From Gemmatimonadota bacterium (GTDB lineage: Bacteria; Gemmatimonadota; Gemmatimonadetes; Gemmatimonadales; GWC2-71-9): DNA of 56,885 nucleotides. How positions within the stretch are numbered: the first letter of the stretch is position 1; each line of letters starts with the position of its first letter. Of this stretch, positions 1-56,885 are shown piece after piece. The stretch covers positions 1 through 56,885 of the forward strand of contig JBDHDE010000011.1 in NCBI GenBank assembly GCA_039591655.1, written 5' to 3'. The position numbers were made by a program, and so were the translations under genes. The notes under the pieces are model-generated. The model had not been told where the DNA came from. It did not search any database and was given only the letters and a program-made list of their open reading frames with translations.

Positions 1-1
1 C

Positions 2-1588
2 CAGACCATCGCCGGGGCGCCGGGCTTCCTCGTGAACCTGGTCAACTCGCTGCCGGGGTGGATCAAGAACAGCGAGTTCGGCGAAGCCCTGCGGACCTCC
101 AGGCTGCGGTGGAACCCTCTCCAGCTGACGTTCGCCTCCACGCTCACGAACAACCGCACCGAGCGCCGCACGTTCCGCGTCCCGGTGACGCTGCCAAGCG
201 ACGAGACCCTCCCCCCCTTGCCAAGCGTCGTGCACACCTGGCGCAACGATCTAGGGTTCAACTTCCGCCCCTACTCGTCGCTGGCGCTGCGCGTCCAGTG
301 GTCCGGCATTCGGGACCTCCAGGACTACGGCGACACCACGGTCATGGGGAGGCTGATCGAACAGGACCGGCAGGAGCTCTTCGGGGCCGACGTGGGCTTC
401 GCGCGGCTGCGCACCCTCAACACGTCCCTAAACGTAGCCCCGGCAATCAGTAGCTGGCTGAGGCCGCGGTTCGTGCTGGCGACGACGTACGCGTTCAACC
501 GGGATCCCAACCAGCCGAGGCCGGTGCGGGTCGAGGGCGACACCGCGGGCGCCTTCAAGGTGCCCGAGACCCTGACCAACTCCCGACGCGTGGAGCTGGG
601 TAGCTCCATCGACCTGGCGCGCCTGGTGCTGGGGATCGTGGGGGATTCCGGGTTCGTGGCCAGCTTGTTCCGCGGGATCCTCCCGGCGGACTACTCGTAC
701 GAGCGCCGGCTTCGCTCGAGCTTTGACCGGGCACCGTTTAGTGCCGACCTGGGGTATCGGCTGGCACTCGGAGGTCTGGATGACTTCCGCCAGCAGGAGG
801 GTGTACCCGCGACCTCGGCGGGAGAAACGGACATCTACAACATCACCGCCGGGACTCGGCTCCCGCTGGGCGGACAGCTTCGGCTCAACTACCGCAATGC
901 CGTGAATACGGGCTGGTCGCGGCGGGGCAACATCCAGTCGGAGATCGTGGATCGGAACAGGGAGTGGCCGTCCCTGAACTTCTCGTTCGCCTACAGCCCA
1001 ACCTGGGCCCTGCGCTCGGTGATCGCCAACCTCACCGCCCAGCTCCAGTATCGCATTGTGCGCACCTCCACCACGCAGCCACCGGCCCTGGGATTCGGCG
1101 GGGGAAGCCAAGGCGCGCCGGTGACAACCGAGAACAACACCACCATGCTGGCTCCATCGCTCACGCTCTCCCTGCCAGTGGGGATCATCCTCTCGGGCCA
1201 GTACACAACGTCGGAGTCCGAGAGAGTGACATCGGGCAACATCACCGAGAGCAAGCGGGACGCGTGGAGTGGCTCGGCCAACTTCTCGTGGCGCTTTCCC
1301 CAGGGCTTGATCCGGCTGCGCAACCGCATCCAGACGACGCTGTCCTACAACGTGTCCATCCTGGCGGTGTGCATCCTGCAGACCGGTGCGGAGATGTGCC
1401 GTACGGTCTCGGACAGCCGACGCGACCAGGTGAATTTCCGAATGGACACGGGAGTGAGCGAGTCCTTGCGAGCAGGCCTGACGTTCAGCTACGTGGTGAG
1501 CGATCAGCGACACCTATCTCAGAAGCTGACACAGATGATCTTCACGGTCTACGGCGAACTGAGCTTCCGCGCGGGCCAACTGCGATGA
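2..1588 (+). CDS. C-terminal part of a large outer-membrane beta-barrel protein, possibly SprA/Sov-like (5' truncated)
   Basis: Frame is open from base 2. Many alternating amphipathic beta-strand-like segments rich in S/T/N/Y/F (e.g. SLNFSFAYSP, AGLTFSYVVS). TGA overlaps the next ATG (ATGA, 1585-1588). The SprA assignment is recall, not a search result. Confidence 0.5.
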   Translation, partial: QTIAGAPGFLVNLVNSLPGWIKNSEFGEALRTSRLRWNPLQLTFASTLTNNRTERRTFRVPVTLPSDETLPPLPSVVHTWRNDLGFNFRPYSSLALRVQWSGIRDLQDYGDTTVMGRLIEQDRQELFGADVGFARLRTLNTSLNVAPAISSWLRPRFVLATTYAFNRDPNQPRPVRVEGDTAGAFKVPETLTNSRRVELGSSIDLARLVLGIVGDSGFVASLFRGILPADYSYERRLRSSFDRAPFSADLGYRLALGGLDDFRQQEGVPATSAGETDIYNITAGTRLPLGGQLRLNYRNAVNTGWSRRGNIQSEIVDRNREWPSLNFSFAYSPTWALRSVIANLTAQLQYRIVRTSTTQPPALGFGGGSQGAPVTTENNTTMLAPSLTLSLPVGIILSGQYTTSESERVTSGNITESKRDAWSGSANFSWRFPQGLIRLRNRIQTTLSYNVSILAVCILQTGAEMCRTVSDSRRDQVNFRMDTGVSESLRAGLTFSYVVSDQRHLSQKLTQMIFTVYGELSFRAGQLR

Positions 1589-2475
1589 GACTACGAGTGG
1601 TGATGCTACTGGCGGCGGCGTTCGGCTGCAGCGCCGGCGCCGCGGCGCAAGGCGAGTTTGACGGGCAGGCCGCTCTACAATACGTCGAGACCCAGCTCTC
1701 CTTCGGTCCTCGGGTGCCCAACACCGACGGGCATCGCCGGGCCGGCGACTGGATTCTGGAGCAACTGCGGGCGCGGGCCGACTCGGTGGAGATCCAGGCG
1801 TTCACCCATGTGACTGCCCAGGGCGACACTCTTGCATTGCGGAACTTCATCGGCCGCTTCCGGCCGGAGGTCCCCGAGCGGATCCTCTACGTGGCGCACT
1901 GGGACACGCGCCCCCGGGCCGACCGCAGCGCCAACCTGGGCCAGCAGCGCCTTCCGGTGCCGGGGGCGAACGATGGAGCGTCCGGTGTCGCCGTGCTCCT
2001 CGGGGTGGCCGATGCTCTGGTGCGTCAGCAGCCGGTGGTGGGTGTGGACCTGGTGTTCGTGGACGGGGAGGACTACGGCAACTTCACCGGGGACGAGGAC
2101 GTGCTCCTCGGCTCCCGCCACTATGCGGCCGCTCTCGACCCCGCCGCCCTCCCCCTCTTCGCGGTGGTGTGGGACATGGTGGGCGACCGGGACCTGGAGA
2201 TCTTCCAGGAGGGGAACTCGGTGGCCGGAGCGCCAGAGGTGGTGGACCGCGTGTGGAACCGGGCCCGGGAGTTGGGCTACGAGCGCGTGTTCCGTGCGCA
2301 GGTGCGCTACAGCATGGTGGACGACCACATCCCGCTGCAGGAGGTGGGCATCCGCGCGATAGACGTGATTCAGTTCGGGCTTCCGTACTGGCACACCACG
2401 GAGGACACGTTCGACAAGGTGAGCGCCGAGAGCCTGGAGATGGTGGGGGACGTGGCCGTGGCTCTGCTTAGGTAG
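1585..2475 (+). CDS. M28-family Zn metallopeptidase / glutaminyl cyclase-like protein with signal peptide
   Basis: Motifs AHWDTRP, GANDGASG, DGEDYG, DDH, YWHT; hydrophobic N-terminus MRLRVVMLLAAAFGC; start set at the ATGA overlap rather than 964. Confidence 0.85.
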   Translation: MRLRVVMLLAAAFGCSAGAAAQGEFDGQAALQYVETQLSFGPRVPNTDGHRRAGDWILEQLRARADSVEIQAFTHVTAQGDTLALRNFIGRFRPEVPERILYVAHWDTRPRADRSANLGQQRLPVPGANDGASGVAVLLGVADALVRQQPVVGVDLVFVDGEDYGNFTGDEDVLLGSRHYAAALDPAALPLFAVVWDMVGDRDLEIFQEGNSVAGAPEVVDRVWNRARELGYERVFRAQVRYSMVDDHIPLQEVGIRAIDVIQFGLPYWHTTEDTFDKVSAESLEMVGDVAVALLR

Positions 2476-2487
2476 GCAGGGCCCACC

Positions 2488-2775
2488 TCCGCGACTCCGG
2501 TGCTCGGGGGTGGGCCTCACCGCCGCGCCCTGCAGAAAGCTCAGCGACTCGTGGCAGGGCCCTACCTCCGCGAACTGCAGTTCGCCTAGCCTCCCAGAAG
2601 TCCCGGCATCCCTCTCAAACGGTCTCCCCCCCTTCTGCGAGCCACCCTCCCAACGCGCTGCACTGACGTTCGCTTCGGCAGGGCCCTGCCACTCGCCTCG
2701 ATCCTGCTGACGATCGCTCTGGTGAGGCCCACCCCCTCGCTCTACCACCTGGCGCTGCACTGACGTTCGCTCCGG
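2488..2775. repeat. Structured intergenic repeat, copy 1 (nested inverted repeats)
   Basis: Perfect IRs 2506-2521/2721-2736 and 2551-2563/2680-2692; palindrome GCGAACTGCAGTTCGC at 2570-2585; core GCGCTGCACTGACGTTCGCT at 2655 and 2752. Confidence 0.85.
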
Positions 2776-2927
2776 TAGCTCCCTCCGACTCGCTCAATCC
2801 GCCGACGGTGGACACGGTGAGCCCCGCCTACCTCACGCGGTCCTTGGGGGGGCATTGACCGTGAATCCGACCCCCTACCGCGCTCAAACGGCGACGCCGG
2901 GTGGAGCCGGGGACGGCACTGTAGGTC

Positions 2928-3551
2928 GTGCGTGCCACCTCCGACGACCGCCGGGCGGCTCTCATCCTCCTCGGCCTCGCCGCCGCCGGCCTGGCCGTCC
3001 GGCTCGTTCTGCAGGGTGGCGGGCCGCCGGGCGCTGTGGGCTACCGGCCCGCCGCGGAGGCCAGGCCCCCCAGGGACTCCGTGGCGCTGGGCGCCCAGCG
3101 GCTGGCCCGTCCCCTGGGCCCCGGCGAGAGGATCGACATCGACCGGGCAGGGGCGGCGGAGCTCGCCCGGCTCCCGCGGGTGGGCCCCGAGCTCGCGGGG
3201 CGGATCGTGGCCGACCGGGCGGAAAGAGGCCCCTTTGGCTCCCTCGAGGCGCTGGATCGGGTTCCCGGTGTGGGGCCCGTCCTGCTGCAGGCGGTGCGGC
3301 CCCACGCCGCGTTCTCCGGCGTCGCGACCCGGGCCCCCGCGAGCGTCCAAGTGCCAGGGATTGTGACGCTTAACACTGCGACAGCCCAGGAGCTGGCGCA
3401 GCTTCCGGCAATCGGATCGGCTCGGGCGCGAGCCATCGTGGAGGACCGGAGCCGCCGGGGTCCGTTCCGGCGTTTGGAGGACCTCGCCCGCGTGCCGGGA
3501 ATCGGCAGCGGCACGGTGGAGCGCCTGCGCGGCCGGGTGCGTGTACCTTGA
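2928..3551 (+). CDS. comEA: ComEA-family helix-hairpin-helix DNA-binding protein with two HhH modules
   Basis: N-terminal TM; IDIDRAGAAELARLPRVGPELAGRIVADR..GPF.SLEALDRVPGVG and LNTATAQELAQLPAIGSARARAIVEDR..GPFRRLEDLARVPGIG. Confidence 0.85.
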   Translation: MRATSDDRRAALILLGLAAAGLAVRLVLQGGGPPGAVGYRPAAEARPPRDSVALGAQRLARPLGPGERIDIDRAGAAELARLPRVGPELAGRIVADRAERGPFGSLEALDRVPGVGPVLLQAVRPHAAFSGVATRAPASVQVPGIVTLNTATAQELAQLPAIGSARARAIVEDRSRRGPFRRLEDLARVPGIGSGTVERLRGRVRVP

Positions 3552-3575
3552 CACCCCTCAGGGGGGACGTACTTT
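3548..3575 (+). promoter_or_regulatory. Putative sigma70 promoter for pilBTC
   Basis: TTGACA (3548-3553), 16-nt spacer, TACTTT (3570-3575) in an AT-richer gap upstream of pilB. Confidence 0.55.
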
Positions 3576-3638
3576 AACTCGTTACTTGTTGTGCCTTAAG
3601 GATTTGAGTGATCTCCGACGTATCCCCCCGGATAGGTA

Positions 3639-5345
3639 ATGGCGACAGCAGCTACGAGCACTGAACGGCTGGGCGACCTGCTCGTCCGCGAAGGCCTGAT
3701 CACCCGCGAGCAGCTCCTGCAGGCCCTGGAGCAGCAGCGCGGCACGAACAATCGCCTGGGGTACACCCTGGTGAAGCTCGGTCTCGTCCAGGAGATCGAG
3801 ATCACCAAGATGCTCGCGCGGCAATACCGAGTGCCGGCCGTGGACCTCTCCCGGTTCGAGGTCGACGAGAAGATCGTCAAGTTGCTCCCCGCCGACGTGG
3901 CGGTGAAGCACACGGTGCTGCCGCTGAAGCGGGAGGGCCGCACGCTCACGGTGGCGATGGCCGATCCGACCAACGTCTCGGTCGTCGAAGACCTCAAGTT
4001 CATCACCCGGTTCGACATCTTCCCGGTCATCGCGGGCGAGTACACGCTGCGCACGGCCATCGAGCGCCACTACGAACAGGGCGAGGTCCAGCTCCAGAGC
4101 CTCCTCAAAGACATGGAAGAGGAGGAGCTCGAGGTCATCGAGGAGGAGGAAGAGGAGGAGGCCCCGCCCCAGATCGCCGACGACGCGCCGGTGGTCAAGC
4201 TCATCAACGGCATCATGACGGACGCGGTGAAGCGCGGGGCCAGTGACATCCACATCGAGCCGTTCGAGAACGAGATCCGGGTCCGCTACCGCATCGACGG
4301 CACGCTGCAGGAAGTCATGAAGCCGCCCGTAAAGCTCAAGGCCGCGCTCACCAGCCGCGTGAAGATCATGTCCAACCTGAACATCGCCGAGCGGCGCGTG
4401 CCTCAGGACGGACGGATCAAGTTGAAGATGGGCCAGCGGGTCATCGATTTCCGGGTGTCCACGCTGCCGGTGATCTTCGGCGAGAAGATCGTGCTGCGGA
4501 TCCTGGACAAGAGCAACTTGACCCTGGACCTGCAGAAGTTCGGCTTCGAGGCGAAGGCCGAGCAGGACTTGATGCGGGCCATCCTGAACCCGTACGGAAT
4601 GGTCCTGGTGACCGGCCCCACGGGCTCTGGGAAGACGACGACGCTCTACTCAGCGCTGTCGCGGGTGAACACGCTGGAGGTCAACATCATGACCGCCGAG
4701 GACCCCGTGGAGTACAACATCCACGGGATCAACCAGGTGCTCGTGCGCACCGAGATCGGCATGACGTTCGCTGCCGCCCTGCGGGCGTTCCTGCGACAGG
4801 ACCCGAACATCATCATGGTGGGTGAGGTCCGGGACCTCGAGACTGGGAGCATAGCCATCAAGGCCGCGCTCACCGGCCACCTGGTCCTGTCCACGCTCCA
4901 CACCAACGACGCCGCCTCCACGATCACCCGTCTGATCGACATGGGGATCGAGCCGTTCAATGTGGCGAGCGCCGTCAACCTGATCGTGGCGCAGCGGCTG
5001 GTGCGGCGGATCTGTGACGGTTGCAAGGAGGAACAGGAATACTCGAAAGAGGAGTTGTTGGCCGCCCTCGGCGTGGGCGGAAAAGATGCGTCGGACATCA
5101 CATTCTCCAGGGGTGAGGGATGCGACCTTTGCGCCGGCACCGGCTACAAGGGCCGCCAGGGCCTCTACGAGGTGATGGCGGTGACGCCCGAGCTCCGGCG
5201 CATGATCCTCAGGGGGGCGTCCACGGCCGAGCTCAAGGACCAGGCAGTCGAGGATGGCATGCTGACCTTGCGGATGGACGGCATGATGAAGATCCGGAAG
5301 GGCATCACCACGCTCGAGGAAGTCGTCAAGGAAACCGCGGAGTGA
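3639..5345 (+). CDS. pilB: Type IV pilus assembly ATPase PilB with N-terminal MshEN motifs
   Basis: Walker A GPTGSGKTT, EDPVEY, LRQDPNIIMVGEVRD, STLHTNDA, Zn knuckle CDGC...CDLC; two RLGxxL-type repeats at the N-terminus. Confidence 0.95.
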   Translation: MATAATSTERLGDLLVREGLITREQLLQALEQQRGTNNRLGYTLVKLGLVQEIEITKMLARQYRVPAVDLSRFEVDEKIVKLLPADVAVKHTVLPLKREGRTLTVAMADPTNVSVVEDLKFITRFDIFPVIAGEYTLRTAIERHYEQGEVQLQSLLKDMEEEELEVIEEEEEEEAPPQIADDAPVVKLINGIMTDAVKRGASDIHIEPFENEIRVRYRIDGTLQEVMKPPVKLKAALTSRVKIMSNLNIAERRVPQDGRIKLKMGQRVIDFRVSTLPVIFGEKIVLRILDKSNLTLDLQKFGFEAKAEQDLMRAILNPYGMVLVTGPTGSGKTTTLYSALSRVNTLEVNIMTAEDPVEYNIHGINQVLVRTEIGMTFAAALRAFLRQDPNIIMVGEVRDLETGSIAIKAALTGHLVLSTLHTNDAASTITRLIDMGIEPFNVASAVNLIVAQRLVRRICDGCKEEQEYSKEELLAALGVGGKDASDITFSRGEGCDLCAGTGYKGRQGLYEVMAVTPELRRMILRGASTAELKDQAVEDGMLTLRMDGMMKIRKGITTLEEVVKETAE

Positions 5346-5349
5346 GTCG

Positions 5350-6504
5350 ATGACAGCACCACAGCAAGGTCAGCAGCAGCAGGCCACGGGCCAGCAGGTC
5401 AACCTGCGGGATCTGCTCCAGGAGATGATCCAGCGGGAGGCGTCCGACCTGCACATCACCGCACGGGAGCGCCCCAAGCTCCGGATCGACGGCGACATCA
5501 CGAATTCCCGGTTCGACGGGGTGCTCTCCCCCAAGGAGACGCTGCAGCTCGCCTACTCCGTGCTCACGGACAACCAGAAGAAGCGGTTCGAGAACGAGGA
5601 CGAGCTCGACTTCTCGTTCGGCATTCAGAACCTGGCGCGGTTCCGCGGCAACGTCTTCAAGCAACGGGGCTGCGTATCGATGGTGATCCGGCAGATCCCG
5701 TTCAGCATCAAGACCTTCGACGAGCTCGGTCTCCCGCCGGCGCTGCAGAAGCTGGCGGAGCGTCCGAGAGGCCTGGTGTTGGTGACGGGGCCCACGGGCT
5801 CGGGGAAGTCCACGTCCCTCGCCGCGATGATCGACAAGATCAACCGCGAGCGGAAGGGCCACATCCTCACGATCGAGGACCCCATCGAGTTCATCCACCG
5901 GCATCAGGGCTGCATCGTCAACCAGCGGGAGGTCGGGACCGACACCAAGTCCTTCGCCAACGCCCTCAAGTATGCCCTGCGGCAGGATCCGGACATCGTG
6001 CTGATCGGTGAGATGCGCGACCTGGAGACCATCTCGGCGGCACTGACCATCGCCGAGACGGGCCACCTGGCCTTCGCCACGCTCCACACCAACTCGGCGG
6101 CGGAGACCATCAACCGCATCATCGACGTCTTCCCGTCGCACCAGCAGTCCCAGGTACGGGCGCAGCTGGCGTTCGTGCTGGAGGGCGTCGTGACTCAGAT
6201 CCTGCTGCAGCGCACGGGCGGCAAGGGTCGGGTGATGGCGTGCGAGGTGATGACGGCCACGCCGGCCATTCGGGCCCTGATCCGCGACGACAAGGTCCAC
6301 CAGATCTTCTCGGCCATGCAGGCCGGTAAGAAGCACGGAATGCAGACGCTGATGGATTCGCTGTACCAGCTGTACATGGGTCGGCAGGTGACCCTAGAGG
6401 AGTGTCTCAGAGTGGTGCCGGACCAGAACGAGTTCTTGCGGGCCGTGGGCGAGGAGGTGCCGGAGGAGGGAGCCGGCGCCAAGGCCATGGCGGGCCGGCG
6501 GTAA
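5350..6504 (+). CDS. pilT: Type IV pilus retraction ATPase PilT
   Basis: GPTGSGKST, TIEDPIEF, QREVG, ALRQDPD, GEMRDLETI, AETGHL, AIRALIRD (AIRNLIRE-like), GMQTL. Confidence 0.95.
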   Translation: MTAPQQGQQQQATGQQVNLRDLLQEMIQREASDLHITARERPKLRIDGDITNSRFDGVLSPKETLQLAYSVLTDNQKKRFENEDELDFSFGIQNLARFRGNVFKQRGCVSMVIRQIPFSIKTFDELGLPPALQKLAERPRGLVLVTGPTGSGKSTSLAAMIDKINRERKGHILTIEDPIEFIHRHQGCIVNQREVGTDTKSFANALKYALRQDPDIVLIGEMRDLETISAALTIAETGHLAFATLHTNSAAETINRIIDVFPSHQQSQVRAQLAFVLEGVVTQILLQRTGGKGRVMACEVMTATPAIRALIRDDKVHQIFSAMQAGKKHGMQTLMDSLYQLYMGRQVTLEECLRVVPDQNEFLRAVGEEVPEEGAGAKAMAGRR

Positions 6505-6535
6505 ATCACGCGGCGGACACCGAGGAGAAAGACGT

Positions 6536-7726
6536 ATGCCAACATTCGAGTACACCGCGCGGACGGCAGCCGGAGAGGAGACGAGGGGAACCGTCGACCT
6601 CCCGACACGCGAGGACGTTGTCAGGCACCTGCGCCAGAACCGGATGATGGTCATCCGGGTCCGGCAGCAGCAGCGGAAGAAGCGCGCGCGCCGGATCCCG
6701 ACGCGCGACATAGTGATCTTCACGCGGCAGTTCGCCACGATGATCAACTCCGGTCTGCCCCTGGTCCAGGCACTGGATATTCTCCAGCAGCAGACCGACA
6801 ACAAGGCGCTGGCCGACGTCACCCGGCAGGTGGTGTACGACGTGGAGAGCGGCAACACGCTGGCGGACGCACTGGACAAGCACAAGAACGCGTTCAGCCA
6901 GCTGTTCGTGAACATGGTGGCCGCAGGTGAGGCTGGCGGTATTCTGGACACGATTCTCCTGCGGTTGGCCACGTTCCTCGAGAAGAACGACGCCATCATT
7001 CGGAAGGTGAAGGGCGCGATGATCTATCCGGCGGTCATCATGTCGGTTGCCGCGATCGCCATTGTCGTGCTGCTCATCTTCGTGATTCCCACCTTCCAGA
7101 GCATGTTCGCCTCGGTGAACCTCGAGTTGCCGCTGCCGACCCGGGTCGTGATCGGGATGAGCAATCTGCTGCAGGGATTCTGGTGGGCGTTCATCGGTGG
7201 GAGCATCGTGCTCTTCTTCGCGACCCGGCAGTACTACCAGACCGATGGGGGCCGGCTGGTGATCGACCGAGCGTTACTCAAGTTCCCGGTTCTCGGCGAC
7301 CTGCTGCGCAAGTCGGCGGTGTCGCGCTTCACCCGTACCCTCGGCACGCTGCTGGCGTCCGGCGTTTCGATCCTCGAAGGCCTCGAGATCACCGCCCGAA
7401 CCGCGGGCAACCAGGTGATCCACAACGCGGTGATGGAGTCCCGCGGCTCCATCGCGGCGGGCGAGACGATCGCCCAGCCGTTGCAGAATTCGGGGGTATT
7501 CCCGCCCATGGTGACCTCGATGATCGCCGTGGGTGAGGCGACCGGCGGGCTGGACGAGATGCTGTCGAAGATTGCGGACTTCTACGATGACGAGGTGGAC
7601 GCCGCCGTGAGCGCCCTGCTGTCCCTCATGGAGCCCGTCATGATCGTCGTGCTCGGCGTGGTCGTGGGCGGCATGATCGTCGCCATGTACCTGCCGATCT
7701 TCGACATGATCAACGCGGTGCAGTAG
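6536..7726 (+). CDS. pilC: Type IV pilus platform protein PilC (GspF family)
   Basis: FTRQFATMINSGLPL, AGEAGGILD, AMIYP, FTRTLGTLLASGV, MEP...AMYLPIF. Confidence 0.95.
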   Translation: MPTFEYTARTAAGEETRGTVDLPTREDVVRHLRQNRMMVIRVRQQQRKKRARRIPTRDIVIFTRQFATMINSGLPLVQALDILQQQTDNKALADVTRQVVYDVESGNTLADALDKHKNAFSQLFVNMVAAGEAGGILDTILLRLATFLEKNDAIIRKVKGAMIYPAVIMSVAAIAIVVLLIFVIPTFQSMFASVNLELPLPTRVVIGMSNLLQGFWWAFIGGSIVLFFATRQYYQTDGGRLVIDRALLKFPVLGDLLRKSAVSRFTRTLGTLLASGVSILEGLEITARTAGNQVIHNAVMESRGSIAAGETIAQPLQNSGVFPPMVTSMIAVGEATGGLDEMLSKIADFYDDEVDAAVSALLSLMEPVMIVVLGVVVGGMIVAMYLPIFDMINAVQ

Positions 7727-7825
7727 GGAGGCGAGGACACGTGAGCACGGTGGGTAGGACAGAGTCGGAACGGTCCGCAGTTGCCGGACTCCGACTAGGC
7801 ATCAACCGAACAGGGAGTACGGCAA

Positions 7826-8038
7826 ATGCGTGCGACCGGGAAGGTGAAGTGGTTCAACGACGCGAAGGGGTTCGGGTTCATTACTCCCGACGAGGGTGAG
7901 CGGGACTGCTTCGTGCACTACTCCGCGATTCAAGGAAGCGGGTTCAAGTCACTGAAGGAGGGCGAGGCGGTCGAGTTCGACATGGTGCAGGGGGACAAGG
8001 GGCCCTCGGCGCAGAACGTCGCGCGGGTCGCCGAGTGA
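7826..8038 (+). CDS. cspA: Cold-shock domain protein
   Basis: [42 protein letters not shown] upstream. Confidence 0.95.
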
Positions 8039-8070
8039 GCGACTGAGCGCACCAGAGCGCGAGTAGACCG

Positions 8071-8107
8071 GGGCTGCCTCCGCGACGCGGGGGCGGCCCT
8101 TGTCGTT
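8071..8107 (+). terminator. Intrinsic terminator-like hairpin after the csp gene
   Basis: GGGCTGCCTCCGC / GCGGGGGCGGCCC stem (with G-U pairs) followed by TTGTCGTT. Confidence 0.6.
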
Positions 8108-8174
8108 CCCCGGCACGGATGCCACTATTGCGCCAGAGGCGCCCGGCGAAGGGACGTCGTGCGGGAGGGTGAAC

Positions 8175-9662
8175 GTGTTCGAAGCTGCGGAAGTCGGTAG
8201 CAAGGTCGACAAGGCGACCTACAAGGAGGAGGTCCCGGGGGCCCGCGCCGGACTCCTGGAGGTGCAGCGGGAGCTCGCTACCTCGAAGCTGGCGCCCGTG
8301 GTCATCGTGGGTGGTGTGGAAGGGGTGGGGAAGGGCGAGGTGATGAACCTGCTCCTGGAGTGGATGGACGCCCGGGGTGTGGAGGCCTACGCGTTCGGGG
8401 AGCCCACCGACGAGGAGCGGGAGCGGCCCCGCTACTGGCGCTTCTGGCGGGTGCTGCCCCCCAAGGGCAAGATGGCCATCCTGCTGGGCTCGTGGTACAC
8501 CGAGCCCATCATCGACCGGGCGTACGAGCGCATCGACGACGCGTTGTTCGAGCGGGAGCTGCGGCGCATCCGGGACCTGGAGCGGATGCTGCTCTCGGAG
8601 GGCGTTCCCGTCATCAAGTTCTGGCTCCACCTGGCCAAGAAGGTGCACCAGAAGCGACTCAAGAAGGTCTTGAAGGACCCCGACAGACGCTGGCTGGTGT
8701 CGCAGCAGACCCTCGAGTTCGCCGAGCGCTACGACGCGTTCCGCGTCGTCTCGGAGGAGTGCCTGCGCCTCACCAGCACCGACGTCGCCCCTTGGCACGT
8801 AGTGGAAGCCGCCAACGCCCGCTACCGCAACCTCACCGTCGCCAACACCCTGATCCGGTCGCTCAAGGAGGCGCTGGAGAACAGCGCGGCACAGCCGTCC
8901 AAGCAGGGGTCGTCCAAGGGCAAGCATACCCTCCCCCGGCCGCCCAAGGTCAACGTCATCAGCCAACTGGACATGAGCCTCGCCCTGCCCGACGAGGAGT
9001 ACGAGCGCAAGCTCTCGCGCCACTCGGGAAGGCTGGGGCGCCTGGCGCAGGAGCTGTACACGTCCCGCCGGTCCATGATTCTGGTGTTCGAGGGTCCCGA
9101 CGCCGCCGGCAAGGGTGGCACCATTCGGCGGCTCACCGGCGTGATGGACGCCCGGCGCTACCGGGTGATGTCGGTGGGAGCGCCCACCGACGAGGAGGCG
9201 GCCCACCCCTACCTGTGGCGCTTCTGGCGCAACCTCCCTCGGGAGGGCCAAGTCACCATCTACGATCGCTCGTGGTACGGCCGCGTCCTGGTGGAGCGGA
9301 TCGAGGGGTTTGCCCAGCCGGGGGAGTGGCGGCGGGCCTACGGCGAGATCACCGAGTTCGAGGCGCAGCTGGCGGAGTTCGGCACCATCGTGCTCAAGTT
9401 CTGGCTGGCCCTCAGCCCGGAGGAGCAGCTCAGGCGGTTCCAGGACCGGGATGAGACCCCGTACAAGCAGTACAAGCTCACCGCGGAGGACTGGCGCAAC
9501 CGCGAGAAATGGGATGGCTACGAGGCCGCGGCGTGCGAGATGATCGAGCGGACCAGCACCGACCAGGCGCCCTGGGTCCTGGTGGAGGCCAACGACAAGC
9601 GGTGGGCGCGGGTCAAGGTGATGCGGACGGTGATGCGGCGGCTCAAGGAGGCGCTCAGCTAG
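8175..9662 (+). CDS. pap: Two-domain polyphosphate kinase 2 (polyphosphate:AMP phosphotransferase)
   Basis: Two PPK2 domains: GVEGVGKG...YWRFWRVLP and EGPDAAGKGGTIRR...YLWRFW...DRSWYGRVLVERIEGF; GGAGGG SD before GTG (MFEAAE). Confidence 0.9.
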   Translation: MFEAAEVGSKVDKATYKEEVPGARAGLLEVQRELATSKLAPVVIVGGVEGVGKGEVMNLLLEWMDARGVEAYAFGEPTDEERERPRYWRFWRVLPPKGKMAILLGSWYTEPIIDRAYERIDDALFERELRRIRDLERMLLSEGVPVIKFWLHLAKKVHQKRLKKVLKDPDRRWLVSQQTLEFAERYDAFRVVSEECLRLTSTDVAPWHVVEAANARYRNLTVANTLIRSLKEALENSAAQPSKQGSSKGKHTLPRPPKVNVISQLDMSLALPDEEYERKLSRHSGRLGRLAQELYTSRRSMILVFEGPDAAGKGGTIRRLTGVMDARRYRVMSVGAPTDEEAAHPYLWRFWRNLPREGQVTIYDRSWYGRVLVERIEGFAQPGEWRRAYGEITEFEAQLAEFGTIVLKFWLALSPEEQLRRFQDRDETPYKQYKLTAEDWRNREKWDGYEAAACEMIERTSTDQAPWVLVEANDKRWARVKVMRTVMRRLKEALS

Positions 9663-9677
9663 CGGGTTTGGCCCGCT

Positions 9678-9842
9678 TCCGCGACTCTGGTGCTCGGGGG
9701 TGTGTCCCACTTCCGCGAACTGCAGTTGGCTCGGCCTCCAAGTGCATCCGTTCCCCGTCACAAACGGTCCCCTTCCGTGAGCAGGCCGTCCGTCCCGGTG
9801 CGCTGCACTGACGTTCGCTCCAGTGGGACACACCCGCTCGCT
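9678..9842. repeat. Structured intergenic repeat, copy 2
   Basis: TCCGCGACTCTGGTGCTCGGGGGTG differs by one base from copy 1 (2488-2512); perfect IR 9698-9711/9822-9835; near-palindrome GCGAACTGCAGTTGGC at 9715; core at 9800-9819. Confidence 0.85.
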
Positions 9843-9908
9843 TCGTCCCGCCTGAAGCACCCCTCGCTTCGTCCAGCGCCCCCCTCCCGCCGCACCACCG
9901 GATGACTG

Positions 9909-9944
9909 CACAAACAGAGCGGCCCGGCATTCGCCGGGCCGCTC
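9909..9944 (-). terminator. Intrinsic terminator of the minus-strand minor-pilin operon
   Basis: Perfect 12-bp stem GAGCGGCCCGGC-ATTC-GCCGGGCCGCTC (9917-9944), followed on the minus strand by TGTTTGTG. Confidence 0.7.
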
Positions 9945-9970
9945 GAGCAGGCTAGCAATTTCCTACGGTC

Positions 9971-11308
9971 CTACATGGTGATCTTGCCCAGCACCTGTTC
10001 CAGCGCCCGGGAGTCGAGCTTCTGCACGCCGCCGACGTTTATATCCATGGCGGCCTCGCCGACCCCCGTCTCGCCCAGCGCCTTTTGGATGGCGCAGGAG
10101 CTCCAGGTTACGGTGCCGTGGTCGTGGGTCCTGAGCGGAGTGTCCTCGTTGCACAGCGACTCGTTGAAGTAGTTCGCGTCCACGAACACCGCGCCCCACA
10201 TGTCGGAGCCGTCCTGGATCTCGACGCAGCCCTTGCCGATGATGAGCCCGGCGAAGTGGCCGCCCTCCAGCTCGAACTCGCTGCCGGTGACCGCATCGAG
10301 CAGGTCCAGTAGCACGATCCCCTGCCCATAGCCGGTCTTGATCTCAACCTCGCCCCGGATCAGGACCACCGGGTAGTAGTCGAAGCACAGGTCGCCGGGG
10401 ACGTTGGAGCCCCAGTTCTCGGGGTCGGTCATATCGCAGGCGCCCCCGGAATACGACGCGGCCAGGTCGAGCTTGACCTGACCACCCCCCACGGAGCTGA
10501 TCACGATGGTGGCCATGTCCTTGATCTCCTGCCACGTCAGCTCGCCGAAGTAGTCGAACGTGGAGTCGTTGATGCTGGGATCCTCGGCCAAGGCCTGGGG
10601 ATCCCCGTCGATCCAGCCGTCCTCCAAGTCCAGCAGGTCTGTGTCGTCCATGATTAGGCCCGTCTTGTTCGTCAGGTCCGGGCACTCGTCCTTCGTACCC
10701 CACCCCGGGGGCAGCTCGTCGTGCCCGTCGACGAAGTCATCACTGTCCGAGATCCTGACCGCGCCCCGCACCGTGGCCGCGGCGTCACAGCACGAGCCCA
10801 GCGTCCACATGCCGCCCGGTGGGGCGCTGGGAGACGGCGTCACGAAGACGCGCAGGCGGCGCTCGCCCAGGTCGTGGGCGTCGCGGCCCTCCACCGAGAC
10901 CATGTAGAGCATCTGGCCCGCGGTGTCGAGGCGGGTGATGGTGGCCTGGAACTTCGCGCCGTTGGCCAGCGTGTGCCAGCCGTTGCTGAACGCCGTGCCG
11001 TTGGCCGACATCTGCCAGGAGGCGTCGAGCACCAGGCTGTCGCCGCCAACCAGGGCGCCCGCGAGGCTGTCCATGTTGTTGGTGGTGTCGTTCCAGATCG
11101 CCTGGACGGCGTTGAGGCCCGCCTCGGCGGCGTAGTAGGCTGTCGCCGAGCTGCGCACCGCCCTGGTCGACTGCTGCTCGTCCACCGAGGTCCGGAGCGC
11201 CACGATGGCGATCGTGGTCATGATGACGAGCGCGAAGATGACAGTCGGTAGGACAAAGCCCTCCCGGCTCGCCAGCCGCGCCCGCAATCGTTCAACTAGC
11301 CTGCTCAT
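9971..11308 (-). CDS. pilX: Extended PilX-like minor pilin (445 aa) with a large acidic, Cys-containing C-terminal domain
   Basis: Class III signal REG|FVLPTVIF lacking Glu5 (PilX/GspK-type); AYYAAEAGL; AAGGAG SD. Confidence 0.75.
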   Translation of the reverse strand: MSRLVERLRARLASREGFVLPTVIFALVIMTTIAIVALRTSVDEQQSTRAVRSSATAYYAAEAGLNAVQAIWNDTTNNMDSLAGALVGGDSLVLDASWQMSANGTAFSNGWHTLANGAKFQATITRLDTAGQMLYMVSVEGRDAHDLGERRLRVFVTPSPSAPPGGMWTLGSCCDAAATVRGAVRISDSDDFVDGHDELPPGWGTKDECPDLTNKTGLIMDDTDLLDLEDGWIDGDPQALAEDPSINDSTFDYFGELTWQEIKDMATIVISSVGGGQVKLDLAASYSGGACDMTDPENWGSNVPGDLCFDYYPVVLIRGEVEIKTGYGQGIVLLDLLDAVTGSEFELEGGHFAGLIIGKGCVEIQDGSDMWGAVFVDANYFNESLCNEDTPLRTHDHGTVTWSSCAIQKALGETGVGEAAMDINVGGVQKLDSRALEQVLGKITM

Positions 11309-11385
11309 ATATGGCTCCTTGCTACTGTTCGCAAAGCTCCCTAGCTAACCCATCATCATCGATCAACGCGGCTGCCGGGTACTGG

Positions 11386-12252
11386 CTAGCCCCGCAAGAA
11401 GACTCTGGTCCGCACGCTGTCCTGCCGCTCCGTCGGCACGTTGGACGTACCGTGGCGCGAGGGGCCGAAGCTCTCCCCCCGGATCACGAACTCGATGACC
11501 CGAACGTCGGCGGGTGTGGCGGTTACGGCCCCCGTCGAGTCGAAGTAGTTGAACTCCAGCCCGCCGTCGGTCTGGGAGCGCACCGGTCCCGTGAGCCTCT
11601 CCCAGCTTGCGGCGCCGGCCACCTTGCGGCCGAACCACCAGCGGCCGTCCTCCTGGTAGATGCCGTACTCCGTGGGCCGGAAGTAGCGCACCGGCGAGCC
11701 GTCGTCGCCGCCCACGACGTCGTTCTTCAGGTCGACCACGTGGTCCGTCTCGATGGTGGCGCCCCCCGCCCAGTCGCAATGGCTGATGCCGCCGCCCACC
11801 GGATCCCACACGTTCTTGATGTCCTCGGCCACCCAGGCGTCGTCGCCGGGGGCGGCTCCCCCGGCCACGAACACCAGGGCGCTGTCGGTCTTGTTGTCGG
11901 GCCACCCAGACGCGGCGTAGATCCCGTAGCGGTCCGGCATGGTGGCGTGCCGCGCGCACAGCACGCCCCCGCCAATCATGGAGCGGATCGAGATCCCGTT
12001 CGCGCCCAGGGTGTAGATGTCGCCCTCGGTCGGCGCGAGCTGCCGCAGGTCCCAGTTGAGCAGCACCGCGGCGCCCCGCAGCGTCTCCCGCACGTCCTGC
12101 ACCTCGCGCTGGTCCTGGTGCGCCATGCTCTGGTTCACCATCAGCCGGTACACCGTGGCCATCACCAGGGAGGCGATGATGATGTAGATCAGCACCTCCA
12201 CTATGGTGAGCCCCGCCTCGTCGAGGCGCCGGGTGCCGTCGCGCCCGCTCAT
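11386..12252 (-). CDS. pilW: PilW-like minor pilin
   Basis: EAG|LTIVEVLIYIIIASL prepilin motif; start overlaps the upstream stop (ATGA). Confidence 0.75.
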   Translation of the reverse strand: MSGRDGTRRLDEAGLTIVEVLIYIIIASLVMATVYRLMVNQSMAHQDQREVQDVRETLRGAAVLLNWDLRQLAPTEGDIYTLGANGISIRSMIGGGVLCARHATMPDRYGIYAASGWPDNKTDSALVFVAGGAAPGDDAWVAEDIKNVWDPVGGGISHCDWAGGATIETDHVVDLKNDVVGGDDGSPVRYFRPTEYGIYQEDGRWWFGRKVAGAASWERLTGPVRSQTDGGLEFNYFDSTGAVTATPADVRVIEFVIRGESFGPSRHGTSNVPTERQDSVRTRVFLRG

Positions 12253-12626
12253 AGCGTGTCCGCCGAGGGGAGGACGAGCACCAGCGTGTCCGCCACGCTC
12301 TGGCCCGCCCGGTTGGTCCACGAAGCCACGATGGTCACGACCTGGGGATCCGTCCCCGCCACGGCCCACGTCATGGGGTGCCCCTGCCGCGTGCCCGAAC
12401 CGTCGACGATGTTGCCGTACCCCCGCCACTGGAGGCTCTCCGCCTGGGCCTGGAGCGCGGACCAGAGGTCCATGTCCCGGCGGCTGTAGTACAGCTGCCG
12501 AGCCGCGAGCCCGCTGGCGGCTGCCAGGCTCAGGAGCAGGGTAGCCAGCACCATGATCCCCACGATCACCTCCACCAGCGCCACACCGCGCTCGCCGCGA
12601 ATTCGATTCCTCTTCTGTGCGCTCAT
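12249..12626 (-). CDS. pilV: PilV-like minor pilin
   Basis: ERG|VALVEVIVGIMVL prepilin motif; about 125 aa; ATGA coupling on both sides. Confidence 0.75.
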   Translation of the reverse strand: MSAQKRNRIRGERGVALVEVIVGIMVLATLLLSLAAASGLAARQLYYSRRDMDLWSALQAQAESLQWRGYGNIVDGSGTRQGHPMTWAVAGTDPQVVTIVASWTNRAGQSVADTLVLVLPSADTL

Positions 12627-13114
12627 CTGGATAGCTTCCCGAGTGCGGTCATCTGCACCGACATGGAGTCGTCGAGTAGTCTGAAGGTGATCGTCCCCTC
12701 CGGCTTCTGACATGGCACGCCCCTGCCGTTCTTGCCCCTCCACGGCAGGCCGCGGGGGTCGAAGCACAGCCGCTTGCGGTCGCTCTCCATCGTGAGGTAG
12801 ACGGTGCTCACGTCCCGCACCTGCCCGATCGTGTCGACCGTGCCGTCGCCCACCGTGTCCATCTCCACCCAGAACGTCGCCGTGGGCCCGTCGATGATCA
12901 GCTCGGAGAGGCGGCCGTAGCGCACCGCCATCATCCGGGCCCGCTGGTACGTAGAGCGGAACTGGTCGATGGAGGCCCGGAGCTTTCTCGACTTGTAGTA
13001 ATTGCGCACGGGAACTACCACGATCGCGGTTAGCACCGCGAGCATGGAGACCACGATCAGCAGCTCGATGATTGTGAACCCGCGTGCCTTCTTCACTTCT
13101 CTCAAATCAAGCAA
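12623..13114 (-). CDS. fimT: FimT/FimU (GspH-like) minor pilin
   Basis: KARG|FTIIELLIVVSML; ARMMAVRYG; FDPRG; MTALG. AGGAGG lies 8 nt before TTG at 13114 (alternative start GTG 13096). Confidence 0.75.
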   Translation of the reverse strand: MLDLREVKKARGFTIIELLIVVSMLAVLTAIVVVPVRNYYKSRKLRASIDQFRSTYQRARMMAVRYGRLSELIIDGPTATFWVEMDTVGDGTVDTIGQVRDVSTVYLTMESDRKRLCFDPRGLPWRGKNGRGVPCQKPEGTITFRLLDDSMSVQMTALGKLSR

Positions 13115-13289
13115 GACACATGCCTCCTGCCTAAGTGCCTGTTCCGCGGGTCGCTGCCTCGATCTCGAGTCGTTGCTCCCGTGCAGGGTGCCACGCGCAC
13201 GGGCACTCTGCCACAACTCCCCTTTCCGGGGCGTCGGGCACAGTGCGCAGCAGTGCACTTGGAACGTACGAATGAACCACCAGGAGTGC

Positions 13290-13755
13290 TGTGACATCTG
13301 GCACAGCAGCGACCCTCCGAAATGCGCGGGAGGACGGGCCATAACACGTTGCGGGCGAACCACATTCCGTGCCTCGCCCAACTGCTAAATGTTGCGCCCG
13401 CGGCGGCCGGGCGCAATCACGACGCCACAGGTTAATACAGTGCCTTCCCGGAGGTCGGCGAGCGCGGCCCGATGTGTGCCGTTGGTCACACTCATGGCGC
13501 TGGCACTGTTTCCCAGCGAGGCCTTGCGATGAGGCGGCGAGCGTGTGACAGGGGCGGTTGGGGGCCGGGCCGAGGCCGGCTGACCGATTGCAGGATGCCG
13601 GGTCCGCGGGCGCCGGGCCGCGCCGCCCGGACCCTGGGAGGCCCCAGGATTTGCCCGGACATGTGGCTGATCGGGCCGCGGAGCTCCGAAAGGCCAGGGA
13701 AGATGGGGCATTTGGGGGCTTTCCGGGCTCGTCGCAAAGTGTGAGCCATGTCATT
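13290..13755. promoter_or_regulatory. Three CRP/FNR-family-like boxes in the divergent fimT/pilS intergenic region
   Basis: TGTGA-CATCTG-GCACA (13290-13305), TGTGC-CGTTGG-TCACA (13475-13490), TGTGA-GCCATG-TCATT (13740-13755) versus consensus TGTGA-N6-TCACA. Confidence 0.45.
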
Positions 13756-13790
13756 TGCATTTTGCCATAGCCCGCCGGATACTACTTGCC

Positions 13791-15470
13791 ATGCGAGGCT
13801 TGGAAGGTCGGTCGCACCCGGATGCCGGCAGGATGCGCCCCGGCGGGGCGCCGTCGGTGCGGGGCCTGCTGCGCTGGGTGTACCTGGGGCGGGTCACGGT
13901 GGCCATCGTGGTGTTCATGGCGGCGGCCTTCTACTTCCAGGCGGTCCCGCCGGTGACCATTCTCATCGTCGCCATCGCGGCGCTGGCCACCGTGATCGTG
14001 ACATCCGTCTCGATCCTGCACACCCACGTCCGGGGCGTCGAGCCGGGCCTCACATTCCTCTACCTCCAGGCGTTGTTCGATCTGGCTCTGATCACCACGG
14101 TGGTGCACGTGACCGAGGGGCCGACCAGCCAGTTCCCGGCCCTGTACATCCTGGTGATCGCGGTGAGCGGCATCATGATGCCGTTCGGCTCGAGCCTGCT
14201 CATCACGAGCCTCGCGAGCCTGCTGTACCTGGCGGACATCGTGTGGTGGTACCCGGTGATAGACCCCGTGGGGGTGTGGCTCCAGATCGCCGTGTTCGTC
14301 GCGGTGTTCATCGCCACCGGCTTCATCGCCACCCGGGTGCGCTCGGCGGGTGCTGAGCGGGACAGCTTGCGGCAGGAGATGAAGCGGTTGCGCCTCGAGG
14401 CCAGCGACATCCTGCGCAACATCACCAGCGGGGTGGTGACGGTAGACGGGAGCGGGAACCTGCTGTACGCCAACCCGGCCGCGGTGCTGCTGCTGGGGAT
14501 CGCTGGCCCCGACATCGAGGGAAGGCCCCTCGCCGAGCTGGTGGGGGACCGGGCGCCCGAGCTCCTCCGGGCCATCGCCACCACCCAGGCCACCAGGCGC
14601 AAGACACTGCGCGACGAGGGAGCGATCCGGGGCGAGCGCTCTTTCCCCATCGGCGTCACCACCACCAGCCTCGAGCATGACGGCGCCGAGTCGCCGTCGG
14701 TGACGGCGATCTTCACCGACATCTCCGATCAGAAGCGCATCGAGGAGCTGCACCTGCGGGCGGGCCGGCTCGAGGCCGTGGCCGAGCTCTCGGCCTCCCT
14801 GGCCCACGAGATCAAGAACCCTCTGGCCTCGATCCGATCATCGGTGGAGCAGATCGCCGACTCGGCCGGCACCGACGACGACGAGCGCGTCCTGGCCCAG
14901 TTGGTGCTGCGGGAGAGCGACCGGCTGAGCCGCCTGCTGAGCGAGTTCCTGGACTTCTCCCGGGTCCAGGTCACCCAGAGCCGGCCGCTGGACCTGGGCG
15001 CCGTGGCGGAGCGTGCGGCGGAGGTGGTACGGCAGCACCCGGACTGCCCGGAGAGCGCAGCTATCGAGGTGCAGCGGGAGCTCAGCCCGCTGGAGGGAGA
15101 CGAGGACTTGCTGCACCGCGTGGCGGTGAATCTCATCCTCAACGCCGTGCAGGCCGCCGACGGCCAGACGCAGGTGAAGGTGGAGGTGCGCGAGGCGAGG
15201 CCCGGCGAGGCGCCGCCAGGGGTGCGGCTGGCCAGGTCGGTGCTCCTCAGGGTGTCCGACGACGGGCCCGGGGTTCCGTTGCACCTCCAGCAGCGGCTGT
15301 TCGAGCCGTTCGTCACCGGCCGCCTGGGCGGCTCGGGGCTCGGGCTCGCCATCGTGCAGCGCGCCGTGGAGGCCCATCGGGGGGTCATCCTGGTGGACTC
15401 GCTGCCCGGCAAGGGAGCCACGTTCACCGTGCTGATACCGACCGGTGGCGTGGGGGAGGTTGTCGCATGA
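13791..15470 (+). CDS. pilS: PilS-type membrane sensor histidine kinase (multi-TM, PAS, HisKA, HATPase)
   Basis: About six TM helices; LAHEIKNPLASI, NLILNA, DDGPG, LFEPF, GSGLGL. Start uncertain (13755/13791/13832). Confidence 0.85.
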   Translation: MRGLEGRSHPDAGRMRPGGAPSVRGLLRWVYLGRVTVAIVVFMAAAFYFQAVPPVTILIVAIAALATVIVTSVSILHTHVRGVEPGLTFLYLQALFDLALITTVVHVTEGPTSQFPALYILVIAVSGIMMPFGSSLLITSLASLLYLADIVWWYPVIDPVGVWLQIAVFVAVFIATGFIATRVRSAGAERDSLRQEMKRLRLEASDILRNITSGVVTVDGSGNLLYANPAAVLLLGIAGPDIEGRPLAELVGDRAPELLRAIATTQATRRKTLRDEGAIRGERSFPIGVTTTSLEHDGAESPSVTAIFTDISDQKRIEELHLRAGRLEAVAELSASLAHEIKNPLASIRSSVEQIADSAGTDDDERVLAQLVLRESDRLSRLLSEFLDFSRVQVTQSRPLDLGAVAERAAEVVRQHPDCPESAAIEVQRELSPLEGDEDLLHRVAVNLILNAVQAADGQTQVKVEVREARPGEAPPGVRLARSVLLRVSDDGPGVPLHLQQRLFEPFVTGRLGGSGLGLAIVQRAVEAHRGVILVDSLPGKGATFTVLIPTGGVGEVVA

Positions 15471-16840
15471 GAGCCCAGAAGCCCAGTATCCTCGTCATCG
15501 ACGACGAGTCCGGCATCCTCGATACCCTGAGGATCCTGCTCAAGAACTCCGGCTTCACCCCGGACACGGCGCAGGGCGGCCGGGCGGGGCTGGATGCCAT
15601 GCGCTCATCCCCGCCCGACATCGTGCTGGCGGACATCCGCATGCCCCAGGTGACTGGGATCGACATCCTGGCCGCCGCGCGGGACCAGGATCCCGAGATG
15701 CCGGTCATCCTCATGACGGCGCAGGCGTCGTTGCAGACGGCCATACAGGCGGTAAACGAGGGCGCCTTCTACTACATCCAGAAGCCCTTCACCAACGACG
15801 ACCTCGTCGCCATCTGCCAGCGCGCCGCCGAGTACCGCCAGCTGCGGTCGGAGAACAAGCAGCTCAAGCGGGAGATCCGCAAGCGGGAGCGCTCCAAGTC
15901 CATCAAGCCCATCGGCAACGCCAGGAACTTCATCGACGTGCTCCAGCTAGCCGAGCAGGTGGCGCCCACCGAGTCCACCGTGCTCATCCTGGGCGAGAGC
16001 GGCACCGGCAAGGAGGTCGTGGCCCGCTTTATCCACGAGCTGTCCGAGCGCACCGAGGGGCCTTTCTTCTCCATCAACTGCGGCGCCCTGCCGGAGAGCC
16101 TGCTGGAGTCCGAGCTGTTCGGGCACATGAAGGGGGCCTTCACCGGCGCCGTGCGGGACAAGCAAGGGCTGTTCGCGGCGGCCCGGGGTGGGACCTTCTT
16201 CCTCGACGAGATTGCCGAGATGACGCCGTCCACCCAGGTGAAGCTGCTCCGGGTGCTGCAGGAGCGGGAGGCGCTCCCAGTGGGCGGCACCGAGCCGGTG
16301 CCGGTGGATGTGCGGGTCATCGCCGCCACCAACCGGGACCTGGACGACGAGATGCGCCGCGGCACGTTCCGCCAGGACCTGTACTACCGCCTCAACGTGA
16401 TATCGCTGCACCTGCCGCCCCTCAGGGCCCGCCGCGAGGACATCCCGGTGCTGGCCGAGGGGCTCCTCCAGCGGATGGCCGAGGACCGGATGCAGCCGGT
16501 GAAGCATCTCGCCGACGACGCGCTCCAGGCCATCATGGCGTACGACTGGCCCGGCAACGTGCGGGAGCTGGAGAACGCCCTGGAGCACGCCGCGCTGCTG
16601 GCGGCCGACAGTAACATCACGGCGGGCCACCTGCCCGAGCGGGCTACGGCCCGCAAGGCCCAGCCCCTGGTCGCCGACCGGCCGCCGGACAACCCGACCC
16701 TCGAGGCCGTGGAGCGGGCGTATATCCTCTGGGTGCTCAACGCCGAGGGCGGGAACAAGACCCGGGCGGCAGAGGTCCTGGGCATCGATCCGTCCACGCT
16801 CTACCGCAAGCTGGCGCGCTATGAATCTGAGTCGGCGTAG
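15467..16840 (+). CDS. pilR: PilR-type sigma54-dependent response regulator
   Basis: Receiver (IDDE, LADIRMP, KPF), [29 protein letters not shown], Fis-type HTH ([11 protein letters not shown]...TLYRKL). Confidence 0.88.
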
Positions 16841-17588
16841 CGGGCCGTTCCGGGGGGAGCCCCTCCCCGCCGACTGGAACCAACTCGTGGTGTCGGTGGT
16901 CATGCCGGCCTACAACGAGGAGGAGACCATCGAGCAGTCGGTGCGGCGCGTGCGGCAGGTCCCGCTCAACGTGGAGATCGTGGCGGTGAACGACGCGTCG
17001 CGGGACCGTACCGGCGAGCTCCTCGATCAACTGGATCAAGAGGGCCTGCTTGACCAGGTGGTCCACCAGCCGAAGAACATGGGCAAGGGCGCCGCGGTGC
17101 GGGCCGGGATCCAGGCGGCCACGGGGCACGTGATCGTGATCCAGGACGCCGACCTGGAGTACGACCCGATGGAGTATCCCACCCTCCTGGAGCCCATCAG
17201 GTCGAACAAGGCCGACGCCGTCTACGGCTCGCGCTTCCAGTCGGGCCCCCGCAGGGTGCTGTACTTCTGGCACTCTGTGGGCAACCGGTTCCTGACGCTG
17301 CTCTCCAACATGCTCACCGACCTCAACCTCACCGACATGGAGACCTGCTACAAGATGGTCCGGGCGGACCTCATGAAGTCGCTGCCGTTGGTCTCCAACC
17401 GCTTCGGCATCGAGCCCGAGCTGACCGCACGCCTGTCGAGGGCCGGGGCGCGCATCTGGGAGGTGCCGATCAGCTACAGCGGGCGGACCTACGCCGAGGG
17501 CAAGAAGATCGACTGGCGGGATGGGATCGCCGCGTTGTGGCACATCCTGCGTTTCAACCTGCTGCCATCCAGGCGCGCCTCCCGCTGA
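16821..17588 (+). CDS. GT2 glycosyltransferase, DPM1/polyprenyl-phosphate sugar synthase-like
   Basis: [61 protein letters not shown]. Confidence 0.9.
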
Positions 17589-19576
17589 CTCGGGACGTCA
17601 CACCTTGGCTGTGGCGCGGCATCGGCGTAGTGCTCGTGCTGCTTGCGGTGCTGCCCCTCGCGCGGTGGTTCGGCGGGGGCGACCCCGGGCCCATCTGGGC
17701 GCCCCACATCCAGGCGTGGCTCATCGGGATCGTCGCAGTCGTCGCTGGCGGCGTCGTGGCGGGTCGGGTAGCCGTTCATCTCGAGCCCCGGCCACGGCGA
17801 CGCCCTGCGGTTTCTCCCTGGGCCTTTGTCGGTTGCATCGCCGGGCTCTTCGTGGTGGCAGCGTCTCTTGCCATGCGGGAGGTGTTTGCCGCCAACCCGC
17901 ACCTGGTGGACGAGGTGGCGCAGCTGTTCCACGCCCGGGTGTTCGCCTCGGGCCGTCTTGCGGCGCCGGTCCCCGAGCCCGCCGAGTCCTTCCTCATCAC
18001 ACACACGTGGCTCACTGACGCCGGTTGGGTATCGCAGTATCCGCCGGGACAGGCGGTACTGCTGGCGCCGGGCCTCCTGCTGGGACTCGAGTGGCTGGTG
18101 AACCCGGTGCTGGGTGGTGTGGGCGTGGTGCTGGTGTTCCTCCTGGCGCGGGGACTCTACGGAGTGCGCACGGCGCTGGCAGCGGCCTTCCTCTGGGCCG
18201 CGTCGGCGTGGGTGCTCTTCATGTCCGCCACGTACATGAACCATGTGGGTGCGACGACCTGTGCCCTCGCGGCGTGGGCGCTATTGTGGGCGCCGAGGAG
18301 GCCGCGGACCTGGCACTGGCTCGGCGCAGGCTTCTTCCTGGCGGCGTGTGCCGCCACGCGGCCCCTGGACGGAGTGGCGGCCGCAATCCCGGTGGCGCTG
18401 TGGCTGGTACTGCGACGGCGTCGCGTCGTGGCAGCCGGCTGGCTGGCACTGGGGGGCCTGCCGGTGGCGTTTGCGTGGGGCTACCTCAACTACCGGCTGT
18501 ACGGCAGTCCGCTGACCCTGGGCTACACTGCGGTCTACGGGCCGGAGCACGGCCTGGGATTCCACGTCGATCCCTGGGGTCTTCGCTACACGCCGCTCGT
18601 GGCACTGGGCAACGCGGCAGCGGCGGTGCGGCGACTCAACATCTACCTGTTCGAGTGGCCGATTCCAGCTCTGCTGCCGCTGGTACTCTGGGGGCTGCTC
18701 GGCCGGCAGCGGCGGAGGGCCGACCTGTTGGTCGCCCTCGGGATCGTGGCGGGTCCACTGCTGTACGCACTCTACTGGCACTCCGGGTTCTATCCGGGGC
18801 CGCGCTTCTACTATATCGCTGCGCCGTGGCTCGTCATCGCAACGGCCCGCGCCTGGCGACAGGCGTGGCTGTGGAGTCGCCGCCGGCCCCGATCGCCGGT
18901 CCGCTGGGACGTGGCACTAGCCGTGGCGGCCTGCGCCGTGCTGGTGTGGGGTTGGGTCGCCATCCTGCCGGCGCGCTGGGACGTGTACCGCACGGGTCTC
19001 ACATCCTTGAAGCTCCATCCCGAGCGAGACATCCGTGCGGCCGGCGTCACGCAGGCGCTGGTGTTGCTGCCCGAGAGCTGGGGCAGTCGCGTCGTCGTCC
19101 GACTGTGGGGTCTGGGCGCGTCCCCCGGACTGGCAGAGCGGGCGTATCGGCGACTGGACACCTGCGAGCTGCACCAGTTTGCCGTGAGGGCCCGCCGGGC
19201 CGGCTTGTCCCCCGCCGCCGTGCACGACAGTCTGGAGCGCCGGCTGGAGGAGCAGCGCCAGGCAGCGCCGCTGGTTCCCGGCTGGCCCGACTGGACGCTG
19301 CGCCTGCAGCCACGGGACACCCTGCCAGGGGAATGCCACATCGAGATGGATCGCGATTTCGCGGGGTTCACCATCTACGGCAACCATGCGTGGCGCAACG
19401 CGACGGGGCTGGATGGGGGGATCGTGTTCGCGCGCGATCTGTTCGAGCGCAATGACGAGCTGCTGGCCCGCTATCCCGGTTGGGAGGTGTGGCGCTTCGC
19501 CCCCGTGGATGGCGGCAGCGCACCACCGGTGCTGCGGCGGCTGAGTCCGGCTCCGGCGAGCGAGGCGGCGCCGTGA
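17537..19576 (+). CDS. Multi-TM GT-C-fold (ArnT/PMT-like) glycosyltransferase
   Basis: About 12 hydrophobic segments; acidic loop motif PHLVDE after the first TMs; SQYPPG, TRPLDG, GPRFYY. Start uncertain. Confidence 0.65.
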
Positions 19577-21426
19577 GCTGGCGCCGCGTGGCGTCGGGTA
19601 CCGAGCCGAGCGCCGACCAATGGGGGCTGGCACTCTCGGTGCTTCTCGCCCTGGGGGCGTATGCCACCAGCGTGGGCCACGACTTCGTGTACGACGACGT
19701 CCACGTCATCGCGGAGAACCCCCTGTTCCACTCCATGGCCAATTGGCGCGCCATCCTCGGCTCCGCCTGGTGGGGCCCCGAGCTGTACCGGCCCGTCACG
19801 GCGCTGACGCTGGCCGTGGACTGGTCCGTGGGGGGCGGCGACCCGCACCTGTTCCATGCATGGAACGTGGTGTTCCACGCCGTGGCCACGGGACTGGTCT
19901 TCGTGCTGGCCCGGCGCTGGATCCAGACATTCGGCGCCACCGTGGCGGCAGCCCTGTTCGCCGTGCACCCGGTGCACGTGGAGGCGGTGGCCAACGTGGT
20001 GGGACGCGCCGAGGTGCTGGCGGGACTGTTCACCGTGGCCGCTGCCATCGTCTACGCCGCCGACGGAGATCTGGCCCGGTCCGGCGACCGGTCGTGGCGC
20101 CGCTGGATCGCATCGCTGGGCTCGCTCGGATTGCTGGCTCTCGCCCTGGGATCCAAGGAGAGCGCGTTTGCCACGCCGGGCATCTTCCTCATCGTGGACT
20201 GGCTCGACGCCAAGCGGGCCGGGGAACGCTCGGTGGATCGCTGGCGGCGCCACTGGATCGTGTGGCTCGCATCGGTGGCGCTCACGGCGGAGTTCCTCTG
20301 GGTGCGGATGCTGGTCGTGGGAGGCCTGACCGGAGTGCACGCCGCCCCTGGCATAGAGGGCGAAGGCCTGGTGGGCCGGCTCCTGGTGATGGCGCCGGTG
20401 GTCCTGGAGTACGGGCGGCTGTTACTGTTCCCGCTCCGGCTCTCGGCCGACTACTCCCCCAACTTCCTCGAGCCGGTGGCGGCGCTCACCCTCGCGGGCG
20501 CCGCCGGCCTCGCCACGGTCGTGCTCGGGATCCTGGTGGCGATCCGCGCCAAGGACCGCGCCCCGGTGGTGAGCTTCGGCCTGGCGTGGGTGGGTGGCAC
20601 ACTGCTGGTGATCTCCAACCTCCTGGTGCCCACCGGCGTGGTACTGGCCGAGCGCTCCATGTACGTTCCCTCGGTCGGTGTGGTGCTGATACTCGGTTGG
20701 GCGGCCGACTGGCTCGCCGTGCAGCGGCGCCTCACCGCAGCGCTGCTCGCGGCCCTGGTAGTGGGCCTGGGAATGGCCCGCACCGTTACGCGCGTCCCCG
20801 TATGGAGCACCCGCGGGGGCTTCTTCCTGCAGTTGGTGAAGGATGCCCCCGGCTCGTACCGCGGCTTCTGGGTGGCGAGCGCCCTGGCGTACGGCGCCGG
20901 CAACCGGGAGCGCGGCGAGGCCCTCGCGCTCGAGGCCCTCAAGATCCAGCCGGTGTTCCCCAACCTGTGGGAGTACATGGCGCGGCGCTACGAGGAGGAC
21001 GAACGGTGGCTGGAGGCGGCGCACGCCCTGAACGCCGAGTTCCGCCTCGACAGCACGAGGCTGCACGTGGCCGCCGACGCCATCGTGGACTACGTGTGGT
21101 CCGGCGCCCTGGACAGCGCGGCGGCTGTCGGGAGCCGGGCCCAGCGCATGGATCCCCACTACTATCGGGTGCACATCGCCATGGCCGACCTAGCGCTGGC
21201 CCGCGGCCGGCCGCTGGAAGCCATGACATACAGACGGCGGGCGGCCCTGCAGTTTCCCCAGGTGTGGCAGTACTGGCATTTCACCGCTGAGGCGGCACTG
21301 CTGGCAGGTCACTGTCCCGAGGTGCTGCGCGCGCAGGAGCGGTTGCGGACGCTGGAGGTACACGAGCAAGTGCTGCAGACGCTGCAGGAGCGAGCCGAGG
21401 AGGTCGGGTGCGAGCCCGCTGGGTAG
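19573..21426 (+). CDS. TMTC/DUF1736-like GT-C glycosyltransferase with C-terminal TPR-like helices
   Basis: DFVYDD..I.ENP, YRPVT, FHAWNV.FH, LFAVHPVHVEAVANVVGRAE, SKES, LSADYS, AERSMYVPS, R..VW; GTGA overlap start. Confidence 0.8.
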   Translation: MSWRRVASGTEPSADQWGLALSVLLALGAYATSVGHDFVYDDVHVIAENPLFHSMANWRAILGSAWWGPELYRPVTALTLAVDWSVGGGDPHLFHAWNVVFHAVATGLVFVLARRWIQTFGATVAAALFAVHPVHVEAVANVVGRAEVLAGLFTVAAAIVYAADGDLARSGDRSWRRWIASLGSLGLLALALGSKESAFATPGIFLIVDWLDAKRAGERSVDRWRRHWIVWLASVALTAEFLWVRMLVVGGLTGVHAAPGIEGEGLVGRLLVMAPVVLEYGRLLLFPLRLSADYSPNFLEPVAALTLAGAAGLATVVLGILVAIRAKDRAPVVSFGLAWVGGTLLVISNLLVPTGVVLAERSMYVPSVGVVLILGWAADWLAVQRRLTAALLAALVVGLGMARTVTRVPVWSTRGGFFLQLVKDAPGSYRGFWVASALAYGAGNRERGEALALEALKIQPVFPNLWEYMARRYEEDERWLEAAHALNAEFRLDSTRLHVAADAIVDYVWSGALDSAAAVGSRAQRMDPHYYRVHIAMADLALARGRPLEAMTYRRRAALQFPQVWQYWHFTAEAALLAGHCPEVLRAQERLRTLEVHEQVLQTLQERAEEVGCEPAG

Positions 21427-22898
21427 CCTGGGGTGACTGGGCGACGCGGGAATGGCCCCACGTCCTGGCGCTGTTCGTCTTCGTGCTGGCCCTCTGGGCG
21501 CAGGCCGAAGCCATGGTGGGTGTGTTCTACGACGACGGCATCTACGTCGTGCTGGCGAAGGCGCTGGCCGGTAGCGAGGGGTACCGCAACATCCACCTGC
21601 CCGACGCGCCGGCGGCGGTGCACTACCCCATCCTGTATCCGTTCGCGCTGAGCCTGCTGTGGCGGCTCTGGCCGGCGTTCCCCGCCAACGTGGTCCTGTT
21701 CGAGATCTTCGACTCGGCGGCCCTCGCCGTCTCGGCCTGGCTCATGGCGCTGCATGCGCGCCGTGCGAACCTGCCGGGGATCGCCGCGCCGGTGGCTCTG
21801 TTCCTGGGGTTCACCGCCTTCCCGGTCCTGGCCGTGGTGGGGGTCCGGCTCTCCGAGCCGCTGTTCCTGGCACTGTTCGCTGCAGCGGTCCTCATGGCCG
21901 ACCGGGACATCGTGACCGATCGGGGGGCCGTCGCGGCGGGGGTGCTGGCGGGGCTCGCGACCCTCACCCGCAGCGTGGGGGTGACGGTGATCGCGGGGGT
22001 GGCCATCGGGCTGTGGCTCAAGGGCCGGCGACGGGCGGCGATCATCCACTCGGCGGTCGCCGCGGTCATCATCGCGCCGTGGTTCGTGTGGGTTGCGGGA
22101 GCCAAGGGTGGGATCGACCCGCGCCTCTCCGCCAGCTATGGGACCTACTTCGACGAGGTGGGCCAGGCGGGAGTGAGCGGGGTGCTGCCCGGGTTCGACC
22201 TGAGCGTGGTGGGTCCGCTGGCCCGCCTGACGCTGCCGGGCGCGCCGGGGTGGCTGTGGTATCCCCTGGTGGCGCTGCTGGCCGTGGTGATCGGGTGGGG
22301 CGGGTTGGTCCTGGCCCGGCGCGTCACCTGTCTGCTGGCTTCCATCGTGGCCTATCTCCTCATGATCGCGTTCTGGCCGTTCCCGCCCGACCGGTTCCTC
22401 TGGATCCTGGTGCCGTGGCTGGCGCTGCTCGGGGCGGCGGGAGGGATCGCCCTGTGGCGCCGCGGGGTGCCGGGCAGGGTGGCGGTGGCAGCGCTGCTGG
22501 TCGCCCTTGCGTTGGGCTACGTGCCCCGGGAGCTGACGTCGCTGAAGAACCGCGGGTTCGCCCGCACGGCCGAGCGGATCAGCATGCCGTTCGGCGTGCT
22601 GGTGCCGGCCATCAGCGCTGAGACGCCGGAGGCGGCGGTGGTGGCGTCGGCCGACGAGCCGCTGATCTACCTGTACACGGGCCGTCGCGCGGTGCCGAAC
22701 CACATCTTCCGCTGGAAGGAGCGGGACACCGAGGCGTTCTCGCCCGATACGACCTATCAGTTCTTCTGCGACTACGGCGTGAGCTACCTGGCGCTCACCA
22801 GCCCCAGCGCTAATGCCGCGCCCCTGTCGGCGGGGCTGGAGCCCATGTTCCGCGTCTCGGGCGGCCCGGCCCTGTTCCGGTATCTATGTCCCGCCTGA
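21408..22898 (+). CDS. Multi-TM GT-C-fold (ArnT/PMT-like) glycosyltransferase
   Basis: GVFYDDGIYVVLAKALA loop motif, HYPILYP, LSEPLF, LTRSVG, DRFL; many TM segments. Confidence 0.7.
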   Translation: MRARWVAWGDWATREWPHVLALFVFVLALWAQAEAMVGVFYDDGIYVVLAKALAGSEGYRNIHLPDAPAAVHYPILYPFALSLLWRLWPAFPANVVLFEIFDSAALAVSAWLMALHARRANLPGIAAPVALFLGFTAFPVLAVVGVRLSEPLFLALFAAAVLMADRDIVTDRGAVAAGVLAGLATLTRSVGVTVIAGVAIGLWLKGRRRAAIIHSAVAAVIIAPWFVWVAGAKGGIDPRLSASYGTYFDEVGQAGVSGVLPGFDLSVVGPLARLTLPGAPGWLWYPLVALLAVVIGWGGLVLARRVTCLLASIVAYLLMIAFWPFPPDRFLWILVPWLALLGAAGGIALWRRGVPGRVAVAALLVALALGYVPRELTSLKNRGFARTAERISMPFGVLVPAISAETPEAAVVASADEPLIYLYTGRRAVPNHIFRWKERDTEAFSPDTTYQFFCDYGVSYLALTSPSANAAPLSAGLEPMFRVSGGPALFRYLCPA

Positions 22899-24751
22899 CC
22901 CTCGGCCGCGCCGCGGCGCTGGCGGCCCTGGTGGCGTGCATCGTCTACTCCAACGCCCTGCTGAACGGGTGGGCGATGGACGACTCCGGCGTGGTGCGGG
23001 AAAACCCGGCGGCGCACTCCGTCGCAGCGGCGTGGGAGGGGCGGTTCTCGCCCTATTGGCCCATGGTGGAGGGGGTGAGCGCAGGGCTGTGGCGCCCGGC
23101 GATCACCATGTCCTACGCCGTGGACTGGACACTGTCGGGGGGGCGGGAGTGGTGGTTCCACGCCCACAACGTGCTGCTCCACGCCCTGGTCACGGCGCTG
23201 GTGGTACTAGTGATAGCCGCGTGGCTGCCGCCTCCCGCAGCCCTGGCAGCCGGCCTCGTGTTCGCGGTGCATCCGGTGCACGTGGAGGCGGTGTCGAACG
23301 TGGTGGGGCGGGCGGAGATCCAGGCCGCGCTGTTCATCCTGCTCGCCGTCGTCGCGTTCCGTCGCGCGCGGTTCGCTGGGAGCGTCGCGGGGAGCCGGGC
23401 CTGGTTTGCGGGGACCGTGGCGGCAACGCTTCTCGCGCTCCTCTCCAAGGAGCACGGGGCCGTGACCGTGACGGTGCTGGCGCTGGATGCGCTACTGCTC
23501 AAAGGCCCACAGGGCCGCCTGGTGGTCCGCCGGTTGCTGCTCATCGCGGCGATTACCGTGGCGTGGGTCCTGGTGTGGCAGGCGGTGGCCGGGGGGTGGG
23601 TGCGGCCCAGCACCGCCACGTCGCTGCGCTACCTCTCGCCCGGCCAGCGCATCGCCACGGTGCTCCCCGTCTACCTCGAGGTCGTGCGACTGCTCACCTG
23701 GCCCATGGTGCTGTCCCACGACTACAACCCCCAGCTCATTCCCCAGCGGACGGAGTTCACGGCCTTCGCGCTCATGGGGTTCCTGACCGCCGGTGCGGTG
23801 GTGGCGCTGGGGTTGGCGTGTCTCAAGAAGGCGCCGGTTGTGAGCTTCGGGATTCTCGTGGCGGTCCTGTCCTACGCACCCTCCTCCAACCTCATCTTCC
23901 CGGCGGGCACGATTCTCGGCGAGCGCCTGCTCTACCTGGCGGTGCTGGCGCCGGCGTGCGTGGCGGGGTGGCTGATGATGCGGTTTCGCGGGTGGCAGTG
24001 GGCGCTTCCGGCGCTGAGCATCGTGCTGCTCGCCTACGGCGCGCGCACGGTCACCCGGACGCCCTTCTGGAAGGACAGTCTCACCGTGGTGATCGATGGC
24101 CTGGTCCAGCATCCCGAGGTCTTCCGGGTGCACATGGAGCTGGGGCACATGCTGATGCAGGCGGGCGACTCCGCGCGGGCCCTGTCGGAGTACCTCGTCG
24201 CGGGTGAGATCTTCGGGCGCGATCCGTTCGTTGCGATGTGGAGCGTGCCGCTGGCGCTGGAGCTGGAACGGCCCCGGGTGGCGTTGCGGGAGGCACAGCG
24301 GGTGTGGCCCCTGGCGCCCCATCACCCGGCCGTAAACGGTGTGCTGGCCGGCGCGTACCGGGCCAACGGCCAGTGGGACTCCGCCCTGGCGGTGGCCCGT
24401 GAGGGTGTGCAACGGGCCCCGCAGAGCCGCACCGCAGCCCTCGTGTACCAGGAGCTGCTCAGGGCCCGGGACGAGCCCCCGTGGCGCATCGCCCTCGCCG
24501 AGGCCCGGCTCCACTGGCGCCGCGGCCATTTCACCAGCGCCACCGGGGCCTTGGCGGCGGCGGACACGCTGATCGGCGATGCCGCGAGCCTCGACGGAGT
24601 CTGTTGGGAGATCGCCGACCTCAGGCTGGCGATTCGCGCCCTCGTTCCAGAACTGGAGCAGGCGGCCCAAGAGGCCGCCCGGAGGGAGGGCCAGCCGTGT
24701 CAGATTGGTGACGCAGACCCCTTGCGTCCAGCGGGAGGCCTTGCAAATTGA
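22886..24751 (+). CDS. Second TMTC/DUF1736-like GT-C glycosyltransferase with TPR-like C-terminus
   Basis: WAMDD..V.ENP, WRP, FHAHNVLLH, FAVHPVHVEAVSNVVGRAE, SKEH, LSHDY, GERLLYL, R...W; clear paralog of 19573-21426. Confidence 0.8.
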   Translation: MSRLTLGRAAALAALVACIVYSNALLNGWAMDDSGVVRENPAAHSVAAAWEGRFSPYWPMVEGVSAGLWRPAITMSYAVDWTLSGGREWWFHAHNVLLHALVTALVVLVIAAWLPPPAALAAGLVFAVHPVHVEAVSNVVGRAEIQAALFILLAVVAFRRARFAGSVAGSRAWFAGTVAATLLALLSKEHGAVTVTVLALDALLLKGPQGRLVVRRLLLIAAITVAWVLVWQAVAGGWVRPSTATSLRYLSPGQRIATVLPVYLEVVRLLTWPMVLSHDYNPQLIPQRTEFTAFALMGFLTAGAVVALGLACLKKAPVVSFGILVAVLSYAPSSNLIFPAGTILGERLLYLAVLAPACVAGWLMMRFRGWQWALPALSIVLLAYGARTVTRTPFWKDSLTVVIDGLVQHPEVFRVHMELGHMLMQAGDSARALSEYLVAGEIFGRDPFVAMWSVPLALELERPRVALREAQRVWPLAPHHPAVNGVLAGAYRANGQWDSALAVAREGVQRAPQSRTAALVYQELLRARDEPPWRIALAEARLHWRRGHFTSATGALAAADTLIGDAASLDGVCWEIADLRLAIRALVPELEQAAQEAARREGQPCQIGDADPLRPAGGLAN

Positions 24752-24843
24752 GGGCCCCCAATGAGGCCGGGGGTGTCACGCAGAACTGCCGTGGCACGCG
24801 TAACTCTCTGGTGTGTCTGTTGTTAACCGGCGTGGTCCCCAGG

Positions 24844-24859
24844 GGGCATGGAGCTTGCT
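24844..24859 (+). promoter_or_regulatory. Sigma54 (-24/-12) promoter of pilA1
   Basis: GGGCATGGAGCTTGCT gives GG-N10-GC with TTGC, matching TGGCAC-N5-TTGC; about 80 nt before pilA1; imperfect dyad GTGTCACG...CGTGGCAC (about 24773-24797) upstream may be the activator site. Confidence 0.75.
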
Positions 24860-24940
24860 TTAAAGAGTGTCGGCAACAGGTGCCGCCTCGTATCTTGGCG
24901 GCCAAAGGGAGTGACACCACAATCCGCGGAGGTGTGTAGC

Positions 24941-25306
24941 ATGGACCGCAAGGGTTTCACCCTGATCGAGCTTCTGATCGTCGTGGTCATTATCGGCATT
25001 CTGGCCGCCATCGCGATCCCGAAGTTCGCCAACACGAAGGAGAAGGCGTACATCGCCGCGATGAAGTCCGACCTGCGCAACATGGTGAACGCGCAGGAGA
25101 GCTACTTCGCGGACTACACCACCTACACGACCGATCTCGGGACCGGCTACGGCGAGTCCCCGGGCGTGACGGTGGCCCTGGCGAGCGTGACCGGCACCGG
25201 CTGGCAGGCCACGTCGGCGCACAACGGTACGACCAAGACCTGCGTCATCTATCTTGGCGGCAACACGCCCAGCGGCACCACCGAGGGTGAACCGGTCTGC
25301 AACTAG
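24941..25306 (+). CDS. pilA: Major type IV pilin 1
   Basis: MDRKG|FTLIELLIVVVIIGILAAIAIPKF; GGAGG SD; C-terminal Cys pair; Ser/Thr-rich head. Confidence 0.93.
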   Translation: MDRKGFTLIELLIVVVIIGILAAIAIPKFANTKEKAYIAAMKSDLRNMVNAQESYFADYTTYTTDLGTGYGESPGVTVALASVTGTGWQATSAHNGTTKTCVIYLGGNTPSGTTEGEPVCN

Positions 25307-25333
25307 CGTAGATCGGTGGATGGTAGCTGGAGG

Positions 25334-25371
25334 GTGAGGCGGTGGGGGATACCCTCACCGCCTCGCTTCTT
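25334..25371 (+). terminator. Intrinsic terminator after pilA1
   Basis: GTGAGGCGGTGGGG / CCTCACCGCCTCGC stem followed by TTCTT. Confidence 0.65.
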
Positions 25372-25470
25372 ACCCACGATCCGGCGCAAGCACTGGACGA
25401 CTTGCATTATTTGCCTCAGAAGCGATGTTCCCACGCACTAACGAGGAAGAGCCGGCCAAGGACTTAGGCC

Positions 25471-25848
25471 ATGCGTAGCCAATCCAGAGGGTTCACGCTG
25501 ATCGAGCTCCTGATCGTGGTGGTGATCATCGGGATTCTGGCAGCCATCGCCATCCCGAAGTTCTCCAACACGAAGGAGCGGGCGTATCTGACGTCCATGA
25601 AGGCGGATCTCAGGAACCTGGTGACCGCCCAGGAGGCGTACCTGGCGGACCACAACACATACACAACGGATCTGGGCACCATGTACTCGGAGTCGCCCGG
25701 GATCAACGTCACGCTCCAGGGGGTCAGCGCGTCGGGCTGGGGGGCCACCGCGACACACAACGGGACCATCAAGACCTGTGCGGTCTTCTATGGAGGGGGG
25801 TCGCCGATCGCGCCGGCCACGCTCGAAGGGGAGCCGACGTGTAGTTGA
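25471..25848 (+). CDS. pilA: Major-type type IV pilin 2 (paralog of pilA1)
   Basis: MRSQSRG|FTLIELLIVVVIIGILAAIAIPKF; shares YTTDLGT.Y.ESPG, GW.AT..HNGT.KTC and EGEP.C with pilA1. Confidence 0.9.
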   Translation: MRSQSRGFTLIELLIVVVIIGILAAIAIPKFSNTKERAYLTSMKADLRNLVTAQEAYLADHNTYTTDLGTMYSESPGINVTLQGVSASGWGATATHNGTIKTCAVFYGGGSPIAPATLEGEPTCS

Positions 25849-25867
25849 GCCTGCTGAGTCTGATACC

Positions 25868-25906
25868 AAGGGCGGTAGGGCTTCGGCGCTGCCGCCCTTT
25901 TTCGTT
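25868..25906 (+). terminator. Intrinsic terminator after pilA2
   Basis: AAGGGCGGTAG...CTGCCGCCCTT stem with TTCG loop and a T-rich tail. Confidence 0.8.
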
Positions 25907-25962
25907 CCCCTCTCCGTGGCTTTGTTGCGGCTCCCGCAGGCCGCGGCACCCAGTTTCCCCCC

Positions 25963-26307
25963 ATGCGGGAAGCCGGGTTCACCATCGTCGAGGTCGTCAC
26001 CGCCCTGCTTGTGCTGGCGGTAGGGCTGCTGGGGCTCATGGGGACGGTGGCGGCAGCGACCCGGGCCGTGGCCCAGGGACATCGGCTCCAGCAAGCCGGT
26101 GTGGTTGCCTGGCGCCAGGTGGAGCGGCTCCGGGGAGGCGCGTGTGCCCCGCCTGGCAACGGCACATTCCAGGCCGGAGAGCTGGAGGTCTGGTGGAGCG
26201 TGTGGAGCGCAGCCGACGGCGCGGCGAGCAGGGTGCAGGTCGTGGTGCGTACCCCCACGGGCACGGGCTTCCGCACCTACACGCTCTCCAGCCTCATGCC
26301 GTGCTAG
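25963..26307 (+). CDS. pilV: PilV-like minor pilin (set 2)
   Basis: MREAG|FTIVEVVTALLVLAVGLLGL. Confidence 0.8.
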   Translation: MREAGFTIVEVVTALLVLAVGLLGLMGTVAAATRAVAQGHRLQQAGVVAWRQVERLRGGACAPPGNGTFQAGELEVWWSVWSAADGAASRVQVVVRTPTGTGFRTYTLSSLMPC

Positions 26308-27225
26308 GTGATGACGCCCCGGGGCTGGTCGCTCGTGGAGCTGGTCGTGGGGCTGGCGCTGACGGGTCTGGTGGCCGTCGCCGCGCACCGCGCCTTGGCG
26401 GCGGGCCACCGTGCCCACCGGTGGCAATCCGCTCGCGCGGAGCGCAGCGCCGTCGCACGGGATGCCATGGCTATCCTGCCGGGCGAGCTGCGGGGCCTCG
26501 ACGCTACGGACTCAGCCGGCAGCGACATCGTGGCCCTGTCCTCTACCTCCATCACTTACAAGGCTGTGCGGGCGCTTCGGGTGCTCTGCCGCGCGCCCGT
26601 TGTGGCCGACGCCCGGTCGGGGACTCTCGTGGTGGCGGAGGACCTCCGCTGGGGCACCCGGGGGATCGATCCGCAGCGTGACTCGCTCCTCATCTTCGCC
26701 GAAGCTGATCCCACCACGCCGGAGGACGACTACTGGGTGCGGGCGCAGCCGGCGGCCCTCGGTTCCCGATTACCCTGCCCCGGGGGCAAGCCGGGTCTCT
26801 CCCTGGGCGTGCGCCACGCCGGGCCATCCGAGGGTCTCCGGGATGTGAGGCCGGGGGCCCCGGTCTACGCCCAGGAGCTGATGCAGCTCGAGGCGTACGC
26901 CGACCGCCAGGGCGACTGGTGGCTCGGCGCCCGGCAGCACGCCCCGGGGCGCGGGTGGGGACGGATCCAGCCTGTCCTGGGCCCCCTGGCCCCGGAGGGG
27001 CTTCGGCTGGCCTACTACGACCCAGGGGGCGCGCCCACCGGAGTTCCCCGGGAGGTGGCCCGGATCGATATCCGGCTGGTCGTTGGGTCCGGCGGGCAGG
27101 CGCCAAGGGGGGCCCGGCACCGGGCTCGGACCCTGGACACCCTGGTGCTCAGCGTGGCCCTGCGGGGCAACCGGCGGGGCTCCTCTCGGGCAACATGGGG
27201 GCTCAGTGAGCCCGGCGCGCCCTAA
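26308..27225 (+). CDS. pilW: PilW-like minor pilin (set 2)
   Basis: PRG|WSLVELVVGLAL; shares DSLLIF..., WWLG, LGPL...GL..AYYD..G..T..P..V with the set-1 PilW. Confidence 0.7.
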   Translation: MMTPRGWSLVELVVGLALTGLVAVAAHRALAAGHRAHRWQSARAERSAVARDAMAILPGELRGLDATDSAGSDIVALSSTSITYKAVRALRVLCRAPVVADARSGTLVVAEDLRWGTRGIDPQRDSLLIFAEADPTTPEDDYWVRAQPAALGSRLPCPGGKPGLSLGVRHAGPSEGLRDVRPGAPVYAQELMQLEAYADRQGDWWLGARQHAPGRGWGRIQPVLGPLAPEGLRLAYYDPGGAPTGVPREVARIDIRLVVGSGGQAPRGARHRARTLDTLVLSVALRGNRRGSSRATWGLSEPGAP

Positions 27226-28390
27226 GCCCGGCGCCGCGGGCCGGCCCGGGACCACCGGCCGGGGGGAAGCCGGCCGGGGCACCCGCGCGGCGGAGGGGAG
27301 CGCGCTCCTCCTTATTCTGGTGGCGCTACTGGTGCTGGGAGCCCTCGTCGCGGCGGGCTTCCAGCTCGGGCTCAGGGAGCGCCGCGCAGGGGGCCGCGTG
27401 CTGGCCCTGGCCCAGGCGTTCCATGCGGCTGAGGAGGGTGCCTACCGCCAGCTGGCCGGTTGGCGGGAGGCCGGGCATCACCGCTTGGCGGTAGGCCAGG
27501 CCGCCTCGTTCGAGGGGCCGGCGGGCCCCGGGGGCGGGCGGTACCGGGGGGCCGTGCGCCGGTTGGGTGATCTACTCTTCCTGGTGCAATCCGAGGGGCT
27601 CAGCCACCCCGGGGGAGCGAGGCAGCGGGTGGGGCTCCTGGTCAGGGCGAGGCCGCTGGAGATCCCGGCAGCCGCGGCCCTCACCGTGGCAGGCTCACTC
27701 ACGGTCGCCGGTGGGGCGCTAGTGAATGGGGAGGACGTCCCGCCACGACAGTGGTATTGCGGGGAGCCGGGGGAGGCCCGACCCGGGGTCAGGCTCCCCG
27801 CCGCAGCCCAGCTCGACACGGCCCGATGCTTGCGCCACCCGTGTGTGGAGGGCGCCCCCGGCGTGCAGCGGGACTCCGGGCTGGGGTCCACAGCTCCGCT
27901 AGGCCCCGGGACCATCGCGCAGATCCGCACGCTGGCCGACAAGGTTCTCCCTCCGGGCCGCTGGACCGTCGGGCCTAACTCGTCCCGCGGCACGTGCCGG
28001 GAGGAGGATCCCTCCAATTGGGGAGACCCCGACGACCCCGGGGCTCCGTGCGGGACGTACTTCCCGGTAGTCCACGTCCCGGGCGATCTCGTCCTCGCCG
28101 GCGGCCGGGGCCAGGGGCTCCTGCTGGTGGACGGGGACCTCTCTGTGGGGGATGGCTTCCGCTTCCAGGGAGCGGCCATCGTCATGGGACAACTCGACAT
28201 AGCTGGTGAGGGAGGTCACTTCAGCGGAGGGGTGTTCGCCGCTACCGTTGTCCTTCGGCAGACCAGCATGGATGAACAGGCCACCATCGGGTACTCGAGC
28301 TGCGCGCTGAGCCGGGCACTCGTGGCCACAGCCGCCGGGGAGCTGCTGCCGCAACGTAGCTGGATCAGCCTCCCCGAAGCCCGTAAGTGA
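27206..28390 (+). CDS. pilX: Extended PilX-like minor pilin (set 2)
   Basis: AEG|SALLLILVALL (no Glu5), AFHAAEEG; C-terminal DPSNWG...C..YFPVV..GD...GQGLL shared with the set-1 PilX. Start uncertain. Confidence 0.7.
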   Translation: MSPARPKPGAAGRPGTTGRGEAGRGTRAAEGSALLLILVALLVLGALVAAGFQLGLRERRAGGRVLALAQAFHAAEEGAYRQLAGWREAGHHRLAVGQAASFEGPAGPGGGRYRGAVRRLGDLLFLVQSEGLSHPGGARQRVGLLVRARPLEIPAAAALTVAGSLTVAGGALVNGEDVPPRQWYCGEPGEARPGVRLPAAAQLDTARCLRHPCVEGAPGVQRDSGLGSTAPLGPGTIAQIRTLADKVLPPGRWTVGPNSSRGTCREEDPSNWGDPDDPGAPCGTYFPVVHVPGDLVLAGGRGQGLLLVDGDLSVGDGFRFQGAAIVMGQLDIAGEGGHFSGGVFAATVVLRQTSMDEQATIGYSSCALSRALVATAAGELLPQRSWISLPEARK

Positions 28391-28436
28391 CGGCGGTGGT
28401 TGGCTTTGATCCCTGCTGGTTAAAGTAGGTTGGAGG

Positions 28437-28465
28437 TTGACAAAAAACAGGGTCGGCACTACTGT
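28437..28465 (+). promoter_or_regulatory. Sigma70 promoter of pilMNOPQ
   Basis: TTGACA, 17-nt spacer, TACTGT. Confidence 0.7.
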
Positions 28466-28509
28466 AGTCTGCCGCTCTAGCCTCTTATCTCGTTAAACGG
28501 TCGGCAGAT

Positions 28510-29553
28510 ATGGCGATTTTCGGTGGTTCCAAAACGACGGTCGCCCTAGACATCGGCAGCGGCCTCCTCAAGCTCGTGGCGGTGGACCACGGCAAGGGGG
28601 ATCCCGTCCTGAGCCGGGTCGCGGTCACGCCCGTGCTTGCGGATGCCATCGTCGAGGGCGAGGTAATGGACCCGGACATCGTGGCTGACACGATCCAGGG
28701 CCTGTTCAAGAGCGCCGGCGTGAAGCAGAAGCACGTGGTCGTGGCGGTAGGGGGTCGCGATGTGATCATCAAGAAGATCCAGGTCGACCGCATGAAGGAG
28801 AGCGATGCGTTCGAGGTGGTCCGCTGGGAGGCCCAGCAGCACGTCCCGTTCGACATCGAGGCCGTCGAGCTGGACTTCCAGATCCTGGACCCCCACGGCG
28901 AAGGGCTCCAGATGGACGTGCTCCTGGTAGCCGCCAAGCGCGACCTGGTGGAGGACAAGCTCCAGCTCCTCTCCCAGGCGGGCCTCGAGCCGGGCATCGT
29001 GGACGTGGATGCCTTCGCCCTGCACAACGCCTTCGAGCTGAACTACCCCGAAGCGATGAACGGCGTCGTGGCGCTGCTCAACGTGGGCCACGAGGTCACC
29101 AACGTGAACATCCTGTTGGATGGCGTGCCGCTGCTCACGCGCGATCTGAGCGTGGGCACCCGGAAGTTCCGCGAAGATCTCCAGCGGGAGCGCGGTATGT
29201 CGGCGGACGACGCGGAGGGGCTGCTCCAGGGCTATGAGCTCTCCCCTGACCTGGAGCCCTACGTGCAGAATCGGGGCGAGGAAATGGCCGTCGGCCTGGA
29301 GCGGGCGGCGGCGTTCCTCCAGACGGCTGCCCGGGATGCCGGGGCGCTACAGCGCGTCTATTGCTGCGGCGGCGGCGCGAGGATTCCAGGGCTTTCGGAG
29401 GTGCTGGGCCAGCGGCTGCGGCTGCCGGTAGAGGTAGCTACTCCGCTGCAGCGCCTCCGCGTAAAGGACGAGGTCTTCGACATGGTGAACGCGGACGAGG
29501 TCGGGCCGCTCCTCATGCTGGCCACGGGCCTCGCCCTCCGGACGCGCCAGTGA
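28510..29553 (+). CDS. pilM: Type IV pilus assembly protein PilM
   Basis: ALDIGS, EAQQHVPF, LDFQIL, LLVAAK, VDVDAFAL, GGGARIPGL, ATGLALR. Confidence 0.95.
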   Translation: MAIFGGSKTTVALDIGSGLLKLVAVDHGKGDPVLSRVAVTPVLADAIVEGEVMDPDIVADTIQGLFKSAGVKQKHVVVAVGGRDVIIKKIQVDRMKESDAFEVVRWEAQQHVPFDIEAVELDFQILDPHGEGLQMDVLLVAAKRDLVEDKLQLLSQAGLEPGIVDVDAFALHNAFELNYPEAMNGVVALLNVGHEVTNVNILLDGVPLLTRDLSVGTRKFREDLQRERGMSADDAEGLLQGYELSPDLEPYVQNRGEEMAVGLERAAAFLQTAARDAGALQRVYCCGGGARIPGLSEVLGQRLRLPVEVATPLQRLRVKDEVFDMVNADEVGPLLMLATGLALRTRQ

Positions 29554-29572
29554 GTGTCGGGAGAATGAGACG

Positions 29573-30259
29573 ATGATTATCGAGATCAACCTGCTCGGAG
29601 GCCAGAAGAAGAAGCGCAAGGGAGCGGGCGCGGGCATCTCGATGCCGAAGTTCGGCGAGATGTTCCAGGGCGTGAAGGACCCGCTACTGCTGGGGGCGGT
29701 GGGTGCCTGGGCGGTGGTGGCGGTCGGGGTCGGCCTCCTGTTCGCCACCACGCAAGCGAAGCTCCAGACCCTGGACACGGAAGTGCGGCAGGTCCGCACC
29801 GATGCCCAGCGGTTCTCCAACATGATGGAGAAGAAGCGCCAGGCCGAGAGCCTGCGGGACTCGCTCGAACAGGAGCTGCAAGAGATCAGCGGTATCGACT
29901 CGGATCGGTACGTGTGGCCCCACGTTCTCGAGGAAGTGACGAAGGCGCTGCCAGACTACACCTGGCTCGTTGGCGTCAACATGGTGCAGGCGCCCGCGGT
30001 CCCCGGCGGCCCCCCCGACTCACTCGTGAAGCAACCGGTGCGGTTCACGATCGACGGCCGCACCTCCGACATCGGCGCCTACACCCGGTTCCTGCGAAAC
30101 CTCGCGGCGTCTCCCTGGGTCGGGGCCGTGGTTCCGGGCGCCAATCGAACGGTCGTCGAAGACGACAAGGCGCTTACGGCATTCAGCATCACCGCCACCT
30201 TCGTGCAGGCCGACTCGGCCTTCATCCGCACGGTCTCGGTGGCCGAGTCGGTGCGTTAG
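29573..30259 (+). CDS. pilN: PilN
   Basis: N-terminal INLL motif, TM helix, coiled coil, LPDYTWL; position after pilM. Confidence 0.88.
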   Translation: MIIEINLLGGQKKKRKGAGAGISMPKFGEMFQGVKDPLLLGAVGAWAVVAVGVGLLFATTQAKLQTLDTEVRQVRTDAQRFSNMMEKKRQAESLRDSLEQELQEISGIDSDRYVWPHVLEEVTKALPDYTWLVGVNMVQAPAVPGGPPDSLVKQPVRFTIDGRTSDIGAYTRFLRNLAASPWVGAVVPGANRTVVEDDKALTAFSITATFVQADSAFIRTVSVAESVR

Positions 30260-30269
30260 GGGAGGACGG

Positions 30270-30875
30270 ATGGCGCTCTCCCAGAAAGACCGGCAACAGC
30301 TCCTGATACTGCTGATCGTGGTGGCGATCGCGGCGGGAGCCGGGTTCTGGTTCGTGTGGCGGGCCCCGAAGGTGGAGGCTGTCGCCCAGCTCGAGACCGA
30401 GATCGACTCGCTCCAGAGGGTGGTGGACGCCGCCAGGCGGGATCTCGCGCAGGGCACCGTCGAGAGCCTCGAGCAGCGAGTGGCGGAGTACGAGGCCAGC
30501 CTGGGTCTCATGCGGCGCCTCGTGCCGCTGGATAACGAGGTGCCCGGCCTGATCGACGACATCGCGTCCCGTGCGAGCCTGCGCGGGGTGCATGTGCAGG
30601 AGCTCGACCCGCAGACCGTCGAGACGGGGGGGCTGTTCCACGTCCATCGCTATCGGCTGAGCGTCGTCGGCTACTACGACGAGATCGGTGAGTTCCTGGC
30701 CGACATCGCCTCCCTGCCGAGGATCATGGTTCCTTATGAGCTCGCCCTTGGCGAGGCGCCGCTGACGGCCCAGTCGGCCTACGGCGACACCACAGGGGCG
30801 TTGCTGCAGGCACAGTTCCAGCTGCGGACGTTCGTCAAGCCGCCGACACCGGGAGGCAGCGGTGCCAGCGAATAG
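30270..30875 (+). CDS. pilO: PilO
   Basis: TM, coiled coil, LVP..NEVPGLIDDI, GYYDEIGEFL..IASLPRI. Confidence 0.88.
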   Translation: MALSQKDRQQLLILLIVVAIAAGAGFWFVWRAPKVEAVAQLETEIDSLQRVVDAARRDLAQGTVESLEQRVAEYEASLGLMRRLVPLDNEVPGLIDDIASRASLRGVHVQELDPQTVETGGLFHVHRYRLSVVGYYDEIGEFLADIASLPRIMVPYELALGEAPLTAQSAYGDTTGALLQAQFQLRTFVKPPTPGGSGASE

Positions 30876-31359
30876 CCAGTGGATTTGGATAGCGGCGTGC
30901 GTCGGCCTCGCGGCCGGCGCCTGCGGCGGCGAAGCCCCAGCGCCGCCCCAGCAGCCCGCCAGTGAGCTCGCGGCCGCCGAGGAAGGAACGCCGGAGGCGG
31001 CTGGCACGCAGGTCGAACCCCAGGAGCAGGAGAGCGCGCCCGAGCTTGTGCGGGAGGTGTTCTCGTATCGCGGTGCGGGGCGCGACCCGTTCATCTCGCT
31101 CCTCCGGTCGGGCGATGTGCGCCCACTGATGGAGGATCTGCGGGTCACCTCCATCACCTATAACCCGCGGTACCCGAGCGCCAGCGTGGCGGTGCTGCGC
31201 GATACGACGGTGAACAAGCGCTATACGGTGCGCGTGGGGGACGAAGTTGGACGGCTGCGGATCGCCGAGATCCGGCAGCATGAGGTCCTAGTGATCATCG
31301 AGGAATTCGGCGTCGAGCAGCAGCGGACTCTGCGTCTGCGGCGCAGGCAGGAGGGTTAG
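30862..31359 (+). CDS. pilP: PilP-like lipoprotein
   Basis: Lipobox-like AAGAC, disordered linker, RDPF motif, VRVGDEVG...I. Confidence 0.8.
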   Translation: MPANSQWIWIAACVGLAAGACGGEAPAPPQQPASELAAAEEGTPEAAGTQVEPQEQESAPELVREVFSYRGAGRDPFISLLRSGDVRPLMEDLRVTSITYNPRYPSASVAVLRDTTVNKRYTVRVGDEVGRLRIAEIRQHEVLVIIEEFGVEQQRTLRLRRRQEG

Positions 31360-31361
31360 CT

Positions 31362-33173
31362 ATGAAGCGGTCATTGGTACTCGCACTCGCCGGGCTCGTC
31401 CTGGTGGCGCCCCGAGCCCTTGCGGGGCCAGGCGAGGTCACCGCCGTGAGCGTATTGCCGGGCCCCGGCCGTGCTCACGTGATCATCGACGTAAGCGGCA
31501 GCGTGAGCGTGCAGGACTTCACGCTCGCCAACCCGGACCGTCTCGTCATCGACGTGCTCGGTGCGCGGTTGAGCGGCCCCGGGATCCTGTATGACGGTCG
31601 CAACCGCGGCGGGATCATGAACATCCGCTACGCCCAGTTCCGGCCCGACGTCGTGCGCATCGTGATCGAGCTCGAATCCCTCAGGGACTATGAGTTGGAG
31701 TACGCCGACGACGCGATCCGGATCAGCCTGGGCGCAGACCGTAGCTTCACGGCATGGTCCTCGGCAGCGCCGGCGATGTACCCCGCCCCAGAGGAGGCCG
31801 AGGTCGTCACCCGGCCGGCGGATCAATACCGGGCAATAGCTCCCCAGGTGCTCCAGTCGCAGCAGCCCACGATCACCGCGTCATTTGACTCCGCGAGCAT
31901 CGCGGAGGTGATGGCCGGCTTCGCGGCGCTGAGCGGCAAGAGCATCATCCTGGGCAAGGACATCGAGGGATACGTCACCGCGGACGTGCGGAACCAGCCA
32001 TGGGACGTGGCGTTCCAGGTGATTCTCGAGGCCCAGGGCCTCGATGCCATCGAGGACCCGCCGGGGATAATCCGGGTGGACTCGCGGGCCGCCCTGGTGG
32101 CTCGGGACAGCACCGAGCCGCTGGAGACCCGCATCGTGCCGGTGAACTACGCCCGGGCGGCGGCTCTGCAACCGGTGCTCCAATCCATCGTGACGGCGGA
32201 GCGTGGTCGGGTGGTGGCCGACACTGGGACCAATTCCCTGATCATCACGGATATCCGCAGCCGCATCGACGATGACGTCCAGTTCGTCACGGAGCTCGAC
32301 ATCCAGACTCCGCAGGTGTCCATCCAGGCGAAGATCATCTTCGTCAACCGGACGGACGTCGAAGAGATCGGAGTGAGGTACGACATCGGCAGTCCCACGC
32401 AGTTCTTCAACACTTTAGTGGCGCGGCCCGACCCGCGGACGTCGGAGCCGGTGGACACCGACGGCGACGGCGTGCCTGACGCCACGGCGCCCACGGACTT
32501 CTTCGACCCGGAGGAGACGCCGAGCATAGTGGATCTGGGGGGCAACTCCCTGTCGGGGGTGGCGAACGCCGACGCCGTGATCATCAGTCCCGCGTTGGAC
32601 CTGATCTTCTCAACGGCACTCGGGAACTTCAGCGTCACGGCGTTCGTGACCGCGCTGCAGCGGGTGGAGCTGGCGGACTTGCAGGCCGAGCCTCTCACCT
32701 CCACCTCCGACAACACGGAGGCGTACATCCTGGTGGGTGAGCGCACGCCGGTCCGCGTGATCGACCCCTCCGCCGGAACGGCGGCGGCCCAGGCCACGGT
32801 GGACTACCAGGAGACCGGTATCAAGCTGCGCGTGACCCCGCACGTGACGAACAACCGCCAGGTGCTGATGGACGTGCATGCGGAGAACTCTACGGTTCAG
32901 GCCGCGCCGTCGGAACTGGGGTTCACGTTCCAGACCCAGGAAGTCTCGAGCACGCTCCTGGTGGACGATGGGCAAACCGCGGTAATCGGCGGGCTCACGG
33001 TGACCCAGGTCACGGTGGGCAAGACCGGAATTCCGTTTCTTGTAGACCTGCCGATCATCGGCGGGCTCTTTGGCTTCACGTCGCGGCAGGAGACGCGCCG
33101 TGACCTGTTGGTGCTGGTCACGCCGCACATAATCGACAATCCGGCCGCGGAGCTTGCAGCGGGGGCCCGGTAG
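31362..33173 (+). CDS. pilQ: Secretin PilQ with N-terminal AMIN domain
   Basis: FTLANPDRLVID (AMIN), PWDVAF, TNSLIITD, QVSIQAKI, GIKLRVTPHV, GQTAVIGGL, IPFLVDLPIIGGLF, LLVLVTPHI. Confidence 0.93.
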   Translation: MKRSLVLALAGLVLVAPRALAGPGEVTAVSVLPGPGRAHVIIDVSGSVSVQDFTLANPDRLVIDVLGARLSGPGILYDGRNRGGIMNIRYAQFRPDVVRIVIELESLRDYELEYADDAIRISLGADRSFTAWSSAAPAMYPAPEEAEVVTRPADQYRAIAPQVLQSQQPTITASFDSASIAEVMAGFAALSGKSIILGKDIEGYVTADVRNQPWDVAFQVILEAQGLDAIEDPPGIIRVDSRAALVARDSTEPLETRIVPVNYARAAALQPVLQSIVTAERGRVVADTGTNSLIITDIRSRIDDDVQFVTELDIQTPQVSIQAKIIFVNRTDVEEIGVRYDIGSPTQFFNTLVARPDPRTSEPVDTDGDGVPDATAPTDFFDPEETPSIVDLGGNSLSGVANADAVIISPALDLIFSTALGNFSVTAFVTALQRVELADLQAEPLTSTSDNTEAYILVGERTPVRVIDPSAGTAAAQATVDYQETGIKLRVTPHVTNNRQVLMDVHAENSTVQAAPSELGFTFQTQEVSSTLLVDDGQTAVIGGLTVTQVTVGKTGIPFLVDLPIIGGLFGFTSRQETRRDLLVLVTPHIIDNPAAELAAGAR

Positions 33174-33190
33174 AGCCGGAGGCGGGGACT

Positions 33191-34327
33191 ATGATGCATC
33201 GAACGATAGCGACGACGGGCGCCGCGACGCTGGCGTTCGCGCTGCTCGCGCTTGCGTGCAACGAAGCGACGATTTCGCCGGGCGTGCAGCAGGATCTGAC
33301 CCCACCCACCATTAGCATCGACAAGACCTCCCAGGGGGCTTCCGGGGACACGGTGGATGTGGCCGACGGCGTGACGTTCTTCGTGGACGCCACGGACAAC
33401 CTCGGCCTGAAGAACATCTCCGTGCAGCTGGAGGGCGCCGTCGAGGACATCGGTGACACTACGTTTACGACCGCCGTCACCTCGGCCTCGTTCATCATCG
33501 ATCTCGTCTTCCCCACCAACACCGTGGCCGGAGGCTACCTGTACATCACGGCGCAGGCGATCGACGGGAACAACAACGGTGCCACGGCGCTGGATTCGAT
33601 CTGGATCGTGAACGAGGACGCGCTCACCGTCACACTGCTGGACCCGCAGGATGGGGCTGTGACGTCGGCAGGCAAGCAGATCCCCGTGACGGTGCGGGCG
33701 ACGCAGCGGGACGGCGTGAAGCGCGTCGGCTATACGTACACGGGCGTGATCAGCGGCGGCGACTCCACCGGTGACCTGCTGTTGCTGCCGGCGGACACCA
33801 CGTTCTACGATACCCTCACGATCCCCACCGGCGCACCCGATGGCGCGTTCACCGTCCGGGGCTTCGCCACGGATTCGGCCCTGCGCCGGCAGCAGAGCAC
33901 GCCGGCGACAGTGACGATCCAGTCGGCGGCGAACGACAACGAGCCGCCGCAGGTGACCTTCTACATCGGCTTCCGGGTGGAGGTGGACGACTCCATTACC
34001 GTGAACGCCACCGATCCCAGCGGCATCGCCCTGATCGGCTGGGAGGCGAGAGACCTGCTCGGCCTACAGATCGGCGGGGACTCCACCACGCTGGCGGGTA
34101 ACCTCACCGACGTGACCCATATGTGGACCCTTGGTTTCAACTTCACGAGCCTGCCGGTGCCGGTGGTGGTCACGGCGTTCGCCGCGGATGCCGTCGGGAA
34201 CCGCGGCACGGCCACTACGAGCTCGGCACCCCCCGCCGTAACGCGGCAGCGGCCGAGCCTGCTACGAATCCTGGTACCAGGGACCGTCCCCGGTGACGGT
34301 GCCAATGCGGCGCGAGGTGCACGATGA
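33191..34327 (+). CDS. Putative lipoprotein with tandem Ig-like beta-sandwich modules
   Basis: Lipobox LALAC; Thr-rich beta-strand repeats (D.TPPTISI, ATDN.GL, A.D..GN). Confidence 0.7.
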   Translation: MMHRTIATTGAATLAFALLALACNEATISPGVQQDLTPPTISIDKTSQGASGDTVDVADGVTFFVDATDNLGLKNISVQLEGAVEDIGDTTFTTAVTSASFIIDLVFPTNTVAGGYLYITAQAIDGNNNGATALDSIWIVNEDALTVTLLDPQDGAVTSAGKQIPVTVRATQRDGVKRVGYTYTGVISGGDSTGDLLLLPADTTFYDTLTIPTGAPDGAFTVRGFATDSALRRQQSTPATVTIQSAANDNEPPQVTFYIGFRVEVDDSITVNATDPSGIALIGWEARDLLGLQIGGDSTTLAGNLTDVTHMWTLGFNFTSLPVPVVVTAFAADAVGNRGTATTSSAPPAVTRQRPSLLRILVPGTVPGDGANAARGAR

Positions 34328-36147
34328 GACGGCTCTTGCTTGGATCCGGGATCGCTCTGATGTGCGCCGGGTGTGGTGACGCGGTGCAGCCGGAGCCGCC
34401 CGCCGAGCAGCAGGTGCAATACGCCATCGGCCGGCGCGTCGAGGTGGACGACTCGATCACCGTGGTGGCCACGGATCCCGCTGGTCTCACCCGCATGGGA
34501 TGGGTGGCGCGGCTCGCCGACGGCACCGTGTTCGGAGGGGACTCCAGCTCTTTCAAGGGCTCGGCGGACTTTGCCCGGCGCAGCTACGCGCTCGGGTTCG
34601 AGGCGGACCTCGCCTCGCTGCCGATGCGCATCGAGGTCACCGCGTTCGCGGAGAACGCGGACGGTGAGCGGGTGGAGTCGCAGGTGGCCAGCGCGTTCAA
34701 TGCCAGCGTCTCTTCCATGGCGCTCTTGAACGCCAGCTCGAGCGCGCTGCTCGACACGGTCATCGTGGTGGCCGGGGTGACGAAGCCGCTGCCTGACGGC
34801 GGCTCCGTAGCCGACGCCATCTACAGCCGCAACTTGAACGAGGTCTACCTCACGAACTTCGCACTCAACCGGGTGGAGATCTTCCAGCTCGTCGACACCA
34901 GCTTCGCCCCCGGCGGTGTTCCCGTGGGCTCCCGGCCCTGGGGTATCGCCCTCTGGCCGCGGAACACCCTGGGAGACCACGGCGACACGGTGGTGGTAGC
35001 GCTCTCCGGTGCCACCGACCTGGCGGTGGTGGACATGGCGGGGCGGCAGCTCCGGCGGCGGCACTCGCTGCCGAACTTCCTGATCGAGTTGGTCAGCACT
35101 GAGATTTCGGAGACGGGACTGATCCAGCTCAAGATCGAGCAGTTCGAGTTCTCCGACCGGCCCCAGTACGTGGGCATGACCTGCCGTACGGGAGCGGCGC
35201 CACCGGCGTGCGCGGCCGACAGCATGATTGCCCTCTACTCGACCACGCCGACGCTGGACCAGACGGAGTTCCCGCTCCAGGGCACGATGCGGTGGGAGAA
35301 CATCACCGCCGGGACCCCGGAGTCCCACTTCTTCTGGGAGCATTCCGTCGCCGCGTTCAACGACGACGTGACCGACACACTGCAGGTCACGGTCGATCGC
35401 GGGCCGGGTATCGCTCAGCAGATCATTCTCTCGGCGGCGTGCGGTGTCACGGTGGACATCGAGCAGCTGACGTTCCTCGACACCACGTTCGTGAGGAACT
35501 CGGGTGACTTCACCCACGGCATCGTGGGCGAGGGCGGCTCCTCCCACGACCCGACCTTGGGGTTCGCCCGTGCCATAGGGTACGACGTGCGGGACGGGGT
35601 GCAGAGGACGGCCTGCGCGGGGATTATCGTGGGGACGCCGTTCGTGGGCCCCGAAGAGCGGGATCTGGGCATCTCCCCCGCCCTCCGGGTGCGGGACTTC
35701 ATCAGCAACACGGCCATCGCCGTGCAGTCGGTGGCGGTGAACTTCAACGGGCTCACCAACCTGATCCGCGCCGACTCGATCTACGTGCTCGACGAGGGCC
35801 TGCGCCTCAAGGGCACCATCGGTGTCATCGGGGTGAACCCGGGCATGGACCTCAAGTTCAACCACGACTTCGATGCGCGGGACGGCGGAACGCCCACGTT
35901 CGGCGGGACGGGCGACCCCAACGACCGCATCTTGTATGCCGCCTCCACCGACCCGGTGATCCAGGTGTTCGACACGTACTACCACGAAGAGGTGGCGGTG
36001 ATCCCGATCCGGGATCCCATCATCGGCCCGCTGCGGGTGGCGGAGCAGGCCAGCGGCACGCCGATCCTGGTGGGCGTGACGGGGGCCGGCGTCGTGGTGG
36101 TGGAGCTGCCGGCGATCACCAATCCGTTCCCGGCGCCGCCACAGTAG
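34324..36147 (+). CDS. Putative lipoprotein: one Ig-like module plus a beta-propeller-like region
   Basis: Lipobox-like CAGC; YLTNFALNRVEIF, VPVGSRPWGIAL, VVALSG...LAVVD resemble YVTN-type propeller blades; ATGA-coupled to the previous gene. Confidence 0.7.
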   Translation: MRRLLLGSGIALMCAGCGDAVQPEPPAEQQVQYAIGRRVEVDDSITVVATDPAGLTRMGWVARLADGTVFGGDSSSFKGSADFARRSYALGFEADLASLPMRIEVTAFAENADGERVESQVASAFNASVSSMALLNASSSALLDTVIVVAGVTKPLPDGGSVADAIYSRNLNEVYLTNFALNRVEIFQLVDTSFAPGGVPVGSRPWGIALWPRNTLGDHGDTVVVALSGATDLAVVDMAGRQLRRRHSLPNFLIELVSTEISETGLIQLKIEQFEFSDRPQYVGMTCRTGAAPPACAADSMIALYSTTPTLDQTEFPLQGTMRWENITAGTPESHFFWEHSVAAFNDDVTDTLQVTVDRGPGIAQQIILSAACGVTVDIEQLTFLDTTFVRNSGDFTHGIVGEGGSSHDPTLGFARAIGYDVRDGVQRTACAGIIVGTPFVGPEERDLGISPALRVRDFISNTAIAVQSVAVNFNGLTNLIRADSIYVLDEGLRLKGTIGVIGVNPGMDLKFNHDFDARDGGTPTFGGTGDPNDRILYAASTDPVIQVFDTYYHEEVAVIPIRDPIIGPLRVAEQASGTPILVGVTGAGVVVVELPAITNPFPAPPQ

Positions 36148-36169
36148 CGAGCGAGCGACACGGCATTTC

Positions 36170-36199
36170 CGAGCCCGGCGAAAGCCGGGCTCGTTTGTT
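36170..36199 (+). terminator. Intrinsic terminator ending the pilM-Q/lipoprotein operon
   Basis: CGAGCCCGGC-GAAA-GCCGGGCTCG perfect stem followed by TTTGTT. Confidence 0.85.
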
Positions 36200-36356
36200 A
36201 GGTCACCGGTTGTAGGTCACCGGTTGCTCCGGCGCAGCGGTTGACAGGGGCGACGGGACCGGTTTCTTCCGACACCTGCGGGCGGCGCGGGCCTCGTTGG
36301 TGGCGTCGCGTACCGCAGCCGGACCTGGCACCAACCAGACCGACTCGGAGTCGTAC

Positions 36357-37562
36357 GTGATCAGCTTCGTCACCGCCGGTGAGTCTCACGGCCGCGGGCT
36401 GGCGGCCATCCTCGAGGGCATTCCCGCAGGGCTCCCCCTGGTGGCCGAGGACGTGAACCGCGAGCTCAAGCGCCGCATGGCGGGGCACGGGCGGGGCGCC
36501 CGCATGAAGATCGAGGCGGACGCGGTGGAGTTCCTGAGCGGGGTGCGTGCTGGGGAGACCCTGGGCTCGCCCATCGGCATGCTGATCTGGAACCGCGACT
36601 GGGAGAACTGGCGCGACGTGATGGCGCCGGAGCCCGATCCCGATGATGCGCCCCCCCGCCGGCGCCGCCTCACCCGGCCGCGACCCGGCCATGCCGATCT
36701 CGCGGGAGCGTTGAAGTACGGTCGGGGGGACGCCCGGGACGTGCTGGAGCGGGCCAGCGCCCGGGAGACAGCCGCCCGGGTGGCGTGCGGCGCCGTGTGC
36801 CGCCGCCTGCTGGCCGAGTTCGGTGTCGAGATCGGGAGCCACGTCGTGCAGCTGGGCCCGGTGCGTGCCCCGCAGCCCACGGAGCCGCCCCCGCTCCTGA
36901 ACGAGCTGGCTGATGCGTCCGCGGTCCGCTGCCTCGACCCGGCAGCCACCGATGCCATGGTCGCCGCCATCGATGCCGCGGCGGCGGCCGGCGACACGCT
37001 CGGCGGAGTCGTGGAGGTAGTGGCCCGAGGCGTAGTGCTGGGACTGGGGTCCCACGTCTCCTGGGATCGTCGGCTCGACGGGCGGCTCGCCCAAGCCGTC
37101 ATGTCGATCCCGGCGGTGAAGGGGGTGGAGATCGGGCTGGGGTTCGAGGGTGCGCAGCGCCCCGGGAGCGAGGCCCACGACGAGATCCTCGCCGGCGGCG
37201 GGCCGGCAGCCGGCGGATTCGCGCGGCGCACCAACCGGGCCGGAGGGCTCGAGGGCGGGATGACCACAGGGGAACCCCTCATCATTCGGGCAGCGATGAA
37301 GCCTCTCTCCACCCTGCGGCGGCCACTCCAGACGATCAACCTGGATACGGGGAACTCCGAGCAGGCTCAATCGGAGCGCTCCGACGTCACGGCGGTCCCA
37401 GCCATGGGCGTGGTGGCCGAGGCCATGACTGCCGTGGTCCTCGCCGGGGCGCTGGTCGAGAAGCTTGGGGGCGACAGCTTGGCGGAGATGCGGGAGCACT
37501 TCCAGGGCCAGCTCGAGCGCCTCGCCCAGCGAGGTCCGGCGCCTCCCGCCTCGGGCGAGTGA
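36357..37562 (+). CDS. aroC: Chorismate synthase
   Basis: TAGESHG, RPRPGHAD, ERASARETA, GDTLGG, SIPAVKGVE, NRAGGLEGG, MKP.STL, ERSD; GGAG SD before GTG 36357. Confidence 0.95.
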   Translation: MISFVTAGESHGRGLAAILEGIPAGLPLVAEDVNRELKRRMAGHGRGARMKIEADAVEFLSGVRAGETLGSPIGMLIWNRDWENWRDVMAPEPDPDDAPPRRRRLTRPRPGHADLAGALKYGRGDARDVLERASARETAARVACGAVCRRLLAEFGVEIGSHVVQLGPVRAPQPTEPPPLLNELADASAVRCLDPAATDAMVAAIDAAAAAGDTLGGVVEVVARGVVLGLGSHVSWDRRLDGRLAQAVMSIPAVKGVEIGLGFEGAQRPGSEAHDEILAGGGPAAGGFARRTNRAGGLEGGMTTGEPLIIRAAMKPLSTLRRPLQTINLDTGNSEQAQSERSDVTAVPAMGVVAEAMTAVVLAGALVEKLGGDSLAEMREHFQGQLERLAQRGPAPPASGE

Positions 37563-38077
37563 GACGCCACCTGTTGCTCGTGGGGCTGCCGGGAGCGGGG
37601 AAGACGGTTGCAGGGGAGCTCGCGGCCCGCGTCCTGGGCGCGCCGTTCGTCGACGTGGACGCGCGGATCGAGGCGCAGCAGGGAAGGAGCATCCGGCAGC
37701 TCTTCGCCGAGCGGGGCGAGGCGGCGTTCCGGGACCTGGAGCGGCACGAGGTCAGGGCGGCGCTGGACGGCGAGCCGTGCGTCGCGGCGCCGGGTGGGGG
37801 CTGGGCTGCGCAACCAGATAATATGGAATACGCTCAGGGCCGCGCTCTGATCATCTACTTGCGTGCCGCGGCGGAAACGGCGGCGGCGCGGGTGGCCGGG
37901 GAAAGCACTCGACCGCTGCTGGACGGCGGTGATCCGGTGGCCCGCATGCGGGCGCTCCTGGCTGAGCGAGAGTGCCACTACACGGCGGCCGACGCTGCGA
38001 TCGCGACGGACGGCCGCACGGTGGACGAGGTGGCCGCGGAGTTGGTCGAGCTTGCGCGATCCCAGGCCGGGTGGTAA
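37559..38077 (+). CDS. aroK: Shikimate kinase
   Basis: GLPGAGKT, DVD, GEAAFRDLE, GGG, RPLL, R...Y. Confidence 0.92.
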   Translation: MRRHLLLVGLPGAGKTVAGELAARVLGAPFVDVDARIEAQQGRSIRQLFAERGEAAFRDLERHEVRAALDGEPCVAAPGGGWAAQPDNMEYAQGRALIIYLRAAAETAAARVAGESTRPLLDGGDPVARMRALLAERECHYTAADAAIATDGRTVDEVAAELVELARSQAGW

Positions 38078-38308
38078 CTATGCGCCCCCTGCCGGGCGCG
38101 GCAGGGGGCTCGGTACGATGCCGTAACGTGCTGAACATCAGAGAGTTATGACCATCGGCCCGGGTGGGATGACTTCCCCGCCTGGGCCGTGCGACCGTTT
38201 GTGACAAGGGAACGGCCGTTTCGGGCTGCGGTAGTCTGTTGACGGGTCGTTGAGGGGCCGGACGGACCCTCGGGCCCCTTCGAAGCGGCTGACCGGACAG
38301 TAGAGACA

Positions 38309-40702
38309 ATGGCAACGAAGCGCGCCACGAAACCGAAGAAGACCAAGCGGAAGTCGACCAAGACGCCGGCCGGGAAGAGAGCCAAGGCGTCGGGGCGGAA
38401 GACCGCGAAGAAGGCGGCGCGTAAGACGACGACAAAGGGACGCGGCGGGGACCGCACACTGGTTGTGGTCGAGTCACCTGCGAAGGCGCGCACCATCGGC
38501 AAGTATCTCGACCGAGGCTACACGGTGAAGGCCACCGTGGGACACCTCAGGGATCTTCCGCAGCGTGAGCTCGGGGTCGACGTCGAGAACGGCTTCACAC
38601 CCAAGTACGTCACCATCCGGGGCAAGGGGAAGCAACTCGCCGAGATCAAGCGGGCGGCCAAGACGTCCTCCCGGGTCCTGCTGGCGACCGACCCCGATCG
38701 CGAGGGCGAAGCGATCGCGTGGCACGTGGCGGAGCAGCTGGGCGACGGCTCCAAGATCCGGCGCGTGCGGTTCCACGAGATCACCCAGGAGGCGGTGCAG
38801 GACGCCCTGCACAACCCCGTCGACATCGACGACCAGAAGGTCGAGGCACAGCAGGCGCGGCGCATCCTCGACCGGCTCGTGGGCTACAAGGCGAGCCCGC
38901 TGTTGTGGCGGTCGGTGAAGACCGGGCTCTCGGCGGGCCGCGTGCAGACCGTCGCGCTGCGCCTGATCGTCGAGCGCGAGCAGGCGATCAGGGCCTTCAA
39001 GCCGCAGGAGTATTGGTCCATCGACGCGGAGCTCGAGGCCAAGAAGCGCCTGTTCGGAGCCAAGCTCCACAAGATCGACGGCAAGAAGCCGGCGCTGCAC
39101 TCCGAGCGGGAGGCCAAGGGGGTGGTGGATGCAGTGCGGGGCAAGCAGTTCGTCGTCACCGCCGTGCAGCGGAAGCAGCGGCGCAGGCGGCCGGCCCCGC
39201 CGTTCATCACCAGCACCATGCAGCAGGAGGCGGCGAAGCGGCTTGGCTTCTCGTCCAAGCGCACGATGCGCGCCGCGCAGCAGCTGTACGAGGGTGTGGA
39301 GATCGGGAAGGCGGGCGCCGTCGGCCTCATCACCTACATGCGGACGGACTCACCGCGAGTCGCACCCGGCGCCATCGAAGCGGTGCGGGAGTTCATCGCG
39401 GAACACTACGACGACCGCTACCTGCCCGAGAAGCCCAACCACTACCGCAGCCGGAAGACCGCCCGCGCCCAGGAAGCGCACGAGGCCATCCGACCCACCG
39501 ACGTGAGCCGGCGTCCCGCGGATGTACGGAAGCACCTCGCGCCGGACCAGTTCAAGCTCTACCGGCTCATCTGGCTGCGCTTCGTCGCGTCGCAGATGAC
39601 CCCGGCCGTGTACGACACCACCACCATCGACTTCGATATCGATAAGTTCCTCTTCCGTGCCACGGGCTCGGTGATGGTGTTCGACGGGTTCCACGTGCTC
39701 TACACCGATACGAAAGAGCCAGGTGAGGCGGAGACGTACGAGGACCTGGCGCCGGTGCCCGCGCTCGAGAAGGGCGACGAAGCCCGGGTGGCGAGCATCA
39801 CGCCCAACCAGCACTTCACCGAGCCGCCGCCCCGCTTCAGTGAGGCGAGCCTGGTGAAGGAACTGGAGCAGGACGGCATCGGGCGCCCCAGCACGTACAG
39901 CGCCATCATCTCCACGCTGCGGGAGCGCGGCTACGTGCGGGTGGAGAGCCGCCGCTTCCATCCCACCGACCTGGGTGAGACGGTCACCAAGGTGATGGTC
40001 AGCCGGTTCCCGGACATCTTCAACGTCGAGTTCACCTCCCAGATGGAGACCGAGCTCGACAAGGTGGAGGAAGGAGAGCTCGGCTGGCAGCGGGTGCTCG
40101 AGGACTTCTACGGCCCCTTCGAGAAGGCGCTGGCGTCCATCGACACGGCGGAGCTGATTCGCGAGGCGCACGACGTGGAGGAGATCGAGAAGGAGCCGTG
40201 CCCCGAGTGCGGCAGCAAGCTCACCGTGAAGAGCGGCCGGTTCGGTCCCTTCATCGCGTGCACCAAATACCCCGAGTGCCGCTTCACGAAGCCGCTCAAG
40301 CGTGACAAGGTGCCCGACCGGCCGACCGACGAGGTGTGCCGGGAGTGCGGTGCCCCGATGGTGATCAAGACGGGGCGCTACGGTGAATTCCTGGCGTGCA
40401 CGCAGTATCCCAAGTGCAAGCACACCCGGCCGATTCCGCTGGGGGTCGACTGCCCCAAGTGCGGCGAGGGCGACCTCGCCCAGCGGCGCACCAAGCGCGG
40501 GAGGTCGTTCTACGGCTGCACGCGATACCCCGACTGCGACTTCTCCGTCTGGTACCGCCCGGTGCCCGATATCTGCCCCGACTGCGGCAACGTGGGCGCC
40601 GAGCAACGCAGTACCAAGGCCCGGGGCGAGTATCGCCGCTGCCTCAAGTGCGGCAACGAGTTCACGGTCCAGGAGGCCGTCGCTGACGTAACCCCCCAGT
40701 GA
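38309..40702 (+). CDS. topA: DNA topoisomerase I with Lys-rich N-terminal tail and C-terminal Zn ribbons
   Basis: VVESPAKA, ATDPDREGEAI, SAGRVQT, LITYMRTDS, QEAHEAIRPT, GIGRPSTY; repeated CPxC...C..YP.C. Confidence 0.97.
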   Translation: MATKRATKPKKTKRKSTKTPAGKRAKASGRKTAKKAARKTTTKGRGGDRTLVVVESPAKARTIGKYLDRGYTVKATVGHLRDLPQRELGVDVENGFTPKYVTIRGKGKQLAEIKRAAKTSSRVLLATDPDREGEAIAWHVAEQLGDGSKIRRVRFHEITQEAVQDALHNPVDIDDQKVEAQQARRILDRLVGYKASPLLWRSVKTGLSAGRVQTVALRLIVEREQAIRAFKPQEYWSIDAELEAKKRLFGAKLHKIDGKKPALHSEREAKGVVDAVRGKQFVVTAVQRKQRRRRPAPPFITSTMQQEAAKRLGFSSKRTMRAAQQLYEGVEIGKAGAVGLITYMRTDSPRVAPGAIEAVREFIAEHYDDRYLPEKPNHYRSRKTARAQEAHEAIRPTDVSRRPADVRKHLAPDQFKLYRLIWLRFVASQMTPAVYDTTTIDFDIDKFLFRATGSVMVFDGFHVLYTDTKEPGEAETYEDLAPVPALEKGDEARVASITPNQHFTEPPPRFSEASLVKELEQDGIGRPSTYSAIISTLRERGYVRVESRRFHPTDLGETVTKVMVSRFPDIFNVEFTSQMETELDKVEEGELGWQRVLEDFYGPFEKALASIDTAELIREAHDVEEIEKEPCPECGSKLTVKSGRFGPFIACTKYPECRFTKPLKRDKVPDRPTDEVCRECGAPMVIKTGRYGEFLACTQYPKCKHTRPIPLGVDCPKCGEGDLAQRRTKRGRSFYGCTRYPDCDFSVWYRPVPDICPDCGNVGAEQRSTKARGEYRRCLKCGNEFTVQEAVADVTPQ

Positions 40703-42012
40703 ACGCAACCGTCGTCGGAGGGGGCCTCGCCGGATGCGAGGCCGCGTGGGCGCTGGCAGAGCGCGGCGTCGACGTCACCCTCTACGAGATGCGGCCGCAC
40801 ACCAAGACGCCAGCCCACCAGACGGACGACCTCGCCGAGATCGTCTGCAGCAACACGTTCAAGTCACTGGAGCTCGCGAACGCCCACGGGTTGCTGAAGG
40901 CCGAGTTGCGTCTGCTGGGCAGTCTCCTCATGCAGGTCGCGGAGACCGCGCAGATCCCCGGGGGCGCGGCGCTCACGGTGGATCGGGCCGTGTTCAGCCG
41001 GGAGGTGACCCGGCGCATCGAGGGCCACCCCCGCATCACCGTGGCGCGGGAGGAAATCACGCACCTGCCGTCGCCGGCGGTGGTCGCCACCGGCCCGCTG
41101 ACGTCGGATCGCCTGGCGGAGGCCGTCGCCGCTCGGCTGGGTGCGGCGTCGCTGGCGTTCTACGACGCCATCGCCCCCATCGTGAGTGGCGAGTCACTGG
41201 ATCACTCACGGCTCTATCGCCTCTCACGCTACGGCAAGGGAGGCGGCGACGACTATCTCAACGCAGCGCTGGACCGGGATGGCTATGAGGACTTCGTCTC
41301 GGCGCTGATCTCCGCGGATCAGTATGCCGAACACGAGTTCGACACCGTGCCGTACTTCGAGGGATGCCTCCCGCTCGAGGAGATGGCGCAGCGGGGGCGG
41401 GAAACGCTGCGGTTCGGCCCGCTCAAGCCGGTGGGGTTGCCCGACCCCCGCATGGAACGCGAGCCCCACGCGGTGCTACAGTTGCGCATGGAAGATGCGT
41501 CGGGCCAGATGTGGAACCTGGTAGGCTGCCAGACGAGGCTGCGCATTCCCGAGCAGAGGCGCATCTTCAGGATGATCCCGGGGTTGAGCGACGCGGAGTT
41601 CTATCGCTACGGCAGCGTGCACCGCAACACGTACTTGAACACACCGGCCTCGCTGACGGCGTATCTCGCCGCGCGGGACGACGAGCGGCTGCTCTTCGCC
41701 GGGCAGCTGGTGGGCGTGGAGGGCTACACCGAATCGCTGGCCACCGGTCTGCTGGCGGGCATCAACCTGGCGCGGCTGCTCGAGGGGTCGGCGCCCATCG
41801 TGCCGCCGCCGGAGACGATGCTCGGTGCGCTCCTCTGTTACGTGCACGGAGCCGACCCCGGCCGCTTCCAGCCCATGAATGCCAACTTTGGCCTGCTGTC
41901 GCCGCTCGCGACCCAGGTGCGGGACAAGCGGAAGCGTAAGCAGCTCCTCGCCGACCGCGCCCTCGGGGCGATGCGGGATTTCGCGACGCAGGCGGCGGTC
42001 GTGGCAGCATGA
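40699..42012 (+). CDS. trmFO: Folate/FAD-dependent tRNA (uracil-5)-methyltransferase TrmFO
   Basis: VVGGGLAGCEAA, YEMRP, EIVCSN, ATGPLTS, FYDAIAPIV, YFEGCLP, LRFGPLKPVGL, HRNTY, AGQ..GVEGY, FQPMNANFGL. Confidence 0.95.
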   Translation: MNATVVGGGLAGCEAAWALAERGVDVTLYEMRPHTKTPAHQTDDLAEIVCSNTFKSLELANAHGLLKAELRLLGSLLMQVAETAQIPGGAALTVDRAVFSREVTRRIEGHPRITVAREEITHLPSPAVVATGPLTSDRLAEAVAARLGAASLAFYDAIAPIVSGESLDHSRLYRLSRYGKGGGDDYLNAALDRDGYEDFVSALISADQYAEHEFDTVPYFEGCLPLEEMAQRGRETLRFGPLKPVGLPDPRMEREPHAVLQLRMEDASGQMWNLVGCQTRLRIPEQRRIFRMIPGLSDAEFYRYGSVHRNTYLNTPASLTAYLAARDDERLLFAGQLVGVEGYTESLATGLLAGINLARLLEGSAPIVPPPETMLGALLCYVHGADPGRFQPMNANFGLLSPLATQVRDKRKRKQLLADRALGAMRDFATQAAVVAA

Positions 42013-42974
42013 CTCCGCGGCGGGTTCGCACGGTCGGGCGCGCCCGGGGAGCGCGCCCCGAGATAGGCGAGTTTCTCACCTTCTTGGAGAAGGAGCGGAA
42101 CGATTCGCCGAACACGGTCAAGGCGTACGCCCGCGACCTCGAGGCGTTCAGGGATTTCTGCGATGAGTACTACGGTGGTGGGGGACGGTGGCGCTGGGCA
42201 ACGGTCGACCGGCTGGCGGTGCGGAGTTTCATGGGCGAGCTGAAGCGGCGGGGGCTGGCGAAGCGAACCATCGCCCGCGCCGTGTCGGTGCTGCGCAGCT
42301 TCTACCAGTTCCTGGGCGTGCGGTACGAGATCGAGCAGAACCCCGCCAAGGGCGTCCGGCTGCCGAAGCTCGAGAGCCGGTTGCCGGCGGTCCTCGACCG
42401 GTCGCAGATCGAGGAACTGTTCCGCCACGCAGAGGCCCTGGCCGCCGAGGGCGGCTTCCGGGGAACACGGGACTTGGCGATCCTGGAGCTGTTCTACGCG
42501 ACGGGCATGCGCCTGTCCGAGGTCGCGGGCCTCAACCTGGCGGACGTGGATGTTGTCTCGGAGCAGGTGAAGGTGCGGGGGAAGGGCCGCAAGGAGCGCA
42601 TCGTGCCGCTGGGGAGCTACGCGATCGAGGCCCTGCGGCGCTACTACGCGGAGCGCGATGAGCTGGTGACCCGCGTGTCGTCGGGACGCGCGGACCGCCG
42701 CGCCGCATTCCTATCTCAACAGGGCAAGCGGCTCTCGCCCCGGGGCGTCCAGCTCGTCGTGCGCCGCTTCCTGCAAGTCCTTGGCGAGAGCGTCGGGTAC
42801 CGGGTCCACACCCTGCGGCACAGCTTTGCCACGCACCTGCTGGACGCCGGCGCCGATCTTCGGGCGGTGCAAGAGCTCCTGGGACACGCCTCTCTCTCCA
42901 CGACGCAGGTGTACACGCACACCAGCGTAGCGCGGTTGAAGCAGGTGTACGACAAAGCGCACCCGCGGGCCTGA
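42009..42974 (+). CDS. xerC: Tyrosine recombinase XerC
   Basis: SPNTVKAYARDL, RDLAILELFYATGMRLSE, GKGRKERIVP, HTLRHSFATHLL..GADLRAVQELLGHASLSTTQVYTH; topA-trmFO-xerC-hslVU context. Confidence 0.9.
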   Translation: MTPRRVRTVGRARGARPEIGEFLTFLEKERNDSPNTVKAYARDLEAFRDFCDEYYGGGGRWRWATVDRLAVRSFMGELKRRGLAKRTIARAVSVLRSFYQFLGVRYEIEQNPAKGVRLPKLESRLPAVLDRSQIEELFRHAEALAAEGGFRGTRDLAILELFYATGMRLSEVAGLNLADVDVVSEQVKVRGKGRKERIVPLGSYAIEALRRYYAERDELVTRVSSGRADRRAAFLSQQGKRLSPRGVQLVVRRFLQVLGESVGYRVHTLRHSFATHLLDAGADLRAVQELLGHASLSTTQVYTHTSVARLKQVYDKAHPRA

Positions 42975-42980
42975 GCTCAC

Positions 42981-45900
42981 ATGCGAACCGTTCTCTACGC
43001 GCTGTTCACGCTCTCGGGAGCCGCCGGCCTCATCTACGAGATGGGGTGGTCGCGCTACCTGGCGCTGTTCCTGGGGCACAGCGCGTACGCCCAGGTCCTG
43101 GTCATCGGCATCTTCCTCGGGGGGATGGCCCTGGGCGCCCTGGCTGTCGGCGCCAGGACCGAGCGGTGGCGCGACCCGCTGATGTGGTACGTCGGCGCCG
43201 AGGTGGCCATCGGGCTGATCGGCTTCCTGTTCCACGACGTGTACCTGGTGACCACCGGCTTCGCCTATGACGTGGTCTTCCCGGCGCTGGCCGGCACCGT
43301 CCTGCTGACTCCCTTCAAGTGGATGCTCGCAGCGTTCCTCATCCTGCCCCAATCGATCCTGTTGGGAGCGACGTTCCCCCTGATGGCCGCAGGTGTGCTG
43401 CGACGGACAGGTGAGAGACCGGGTGGGGTGCTGGCGTGGCTCTACTTCACCAACAGCTTCGGTGCGGCAGTCGGCGTCCTCTTGGCGGGTTTCGTGCTCC
43501 TCGCGTGGGCCGGTCTGCCGGGTACGCTGCTCGTAGCCGCGATCATCAATCTGACAGTGGCGTTGATCGCCCTGTCTGTCGCCCGGCGGGTTGCTGCCGC
43601 CGGGAAGCTGCAGATCTCAGAGGTCGCCACCGGTGTGCCCACCGAAGTGCCGGAGGCCCCGGCGCTTCCCGTTGAGCGGCTCACCCGGCTGCTGCTCGCG
43701 GTGAGCTTCGGGACGGCGGTGGCCTCGTTCGCCTACGAGATCGGCTGGCTGCGCATGCTGGCGCTGGTGCTGGGGAGTGCCACACACTCCTTCGAGCTGA
43801 TGCTGTCCGCGTTCATCCTGGGATTGGCGGCGGGCTCGTTCTGGGTGCGGCGCCGGGCGGATGGCTGGCGCCGGCCGCTAAGGGTGTTGGGGATCGTGCA
43901 GCTCGCCATGGGGGCTTGTGCACTGGCCACGTTGACGTTGTACGGGGCTTCCTTCTACTGGACGGCCGGGCTGCTCGCGACGTTCGCGCCCTCGGAAGCG
44001 GGGTACGTCGGCTTCACCCTGGCCCGCTACGGTGTCTGCCTCGCCATCATGTTCCCCGCGTCGTTCTGCGCCGGGATGACCCTGCCGCTGATCACCCGCA
44101 CCCTGTTGATGGCGCGGGTGGGGGAGCGGTCCATCGGCGCCGTGTACGGGGTGAACACTCTCGGTGCGATCGTCGGCGTGGCGCTGGCCGGCCTCGTGCT
44201 CCTTCCGTGGGTCGGCCTCAAAGGTGTCATCGTGGGTGGCGCGTCGCTGGATCTGGCCCTGGGCGTCCTGGTACTGATGACCGACGCCGGGCGCAGTGTG
44301 GTTGCGCGGCGGCTGGCCTACGGCGGCCTCACGGTCGCCGTGGTGCTCGCGGGGGTAGGAGCCCTCTCCCCAGGATTCGACCGGCGTCTGCTCATCAGCG
44401 GTGTCTACCGCCATGGCCTGATTCCCGAGGAGGGTGACTTCACGAGCCTGTTCTACCGGGACGGCCGCACGGCGACGGTCGACGTAACGCAGAATCACAC
44501 CCTGGGCCACGTGTCGATCCACACCAACGGAAAGCCGGACGCGTCGCTCCCCGACTACTGGTTCGCTGCCTGCAACGACACGACGCCGCGTCACCCGCTA
44601 GGCTCCGACGCCGCGACCCAGGCCCTCACATCGCTGTTCGCCCTGGCCCATGCGCCGGACGCTCGGGTGGCGGCGGTGGTCGGCCAGGGCTCGGGGATGT
44701 CCTCGCACTTCCTGCTGGGGAGCCCGCGGCTCGAGGAGGTGGTGACCGTGGAGATCGAGCGGGAGATGGTGCGGGGCTCGAGGGAGTTCTATCCGCCCAA
44801 TCGACGGGTGTTCGACGATCCGCGCTCGACCATCGTGATCGCGGACGCCAAGACGTACTTTGCCGCGGCCAACCGCCAGTTCGACATCATCCTCTCCGAG
44901 CCATCCAACCCCTGGGTCAGCGGCGTCGCGAGCCTCTTCACCACGGAGTTCTACCGGCACGTGATGCGCTATCTGGCCGACGACGGCGTGTTTGGGCAGT
45001 GGCTGCAACTGTACGAGATCGACGATGCCCTGGTTCTGACGGTGCTGGCGGCGATCCACCAGAGCTTCGGTGCCTACGAGGTCTTCCTGACGCGCGGCAC
45101 TGACCTGCTGGTGGTGGCGAGCCCGGGGCCGGAGTTGCGCCGTCCCGACTGGTCGGTGGTCGAGCTGGAGCCCATCGCCGGGGATCTGTGTCACAACCTG
45201 CCACTAGCGCCAGAGGCATTGGAGGCCGCCCGGCTCACGCACCGCGGTGCGTTGGCGCCCTTGCTGGACGGCATGCGGAGGCCAAACTCCGACTTCTATC
45301 CGGTACTGGACCTCGGGGCCGAGCGCAGCCGCTTCCTGCGGACCCGCGCCGACGGCTTCCAGGCCCTGCCGCTGCAGCCGTTCGAGTTCACGGCGCCGTT
45401 CTTCGAGCGCCGCTCCCCGCCGGGAACGGTGCACCCGGCGCCCATCGCGGAGTTGCCGCGGGCAGAGGCCCTGGCCCTGGGCGCCGCGCTGCGCGATGGC
45501 GGGAGCCCCGGACCGCAAGGCGAATCCGGGTGGGACCGCCGGGTAAGGCGGGCCCGCTACCGGCTGGCGCAGTGGGAGGCGCTCCTGGCGAGCGGTGAGC
45601 CGCCGGCGGACTGGATGACCTGGCTGGCGAACTTCAACGTGGTGGACCAGGACCGGAACACGGGGACGGCCGGCTATCTGGATGAGGGGTTGTACGGCGC
45701 CGCCTTCGCGTTCATGGACCGCCACGATGCTCCTCCCATGGTGCGGGAGGTGCTGGTGTTCCGGCGCGGCCTCGCCACGTGGGACTTCGCCGCGGCTTCC
45801 GAGGCCGCGTGGGCGCTGCTGGAGGGCGGTGCCCATCTCCGGGGCTTGATCGTCAGCGACGACCTGCTGGACGGCGGGGTGGTCGCAATGTTGCTGAGCG

Positions 45901-46031
45901 GCGACGTCGAGCGGGCTCGCCTGTTATACCGGTCGCTCGTGGGCTCCCGGCGGCGGAGCCCCGGCGATGTGCGCTCCAGACTCGTCGCAGCGTACCTGCG
46001 TTGGTATAGTGAAGAGGGGGACGGGACGTGA
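42981..46031 (+). CDS. Multi-TM membrane protein fused to a spermidine synthase-like SAM-binding domain
   Basis: Two TM repeats ([12 protein letters not shown]...G / [10 protein letters not shown]...G), then [45 protein letters not shown]. Confidence 0.8.
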
Positions 46032-46072
46032 GGACACCGCCGATGTCTCGAGAGAGGGGACGGGGAGACCCG

Positions 46073-46618
46073 ATGACGCGATCGCAAACGCGCTCCACCA
46101 CCATCCTGTGCGTCCGGCGCGAGGGCCGGGTGGCCATGGGCGGAGACGGGCAGGTCACGGTGGGCGAGACGGTGATGAAGGCCCATGCGAACAAGGTGCG
46201 GACGCTGGCCGGCGGGAAGGTGGCGGCGGGGTTCGCCGGTGCCGCCGCGGACGCCTTCACCCTGTTCGAGAAGTTCGAGGAGAAGCTCGAGCGGTTTCCC
46301 GGCAACCTGTCCCGCGCGTCCGTCGAGCTCGCCAAGGACTGGCGCAGCGACCGGGTGCTGCGGCGACTCGAAGCGCTCCTGGCCGTGGCGAACACCGAGC
46401 ACAGTTACCTGTTGAGCGGCAGCGGTGAGCTGATCGAGCCGGACGACGGGCTTCTCGCCATCGGCAGCGGTGGCAACTATGCCCTGGCCGCGGCGCGGGC
46501 GCTGCTCGAGCATACGGATCTGGAAGCGCGGGAGATCGTGCAGCGGGCGCTCGAGATCGCCGCCGACATCTGCGTGTTTTCCAACAGCAACATCTCCATC
46601 GTCGAGTTGAGCAAGTAG
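46073..46618 (+). CDS. hslV: ATP-dependent protease peptidase subunit HslV
   Basis: TTIL (catalytic Thr), [44 protein letters not shown]. Confidence 0.95.
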
Positions 46619-46623
46619 TCGCC

Positions 46624-48180
46624 ATGACGTCTGAGCCGAAGCCCATCGAGGAAAAGCTGGAGGCCCTGGACACGGGGCCTGAGCCGCTGCCGTGGCTGGA
46701 GGAGCTTCCGCCCCGGCAGATAGTGGCGGAGCTGGATCGCTACATCGTGGGGCAGGGCGGCGCGAAGAAGGCCGTGGCCATCGCCATCCGCAACCGGTGG
46801 CGCAGGCAGCAGGCTCCCGAGGGGATCCGGGACGAGATCCTGCCCAACAACATCATCATGATCGGCCCCACGGGGGTGGGGAAGACCGAGATCGCCCGAC
46901 GACTGGCGCGCCTCGCGGGTGCGCCGTTCCTCAAGGTCGAGGCGTCGAAGTTCACCGAGGTGGGCTACGTGGGCCGCGACGTGGAGTCCATGGTGCGCGA
47001 CCTGGTGGACGCGTCGGTCAACATGGTGCGGAGCGAGCGGGAGGACGACGTCTACCCCACCGCGGAGAAGCGGGCGGAGGAGCGCCTCCTGGACCTCCTG
47101 CTCCCGATCGCGCCCAAGAAGCGCGTGAAGGTGGAGCGCCGGGTAGAGCCCCCGGCGGAGGGCGAGAGGGAGGGCGAGGGGGAGGGGGAGGAGGCGAAGG
47201 AGGCCGAGGAGTCCAAGCAGTTGTTCGTGGTCTCGTCATCGGGTGAGGTGCGCCGTGACGAGTCGGACGAAGAGGTGCTGGACGAGGAGCAGCGCCGGAC
47301 CCGCACGCGGGAGAAGCTTCGCAAGCTGCTCCAGGACGGAAAGCTCGAGGAGCGCGAGGTCGAGATCGAGGTCACTCAGCATGGCATGCCGGGCATCGAG
47401 TTCATGACCTTCCCCCAGGGCATGGAGGGTCCCGATTTCAACTTCAGCGAGATGCTGCAGGACATGCTGCCGAAGCGCACCAAGAAGCGGGTGGTGCGCA
47501 TGAGCGAGGCGCGGCGGATCCTCATTGACGAGGAGCTGCGCAAGCTGGTGGACATGGACGACGTGGTTAACGAGGCTCTCGATCGGGTCGAGAACCATGG
47601 AATCGTCTTTATCGATGAGCTGGACAAGATCGCTGGGGAGCGGGGGCAGATGGGTCCGGACGTGTCGCGCGAGGGCGTGCAGCGGGATCTCCTCCCCATT
47701 GTCGAAGGCTCCACTGTCCAGACGCGCTATGGGTACGTGCGCACCGACCACGTGCTGTTCGTCGCGGCCGGTGCGTTCCACGTCGCCAAGCCGTCCGATC
47801 TGATCCCCGAGCTGCAGGGGAGGTTCCCCATCCGTGCCGAGCTTTCCTCTCTCGGGCAGGAAGAGTTCGTGCGGATCATGACCGAGCCGGAGAACTCGCT
47901 GATCAAGCAGTACCAGGCCCTGTGTGGTGCGGAGGGAGCCGAGCTCACGTTCGCGGACGACGGCGTCGCGGAGATCGCGCGGATCGCGATGATCATGAAC
48001 GAGCGGACGGAGAACATCGGCGCACGACGGCTCCATACGGTCATGACCACGCTGCTGGAGGATGTGCTCTTCAACCTTCCCGACGTCGACGACAAGCACA
48101 TCTTGTTCGATCAGGGACAGGTGCGGGAACAGCTGATGCGGATCGTCGAGGACGAGGACTTGCGGAAGTACATCCTCTAG
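46624..48180 (+). CDS. hslU: ATP-dependent protease ATPase subunit HslU
   Basis: [64 protein letters not shown]-terminal YIL. Confidence 0.97.
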
Positions 48181-48188
48181 ACTCGGCG

Positions 48189-48460
48189 CTCGCGGGTGTG
48201 ACCCACTGCCGCGACTCCTGCGCTCGTGGGAGGGACCTACCTTCGCGAACTGCAGTTCGCCCGTCTTCCTAGGGCTTCCCGCCTTCCTCGCAATCGGTTT
48301 CCCTCCATTCGCAGGCGCCCGTCCCAACGCGCTGCACTGACGTTCGCTCCGGCAGGGCCCTCCCACTCGCTGCGCCCGCACTGACATTCGCTCCAGTGGG
48401 TCACACCCGCTCGCTCACCACCTTCGACTGCACTGACGTTCGCTCCGGCCCCTGCCACTT
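48189..48460. repeat. Structured intergenic repeat, copy 3
   Basis: Perfect IR 48192-48208/48394-48410; inner IR 48226-48241/48351-48366 (2 mismatches); palindrome 48245-48260; core copies at 48329, about 48378 (variant) and about 48428. Confidence 0.85.
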
Positions 48461-48555
48461 GCCTGGTCCCTTCCTTCTTTCGCATCACGTCGCGCGCGCC
48501 ACACTCGGCCAATGGGGCAGGGCCACCCCGGCGCGGAAGCGCCGGTATTCCCGTC

Positions 48556-48584
48556 TTTACACCCGGTTGACGGGCAGGTAGAAT
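48556..48584 (+). promoter_or_regulatory. Sigma70 promoter upstream of argF
   Basis: TTTACA, 17-nt spacer, TAGAAT. Confidence 0.6.
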
Positions 48585-48626
48585 CAGTCGGATAGTCTGT
48601 CATTTTGACCTACCTCAGTGATTCAT

Positions 48627-49538
48627 ATGCCGAAACGAGATTTTCTGCAGGTTCCCGATCTCACCGCCGACGAGATCCGCGAGCTGTTCGACCTTGCAGC
48701 GGCGATGAAGTCCGGGACGTACGACCGGCGCCCACTCGTCGGGAAGACCCTCGCCATGGTCTTTGCCAAGAGCAGCACCCGCACCCGGGTCTCCTTCGAG
48801 GTGGGGACGTTCCAGTTGGGGGGACACGCGCTGTTCCTGTCCAGCCGGGACCTCCAGCTGGGTCGGGGGGAGCCCATCAAGGACACGGCCCGTGTGCTGT
48901 CGCGGTACGCCGACGGCATCATGATCCGCACGTACTCCCACAAGGACGTCGTGGAGCTCGCGCGGTACGCGACCGTCCCGGTGATCAACGGACTCACCGA
49001 CCACCTCCATCCCTGCCAGGCTCTGGCCGACGTGCTGACCATGCGGGAGGCCCTCGGTGGCCTGGAGGGGAGGACCGTCGCATGGGTAGGCGATGGGAAC
49101 AACGTGGCCAACTCCTGGCTCCACGCCGTGAGCGTCCTCGGATTCGAGTTGCGCCTCGCCTGTCCCGAGGGGTACGAGCCGGACCGGGAGATCTTCGAGC
49201 GGGCCAAGCGGTCGGCACAGGTGTCCATGTACGAGGATCCCGAGGAGGCCGTCGCCGGCGCCCACGTCGTGAACAGCGACGTGTGGGCGTCGATGGGACA
49301 GGAGGGAGAGGCCGACGCGCGCAAGCTAGCGTTCAAAGGCTATACCGTCGACGCCGCGCTGATGAAGCTCGCCGCGCCCGAGGCGATCTTTCTCCATTGC
49401 CTGCCGGCGCACCGAGGCGAGGAGGTCACCGACGAGGTCATCGAGGGTCCACAGTCTCGAGTGTTCGACCAGGCCGAGAACCGGCTCCATGTGCAGAAGG
49501 CGCTGATGGTGAGACTCATGGGAGGGGAGGAAGGGTGA
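48627..49538 (+). CDS. argF: Ornithine carbamoyltransferase
   Basis: SSTRTRVSFE, HPCQALAD, GDGNNVANS, DVWASMGQE, HCLPAHRGEE, AENRLH. Confidence 0.95.
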   Translation: MPKRDFLQVPDLTADEIRELFDLAAAMKSGTYDRRPLVGKTLAMVFAKSSTRTRVSFEVGTFQLGGHALFLSSRDLQLGRGEPIKDTARVLSRYADGIMIRTYSHKDVVELARYATVPVINGLTDHLHPCQALADVLTMREALGGLEGRTVAWVGDGNNVANSWLHAVSVLGFELRLACPEGYEPDREIFERAKRSAQVSMYEDPEEAVAGAHVVNSDVWASMGQEGEADARKLAFKGYTVDAALMKLAAPEAIFLHCLPAHRGEEVTDEVIEGPQSRVFDQAENRLHVQKALMVRLMGGEEG

Positions 49539-50656
49539 TGAGCGGGGATACGCTGAAGCGCACGCCGTTCCACGACCTGCACGTTGCTCTAAAGGGCAAG
49601 ATGGTGCCGTTCGCGGGCTATGAGATGCCGGTCCAGTACCCCATGGGAATCACCAAGGAGCACTTGGCGGTTCGCTCCGGCATCGGGGTGTTCGACGTCT
49701 CGCACATGGGTGAGTTCGAGGTCACGGGCCCGGACCGCAACGCGTTCGTGAACCGCCTGACATGCAACGATGTGGCGGCGCTGGAGGACGGACAGGCCCA
49801 GTACTCGGCACTGCTGAACGAGCACGGCACGTTCATCGACGACTGCATCGTGTATCGGTTCGACGACAAGATCATGCTGGTCGTCAACGCCGCGAACCTG
49901 GAGAAGGACTGGGAACACGTCGTCGCAAGGAAGGAGGGCGTCAACGTCAGGGTGAAGAACATCTCCGACGACGTAGCGCTGCTCGCCGTGCAAGGTCCGC
50001 AGAGCGAAGGGCTGGTGCAGTCGCTCAGCCAGGAGAACCTCTCGGAGGTCGCTTATTACCACTTCACGGTGGGCCAGGTGGCCGGCGTTGAGTGCTTCAT
50101 CGCCCGCACGGGCTACACCGGCGAGGACGGCTTCGAGCTCTACTTCCGGCCCAAGCATGCCGAGGTCATGTGGTACGCTGTGGTGGGTCAGGGGCGTGGG
50201 GTACCCTGCGGGCTCGGTGCCCGCGACACGCTGCGTCTCGAGGTGGGCCTGGCGCTCTACGGCAACGATATCGACGACACGATCAACCCCTACGAGGCGC
50301 GGCTGGGCTGGATCGTGAAGCTGAAGAAAGGGGCGCCGTTCGTCGGCAAGCACGCCCTGGAGCAGATCAAGGCCAAGGGTGTGACCCGCAAGCTGGTGGG
50401 GTTCATCCCCACCGAGAAGCGCGCCATCCCGCGCCACGGCTACGACGTGTATCTGAAGGATCACAAGGTGGACGTCGTGCGGAGCGGCGGCTTCAGTCCG
50501 TCGTTGGGCTGCGGGATCGGCACTACGTATCTGCCGACCCACTCGACCGATGCCGGCACCACGATCGAGATTGAGGCACGCGGCAAGCGGGTGGAGGCTG
50601 AGGTGGTGAAGCTGCCGTTCTACACCGAGGGGAGTGTCAAGAGGAAGAAGAAGTAG
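49538..50656 (+). CDS. gcvT: Glycine cleavage system aminomethyltransferase T
   Basis: KRTPF, FAGYEMPVQY, EH.AVR, FDVSHMGE, RTGYTGEDGFE, GLGARDTLRLE. Confidence 0.95.
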   Translation: MSGDTLKRTPFHDLHVALKGKMVPFAGYEMPVQYPMGITKEHLAVRSGIGVFDVSHMGEFEVTGPDRNAFVNRLTCNDVAALEDGQAQYSALLNEHGTFIDDCIVYRFDDKIMLVVNAANLEKDWEHVVARKEGVNVRVKNISDDVALLAVQGPQSEGLVQSLSQENLSEVAYYHFTVGQVAGVECFIARTGYTGEDGFELYFRPKHAEVMWYAVVGQGRGVPCGLGARDTLRLEVGLALYGNDIDDTINPYEARLGWIVKLKKGAPFVGKHALEQIKAKGVTRKLVGFIPTEKRAIPRHGYDVYLKDHKVDVVRSGGFSPSLGCGIGTTYLPTHSTDAGTTIEIEARGKRVEAEVVKLPFYTEGSVKRKKK

Positions 50657-50660
50657 CCCT

Positions 50661-51149
50661 GTGGCCCTGCGCATCGCGGTGCTCACGGTCTCGGACCTCG
50701 GCGCGGCCGGCAAGCGCGAGGATACCTCGGGCGACGCCGTCACAGCGTGGGCGGTGGATCATGGCTTCGAAGTCGTGGCGCGGGAGATCGTGCCGGACGA
50801 GAGCGACCGCATCGCAGCACTGCTGGTGCGTTGGGCCGATGAGGAAACAGCCGACCTCATCATTACAACGGGCGGGACGGGACTGGGGCCGCGGGACATG
50901 ACGCCGGAAGCCACCCAGGCGGTGTTGGAGCGGGAGGCGCCGGGCATTGCCGAGGCGCTCCGGGCCGCCGGCCGCGAGCAGACGCCATTCAGCGTCCTGT
51001 CGCGCGGTGTGGCAGGGACGCGGGCGGCGGCGCTGATCGTGAATCTCCCGGGGAGCCCCGGCGGCGTGCTGCACGGTCTCCAGGTGTTGGAGCCGGTCGT
51101 TGAGCACGCGGTGAAACTCCTGCGCGGCGAGCCGACGGAACACGGATGA
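50661..51149 (+). CDS. mog: Molybdopterin adenylyltransferase MogA/MoaB
   Basis: AVLTVSD, REDTSG, VPDE, TTGGTGLGPRD.TPEA, LSRGVAG, NLPGSP. Confidence 0.9.
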   Translation: MALRIAVLTVSDLGAAGKREDTSGDAVTAWAVDHGFEVVAREIVPDESDRIAALLVRWADEETADLIITTGGTGLGPRDMTPEATQAVLEREAPGIAEALRAAGREQTPFSVLSRGVAGTRAAALIVNLPGSPGGVLHGLQVLEPVVEHAVKLLRGEPTEHG

Positions 51150-52684
51150 CGGATCGGGTTCTGCTGACCATGGACGACCTCGAGACCGCGGTGCGGTGCA
51201 ACGCGGCGTTCGAGGAGGCCGGCTATGAGACGGTGCTGGTCTCGTCCCAGGACAATGCCCGGGACGTATTCCGCAAGGCCGACCCGGACGTAGTCATCCT
51301 CACGGGCGCGCTGCACGAGCATCGAGCCGAAGCGCTGGTGGCGCTGGCCCGGGAGAAGCCCATCTCTACGCTGGGGCTGATTGAGGAGTCCAGCCCCGAT
51401 CCCGTTCAACCGGCCCGGCACCTGGGCCTCACCGCCTGGATCGTCAAGCCGGCGAGCCCGGCGGATGTGGTGGCGGCCTCTGGCCGGCTCATTGCCCGGC
51501 GACGGCTTCAGGAGCACACGGGCATTCTGGGTGAGAGCGCGGCCATCCAAGAGGTGCTCGTGAAGATCGAGCAGATGGCGCCGGTGTCGAGCACCGTGCT
51601 GGTCGAGGGCGAGTCGGGCACCGGGAAGGAGTTGGTCGCCAAGGCGACCCATCACCTCTCGCCCCGGCGGGAGCGGCCGTTCATCGCAGTGGACTGCGCC
51701 GCTCTGCCGGAGACACTGCTGGAGTCGGAGCTGTTCGGCCACGAGAAGGGCGCATTCACCGGCGCGGCGGAGCGGCGCCTCGGGCGGTTCGAGCTGGCCG
51801 ACGGTGGGACTATCTTCCTCGACGAGATCGGCGACATACCACCGGCGCTCCAGGTCAAGCTGCTGCGGGTGTTGGAGGATCGGACCTTCTTCCGGGTGGG
51901 CGGCACACAGCCGATCCGCGTTGACGTGCGAGTGGTTGCGGCAACGAATCGGTCGCTCAAGGAGGCGGTGGTCGCCGGGGATTTTCGGGACGACCTGTTC
52001 TACCGCCTCAACGTGTTGAGCATCTACCTGCCGCCGCTGCGGGAGCGGAGAAGCGACATCCCGATCCTGGTGAAGCGATTCGTGCACGATCTCGCCCGGG
52101 AGCACGGGCGCTCCTTCCGGGGGATCTCGCCTGAGGCGACGCAGATCCTGGTGGACGCCCACTGGCCCGGCAACGTGCGGCAGCTGCGCAATCTCCTCGA
52201 GTCCATGGTGGTGCTGGCGCCGGATCGCCAGATCCAGCCCAGCGACATCCCCACCGAGGTGCGGGAAGGTGGCACGCGACTGCTTCCGATGCGCGTGCCG
52301 GGAAGCACACAGAGCGTGCCGGGCAAGGAGCTGGAGTTCATCTTCCGCAGCCTGGTTGAGCTCAAGCTCCAGATCGAGGACCTGCGCCGGCAGATGCACG
52401 AGGAGCCACGACGGGTGGAGGTGGTGGACGTCGGGCGCCGGCCCGCGTTCGACGACTTCGCCGTGAGCGAGGTGGTCGAGGTCAGAGAGGGTGATGGCGG
52501 TGTGCCGCAGGACGAGCGGCACCGCGTCATATACCGGCCCGGCATGAAGATGGCTGACGTGGAGCGGGCGGCTATCGAGGCGGCGCTGATGGAGACCCGG
52601 GGGAACCGACGCCGGGCTGCGGAAAAGCTCGGCATCGGGGAGCGGACCCTCTACCGCAAGATCAAGGAGTACGAGCTGGGCTAA
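51146..52684 (+). CDS. Sigma54-dependent activator with atypical receiver-like N-domain
   Basis: [37 protein letters not shown], Fis HTH; the N-terminus has receiver-like spacing. Confidence 0.88.
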   Translation: MTDRVLLTMDDLETAVRCNAAFEEAGYETVLVSSQDNARDVFRKADPDVVILTGALHEHRAEALVALAREKPISTLGLIEESSPDPVQPARHLGLTAWIVKPASPADVVAASGRLIARRRLQEHTGILGESAAIQEVLVKIEQMAPVSSTVLVEGESGTGKELVAKATHHLSPRRERPFIAVDCAALPETLLESELFGHEKGAFTGAAERRLGRFELADGGTIFLDEIGDIPPALQVKLLRVLEDRTFFRVGGTQPIRVDVRVVAATNRSLKEAVVAGDFRDDLFYRLNVLSIYLPPLRERRSDIPILVKRFVHDLAREHGRSFRGISPEATQILVDAHWPGNVRQLRNLLESMVVLAPDRQIQPSDIPTEVREGGTRLLPMRVPGSTQSVPGKELEFIFRSLVELKLQIEDLRRQMHEEPRRVEVVDVGRRPAFDDFAVSEVVEVREGDGGVPQDERHRVIYRPGMKMADVERAAIEAALMETRGNRRRAAEKLGIGERTLYRKIKEYELG

Positions 52685-52901
52685 CGGGGGCGGCCTCCTC
52701 CCCCGTGTACTCCAGCAACTCTCCCGGCTGACACTCCAGCTCGCGGCACAGCGCGTCCAGGGTCGAGAAGCGCACGGCCCGCGCCTTGTTGGTCTTCAGG
52801 ATCGACAGGTTCGCGATCGTGATGCCGACGCGCTTCGCCAGCTCGGTGAGCGTCACACGGCGCTCCACGAGCAATCGGTCGAGGTGCACGATGATGGGCA
52901 T
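52662..52901 (-). CDS. Xre/Cro HTH regulator (YozG-like)
   Basis: LTELAKRVGITIANLSILKTNKARAVRFSTLDALC..L.CQPG.LLEY. Confidence 0.9.
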   Translation of the reverse strand: MPIIVHLDRLLVERRVTLTELAKRVGITIANLSILKTNKARAVRFSTLDALCRELECQPGELLEYTGEEAAPVSPARTP

Positions 52902-52911
52902 GTCGACCGTC

Positions 52912-53538
52912 CTAGACCGTGAGGGCCTGGTCTTCGCGCATGCCCGCCCCGATGCGGAACACCTCCCCGATGACGAGCAAAGCGAGGCCGAGGAAGATCA
53001 CCTCGACCGTGAAGCCGAACTCGATGCGAATCTCGACGCCACTGGTCGAGAGCGCGCTCCGGAGGTAGAGCGACTGGCCGAGGCCGAGCACGGCACGGCC
53101 GATGTCGAAGGCGATGACCACCAGACCGATCAGCCGCAGGCGGGTGGCGTTGGCCCGGACGAAGGGATCGCCAGCCGCCAGGGTCGCGAAGATCTTGCGG
53201 AGCTGATGGATCACGACGAGCATCCCGCCCGCCCAGAGGAAGGCCATCCCCATCCAGGCGATCACCAGGAGCCGGCTCGCGGAGTGCAGCGCCAACGTGC
53301 CTTCGGTCCCCCGGATCCGGGCGCTCTCCAGGCCGAGCCGCGCCGACTCGATGGTGTAGGCAGCCGGGTCGAGGCCGAAGGGAACGGCGAAGTCGAGCCT
53401 GGCGGCGGCCGGGTTACCCACCAGGGCGAGAGCGGTCTCGATGGCCACGGCGGCCAGCGCCAGGATGGTCAGGTACCAGGCGATCTCCAGGATCACCCTG
53501 AGGGCTGCCGCGATGGAGTCCTTCCCAACCGGCTGCAT
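52912..53538 (-). CDS. DUF2975-like membrane protein
   Basis: Four TM segments, GDPF...NA.RLR.IG, EVFR.G..MREDQ.LTV; sits directly before the YozG-like gene, a known pairing. Confidence 0.8.
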   Translation of the reverse strand: MQPVGKDSIAAALRVILEIAWYLTILALAAVAIETALALVGNPAAARLDFAVPFGLDPAAYTIESARLGLESARIRGTEGTLALHSASRLLVIAWMGMAFLWAGGMLVVIHQLRKIFATLAAGDPFVRANATRLRLIGLVVIAFDIGRAVLGLGQSLYLRSALSTSGVEIRIEFGFTVEVIFLGLALLVIGEVFRIGAGMREDQALTV

Positions 53539-53642
53539 GATGCCTCCGTGGATGCCGCTGTGAGGCCCGTGAGGCCCGTTTCCGGCCCGTTCCCGAGCCG
53601 GTGGGAGCCCCAGGGCGTCCCACGAAACGTGATTACCGCTAA

Positions 53643-53671
53643 ACGATAAACTTTTATCGTAACACAATCAA
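53643..53671 (-). promoter_or_regulatory. Sigma70 promoter overlapped by a palindromic operator for the DUF2975-Xre operon
   Basis: Minus strand TTGATT, 17-nt spacer, TATCGT; perfect IR ACGATAAA-CT-TTTATCGT (53643-53660). Confidence 0.7.
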
Positions 53672-54010
53672 GTATTGGTGGAGTCGGGTCGCATTCTGGG
53701 GGGCCGGGCGACTCGTCGGATTTGGTGATCTTCCTCACAGACCGGGTTTGCCCTTTACCCGAGCAATAGGCTGTAAACAGTGCAGGTACGGCCAGGGCAT
53801 CCGGGGGGCCGAGCGACCCTGTGGGGACCGGGTGCGATTGGTGGAGGCCTCCGGATCATCCGGGACGTGAGAGTCGTCCACGCCTTCCCTGGCGGCTTTC
53901 CGGACCCTCAATGCCCGACCGGCCAAGCTGTTCACGGAGTGTCACTTACGCCATGGGTGCGCCATGGCGGCCAGAACCTCCACAGGCCCTGCGCCCGGGC
54001 CGGTCTACAG

Positions 54011-55696
54011 GTGCGATTCGAGATCAACGATCGCTGCGTCAGCTGCTTGGCATGCGTGCGGGTGTGCCCCGCGCGGGCCATCGCGGTTGACGGAGAACGG
54101 GTGCACATCGTCGAGGACTCGTGTATCCGAGCCGGGTCCTGCGTCACGGCGTGTCCCCACGAGGCGATCGACGCGGTTGGGGACCTGGCGGAGGCCCTGG
54201 CGGCGGCCGAGCGCGGGGACGCGGTGATGGTGTTGAGCGTGGAGGCGGAGGTGCACTTCCACCCGCACACCCCGGAGCAGCTGGTCAATGCCTGTTACCG
54301 TGCCGGGTTTCGGACCGTGCACCGCGGGGTGCTGGGAGACGAGCTTGTCGCCGAGGAGTACCGGCGGCTGTTCCACGATCCCGGGTGGGGCACGATGATC
54401 CGCTCCACCTGCCCGGTCGTGGTGGAGCGCGTCCGGCATGAGTACCCGGAGCTGGTGCCGTACCTGGCGCCGGTGAAGACCCCCCTGGCGGCCGAGGCCG
54501 CCTACCTGCGAAGCCAGCACGGGCCTGACGTTCCCATCGTCTATGCCGGTGTCTGCGTCGCTGAGGCCGGCCACGTGGACGCAGTCGTGACGTACGAGGA
54601 GCTCGGCCAGTTGCTGGAAACACAGGGCGTGGATGTGGCGAGCCAGCCGCGCCACTTCCGGCGCATCCCGGAGGTGCGCCAGCGGTATGTGAGCACTGCC
54701 GGCGGGCTGCCGCTGCCGGTGCTCGACTTGGAGCCCCAGACCAGCCGCCGATTCCGCAAGGTGCGGGGGCTCGGTGCGCTTGACGTGATCGCCAGGGCGG
54801 TGGCGGTGGACCGGCTCGACCTAGGCTTCGTGGACCTGTTGCCGTGTGAAGGTTGCCTGGATCACCCGCTCCTGGGCCCCCGGGAGGAGCTCTATCTTCG
54901 GCGCCAACTAGCCCAGGACGCGGAGCCCCCCCGAAGCCCCCTCCCGGTGGTGGATCCGGAGGTCGAGGTCCCGGTGGGGGCGGCATTCGAGTTCGTGCAG
55001 AACGGCAAGGGGGCCAAGCCCAGCGAGGTGGAGAAGATCATCGCCGAGATCGGCACGGCCCCGGGCGGCGCGCATTGGGACTGTGGGGCGTGCGGCTACG
55101 CCACGTGTGAGCGGTTCGCGAAGGCGCTACTCACAGGCCGCGCCACCCTCAGGCAGTGCCCCCCCTGCCAGGAACGGAGGGCTGAGGAGGCCCGCCGCCA
55201 GGCGGCCGTGGACGACCTGACGGGGCTCGCCACGTACCGCGTACTCCAGGACCGGCTCCCCCAGGAAATGGCCCGGAGCTTCCGGACCAAGGAGCCCTTT
55301 GGGCTGCTGTTCCTCGACCTGGACCAGTTCAAGCTGGTGAATGACGTGTACGGGCACGAGGCCGGCAACAAGGTGCTGTCCTCGGTGGGCGAGGAGCTGA
55401 GACGGCTGATGCGGAAGACCGACGTCGCCGCCCGCTACGGCGGGGACGAGTTCGTCGTCGTGCTGGTGGGGACGGGGGCGGATGGGGTGAGGCACGTAGG
55501 GGAGGTGCTACGGGAGAACGTGGAGAGCATCGGGCGGTCCCTGGGATTCCGACTGGGGAGCGTCACGGCCTCCGTGGGGGCGGCCACATACGATCCCCTG
55601 GCCGGGGGCCCCCTGGATGTGCTGGACGCAGCCGACAAGGCCCTGTACAAGGCCAAGGCCGAAGGCGGCAATAGGGTCGTGGTAGCGGGTCCATGA
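54011..55696 (+). CDS. Ferredoxin + FeFe-hydrogenase-large-subunit-like + FeS domain fused to a GGDEF diguanylate cyclase
   Basis: CVSCLACVRVCP, CIRAGSCVTACP, IRSTCPVVVE...PEL.PYLAPV, PCEGC, DCGACGYATC...CPP, D.LTGL, DLDQFK.VND.YGHEAG, RYGGDEF. Start GTG 54011 inferred. Confidence 0.85.
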   Translation: MRFEINDRCVSCLACVRVCPARAIAVDGERVHIVEDSCIRAGSCVTACPHEAIDAVGDLAEALAAAERGDAVMVLSVEAEVHFHPHTPEQLVNACYRAGFRTVHRGVLGDELVAEEYRRLFHDPGWGTMIRSTCPVVVERVRHEYPELVPYLAPVKTPLAAEAAYLRSQHGPDVPIVYAGVCVAEAGHVDAVVTYEELGQLLETQGVDVASQPRHFRRIPEVRQRYVSTAGGLPLPVLDLEPQTSRRFRKVRGLGALDVIARAVAVDRLDLGFVDLLPCEGCLDHPLLGPREELYLRRQLAQDAEPPRSPLPVVDPEVEVPVGAAFEFVQNGKGAKPSEVEKIIAEIGTAPGGAHWDCGACGYATCERFAKALLTGRATLRQCPPCQERRAEEARRQAAVDDLTGLATYRVLQDRLPQEMARSFRTKEPFGLLFLDLDQFKLVNDVYGHEAGNKVLSSVGEELRRLMRKTDVAARYGGDEFVVVLVGTGADGVRHVGEVLRENVESIGRSLGFRLGSVTASVGAATYDPLAGGPLDVLDAADKALYKAKAEGGNRVVVAGP

Positions 55697-55830
55697 CGTT
55701 AAACTGTCTTTATGGTGGGCCCATGGTGGCTTTACCATCCAGCGAACCGATTGTAGGACTAACGGAGAACCCGAACTGCCGGACGGGCGGCGATTTCGGG
55801 GTGCTCGCGAGTGAGGAGAAGGAGCTGCTC

Positions 55831-56556
55831 GTGAATGCCAGCGAAGCGAATCTGCAGCCGAATCCGGCACCCGACCGTCCGGCAGGGGGGCGGGCCGACC
55901 CTTGGGGGGTCAGGCGGGCCGAGAACCTGGTGACCAGTCTCCAGGGCGTTCTCTCGGCCCGGGTGGAGGTATCACCCATGGGCGAGGTCACGGCGGTGCA
56001 CGTGCTGACGCACTCCGGCCTCGCGCCGAAGCAGGTGGTCCGCAACGTCGAGAGCGCGCTGCTGGCGCAGCTCGGGCTCAAAGTGGACCACCGGAAGATC
56101 AGCGTCGCGCAGACAGCCGAGGTCAAGCCCATCGAGGCGCTCGAGAAGTCGGTTGTGCGCGAAGAGGCGGCGCGGCGCCACGTGGTCTTCAAGGGAGTCG
56201 AGGTGGTCTCATCGGGTGAGAGCCGGGTCGTCGTGCGTGTGACCCTGCTCGCGCAGGGAGAAGAGGCGTCCGCCGAGGAGGAGGTCGCCAACACTCACAG
56301 GGCGCGCATGACCGCCGCGGCCCGGGCCTCCTTGAACGTGCTCAACCGGCTGTTGACGTTGGGCACGCTGGACCTGGACGGCGTGAGGCAGGTCGAGGGG
56401 TTCGATTCCCGCGTCGTGCTGGTCGCGGTGCACGCCCTAGAAGGCCGTAACAGCCACATGGTTCTGGGCACGGCGACAGTGCAAGAGAGCGCGGAGCGCG
56501 CAGCGGTGCTGGCGGTACTGGACGCCACCAACCGCTGGGTGCAGTGGCGGACGTAG
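55831..56556 (+). CDS. Hypothetical cytoplasmic protein
   Basis: AAGGAG SD before GTG; motifs VHVL...PKQVVRNVESALLA..G..VDHRKISVAQ and A...AVLDATNR look like a conserved family. Confidence 0.75.
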   Translation: MNASEANLQPNPAPDRPAGGRADPWGVRRAENLVTSLQGVLSARVEVSPMGEVTAVHVLTHSGLAPKQVVRNVESALLAQLGLKVDHRKISVAQTAEVKPIEALEKSVVREEAARRHVVFKGVEVVSSGESRVVVRVTLLAQGEEASAEEEVANTHRARMTAAARASLNVLNRLLTLGTLDLDGVRQVEGFDSRVVLVAVHALEGRNSHMVLGTATVQESAERAAVLAVLDATNRWVQWRT

Positions 56557-56823
56557 ACTCGACACGGGTATACGCAGGCCCCACACGAGCAGCGCTGGGG
56601 CGCTGAGATAGAGACCTAGACTGGTCGACGTCGCTTCCCAAGCCCTTGTGGGAAGGCGTTCGACCAGGGAAGGAGGAAAGGGAGCCCCCGGGAGAGGTCA
56701 AGCACCGTAGCCAGGGGAGCGAAGCGGATCGGTCAGCAGGATGAGCGAAGCCTCGAGCATACCATAGCGGGGTATGCTACTCCACGGCGCAGTCGTTGGC
56801 TGCCGAAAGGAGGTGAGGCTGCA

Positions 56824-56885
56824 ATGTCATTCGTCTGGCTCGCCGCTCTATTTCAGAAGCTGGCGTATTTCTTCTTGGCTAACGG
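56824..56885 (+). CDS. Small hydrophobic peptide or protein start (3' truncated): MSFVWLAALFQKLAYFFLANG...
   Basis: Near-perfect SD AAAGGAGGTGA (56806-56816) 7 nt before the ATG; frame is open to the window end; not listed in the ORF track. Confidence 0.6.
   Translation, partial: MSFVWLAALFQKLAYFFLAN

What the first reader, a model, noticed from the sequence alone, without database searches (positions are those of the whole stretch)
16821..25848. Candidate TMTC-type protein glycosylation cassette between pilSR and the major pilins
Seen: five overlapping, translationally coupled genes run from pilR to pilA. They encode one DPM1-like GT2 and four polytopic proteins, each with a DD/DE motif in an early loop. 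Two carry the TMTC/DUF1736-like motif string (DD..I..NP, RP, FH..N...H, FAVHP.H.EAV....GRAE, SKE, DY, ER..Y) plus a TPR-like tail. Both pilin heads are Ser/Thr-rich (DYTTYTTDLGT, SVTGTG.ATS). Known: eukaryotic TMTC1-4 O-mannosylate cadherin domains using Dol-P-Man made by DPM1; P. aeruginosa TfpW is a GT-C that glycosylates pilin. Inference: this is a self-contained pathway from a polyprenyl-phosphate sugar to pilin. The alternating ArnT-like/TMTC-like pairs could prime and extend the glycan or serve the two pilins separately. I know of no characterised bacterial TMTC-like system linked to pili.
Basis: partly seen in the sequence, partly recalled or inferred. Interest (0 to 1): 0.85.

Follow-up and report, generated by a model that had tools for sequence, protein, structure and literature searches.

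The report
TfpW/TMTC-family pilin sugar-coating cassette
Five overlapping genes between this bacterium's pilus regulator and its pilus-subunit genes encode a predicted lipid-sugar donor enzyme and four predicted membrane sugar-transferases; two are homologous to the Pseudomonas pilin glycosylase TfpW, so they likely sugar-coat the pilus as a larger, untested variant of a known system.

Summary
The five genes are real and overlap from pilR onward, but pilA is separate: a 189-nt gap holds a conserved sigma-54-type site. GT2 resembles polyprenyl-phosphate-sugar synthases. B and C model as GT-C folds; A passes PMT_2. B and D keep most published TMTC motifs plus TPR tails, but score below the DUF1736 cut-off. 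A B-family profile finds TfpW, the characterised pilin arabinosyltransferase of Pseudomonas paraeruginosa, as its best hit in that genome, and aligns across the whole membrane domain. TfpW is therefore itself a TMTC-like enzyme linked to pili; I found that link in no paper searched. The pilR-pilA slot is a variable accessory cassette: TMTC/TfpW-like genes fill it in 25 of 38 relatives with the full interval, and 11 have no glycosyltransferase there. Likely mechanism: pilin Ser/Thr O-glycosylation by B and/or D from a GT2-made lipid-linked sugar (0.62). The sugar, the flippase and the roles of A and C are unknown. 'Self-contained' and 'one pair per pilin' are not supported. The scan noted this design earlier in other genomes. 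Verdict: new variant of a known kind.

The parts
13755..15470 (+). pilS-like sensor kinase (start codon uncertain); first gene of the overlapping run
   Evidence: 6TM_PilS, PAS, HisKA, HATPase_c
15467..16840 (+). pilR-like sigma-54 response regulator; overlaps GT2 by 20 nt
   Evidence: Response_reg, Sigma54_activat, HTH_8; overlap
16821..17588 (+). GT2, 255 aa, no TM segment; predicted polyprenyl-phosphate-monosaccharide synthase, sugar unknown
   Evidence: PF00535 E 4e-35; best PDB hit 5mlz Dol-P-Man synthase E 1.6e-18, then sll0501 (5eke) and the undecaprenyl-phosphate L-Ara4FN transferase; below every NCBIfam equivalog cut-off
17585..19576 (+). Gene A, ArnT/PMT_2-type GT-C with conserved DE; likely CTG start overlapping the GT2 stop; 663 aa
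   Evidence: PMT_2 29.3 bits over cut-off 26.1; Atlas hits named ArnT/PMT_2; start; not modelled
19573..21426 (+). Gene B, TMTC/TfpW-family GT-C with C-terminal TPRs, 617 aa
   Evidence: Model pLDDT 93.9; Z 21.9 to AglB 3waj (rmsd 4.9, 336 aligned), 19.9 to Pmt1/2 6p2r, 19.2 to ArnT 5f15; motifs; TfpW homology
21408..22898 (+). Gene C, ArnT-like GT-C with conserved DD and a small alpha/beta C-terminal domain, 496 aa
   Evidence: Model pLDDT 94.7; Z 19.8 to ArnT 5f15 (rmsd 5.1, 431 aligned), tied with ALG12 9s6t at 19.0; weak GT87
22886..24751 (+). Gene D, second TMTC/TfpW-family GT-C with TPRs, 621 aa, 30% identical to B
   Evidence: BLASTP E 2e-43; TPR hits; in a different clade from B in a quick tree
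24843..24859 (+). Sigma-54-type -24/-12 promoter-like site upstream of pilA1
   Evidence: 10 of 13 informative positions of a recalled consensus; a site scoring >=10 lies before the first pilin in 40 of 45 related loci, mostly 83-118 nt upstream
24941..25306 (+). pilA1, type IVa major pilin, 116 aa mature; likely acceptor
   Evidence: N_methyl and pilin models; head S+T 0.30
25330..25371 (+). Strong hairpin after pilA1
   Evidence: -33.7 kcal/mol, no shuffle control
25471..25848 (+). pilA2, second major-type pilin, 118 aa mature
   Evidence: head S+T 0.26; no sigma-54-type site found in its spacer
25868..25899 (+). Hairpin followed by a T run after pilA2, terminator-like
   Evidence: -25.4 kcal/mol; not listed by the consensus scan

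Best explanation
This is likely an accessory pilin O-glycosylation cassette of the TfpW type: the GT2 is predicted to load one sugar onto a polyprenyl phosphate, and B and/or D would transfer it to Ser/Thr of the pilin heads on the outer face of the inner membrane. Steps: (1) GT2 makes polyprenyl-P-sugar on the cytoplasmic side (inferred from homology; sugar unknown). (2) The donor is flipped by a protein outside the cassette or by a GT-C itself (unknown; the TfpW preprint proposes the latter). (3) B and D use the DD/KE/DY/ER site to glycosylate membrane-anchored pilin, with the TPR tail probably selecting the acceptor (fold, motifs and TfpW homology shown; activity inferred). (4) A and C are ArnT-like and may extend or decorate that glycan, or serve another envelope acceptor with the same donor (unresolved). 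(5) The cassette is probably transcribed with pilSR, while PilR likely drives pilA from a separate sigma-54 promoter (gene overlaps and site shown; transcription inferred). The variable gene content would fit masking pili from phage, as shown for TfpW in Pseudomonas.
For: TfpW, the ORF directly after pilA in P. paraeruginosa ATCC 9027 (641 aa, with DDS and YX6PFX7P), is the best hit of the B-family profile in that genome, E 6.2e-17, next best 1e-4. hhalign gives probability 97.6. A membrane-domain-only profile of 136 sequences without TfpW scores it at 94 bits over positions 10-421, against 4.9 for the best of 200 shuffles. B carries Y280-x6-P-L-x7-P in the register of TfpW's proline motif. 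GT-C folds. Catalytic-type residues are conserved in 77-79 of 79 homologues (DD, K, E, R). Linkage: 75 of 92 hits lie within 10 kb of pilR or pilA, in 42 of 44 genomes. In a second sample, 42 of 50 genomes have a hit within 16 kb of pilR. In this genome B and D are the only two family members found. The DPM-like GT2 accompanies 19 of 25 TMTC-bearing slots. TfpW function and phage protection: 10.1101/2020.04.19.049825 (parts 1-3 of 4 read) and 10.1101/150227 (abstract).
Against: No biochemical or expression data. TfpW is distant (23-25% identity over about 185 residues) and on a long branch, so substrate cannot be transferred safely. The family is very large (29,029 representatives at E<=1e-30, some probably through TPRs). 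Many copies lie away from pili: 17 of 92 hits and 43 of 110, some through contig breaks, with unrelated neighbours seen. Pilin S+T differs only modestly, 0.27 (30 genomes) against 0.22 (8 genomes), nominal p 0.04, on related genomes, with overlap. The cassette is upstream of pilA and not coupled to it, unlike tfpW. In family f3 the slot also holds Wzx-type flippases and GT4/GT2 genes, as a polysaccharide cluster would.
Confidence: 0.62

Rival explanations
1. B and D are broad protein O-glycosyltransferases for exported beta-rich proteins (minor pilins, Ig-like lipoproteins, adhesins), like TMTCs on cadherin domains; the major pilin is one substrate among several, or none.
For: TMTC motif set retained. 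Unlinked paralogues exist, one passing PF08409 at 43.5 bits. An S/T-rich (0.20) Ig-domain protein is encoded after pilQ. The cassette is coupled to pilSR rather than pilA.
Against: The position just before the major pilin is kept across three families. The 11 genomes with no GT in the slot, and the 2 with GT2+C only, have no B-family hit elsewhere. The one characterised bacterial relative modifies pilin.
Confidence: 0.2
2. The cassette mainly decorates lipid A, LPS, a glycolipid or a surface polysaccharide (ArnC/ArnT or GtrB logic), and the pilR-pilA slot is only an insertion hot spot for surface genes.
For: C is closest to ArnT and A is PMT_2/ArnT-like. The GT2 also matches sll0501 and ArnC-type enzymes. 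The slot holds Wzx, GT4, methyltransferase and spermidine-synthase-like genes in relatives. Two genomes have GT2+C without any TMTC-like gene.
Against: It does not explain B and D, whose characterised relatives with TPR tails (TfpW, TMTC) act on proteins. It may still be true for A and C alone.
Confidence: 0.12
3. B and D are non-catalytic pilin chaperones or assembly factors acting through their TPRs.
For: TPR tails; retained duplicates.
Against: DD, KE, DY and ER residues are near-invariant and a donor synthase is co-encoded.
Confidence: 0.04

Closest known systems
TfpW, pilin D-arabinofuranosyltransferase of Pseudomonas aeruginosa group IV / P. paraeruginosa (Pa5196, PA7)
   Same: GT-C domain with DD in loop 1 plus C-terminal TPRs; homologous to B/D across the membrane domain; same proline-loop spacing; adjacent to pilA; accessory and variably present.
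   Different: TfpW is a single enzyme downstream of and co-transcribed with pilA, with an unlinked DprE1/E2 arabinose pathway in P. aeruginosa. Here two paralogues, two ArnT-like GT-Cs and a GT2 lie upstream of pilA, joined to pilSR. No ALO/DprE1-type domain was found in this genome, so the sugar is probably not D-Araf. Identity is only 23-25% locally, and TfpW lacks a clean DY/DW in the HMM register.
Eukaryotic TMTC1-4 protein O-mannosyltransferases (PF08409; called CAZy GT105, a recalled label)
   Same: Membrane domain plus TPR architecture; motifs M1 DD, YRP of M2, M4 KE and M7 ERxxY present, M3 as RxE, M5 as DY (paper PMC7801869); weak PF08409 signal at the right loop; Atlas row with a eukaryotic DUF1736 cluster at 0.92.
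   Different: Below the PF08409 cut-off; SHKS of M2 absent, and PxxP of M6 absent in B and half present in D; far fewer TPRs (TMTC count recalled); donor and acceptor untested; no direct alignment to a eukaryotic TMTC was made.
ArnC/ArnT and GtrA/GtrB-type three-component glycosylation systems
   Same: GT2 lipid-phosphate-sugar synthase plus ArnT-fold GT-C (A, C).
   Different: No flippase gene in the cassette and no GtrA found in the genome; no Ara4N biosynthesis genes in the cassette; acceptors unknown.

Membership tests
GT-C superfamily (B, C, A, D) | GT-C transmembrane fold | tested here: met
   B Z 21.9, rmsd 4.9, 336 aligned to 3waj; C Z 19.8, rmsd 5.1, 431 aligned to 5f15, top 20 rows all GT-C-type folds. 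A and D not modelled: A passes PMT_2, D is homologous to B.
GT-C superfamily (B, C, A, D) | Conserved acidic pair in the first external loop | tested here: met
   A, B, C families; D
TfpW-like pilin glycosyltransferases (B, D) | Sequence homology to TfpW over the membrane domain | tested here: met
   A and C profiles do not match TfpW
TfpW-like pilin glycosyltransferases (B, D) | DDX motif, YX6PFX7P loop, C-terminal TPR | tested here: met
   B: DD41-42 and Y280-x6-P-L-x7-P (F to L). D keeps the P-x8-P spacing but has V for Y. The strict pattern is in 42 of 117 B orthologues against 1 of 102 and 0 of 118 for A and C. TPR.
TfpW-like pilin glycosyltransferases (B, D) | Encoded next to the major pilin gene | tested here: met
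   D is the gene before pilA1; upstream rather than downstream
TfpW-like pilin glycosyltransferases (B, D) | Linked or unlinked D-Araf (DprE1/DprE2) donor pathway | tested here: inconclusive
   PF04030 (ALO) not found in the 95%-complete genome; only this one domain was searched
TfpW-like pilin glycosyltransferases (B, D) | Transfers sugar to pilin Ser/Thr | not testable with these tools
   needs mass spectrometry or reconstitution
TMTC1-4 (PF08409) | PF08409 DUF1736 above the curated cut-off | tested here: not met
   14.2 and 13.7 bits against 27; at least 18 of 80 homologues show a sub-cut-off hit, best 25.8; an unlinked paralogue in G002 passes at 43.5
TMTC1-4 (PF08409) | Motifs M1-M7 of PMC7801869 Table 4 | tested here: inconclusive
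   M1, M4 (KE) and M7 met; M2, M3 and M5 partly (YRP/WRP, RxE, DY); M6 PxxP absent in B, half in D
TMTC1-4 (PF08409) | Polyprenyl-P-mannose donor and cadherin-type acceptor | not testable with these tools
   one weak PF01050 hit elsewhere in the genome does not identify the sugar
DPM1/Ppm1-type polyprenyl-P-mannose synthase (GT2) | Closest solved relative is a lipid-phosphate-sugar synthase | tested here: met
   5mlz E 1.6e-18, then 5eke and ArnC-type chains
DPM1/Ppm1-type polyprenyl-P-mannose synthase (GT2) | GDP-mannose specificity | tested here: inconclusive
   below all NCBIfam equivalog cut-offs; the best models (AglJ, Dol-P-hexose, PpgS) use different sugars

The most novel reading that the evidence does not exclude
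TfpW and the animal TMTCs are one enzyme family, with type IV pilins as its widespread bacterial acceptors. In Gemmatimonadales it has grown into a four-GT-C assembly line: two anciently diverged initiators (B, D) with different site or pilin specificity, and two ArnT-like extenders (A, C) that build a glycan on the pilin one lipid-linked monosaccharide at a time. Swapping these genes would diversify the pilus surface.
Probability: 0.25. Interest if true: 0.7.

Novelty: new variant of a known kind. Interest (0 to 1): 0.42.

Why it matters
If right, pilin glycosylation by TfpW-type enzymes is not a Pseudomonas oddity but a common, variable surface trait of an abundant and little-cultured phylum, plausibly shaped by phage. 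The TfpW-TMTC homology also offers small bacterial models, with a defined donor synthase and a 120-residue acceptor, for an animal enzyme family of which no structure appeared in my PDB searches. The design itself (a GT-C/TPR enzyme beside pilA) is already known, which limits the surprise.

Tried and rejected
Direct DUF1736 test: failed for B and D. HMM search of the B alignment against PDB sequences showed only TPR matches in the 60 of 178 rows displayed. Foldseek of the B model listed TPR/helical-repeat chains and no GT-C among the rows shown. No TMTC or TfpW chain was listed, which does not exclude one. The A alignment matched nothing in PDB sequences. TfpW itself has no Pfam hit at E<=0.05. 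tblastn of B's membrane domain against plasmids found nothing. No RNA holder was listed. The sigma-70/terminator scan was at chance level. 'One enzyme pair per pilin' rejected: G005, G006, G008 and G009 have two pilins with only A+D; G038 has A, B, D and one pilin; G029 has three TMTC-like genes and one pilin found. Ser/Thr richness as proof of substrate rejected as weak. Two frameshifted pilins (G025, G026) were dropped and three orphan-pilin loci excluded; within the own genus G010 has all four GT-Cs yet S+T 0.17. The careful tree did not finish; only the quick tree is cited and TfpW's position in it is unreliable. No complex prediction was run. Literature: TfpW+TMTC, TMTC+pilin and TMTC+prokaryot+pilin+glycosyltransferase gave no relevant paper. 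Searches gave nothing on this locus (listings only). The library lacks most subscription papers, and bioRxiv supplements could not be seen, so a TfpW-TMTC link may exist in print unseen.
Full report
Context. The window holds a full type IVa pilus region: pilB, pilT, pilC, minor pilins, pilS, pilR, two major-type pilins, more minor pilins and pilMNOPQ. Close homologues carry Gemmatimonadales labels, so the organism is probably of that order; this is an inference.

Observation. The five ORFs exist and overlap: pilR/GT2 20 nt, A/B 4, B/C 19, C/D 13. Gene A probably starts at the CTG at 17585, overlapping the GT2 stop by 4 nt. Of 10 relatives examined, 8 show the same NTGA junction, and homologues are about 660 aa. 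The run ends at D, with 189 nt to pilA1 and 164 nt to pilA2. A sigma-54-type site (consensus recalled) lies at 24843-24859. A site of equal or better score lies before the first pilin in 40 of 45 related loci, but before the second in 5 of 20. The window has 41 such sites on both strands, so the evidence is the conserved position, not the single match. The cassette is therefore tied to pilSR, and pilA probably has its own PilR-dependent promoter.

What the proteins are. GT2 (PF00535) has no transmembrane segment. Its closest solved relative is the Dol-P-Man synthase 5mlz (E 1.6e-18), followed by other lipid-phosphate-sugar synthases. It passes no NCBIfam equivalog cut-off, so the sugar is unknown. 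The model of B (pLDDT 93.9) aligns over residues about 10-425 to AglB (Z 21.9), Pmt1/2 (19.9) and ArnT (19.2), and over about 425-610 to TPR proteins. The model of C (pLDDT 94.7) is closest to ArnT (Z 19.8, 431 aligned), tied with ALG12. A passes PMT_2 and was not modelled. D is 30% identical to B. B and D fall in separate supported clades of a quick tree that both span families f1 and f3, which suggests an old duplication. The early acidic pair is near-invariant in each family.

TMTC test. I read passages and one part of PMC7801869, which lists seven TMTC motifs and notes prokaryotic homologues. B and D have DD, (Y/W)RP, RxE, KE, DY and ERxxY. PxxP is missing in B and half present in D, and the SHKS segment is missing. 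PF08409 does not reach its cut-off: 14.2 and 13.7 bits, though these are the only two matches in the genome and fall on the expected loop. At least 18 of 80 more distant homologues show a sub-cut-off hit (only five families shown per protein). An unlinked paralogue in G002, which B finds at E 4e-36, passes at 43.5 bits. Nine of 120 listed B homologues are labelled 'protein O-mannosyl-transferase' by JGI, and the Atlas lists a eukaryotic DUF1736 cluster at 0.92. So B and D are TMTC-like but are not filed as TMTC members.

TfpW test. The TfpW preprint (10.1101/2020.04.19.049825, parts 1-3 of 4 read) describes a 646-aa GT-C with DDX, a YX6PFX7P loop and C-terminal TPRs, directly after pilA. I reached the genome of P. 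paraeruginosa ATCC 9027. The B-family profile's best hit there is the ORF after pilA, beside pilB (E 6.2e-17). It is 641 aa and has DDS and YX6PFX7P, so I identify it as TfpW. hhalign gives probability 97.6 over 189 columns. A membrane-only profile of B, D and 134 homologues scores it at 94 bits over positions 10-421, against 4.9 for the best of 200 shuffles; the A and C profiles do not match it. The conserved residues line up: DD, RP, H, HP-x-x-x-E, GR-x-D/E, SKE and ER. B has the proline loop in the same register. The converse point, that TfpW is TMTC-like, appeared in none of my searches.

Relatives. B homologues occur in 44 of 61 related genomes and 85 of 151 sampled across the phylum. 75 of 92 hits at E<1e-20 lie within 10 kb of pilR or pilA, in 42 of 44 genomes. 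Among newly sampled genomes with both genes listed, 42 of 50 have a hit within 16 kb of pilR (37 within 10 kb), but only 67 of 110 hits do (24 matches were not listed). I counted by hand the 38 genomes, own included, where pilR and the next pilA are on one contig. 25 have TMTC/TfpW-like genes in the slot, 2 have GT2 plus C-type only, and 11 have no recognised glycosyltransferase. Those 13 have no B-family hit anywhere with this query. The DPM-like GT2 accompanies 19 of the 25. The intact order A-B-C-D occurs in 4 of the 25. In family f3 the slot also contains Wzx-type flippases, GT4s and other GT2s; in others it contains a methyltransferase or a fused MFS/spermidine-synthase-like gene. These genomes are related, so the counts are not independent. 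The slot behaves like the variable pilin-accessory position of Pseudomonas.

Substrate. Head S+T is 0.30 and 0.26 here and 0.26 in the ATCC 9027 pilin. It averages 0.27 in 30 genomes with a TMTC-like gene at the pilin locus and 0.22 in 8 without (nominal p 0.04, kin not independent, two frameshifted pilins dropped). This is weak support. Enzyme number does not track pilin number, so one pair per pilin is unsupported.

Completeness of the pathway. No flippase is in the cassette, and PF04138 (GtrA) was not found in the 95%-complete genome. Four PF03706 proteins lie elsewhere and could serve (role inferred). No PF04030 domain was found, so D-arabinose is unlikely. Four other PMT_2 proteins and three other related GT2s exist. 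'Self-contained' is not shown.

Mechanism and verdict. The most likely reading (0.62) is pilin Ser/Thr O-glycosylation by B and/or D from a GT2-made polyprenyl-P-monosaccharide, with A and C extending the glycan or serving another envelope acceptor. Fold, motifs, TfpW homology and linkage are shown; every catalytic step is inferred. Phage masking is borrowed from Pseudomonas (10.1101/150227, abstract; PMC11841053, passages). Rivals are a broader protein glycosylation system (0.2), lipid or polysaccharide decoration (0.12) and a non-catalytic role (0.04). Earlier notes of this scan describe the same design in other genomes. I had read the TfpW preprint and named TfpW as the model before seeing them; one note named strain ATCC 9027, and I tested the homology myself. 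New variant of a known kind; interest 0.42.

Noticed in passing
window 42981-46031; L023, L024, L052, L072, L075-L077: A fused MFS/spermidine-synthase-like gene (about 1010 aa) lies 10 kb past pilQ here, but directly after pilR in several relatives (identified by BLAST or Pfam in G004, G006, G009, G014, G030; by size and N-terminus in G002, G005, G008, G010, G032), sometimes as the only gene in the slot. A link to pilus or glycan modification is unexplained.
   Followed up: partly
L023:13425-14192, L027:13507-14340, L029:18669-19316: Class I SAM methyltransferase genes sit at the cassette in some relatives, directly before the GT2 in two; they could methylate the sugar.
   Followed up: partly
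window 33191-34327 and 34324-36147: Two exported or lipoprotein-like beta-rich proteins follow pilQ; the first has a Big_7 Ig domain and S+T 0.20. Possible adhesins and alternative acceptors.
   Followed up: partly
window 17585: Gene A probably uses a CTG start overlapping the GT2 stop, where most relatives have GTG.
   Followed up: yes
L088:3098-4945, L090, L091, L092, L096, L089: A separate, non-pilus clade of TMTC-like proteins in the same genus and family; the G002 member passes the PF08409 cut-off, so these look closer to eukaryotic TMTCs than B or D do. Not found in this genome.
   Followed up: partly
window 9971-13381 (minus strand): A second minor-pilin cluster (FimT/GspH-like, PilV-, PilW-, PilX-like) runs opposite to pilS, in addition to the one after pilA2.
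   Followed up: no
L032, L033, L034, L037, L039, L041 and others: Many relatives carry a second two-component pair between pilA and the minor pilins, which this genome lacks at that place.
   Followed up: no
window 53780-55696: A 638-aa protein joining an Fe-S/[FeFe]-hydrogenase-like region to a GGDEF domain, downstream of a sigma-54 activator gene.
   Followed up: no
window 8100-9662: A 520-aa ORF after pilC that reads like a two-domain polyphosphate kinase 2 (recognised from the translation; no family search run).
   Followed up: no
L050, L051, L036: The first pilin appears frameshifted in G026 and G025 (both empty-slot genomes), and A and C appear as fragments in G034; assembly errors are not excluded.
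   Followed up: no

Follow-up and report, generated by a model that had tools for sequence, protein, structure and literature searches.

What is the role of a small hydrophobic open reading frame (ORF) that stands behind a gene of no known family and is still open where its contig ends? The question is raised by a 56,885-nucleotide stretch of DNA (hereafter, the window), which is contig C11 in full and belongs to a 3.31-Mb, 95%-complete assembly; its close homologs that carry names all come from Gemmatimonadales. The original prediction, made from the letters alone, proposed a peptide-modulated c-di-GMP switch, composed of an uncharacterized protein, a hairpin-rich spacer, a strongly translated peptide, and an HD-GYP phosphodiesterase just beyond the contig's end. 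The GGDEF gene, the 241-aa protein, the spacer, the Shine-Dalgarno sequence (SD), and the small ORF were all found where it had placed them, and the spacer measures 267 nt (56557-56823). The small ORF is unannotated, and the module, as judged by eye, spans several bacterial phyla. The genes at this end of the window are as follows:

53957..55696, + strand: gene for a fusion of an Fe-S (hydrogenase-like) sensor with a GGDEF domain (Pfam Fer4, Fe_hyd_lg_C, FeS, GGDEF), with an RYGGDEF motif and an RxxD site ahead of it
55831..56556, + strand: gene for a 241-aa two-domain protein of no known family, with a GTG start and AAGGAG ahead; candidate gatekeeper of the leader RNA
56806..56816, + strand: SD of the small ORF, AAAGGAGGTGA, predicted to be paired in helices P4 and P2
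56824..56885, + strand: small ORF, reading MSFVWLAALFQKLAYFFLAN(G), open where C11 ends; it encodes an amphipathic leader segment and is cut just ahead of a variable Trp-bearing tail

A longer frame is available for the 241-aa gene (287 aa from 55693); homologs are mostly 230-260 aa long. The 11-mer SD, AAAGGAGGTGA, is present in a single copy across both strands of the 3.31-Mb assembly.

Within the assembly, no overlap was found between the end of C11 and other contigs, there was no full-length match to a membrane HD-GYP protein, and the gene that lies head-on to the HD-GYP gene in relatives has its orthologue on contig C103, where it is cut by the contig's end. Neither run X3 nor run X4 gave any cover. 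In run X1, a possible source of this DNA, positions 78-763 of a 2660-nt contig match 56200-56885 without a mismatch, and this contig extends ~1,900 nt beyond the window. When the same-genus locus L031 served as the reference, an equal-depth 2660-nt contig covered the leader RNA, and a joint of the same depth connected the leader to L031:6992, at the edge of codons 276-290 of the HD-GYP protein. We take the 2660-nt contigs of both mappings to be one record. The contig over the window's end and its joint to HD-GYP codons thus indicate that an HD-GYP gene follows in this organism too.

The same arrangement recurred among relatives. A script that sought the repeats, an SD, and a short hydrophobic ORF detected leader and peptide after the 241-aa gene in 105 of the 111 non-redundant loci with enough DNA. 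By eye, both are present in L044 and L233 too, L185 has the peptide without the leader core, and both leader and peptide are missing from L041, L246, and L250. The HD-GYP gene, anticipated in the original prediction, follows in 80/81 loci that are long enough, and HD-GYP sequence is likewise found on the run contig over the window's end. In one clade, a helix-turn-helix/receiver gene is inserted ahead of the leader. Pfam HD_5 was detected in all ten downstream proteins tested, and in these same proteins Pfam MASE9 (PF20972) scored above the cut-off in four, below it in two, and gave no match in four; many of the 120 homologs listed for a same-genus protein carry MASE9. Seven catalytic motifs, with HD, HHE, GYP, AD..DAM, R.YR, and E..D among them, were each present in 63-65 of 65 full-length proteins, and with this intact motif set the downstream enzyme is predicted to hydrolyse c-di-GMP. 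The proposed opposition to the adjacent cyclase fared worse: of 176 loci, 145 have a GGDEF gene directly upstream, and the distant loci lack it. The Fe-S/GGDEF gene is a usual neighbour in this family, outside the core module. No protease or exporter gene was seen in the Gemmatimonadales loci.

The original prediction also held that the ORF would stop within a few codons. Consistent with this, the ORFs of relatives stop at ~25 codons, usually near the Trp. The 116 distinct peptides collected are 15-35 aa long (mostly 23-28), lengths at which the small ORF can be rejected as the signal peptide of a long protein. Trp is found within the last three residues of 98 peptides, which end at or just past it, and Gly four to seven residues from the end in 83; amphipathicity exceeds that of the peptide's own shuffles in 100, and Cys is present in 10. 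The peptide of L031, for example, ends in ...LAGGASTW. Four peptides searched against NCBIfam gave no match. These patterns show a common anatomy of an amphipathic leader segment, a Gly, and a short Trp-bearing tail. The contig ends themselves cluster: 15 of 79 broken-off loci, including the window, end 115-147 nt past the P2 motif, within a 33-nt stretch ahead of the tail, compared with 5 and 3 in the flanking bins. Mixed alleles within a sample would explain such breaks.

Which partner does the tail follow? MASE9 is the fast-changing part (mean identity 0.33, vs 0.60 and 0.62). Across 63 loci (1953 pairs, which are not independent), identity in the last 6 aa correlated with MASE9 identity given the 241-aa gene (partial r 0.45), while the N-terminal part of the peptide tracked the 241-aa gene (0.35) and not MASE9 (0.00). 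Conditioning on both the 241-aa gene and the HD domain left a correlation of 0.36, a value reached by 0/200 permutations. In 18 disjoint close pairs, the tail tracked MASE9 with a rho of 0.91, and there the N-terminal part tracked it as well (partial 0.67). The non-coding spacer between tail and sensor gave 0.08 against MASE9, an imperfect control as this spacer is tied to helix P1. Individual loci illustrate the pattern: L099 and L105 share 98% identity in the 241-aa protein and 51% in MASE9, and their peptides differ in the tail only; L117 and L127 share 81% in each of the two proteins, and their peptides are identical. These comparisons indicate that the tail follows the MASE9 sensor and not the upstream 241-aa gene. 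Since the variable tail changes together with the sensor, the peptide is likely the sensor's missing signal. Tail and sensor are only 30-60 nt apart, and therefore joint transfer by recombination can also give covariation; among the sensor segments scanned for contact with the tail, none stands out. Of the predicted peptide-modulated c-di-GMP switch, the link between peptide and phosphodiesterase gains support from the covariation of tail and sensor, and the opposition to the adjacent cyclase is not supported.

A second candidate receptor is encoded nearby. In most Gemmatimonadales loci, a convergent gene for a SARP/STAND regulator with TPR repeats lies head-on after the HD-GYP gene, and its TPR part could read the peptide in an RRNPP-like manner, with the HD-GYP gene as a co-regulated output. 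The TPR part is the most variable (identity ~0.2), and the contig holding this genome's copy of the regulator breaks near the start of the repeats. Against this, the correlation of tail with TPR was 0.12 when MASE9 was controlled, vs 0.31 for tail with MASE9 when TPR was controlled (38 loci), and the regulator was found neither after the distant loci checked nor in the annotated Natranaerobius region. We therefore regard a TPR receptor as very unlikely and retain MASE9 as the probable partner of the tail.

We then turn to the spacer, whose elements in the window are:

56668..56696, + strand: purine-rich stretch that serves as 5' arm of long-range helix P1 (the 3' arm follows the peptide stop, beyond the contig end)
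56718..56770, + strand: AGCG(G/A)A repeats, in invariant or near-invariant columns of alignment A3 and kept in distant loci; the copies are 56718-56725, a degenerate 56728-56733, 56744-56751 (overlapping P2), and 56764-56770 (in the P3 loop)
56749..56820, + strand: three-helix junction, with P2 (56749-56754 with 56815-56820), the P3 hairpin (56756-56778), and P4 (56779-56784 with the SD)

In an alignment of 53 of the 89 non-redundant leaders, hand-picked for spread and clean 5' boundaries, 92.8% of the cells of the junction were paired and 12 of 21 pairs were altered on both sides. Each measure was reached by 0 or 1 of 500 shuffles, slid controls gave 36-49%, and RNAalifold recovered the same helices unprompted. 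P3 is the best supported helix (8/8 pairs) and P2 shows a clean G-C/C-G swap (36 vs 10 sequences); in P4, the helix on the SD, variation is mostly one-sided. Outside the junction, the GC-rich P1 arm ahead of the repeats pairs with bases after the peptide stop, such that the helix encloses the ORF. Cognate P1 arms had a mean pairing energy of -38.1 kcal/mol, compared with -30.6 for non-cognate and -26.2 for shuffled arms, and beat the shuffled arms in 72/73 loci. Locus L029 (unpublished genome G023) is one row in each of A3, A4, A8, the P1-arm test, and the split ribosome-binding-site count described below.

The complete unit in L031 folds with a z of -3.47. The cut-off part available in the window (56660-56830) has a z of -0.62, no better than shuffles, and the structure of the spacer, described as hairpin-rich in the original prediction, is shown by covariation across relatives rather than by folding energy. 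As a conserved regulatory RNA the spacer had been overlooked there. Rfam gave no match at E<=1 over 53600-56885 and a single sub-threshold match among 14 related loci. From these alignments, the spacer appears to be a conserved RNA, absent from Rfam, that hides the SD of the small ORF. In the window sequence, opening the ribosome-binding site is predicted to cost 15.6 kcal/mol; as the SD is predicted to be buried in the conserved junction, the earlier description of the ORF as strongly translated is doubtful.

Established readers of such repeats were considered and rejected. The leader as a CsrA target is disfavoured by the repeats, which accept GAA, and by the genome, in which CsrA was not found (95% complete; 3 of 14 control genomes were positive). 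SARP-type regulators bind direct repeats, and the repeats could thus form a DNA operator; this was dismissed given their variable spacing, the copy in a covarying hairpin loop, and the location of all copies inside P1. The 10-mer AGCGRAGCGG by itself is not enriched in five genomes. We also discarded a split ribosome-binding site for the HD-GYP gene, in which an AGGA ahead of P1 would be brought to the start after P1: the raw association (43/53 vs 8/38) disappeared once the phylogeny was taken into account (sign test over 7 independent pairs, p ~1).

RNA data are available for relatives. In three runs from three studies, 5/7, 6/8, and 3/3 of the contigs listed on L031 fall on the leader and ORF; these are relatives' transcripts, from runs selected with this stretch, and the contigs carry no strand or level. 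The leader/ORF contigs measure 165-278 nt; a pair of them (222-223 nt, one finding repeated across two studies) extends to 11-12 nt past the stop, near the P1 arm (their ends are loose and were placed by reading), and others reach upstream of P1. We consider this a weak hint of a discrete RNA that spans leader and ORF. The small hydrophobic product, the very strong but buried SD, and the end-to-end pairing resemble the type I toxin mRNAs hok and aapA1 as far as the accessible part of their description goes (PMC8167048), and the peptide could accordingly be a membrane-damaging toxin, silenced by 5'-3' pairing and processing, that happens to lie beside an HD-GYP gene. The clustering of these contigs on leader and ORF would also suit this reading. 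Unlike in these systems, no antitoxin RNA was seen (the contigs being without strand), the leader carries protein-sized repeats, and the gene occupies always the same slot in a fixed signalling context; 64 of the 66 genomes that match the leader model have just one copy. Neither strand of 55600-56885 yielded a sigma-70-like promoter or a terminator, the tail tracks the sensor, and some peptides, at 15-17 aa, are too short for a membrane span. We consider this reading very unlikely.

An alternative that starts from the RNA itself is that the act of translation matters and not its product: a ribosome at the stop would unwind P1 and couple HD-GYP synthesis to the state of the leader. From a point only a few bases away from the stop, the 3' arm of P1 reaches close to the HD-GYP start and so covers the start region of that gene, 72 of 91 HD-GYP genes have no SD of their own, and peptide length is variable, as would suit such a switch. 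One Leu codon is CTC in 52/80 peptides, vs 43/335 among the other Leu codons, a bias that suggests a constraint at the RNA level. What this leaves unexplained is the retention of the amphipathic helix and of the Trp in most peptides, as well as the covariation of tail and sensor; moreover, P1 is followed in L244 and L245 by a hairpin that resembles a terminator and has a T run, and the HD-GYP gene starts ~360 nt later. We consider this explanation improbable as the main one. It is compatible with a peptide that serves as the sensor's input.

The 241-aa protein is the remaining component. It has no Pfam or NCBIfam match above cut-off; 4169 of 8000 candidates were retained as homologs (1509 representatives at 50% clustering), and 58 of 61 related genomes contain a match of any strength. 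Its predicted structure (mean pLDDT 90.5) comprises two domains:

55909..56112, + strand: N-terminal alpha-beta-beta-alpha-beta domain (approximately residues 27-94), with invariant E, H, K, R, E, S, D, and S in alignment A8
56179..56550, + strand: C-terminal (beta-beta-beta-alpha)x2 domain, like the allosteric domain of LeuA/citramalate synthase, according to the predicted structure and Foldseek

The best fold matches of the N-terminal domain are ring-building motifs, ANL C-subdomains, CDF tails, and small domains of the same topology. A KH-type RNA-binding domain was rejected here, as the conserved columns contain no GXXG and no KH protein is among the matches listed for the isolated domain; ribosomal S3 gave weak matches for the whole model only and not for the isolated domain. 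For the C-terminal domain, Foldseek returned LeuA with an E-value of 5.5e-6 and the LiCMS regulatory domain with 1.7e-4, and a profile comparison with the LeuA-like C-terminus showed marginal sequence similarity (E 0.001, probability 21%). The modelled fold of this domain is thus of the LeuA allosteric type. A sequence search of solved structures gave one chance-level match, and an Atlas search gave matches in Gemmatimonadota clusters only. No fold match of the N-terminal domain supports RNA binding, a candidate role of the 241-aa protein for which the case is the co-occurrence of protein and repeats.

This co-occurrence can be followed across genomes. A model of the leader (R1) detects a single copy in the genome of the window and matches 66 of the 151 genomes examined in the phylum (G098 among them), including 60/74 genomes in the family and 1/31 in a sister family. 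None of our claims depends on L029 or G098 alone. Distant leaders receive weak R1 scores (E 0.0002-0.4), and L251, L252, and several others escape it. By eye, the locus of Natranaerobius thermophilus (L251) displays the repeats, a hairpin whose loop contains a repeat, the SD, the peptide, the enclosing helix, and a membrane HD-GYP gene, and that of Subdoligranulum variabile (L252) displays the same layout up to the start of a membrane protein. So do L244, L245, and L247, from three genomes in the phylum of G061 (labelled Chloroflexi), and the metagenome contigs L163, L165, L182, L219, L233, and L235, with a protein identity of 28-38%. Across phyla, the leader is therefore a matter of shared anatomy, in its repeats and its layout by eye, and not of scored homology.

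In the phylum of G061, the 241-aa protein was found in 6 of 151 genomes, G061 included (a seventh match is LeuA itself), and MASE9 in 21 of 151. For the 21 MASE9 loci from genomes in which a single profile search detected no 241-aa protein, 15 have a similar SD-led hydrophobic peptide upstream and 6 have no candidate. No repeats precede the peptide in 14 of the 15, and one does in L273, repeat counts and opening costs of the different groups being taken from separate scripts; L253, whose genome has the 241-aa protein elsewhere, has one strict repeat. A scan of 20 loci placed a c-di-GMP-II riboswitch (RF01786) above the gathering score ahead of the peptide in L254, L258, L260, L261, L269, and L270, all among the 15 peptide-bearing loci. 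These six probably represent one lineage and hence one event. No such riboswitch was found in the genome of the window. The simplest reading is that the 241-aa protein and the repeats form one switch, which was replaced in other lineages, once by direct sensing of c-di-GMP.

The pair of peptide and sensor could also be kept with another reader of the repeats, namely a riboswitch ligand or a general RNA-binding protein, and the 241-aa protein would then act on the peptide or the enzyme as a chaperone, maturation factor, or ring scaffold. The likeness of its N-terminal domain to ring-building motifs, the invariant His, Asp, Ser, and Glu, which could be catalytic or metal-binding, and the true riboswitch in the same position elsewhere all suit this possibility. 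Yet the peptide and MASE9 persist where the 241-aa protein is not detected whereas the repeats do not, unpaired words at variable spacing would suit a protein better than a ligand pocket, and Rfam contains no match. We judge it unlikely, and proceed with the 241-aa protein as the presumed reader of the repeats.

We thus favour, by a modest degree, a model in which the peptide would be the cognate input to the MASE9-HD-GYP enzyme and its translation would be gated by the 241-aa protein. In this model the leader would be off by default, its fold holding back translation of the small ORF, and the 241-aa protein would bind the AGCG repeats and open it. A role as activator is suggested because the third repeat overlaps P2 and the repeats are able to pair with the first codons of the small ORF, so that a bound protein would free the start. 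The LeuA-like domain would read a small ligand, and c-di-GMP or a related state is a candidate because the c-di-GMP-II riboswitch takes the leader's place in one lineage. The helix of the peptide's leader segment may anchor at the membrane, from where the tail would contact MASE9 allele by allele. A bolder extension is possible but doubtful: that these loci encode cell-to-cell peptide signalling in several phyla, with a c-di-GMP phosphodiesterase as receptor and strain-specific alleles of peptide and sensor. The gene for the signal would then be under the control of a new kind of RNA-binding protein, responsive to c-di-GMP or a metabolite, which fills the role that the c-di-GMP-II riboswitch has in other lineages.

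Each plausible mechanism has a known analogue, and the locus falls outside the agr, Csr, KH, and Rfam families. In agr and comQXP, an amphipathic leader is followed by Gly, and the peptide and the sensor domain co-vary while the catalytic domain is conserved. The peptides here resemble these in the amphipathic leader and Gly, and in varying with the sensor beside a conserved catalytic domain; they differ in that the locus contains no AgrB- or ComQ-like gene, Cys is confined to the ten peptides mentioned above, the C-terminus carries no charged extension, and no histidine kinase serves as the output. TRAP, HutP, and CsrA are possibly ligand-controlled proteins that read several short unpaired repeats beside a ribosome-binding site. 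Our leaders similarly carry short repeats beside the ribosome-binding site, but their word is AGCG(G/A)A, whose GAA variant lacks the GGA of CsrA targets, and neither the sequence nor the fold of the 241-aa protein matches these regulators.

Other comparisons rely on the accessible parts of published accounts. The streptococcal SHP/Rgg and ComS/ComR systems also place a hydrophobic precursor of ~24 aa beside its presumed receptor (PMC7564271), and a short active piece is plausible here too; there, Eep is described as cleaving the peptides and PptAB as exporting them, after which they re-enter the cell and act on a cytoplasmic regulator (PMC7564271). In our loci, by contrast, the best candidate for a receptor is a membrane phosphodiesterase, an RNA leader exerts the control, the hosts include diderms, and there are no helper genes. 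The small membrane-associated proteins of 58 aa that Clostridioides difficile encodes downstream of class I c-di-GMP riboswitches (reported to have no homologs outside this species; PMC13724677) share with the six riboswitch loci a small membrane-associated product behind a c-di-GMP-sensing leader, and, in the part of that account available, are not described beside a MASE9-HD-GYP gene, unlike the peptides here (PMC13724677). MASE9 was defined by Galperin and Chou, whose account, in the portion available, infers ligand binding within the membrane and names no ligand (10.1101/2021.11.05.467447). The MASE9-HD-GYP proteins TM1467 of Thermotoga maritima and HdgA of Streptomyces venezuelae combine a membrane domain with an intact HD-GYP domain, as here; their accounts, as far as available, name no ligand and no upstream peptide, RNA, or partner protein (10.1101/2021.11.05.467447, PMC6205966). 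Loss of hdgA in S. venezuelae reportedly leaves development unaltered, and the authors suspect that a signal was missing (PMC6205966).

In the literature, leaving aside subscription papers and the supplements of RNA-motif surveys, no published description of the peptide, the leader, or the 241-aa protein was found, and for MASE9 one relevant paper was found. We conclude that the module is real, conserved, and undescribed in the literature covered. The locus accounts for the assembly breaks seen here and for the small gene being missed. It adds an RNA motif that Rfam does not contain and provides an unannotated protein family of >4,000 members with a testable role, and Natranaerobius thermophilus provides a culturable example. 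For MASE9, a widespread membrane sensor without a known input, it offers a candidate ligand together with allele pairs for specificity. That a c-di-GMP riboswitch can take the leader's place suggests a feedback loop and perhaps a new c-di-GMP-responsive protein. If the tail is released, peptide signalling would be wired directly to c-di-GMP turnover, including in an abundant phylum of soil and sediment.

The genes that precede the 241-aa gene in the window include the following:

51146-52684, sigma-54 activator whose N-terminus is receiver-like but degenerate
52662-53667 (minus strand), DUF2975 gene and small Cro/C1-type HTH gene, between the sigma-54 activator and the cyclase
53957-55696, fusion of a hydrogenase-like Fe-S sensor and a GGDEF domain, with the RYGGDEF motif and the RxxD site present

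The Fe-S/GGDEF protein is likely a redox-sensing cyclase of a type common in this family, and in many relatives a sigma-54 activator gene lies 5' of the cyclase or of the 241-aa gene. The DUF2975 and HTH pair was not seen at the corresponding site in two loci of the same genus (L032 and L033).

Downstream of the HD-GYP gene in the distant Natranaerobius locus (L251) lies a DUF5317 gene (L251:5726-6233), and the annotation there splits the HD-GYP gene itself into two pieces. In five loci (L031, L033, L035, L042, and L049), the G+C content of the HD-GYP genes is 0.54-0.62, as against 0.60-0.72 for the upstream gene of the same loci. Two further genes of the window's genome, encoded on other contigs, were also recovered:

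G000:C103:3056-5537, SARP/STAND/TPR regulator, cut short around residue 826
G000:C80:2707-3150, LeuA-like domain encoded on its own, as a protein of about 147 aa

The regulator, whose TPR part is hypervariable, is the orthologue of the gene that in relatives is convergent with the HD-GYP gene; most relatives have weak matches to a LeuA-like single-domain protein of the second kind.

In one clade (L019, L020, L025, L029, L030, and others), an HTH-plus-receiver-like gene is inserted before the leader, 110-750 nt 3' of the 241-aa gene. Locus L185 lacks the leader core between the P1 5' arm and the start codon, some 830-870 nt past the homolog, reflecting either a natural deletion or an assembly collapse. 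At locus L041 (G029:C1), the 241-aa gene is present as a second copy; beta-helix proteins are encoded after it, with neither leader nor peptide. A locus titled Chloroflexi (L081) encodes a protein 56-58% identical to the window's 241-aa protein, as in Gemmatimonadales loci; this may be a misbinned contig.

Among the MASE9 loci of genomes where the 241-aa protein was not found, a c-di-GMP-II riboswitch precedes the peptide and MASE9 gene in six (L254, L258, L260, L261, L269, and L270); L255 and L272 look similar, but their riboswitch scores fall below the gathering score. In the distant loci L244, L245, and L247, sigma-70-like promoter boxes, read by eye, lie directly 3' of the homolog stop codon; L244 and L245 also have a terminator-like hairpin 3' of P1. 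These features suggest a separate small transcript.
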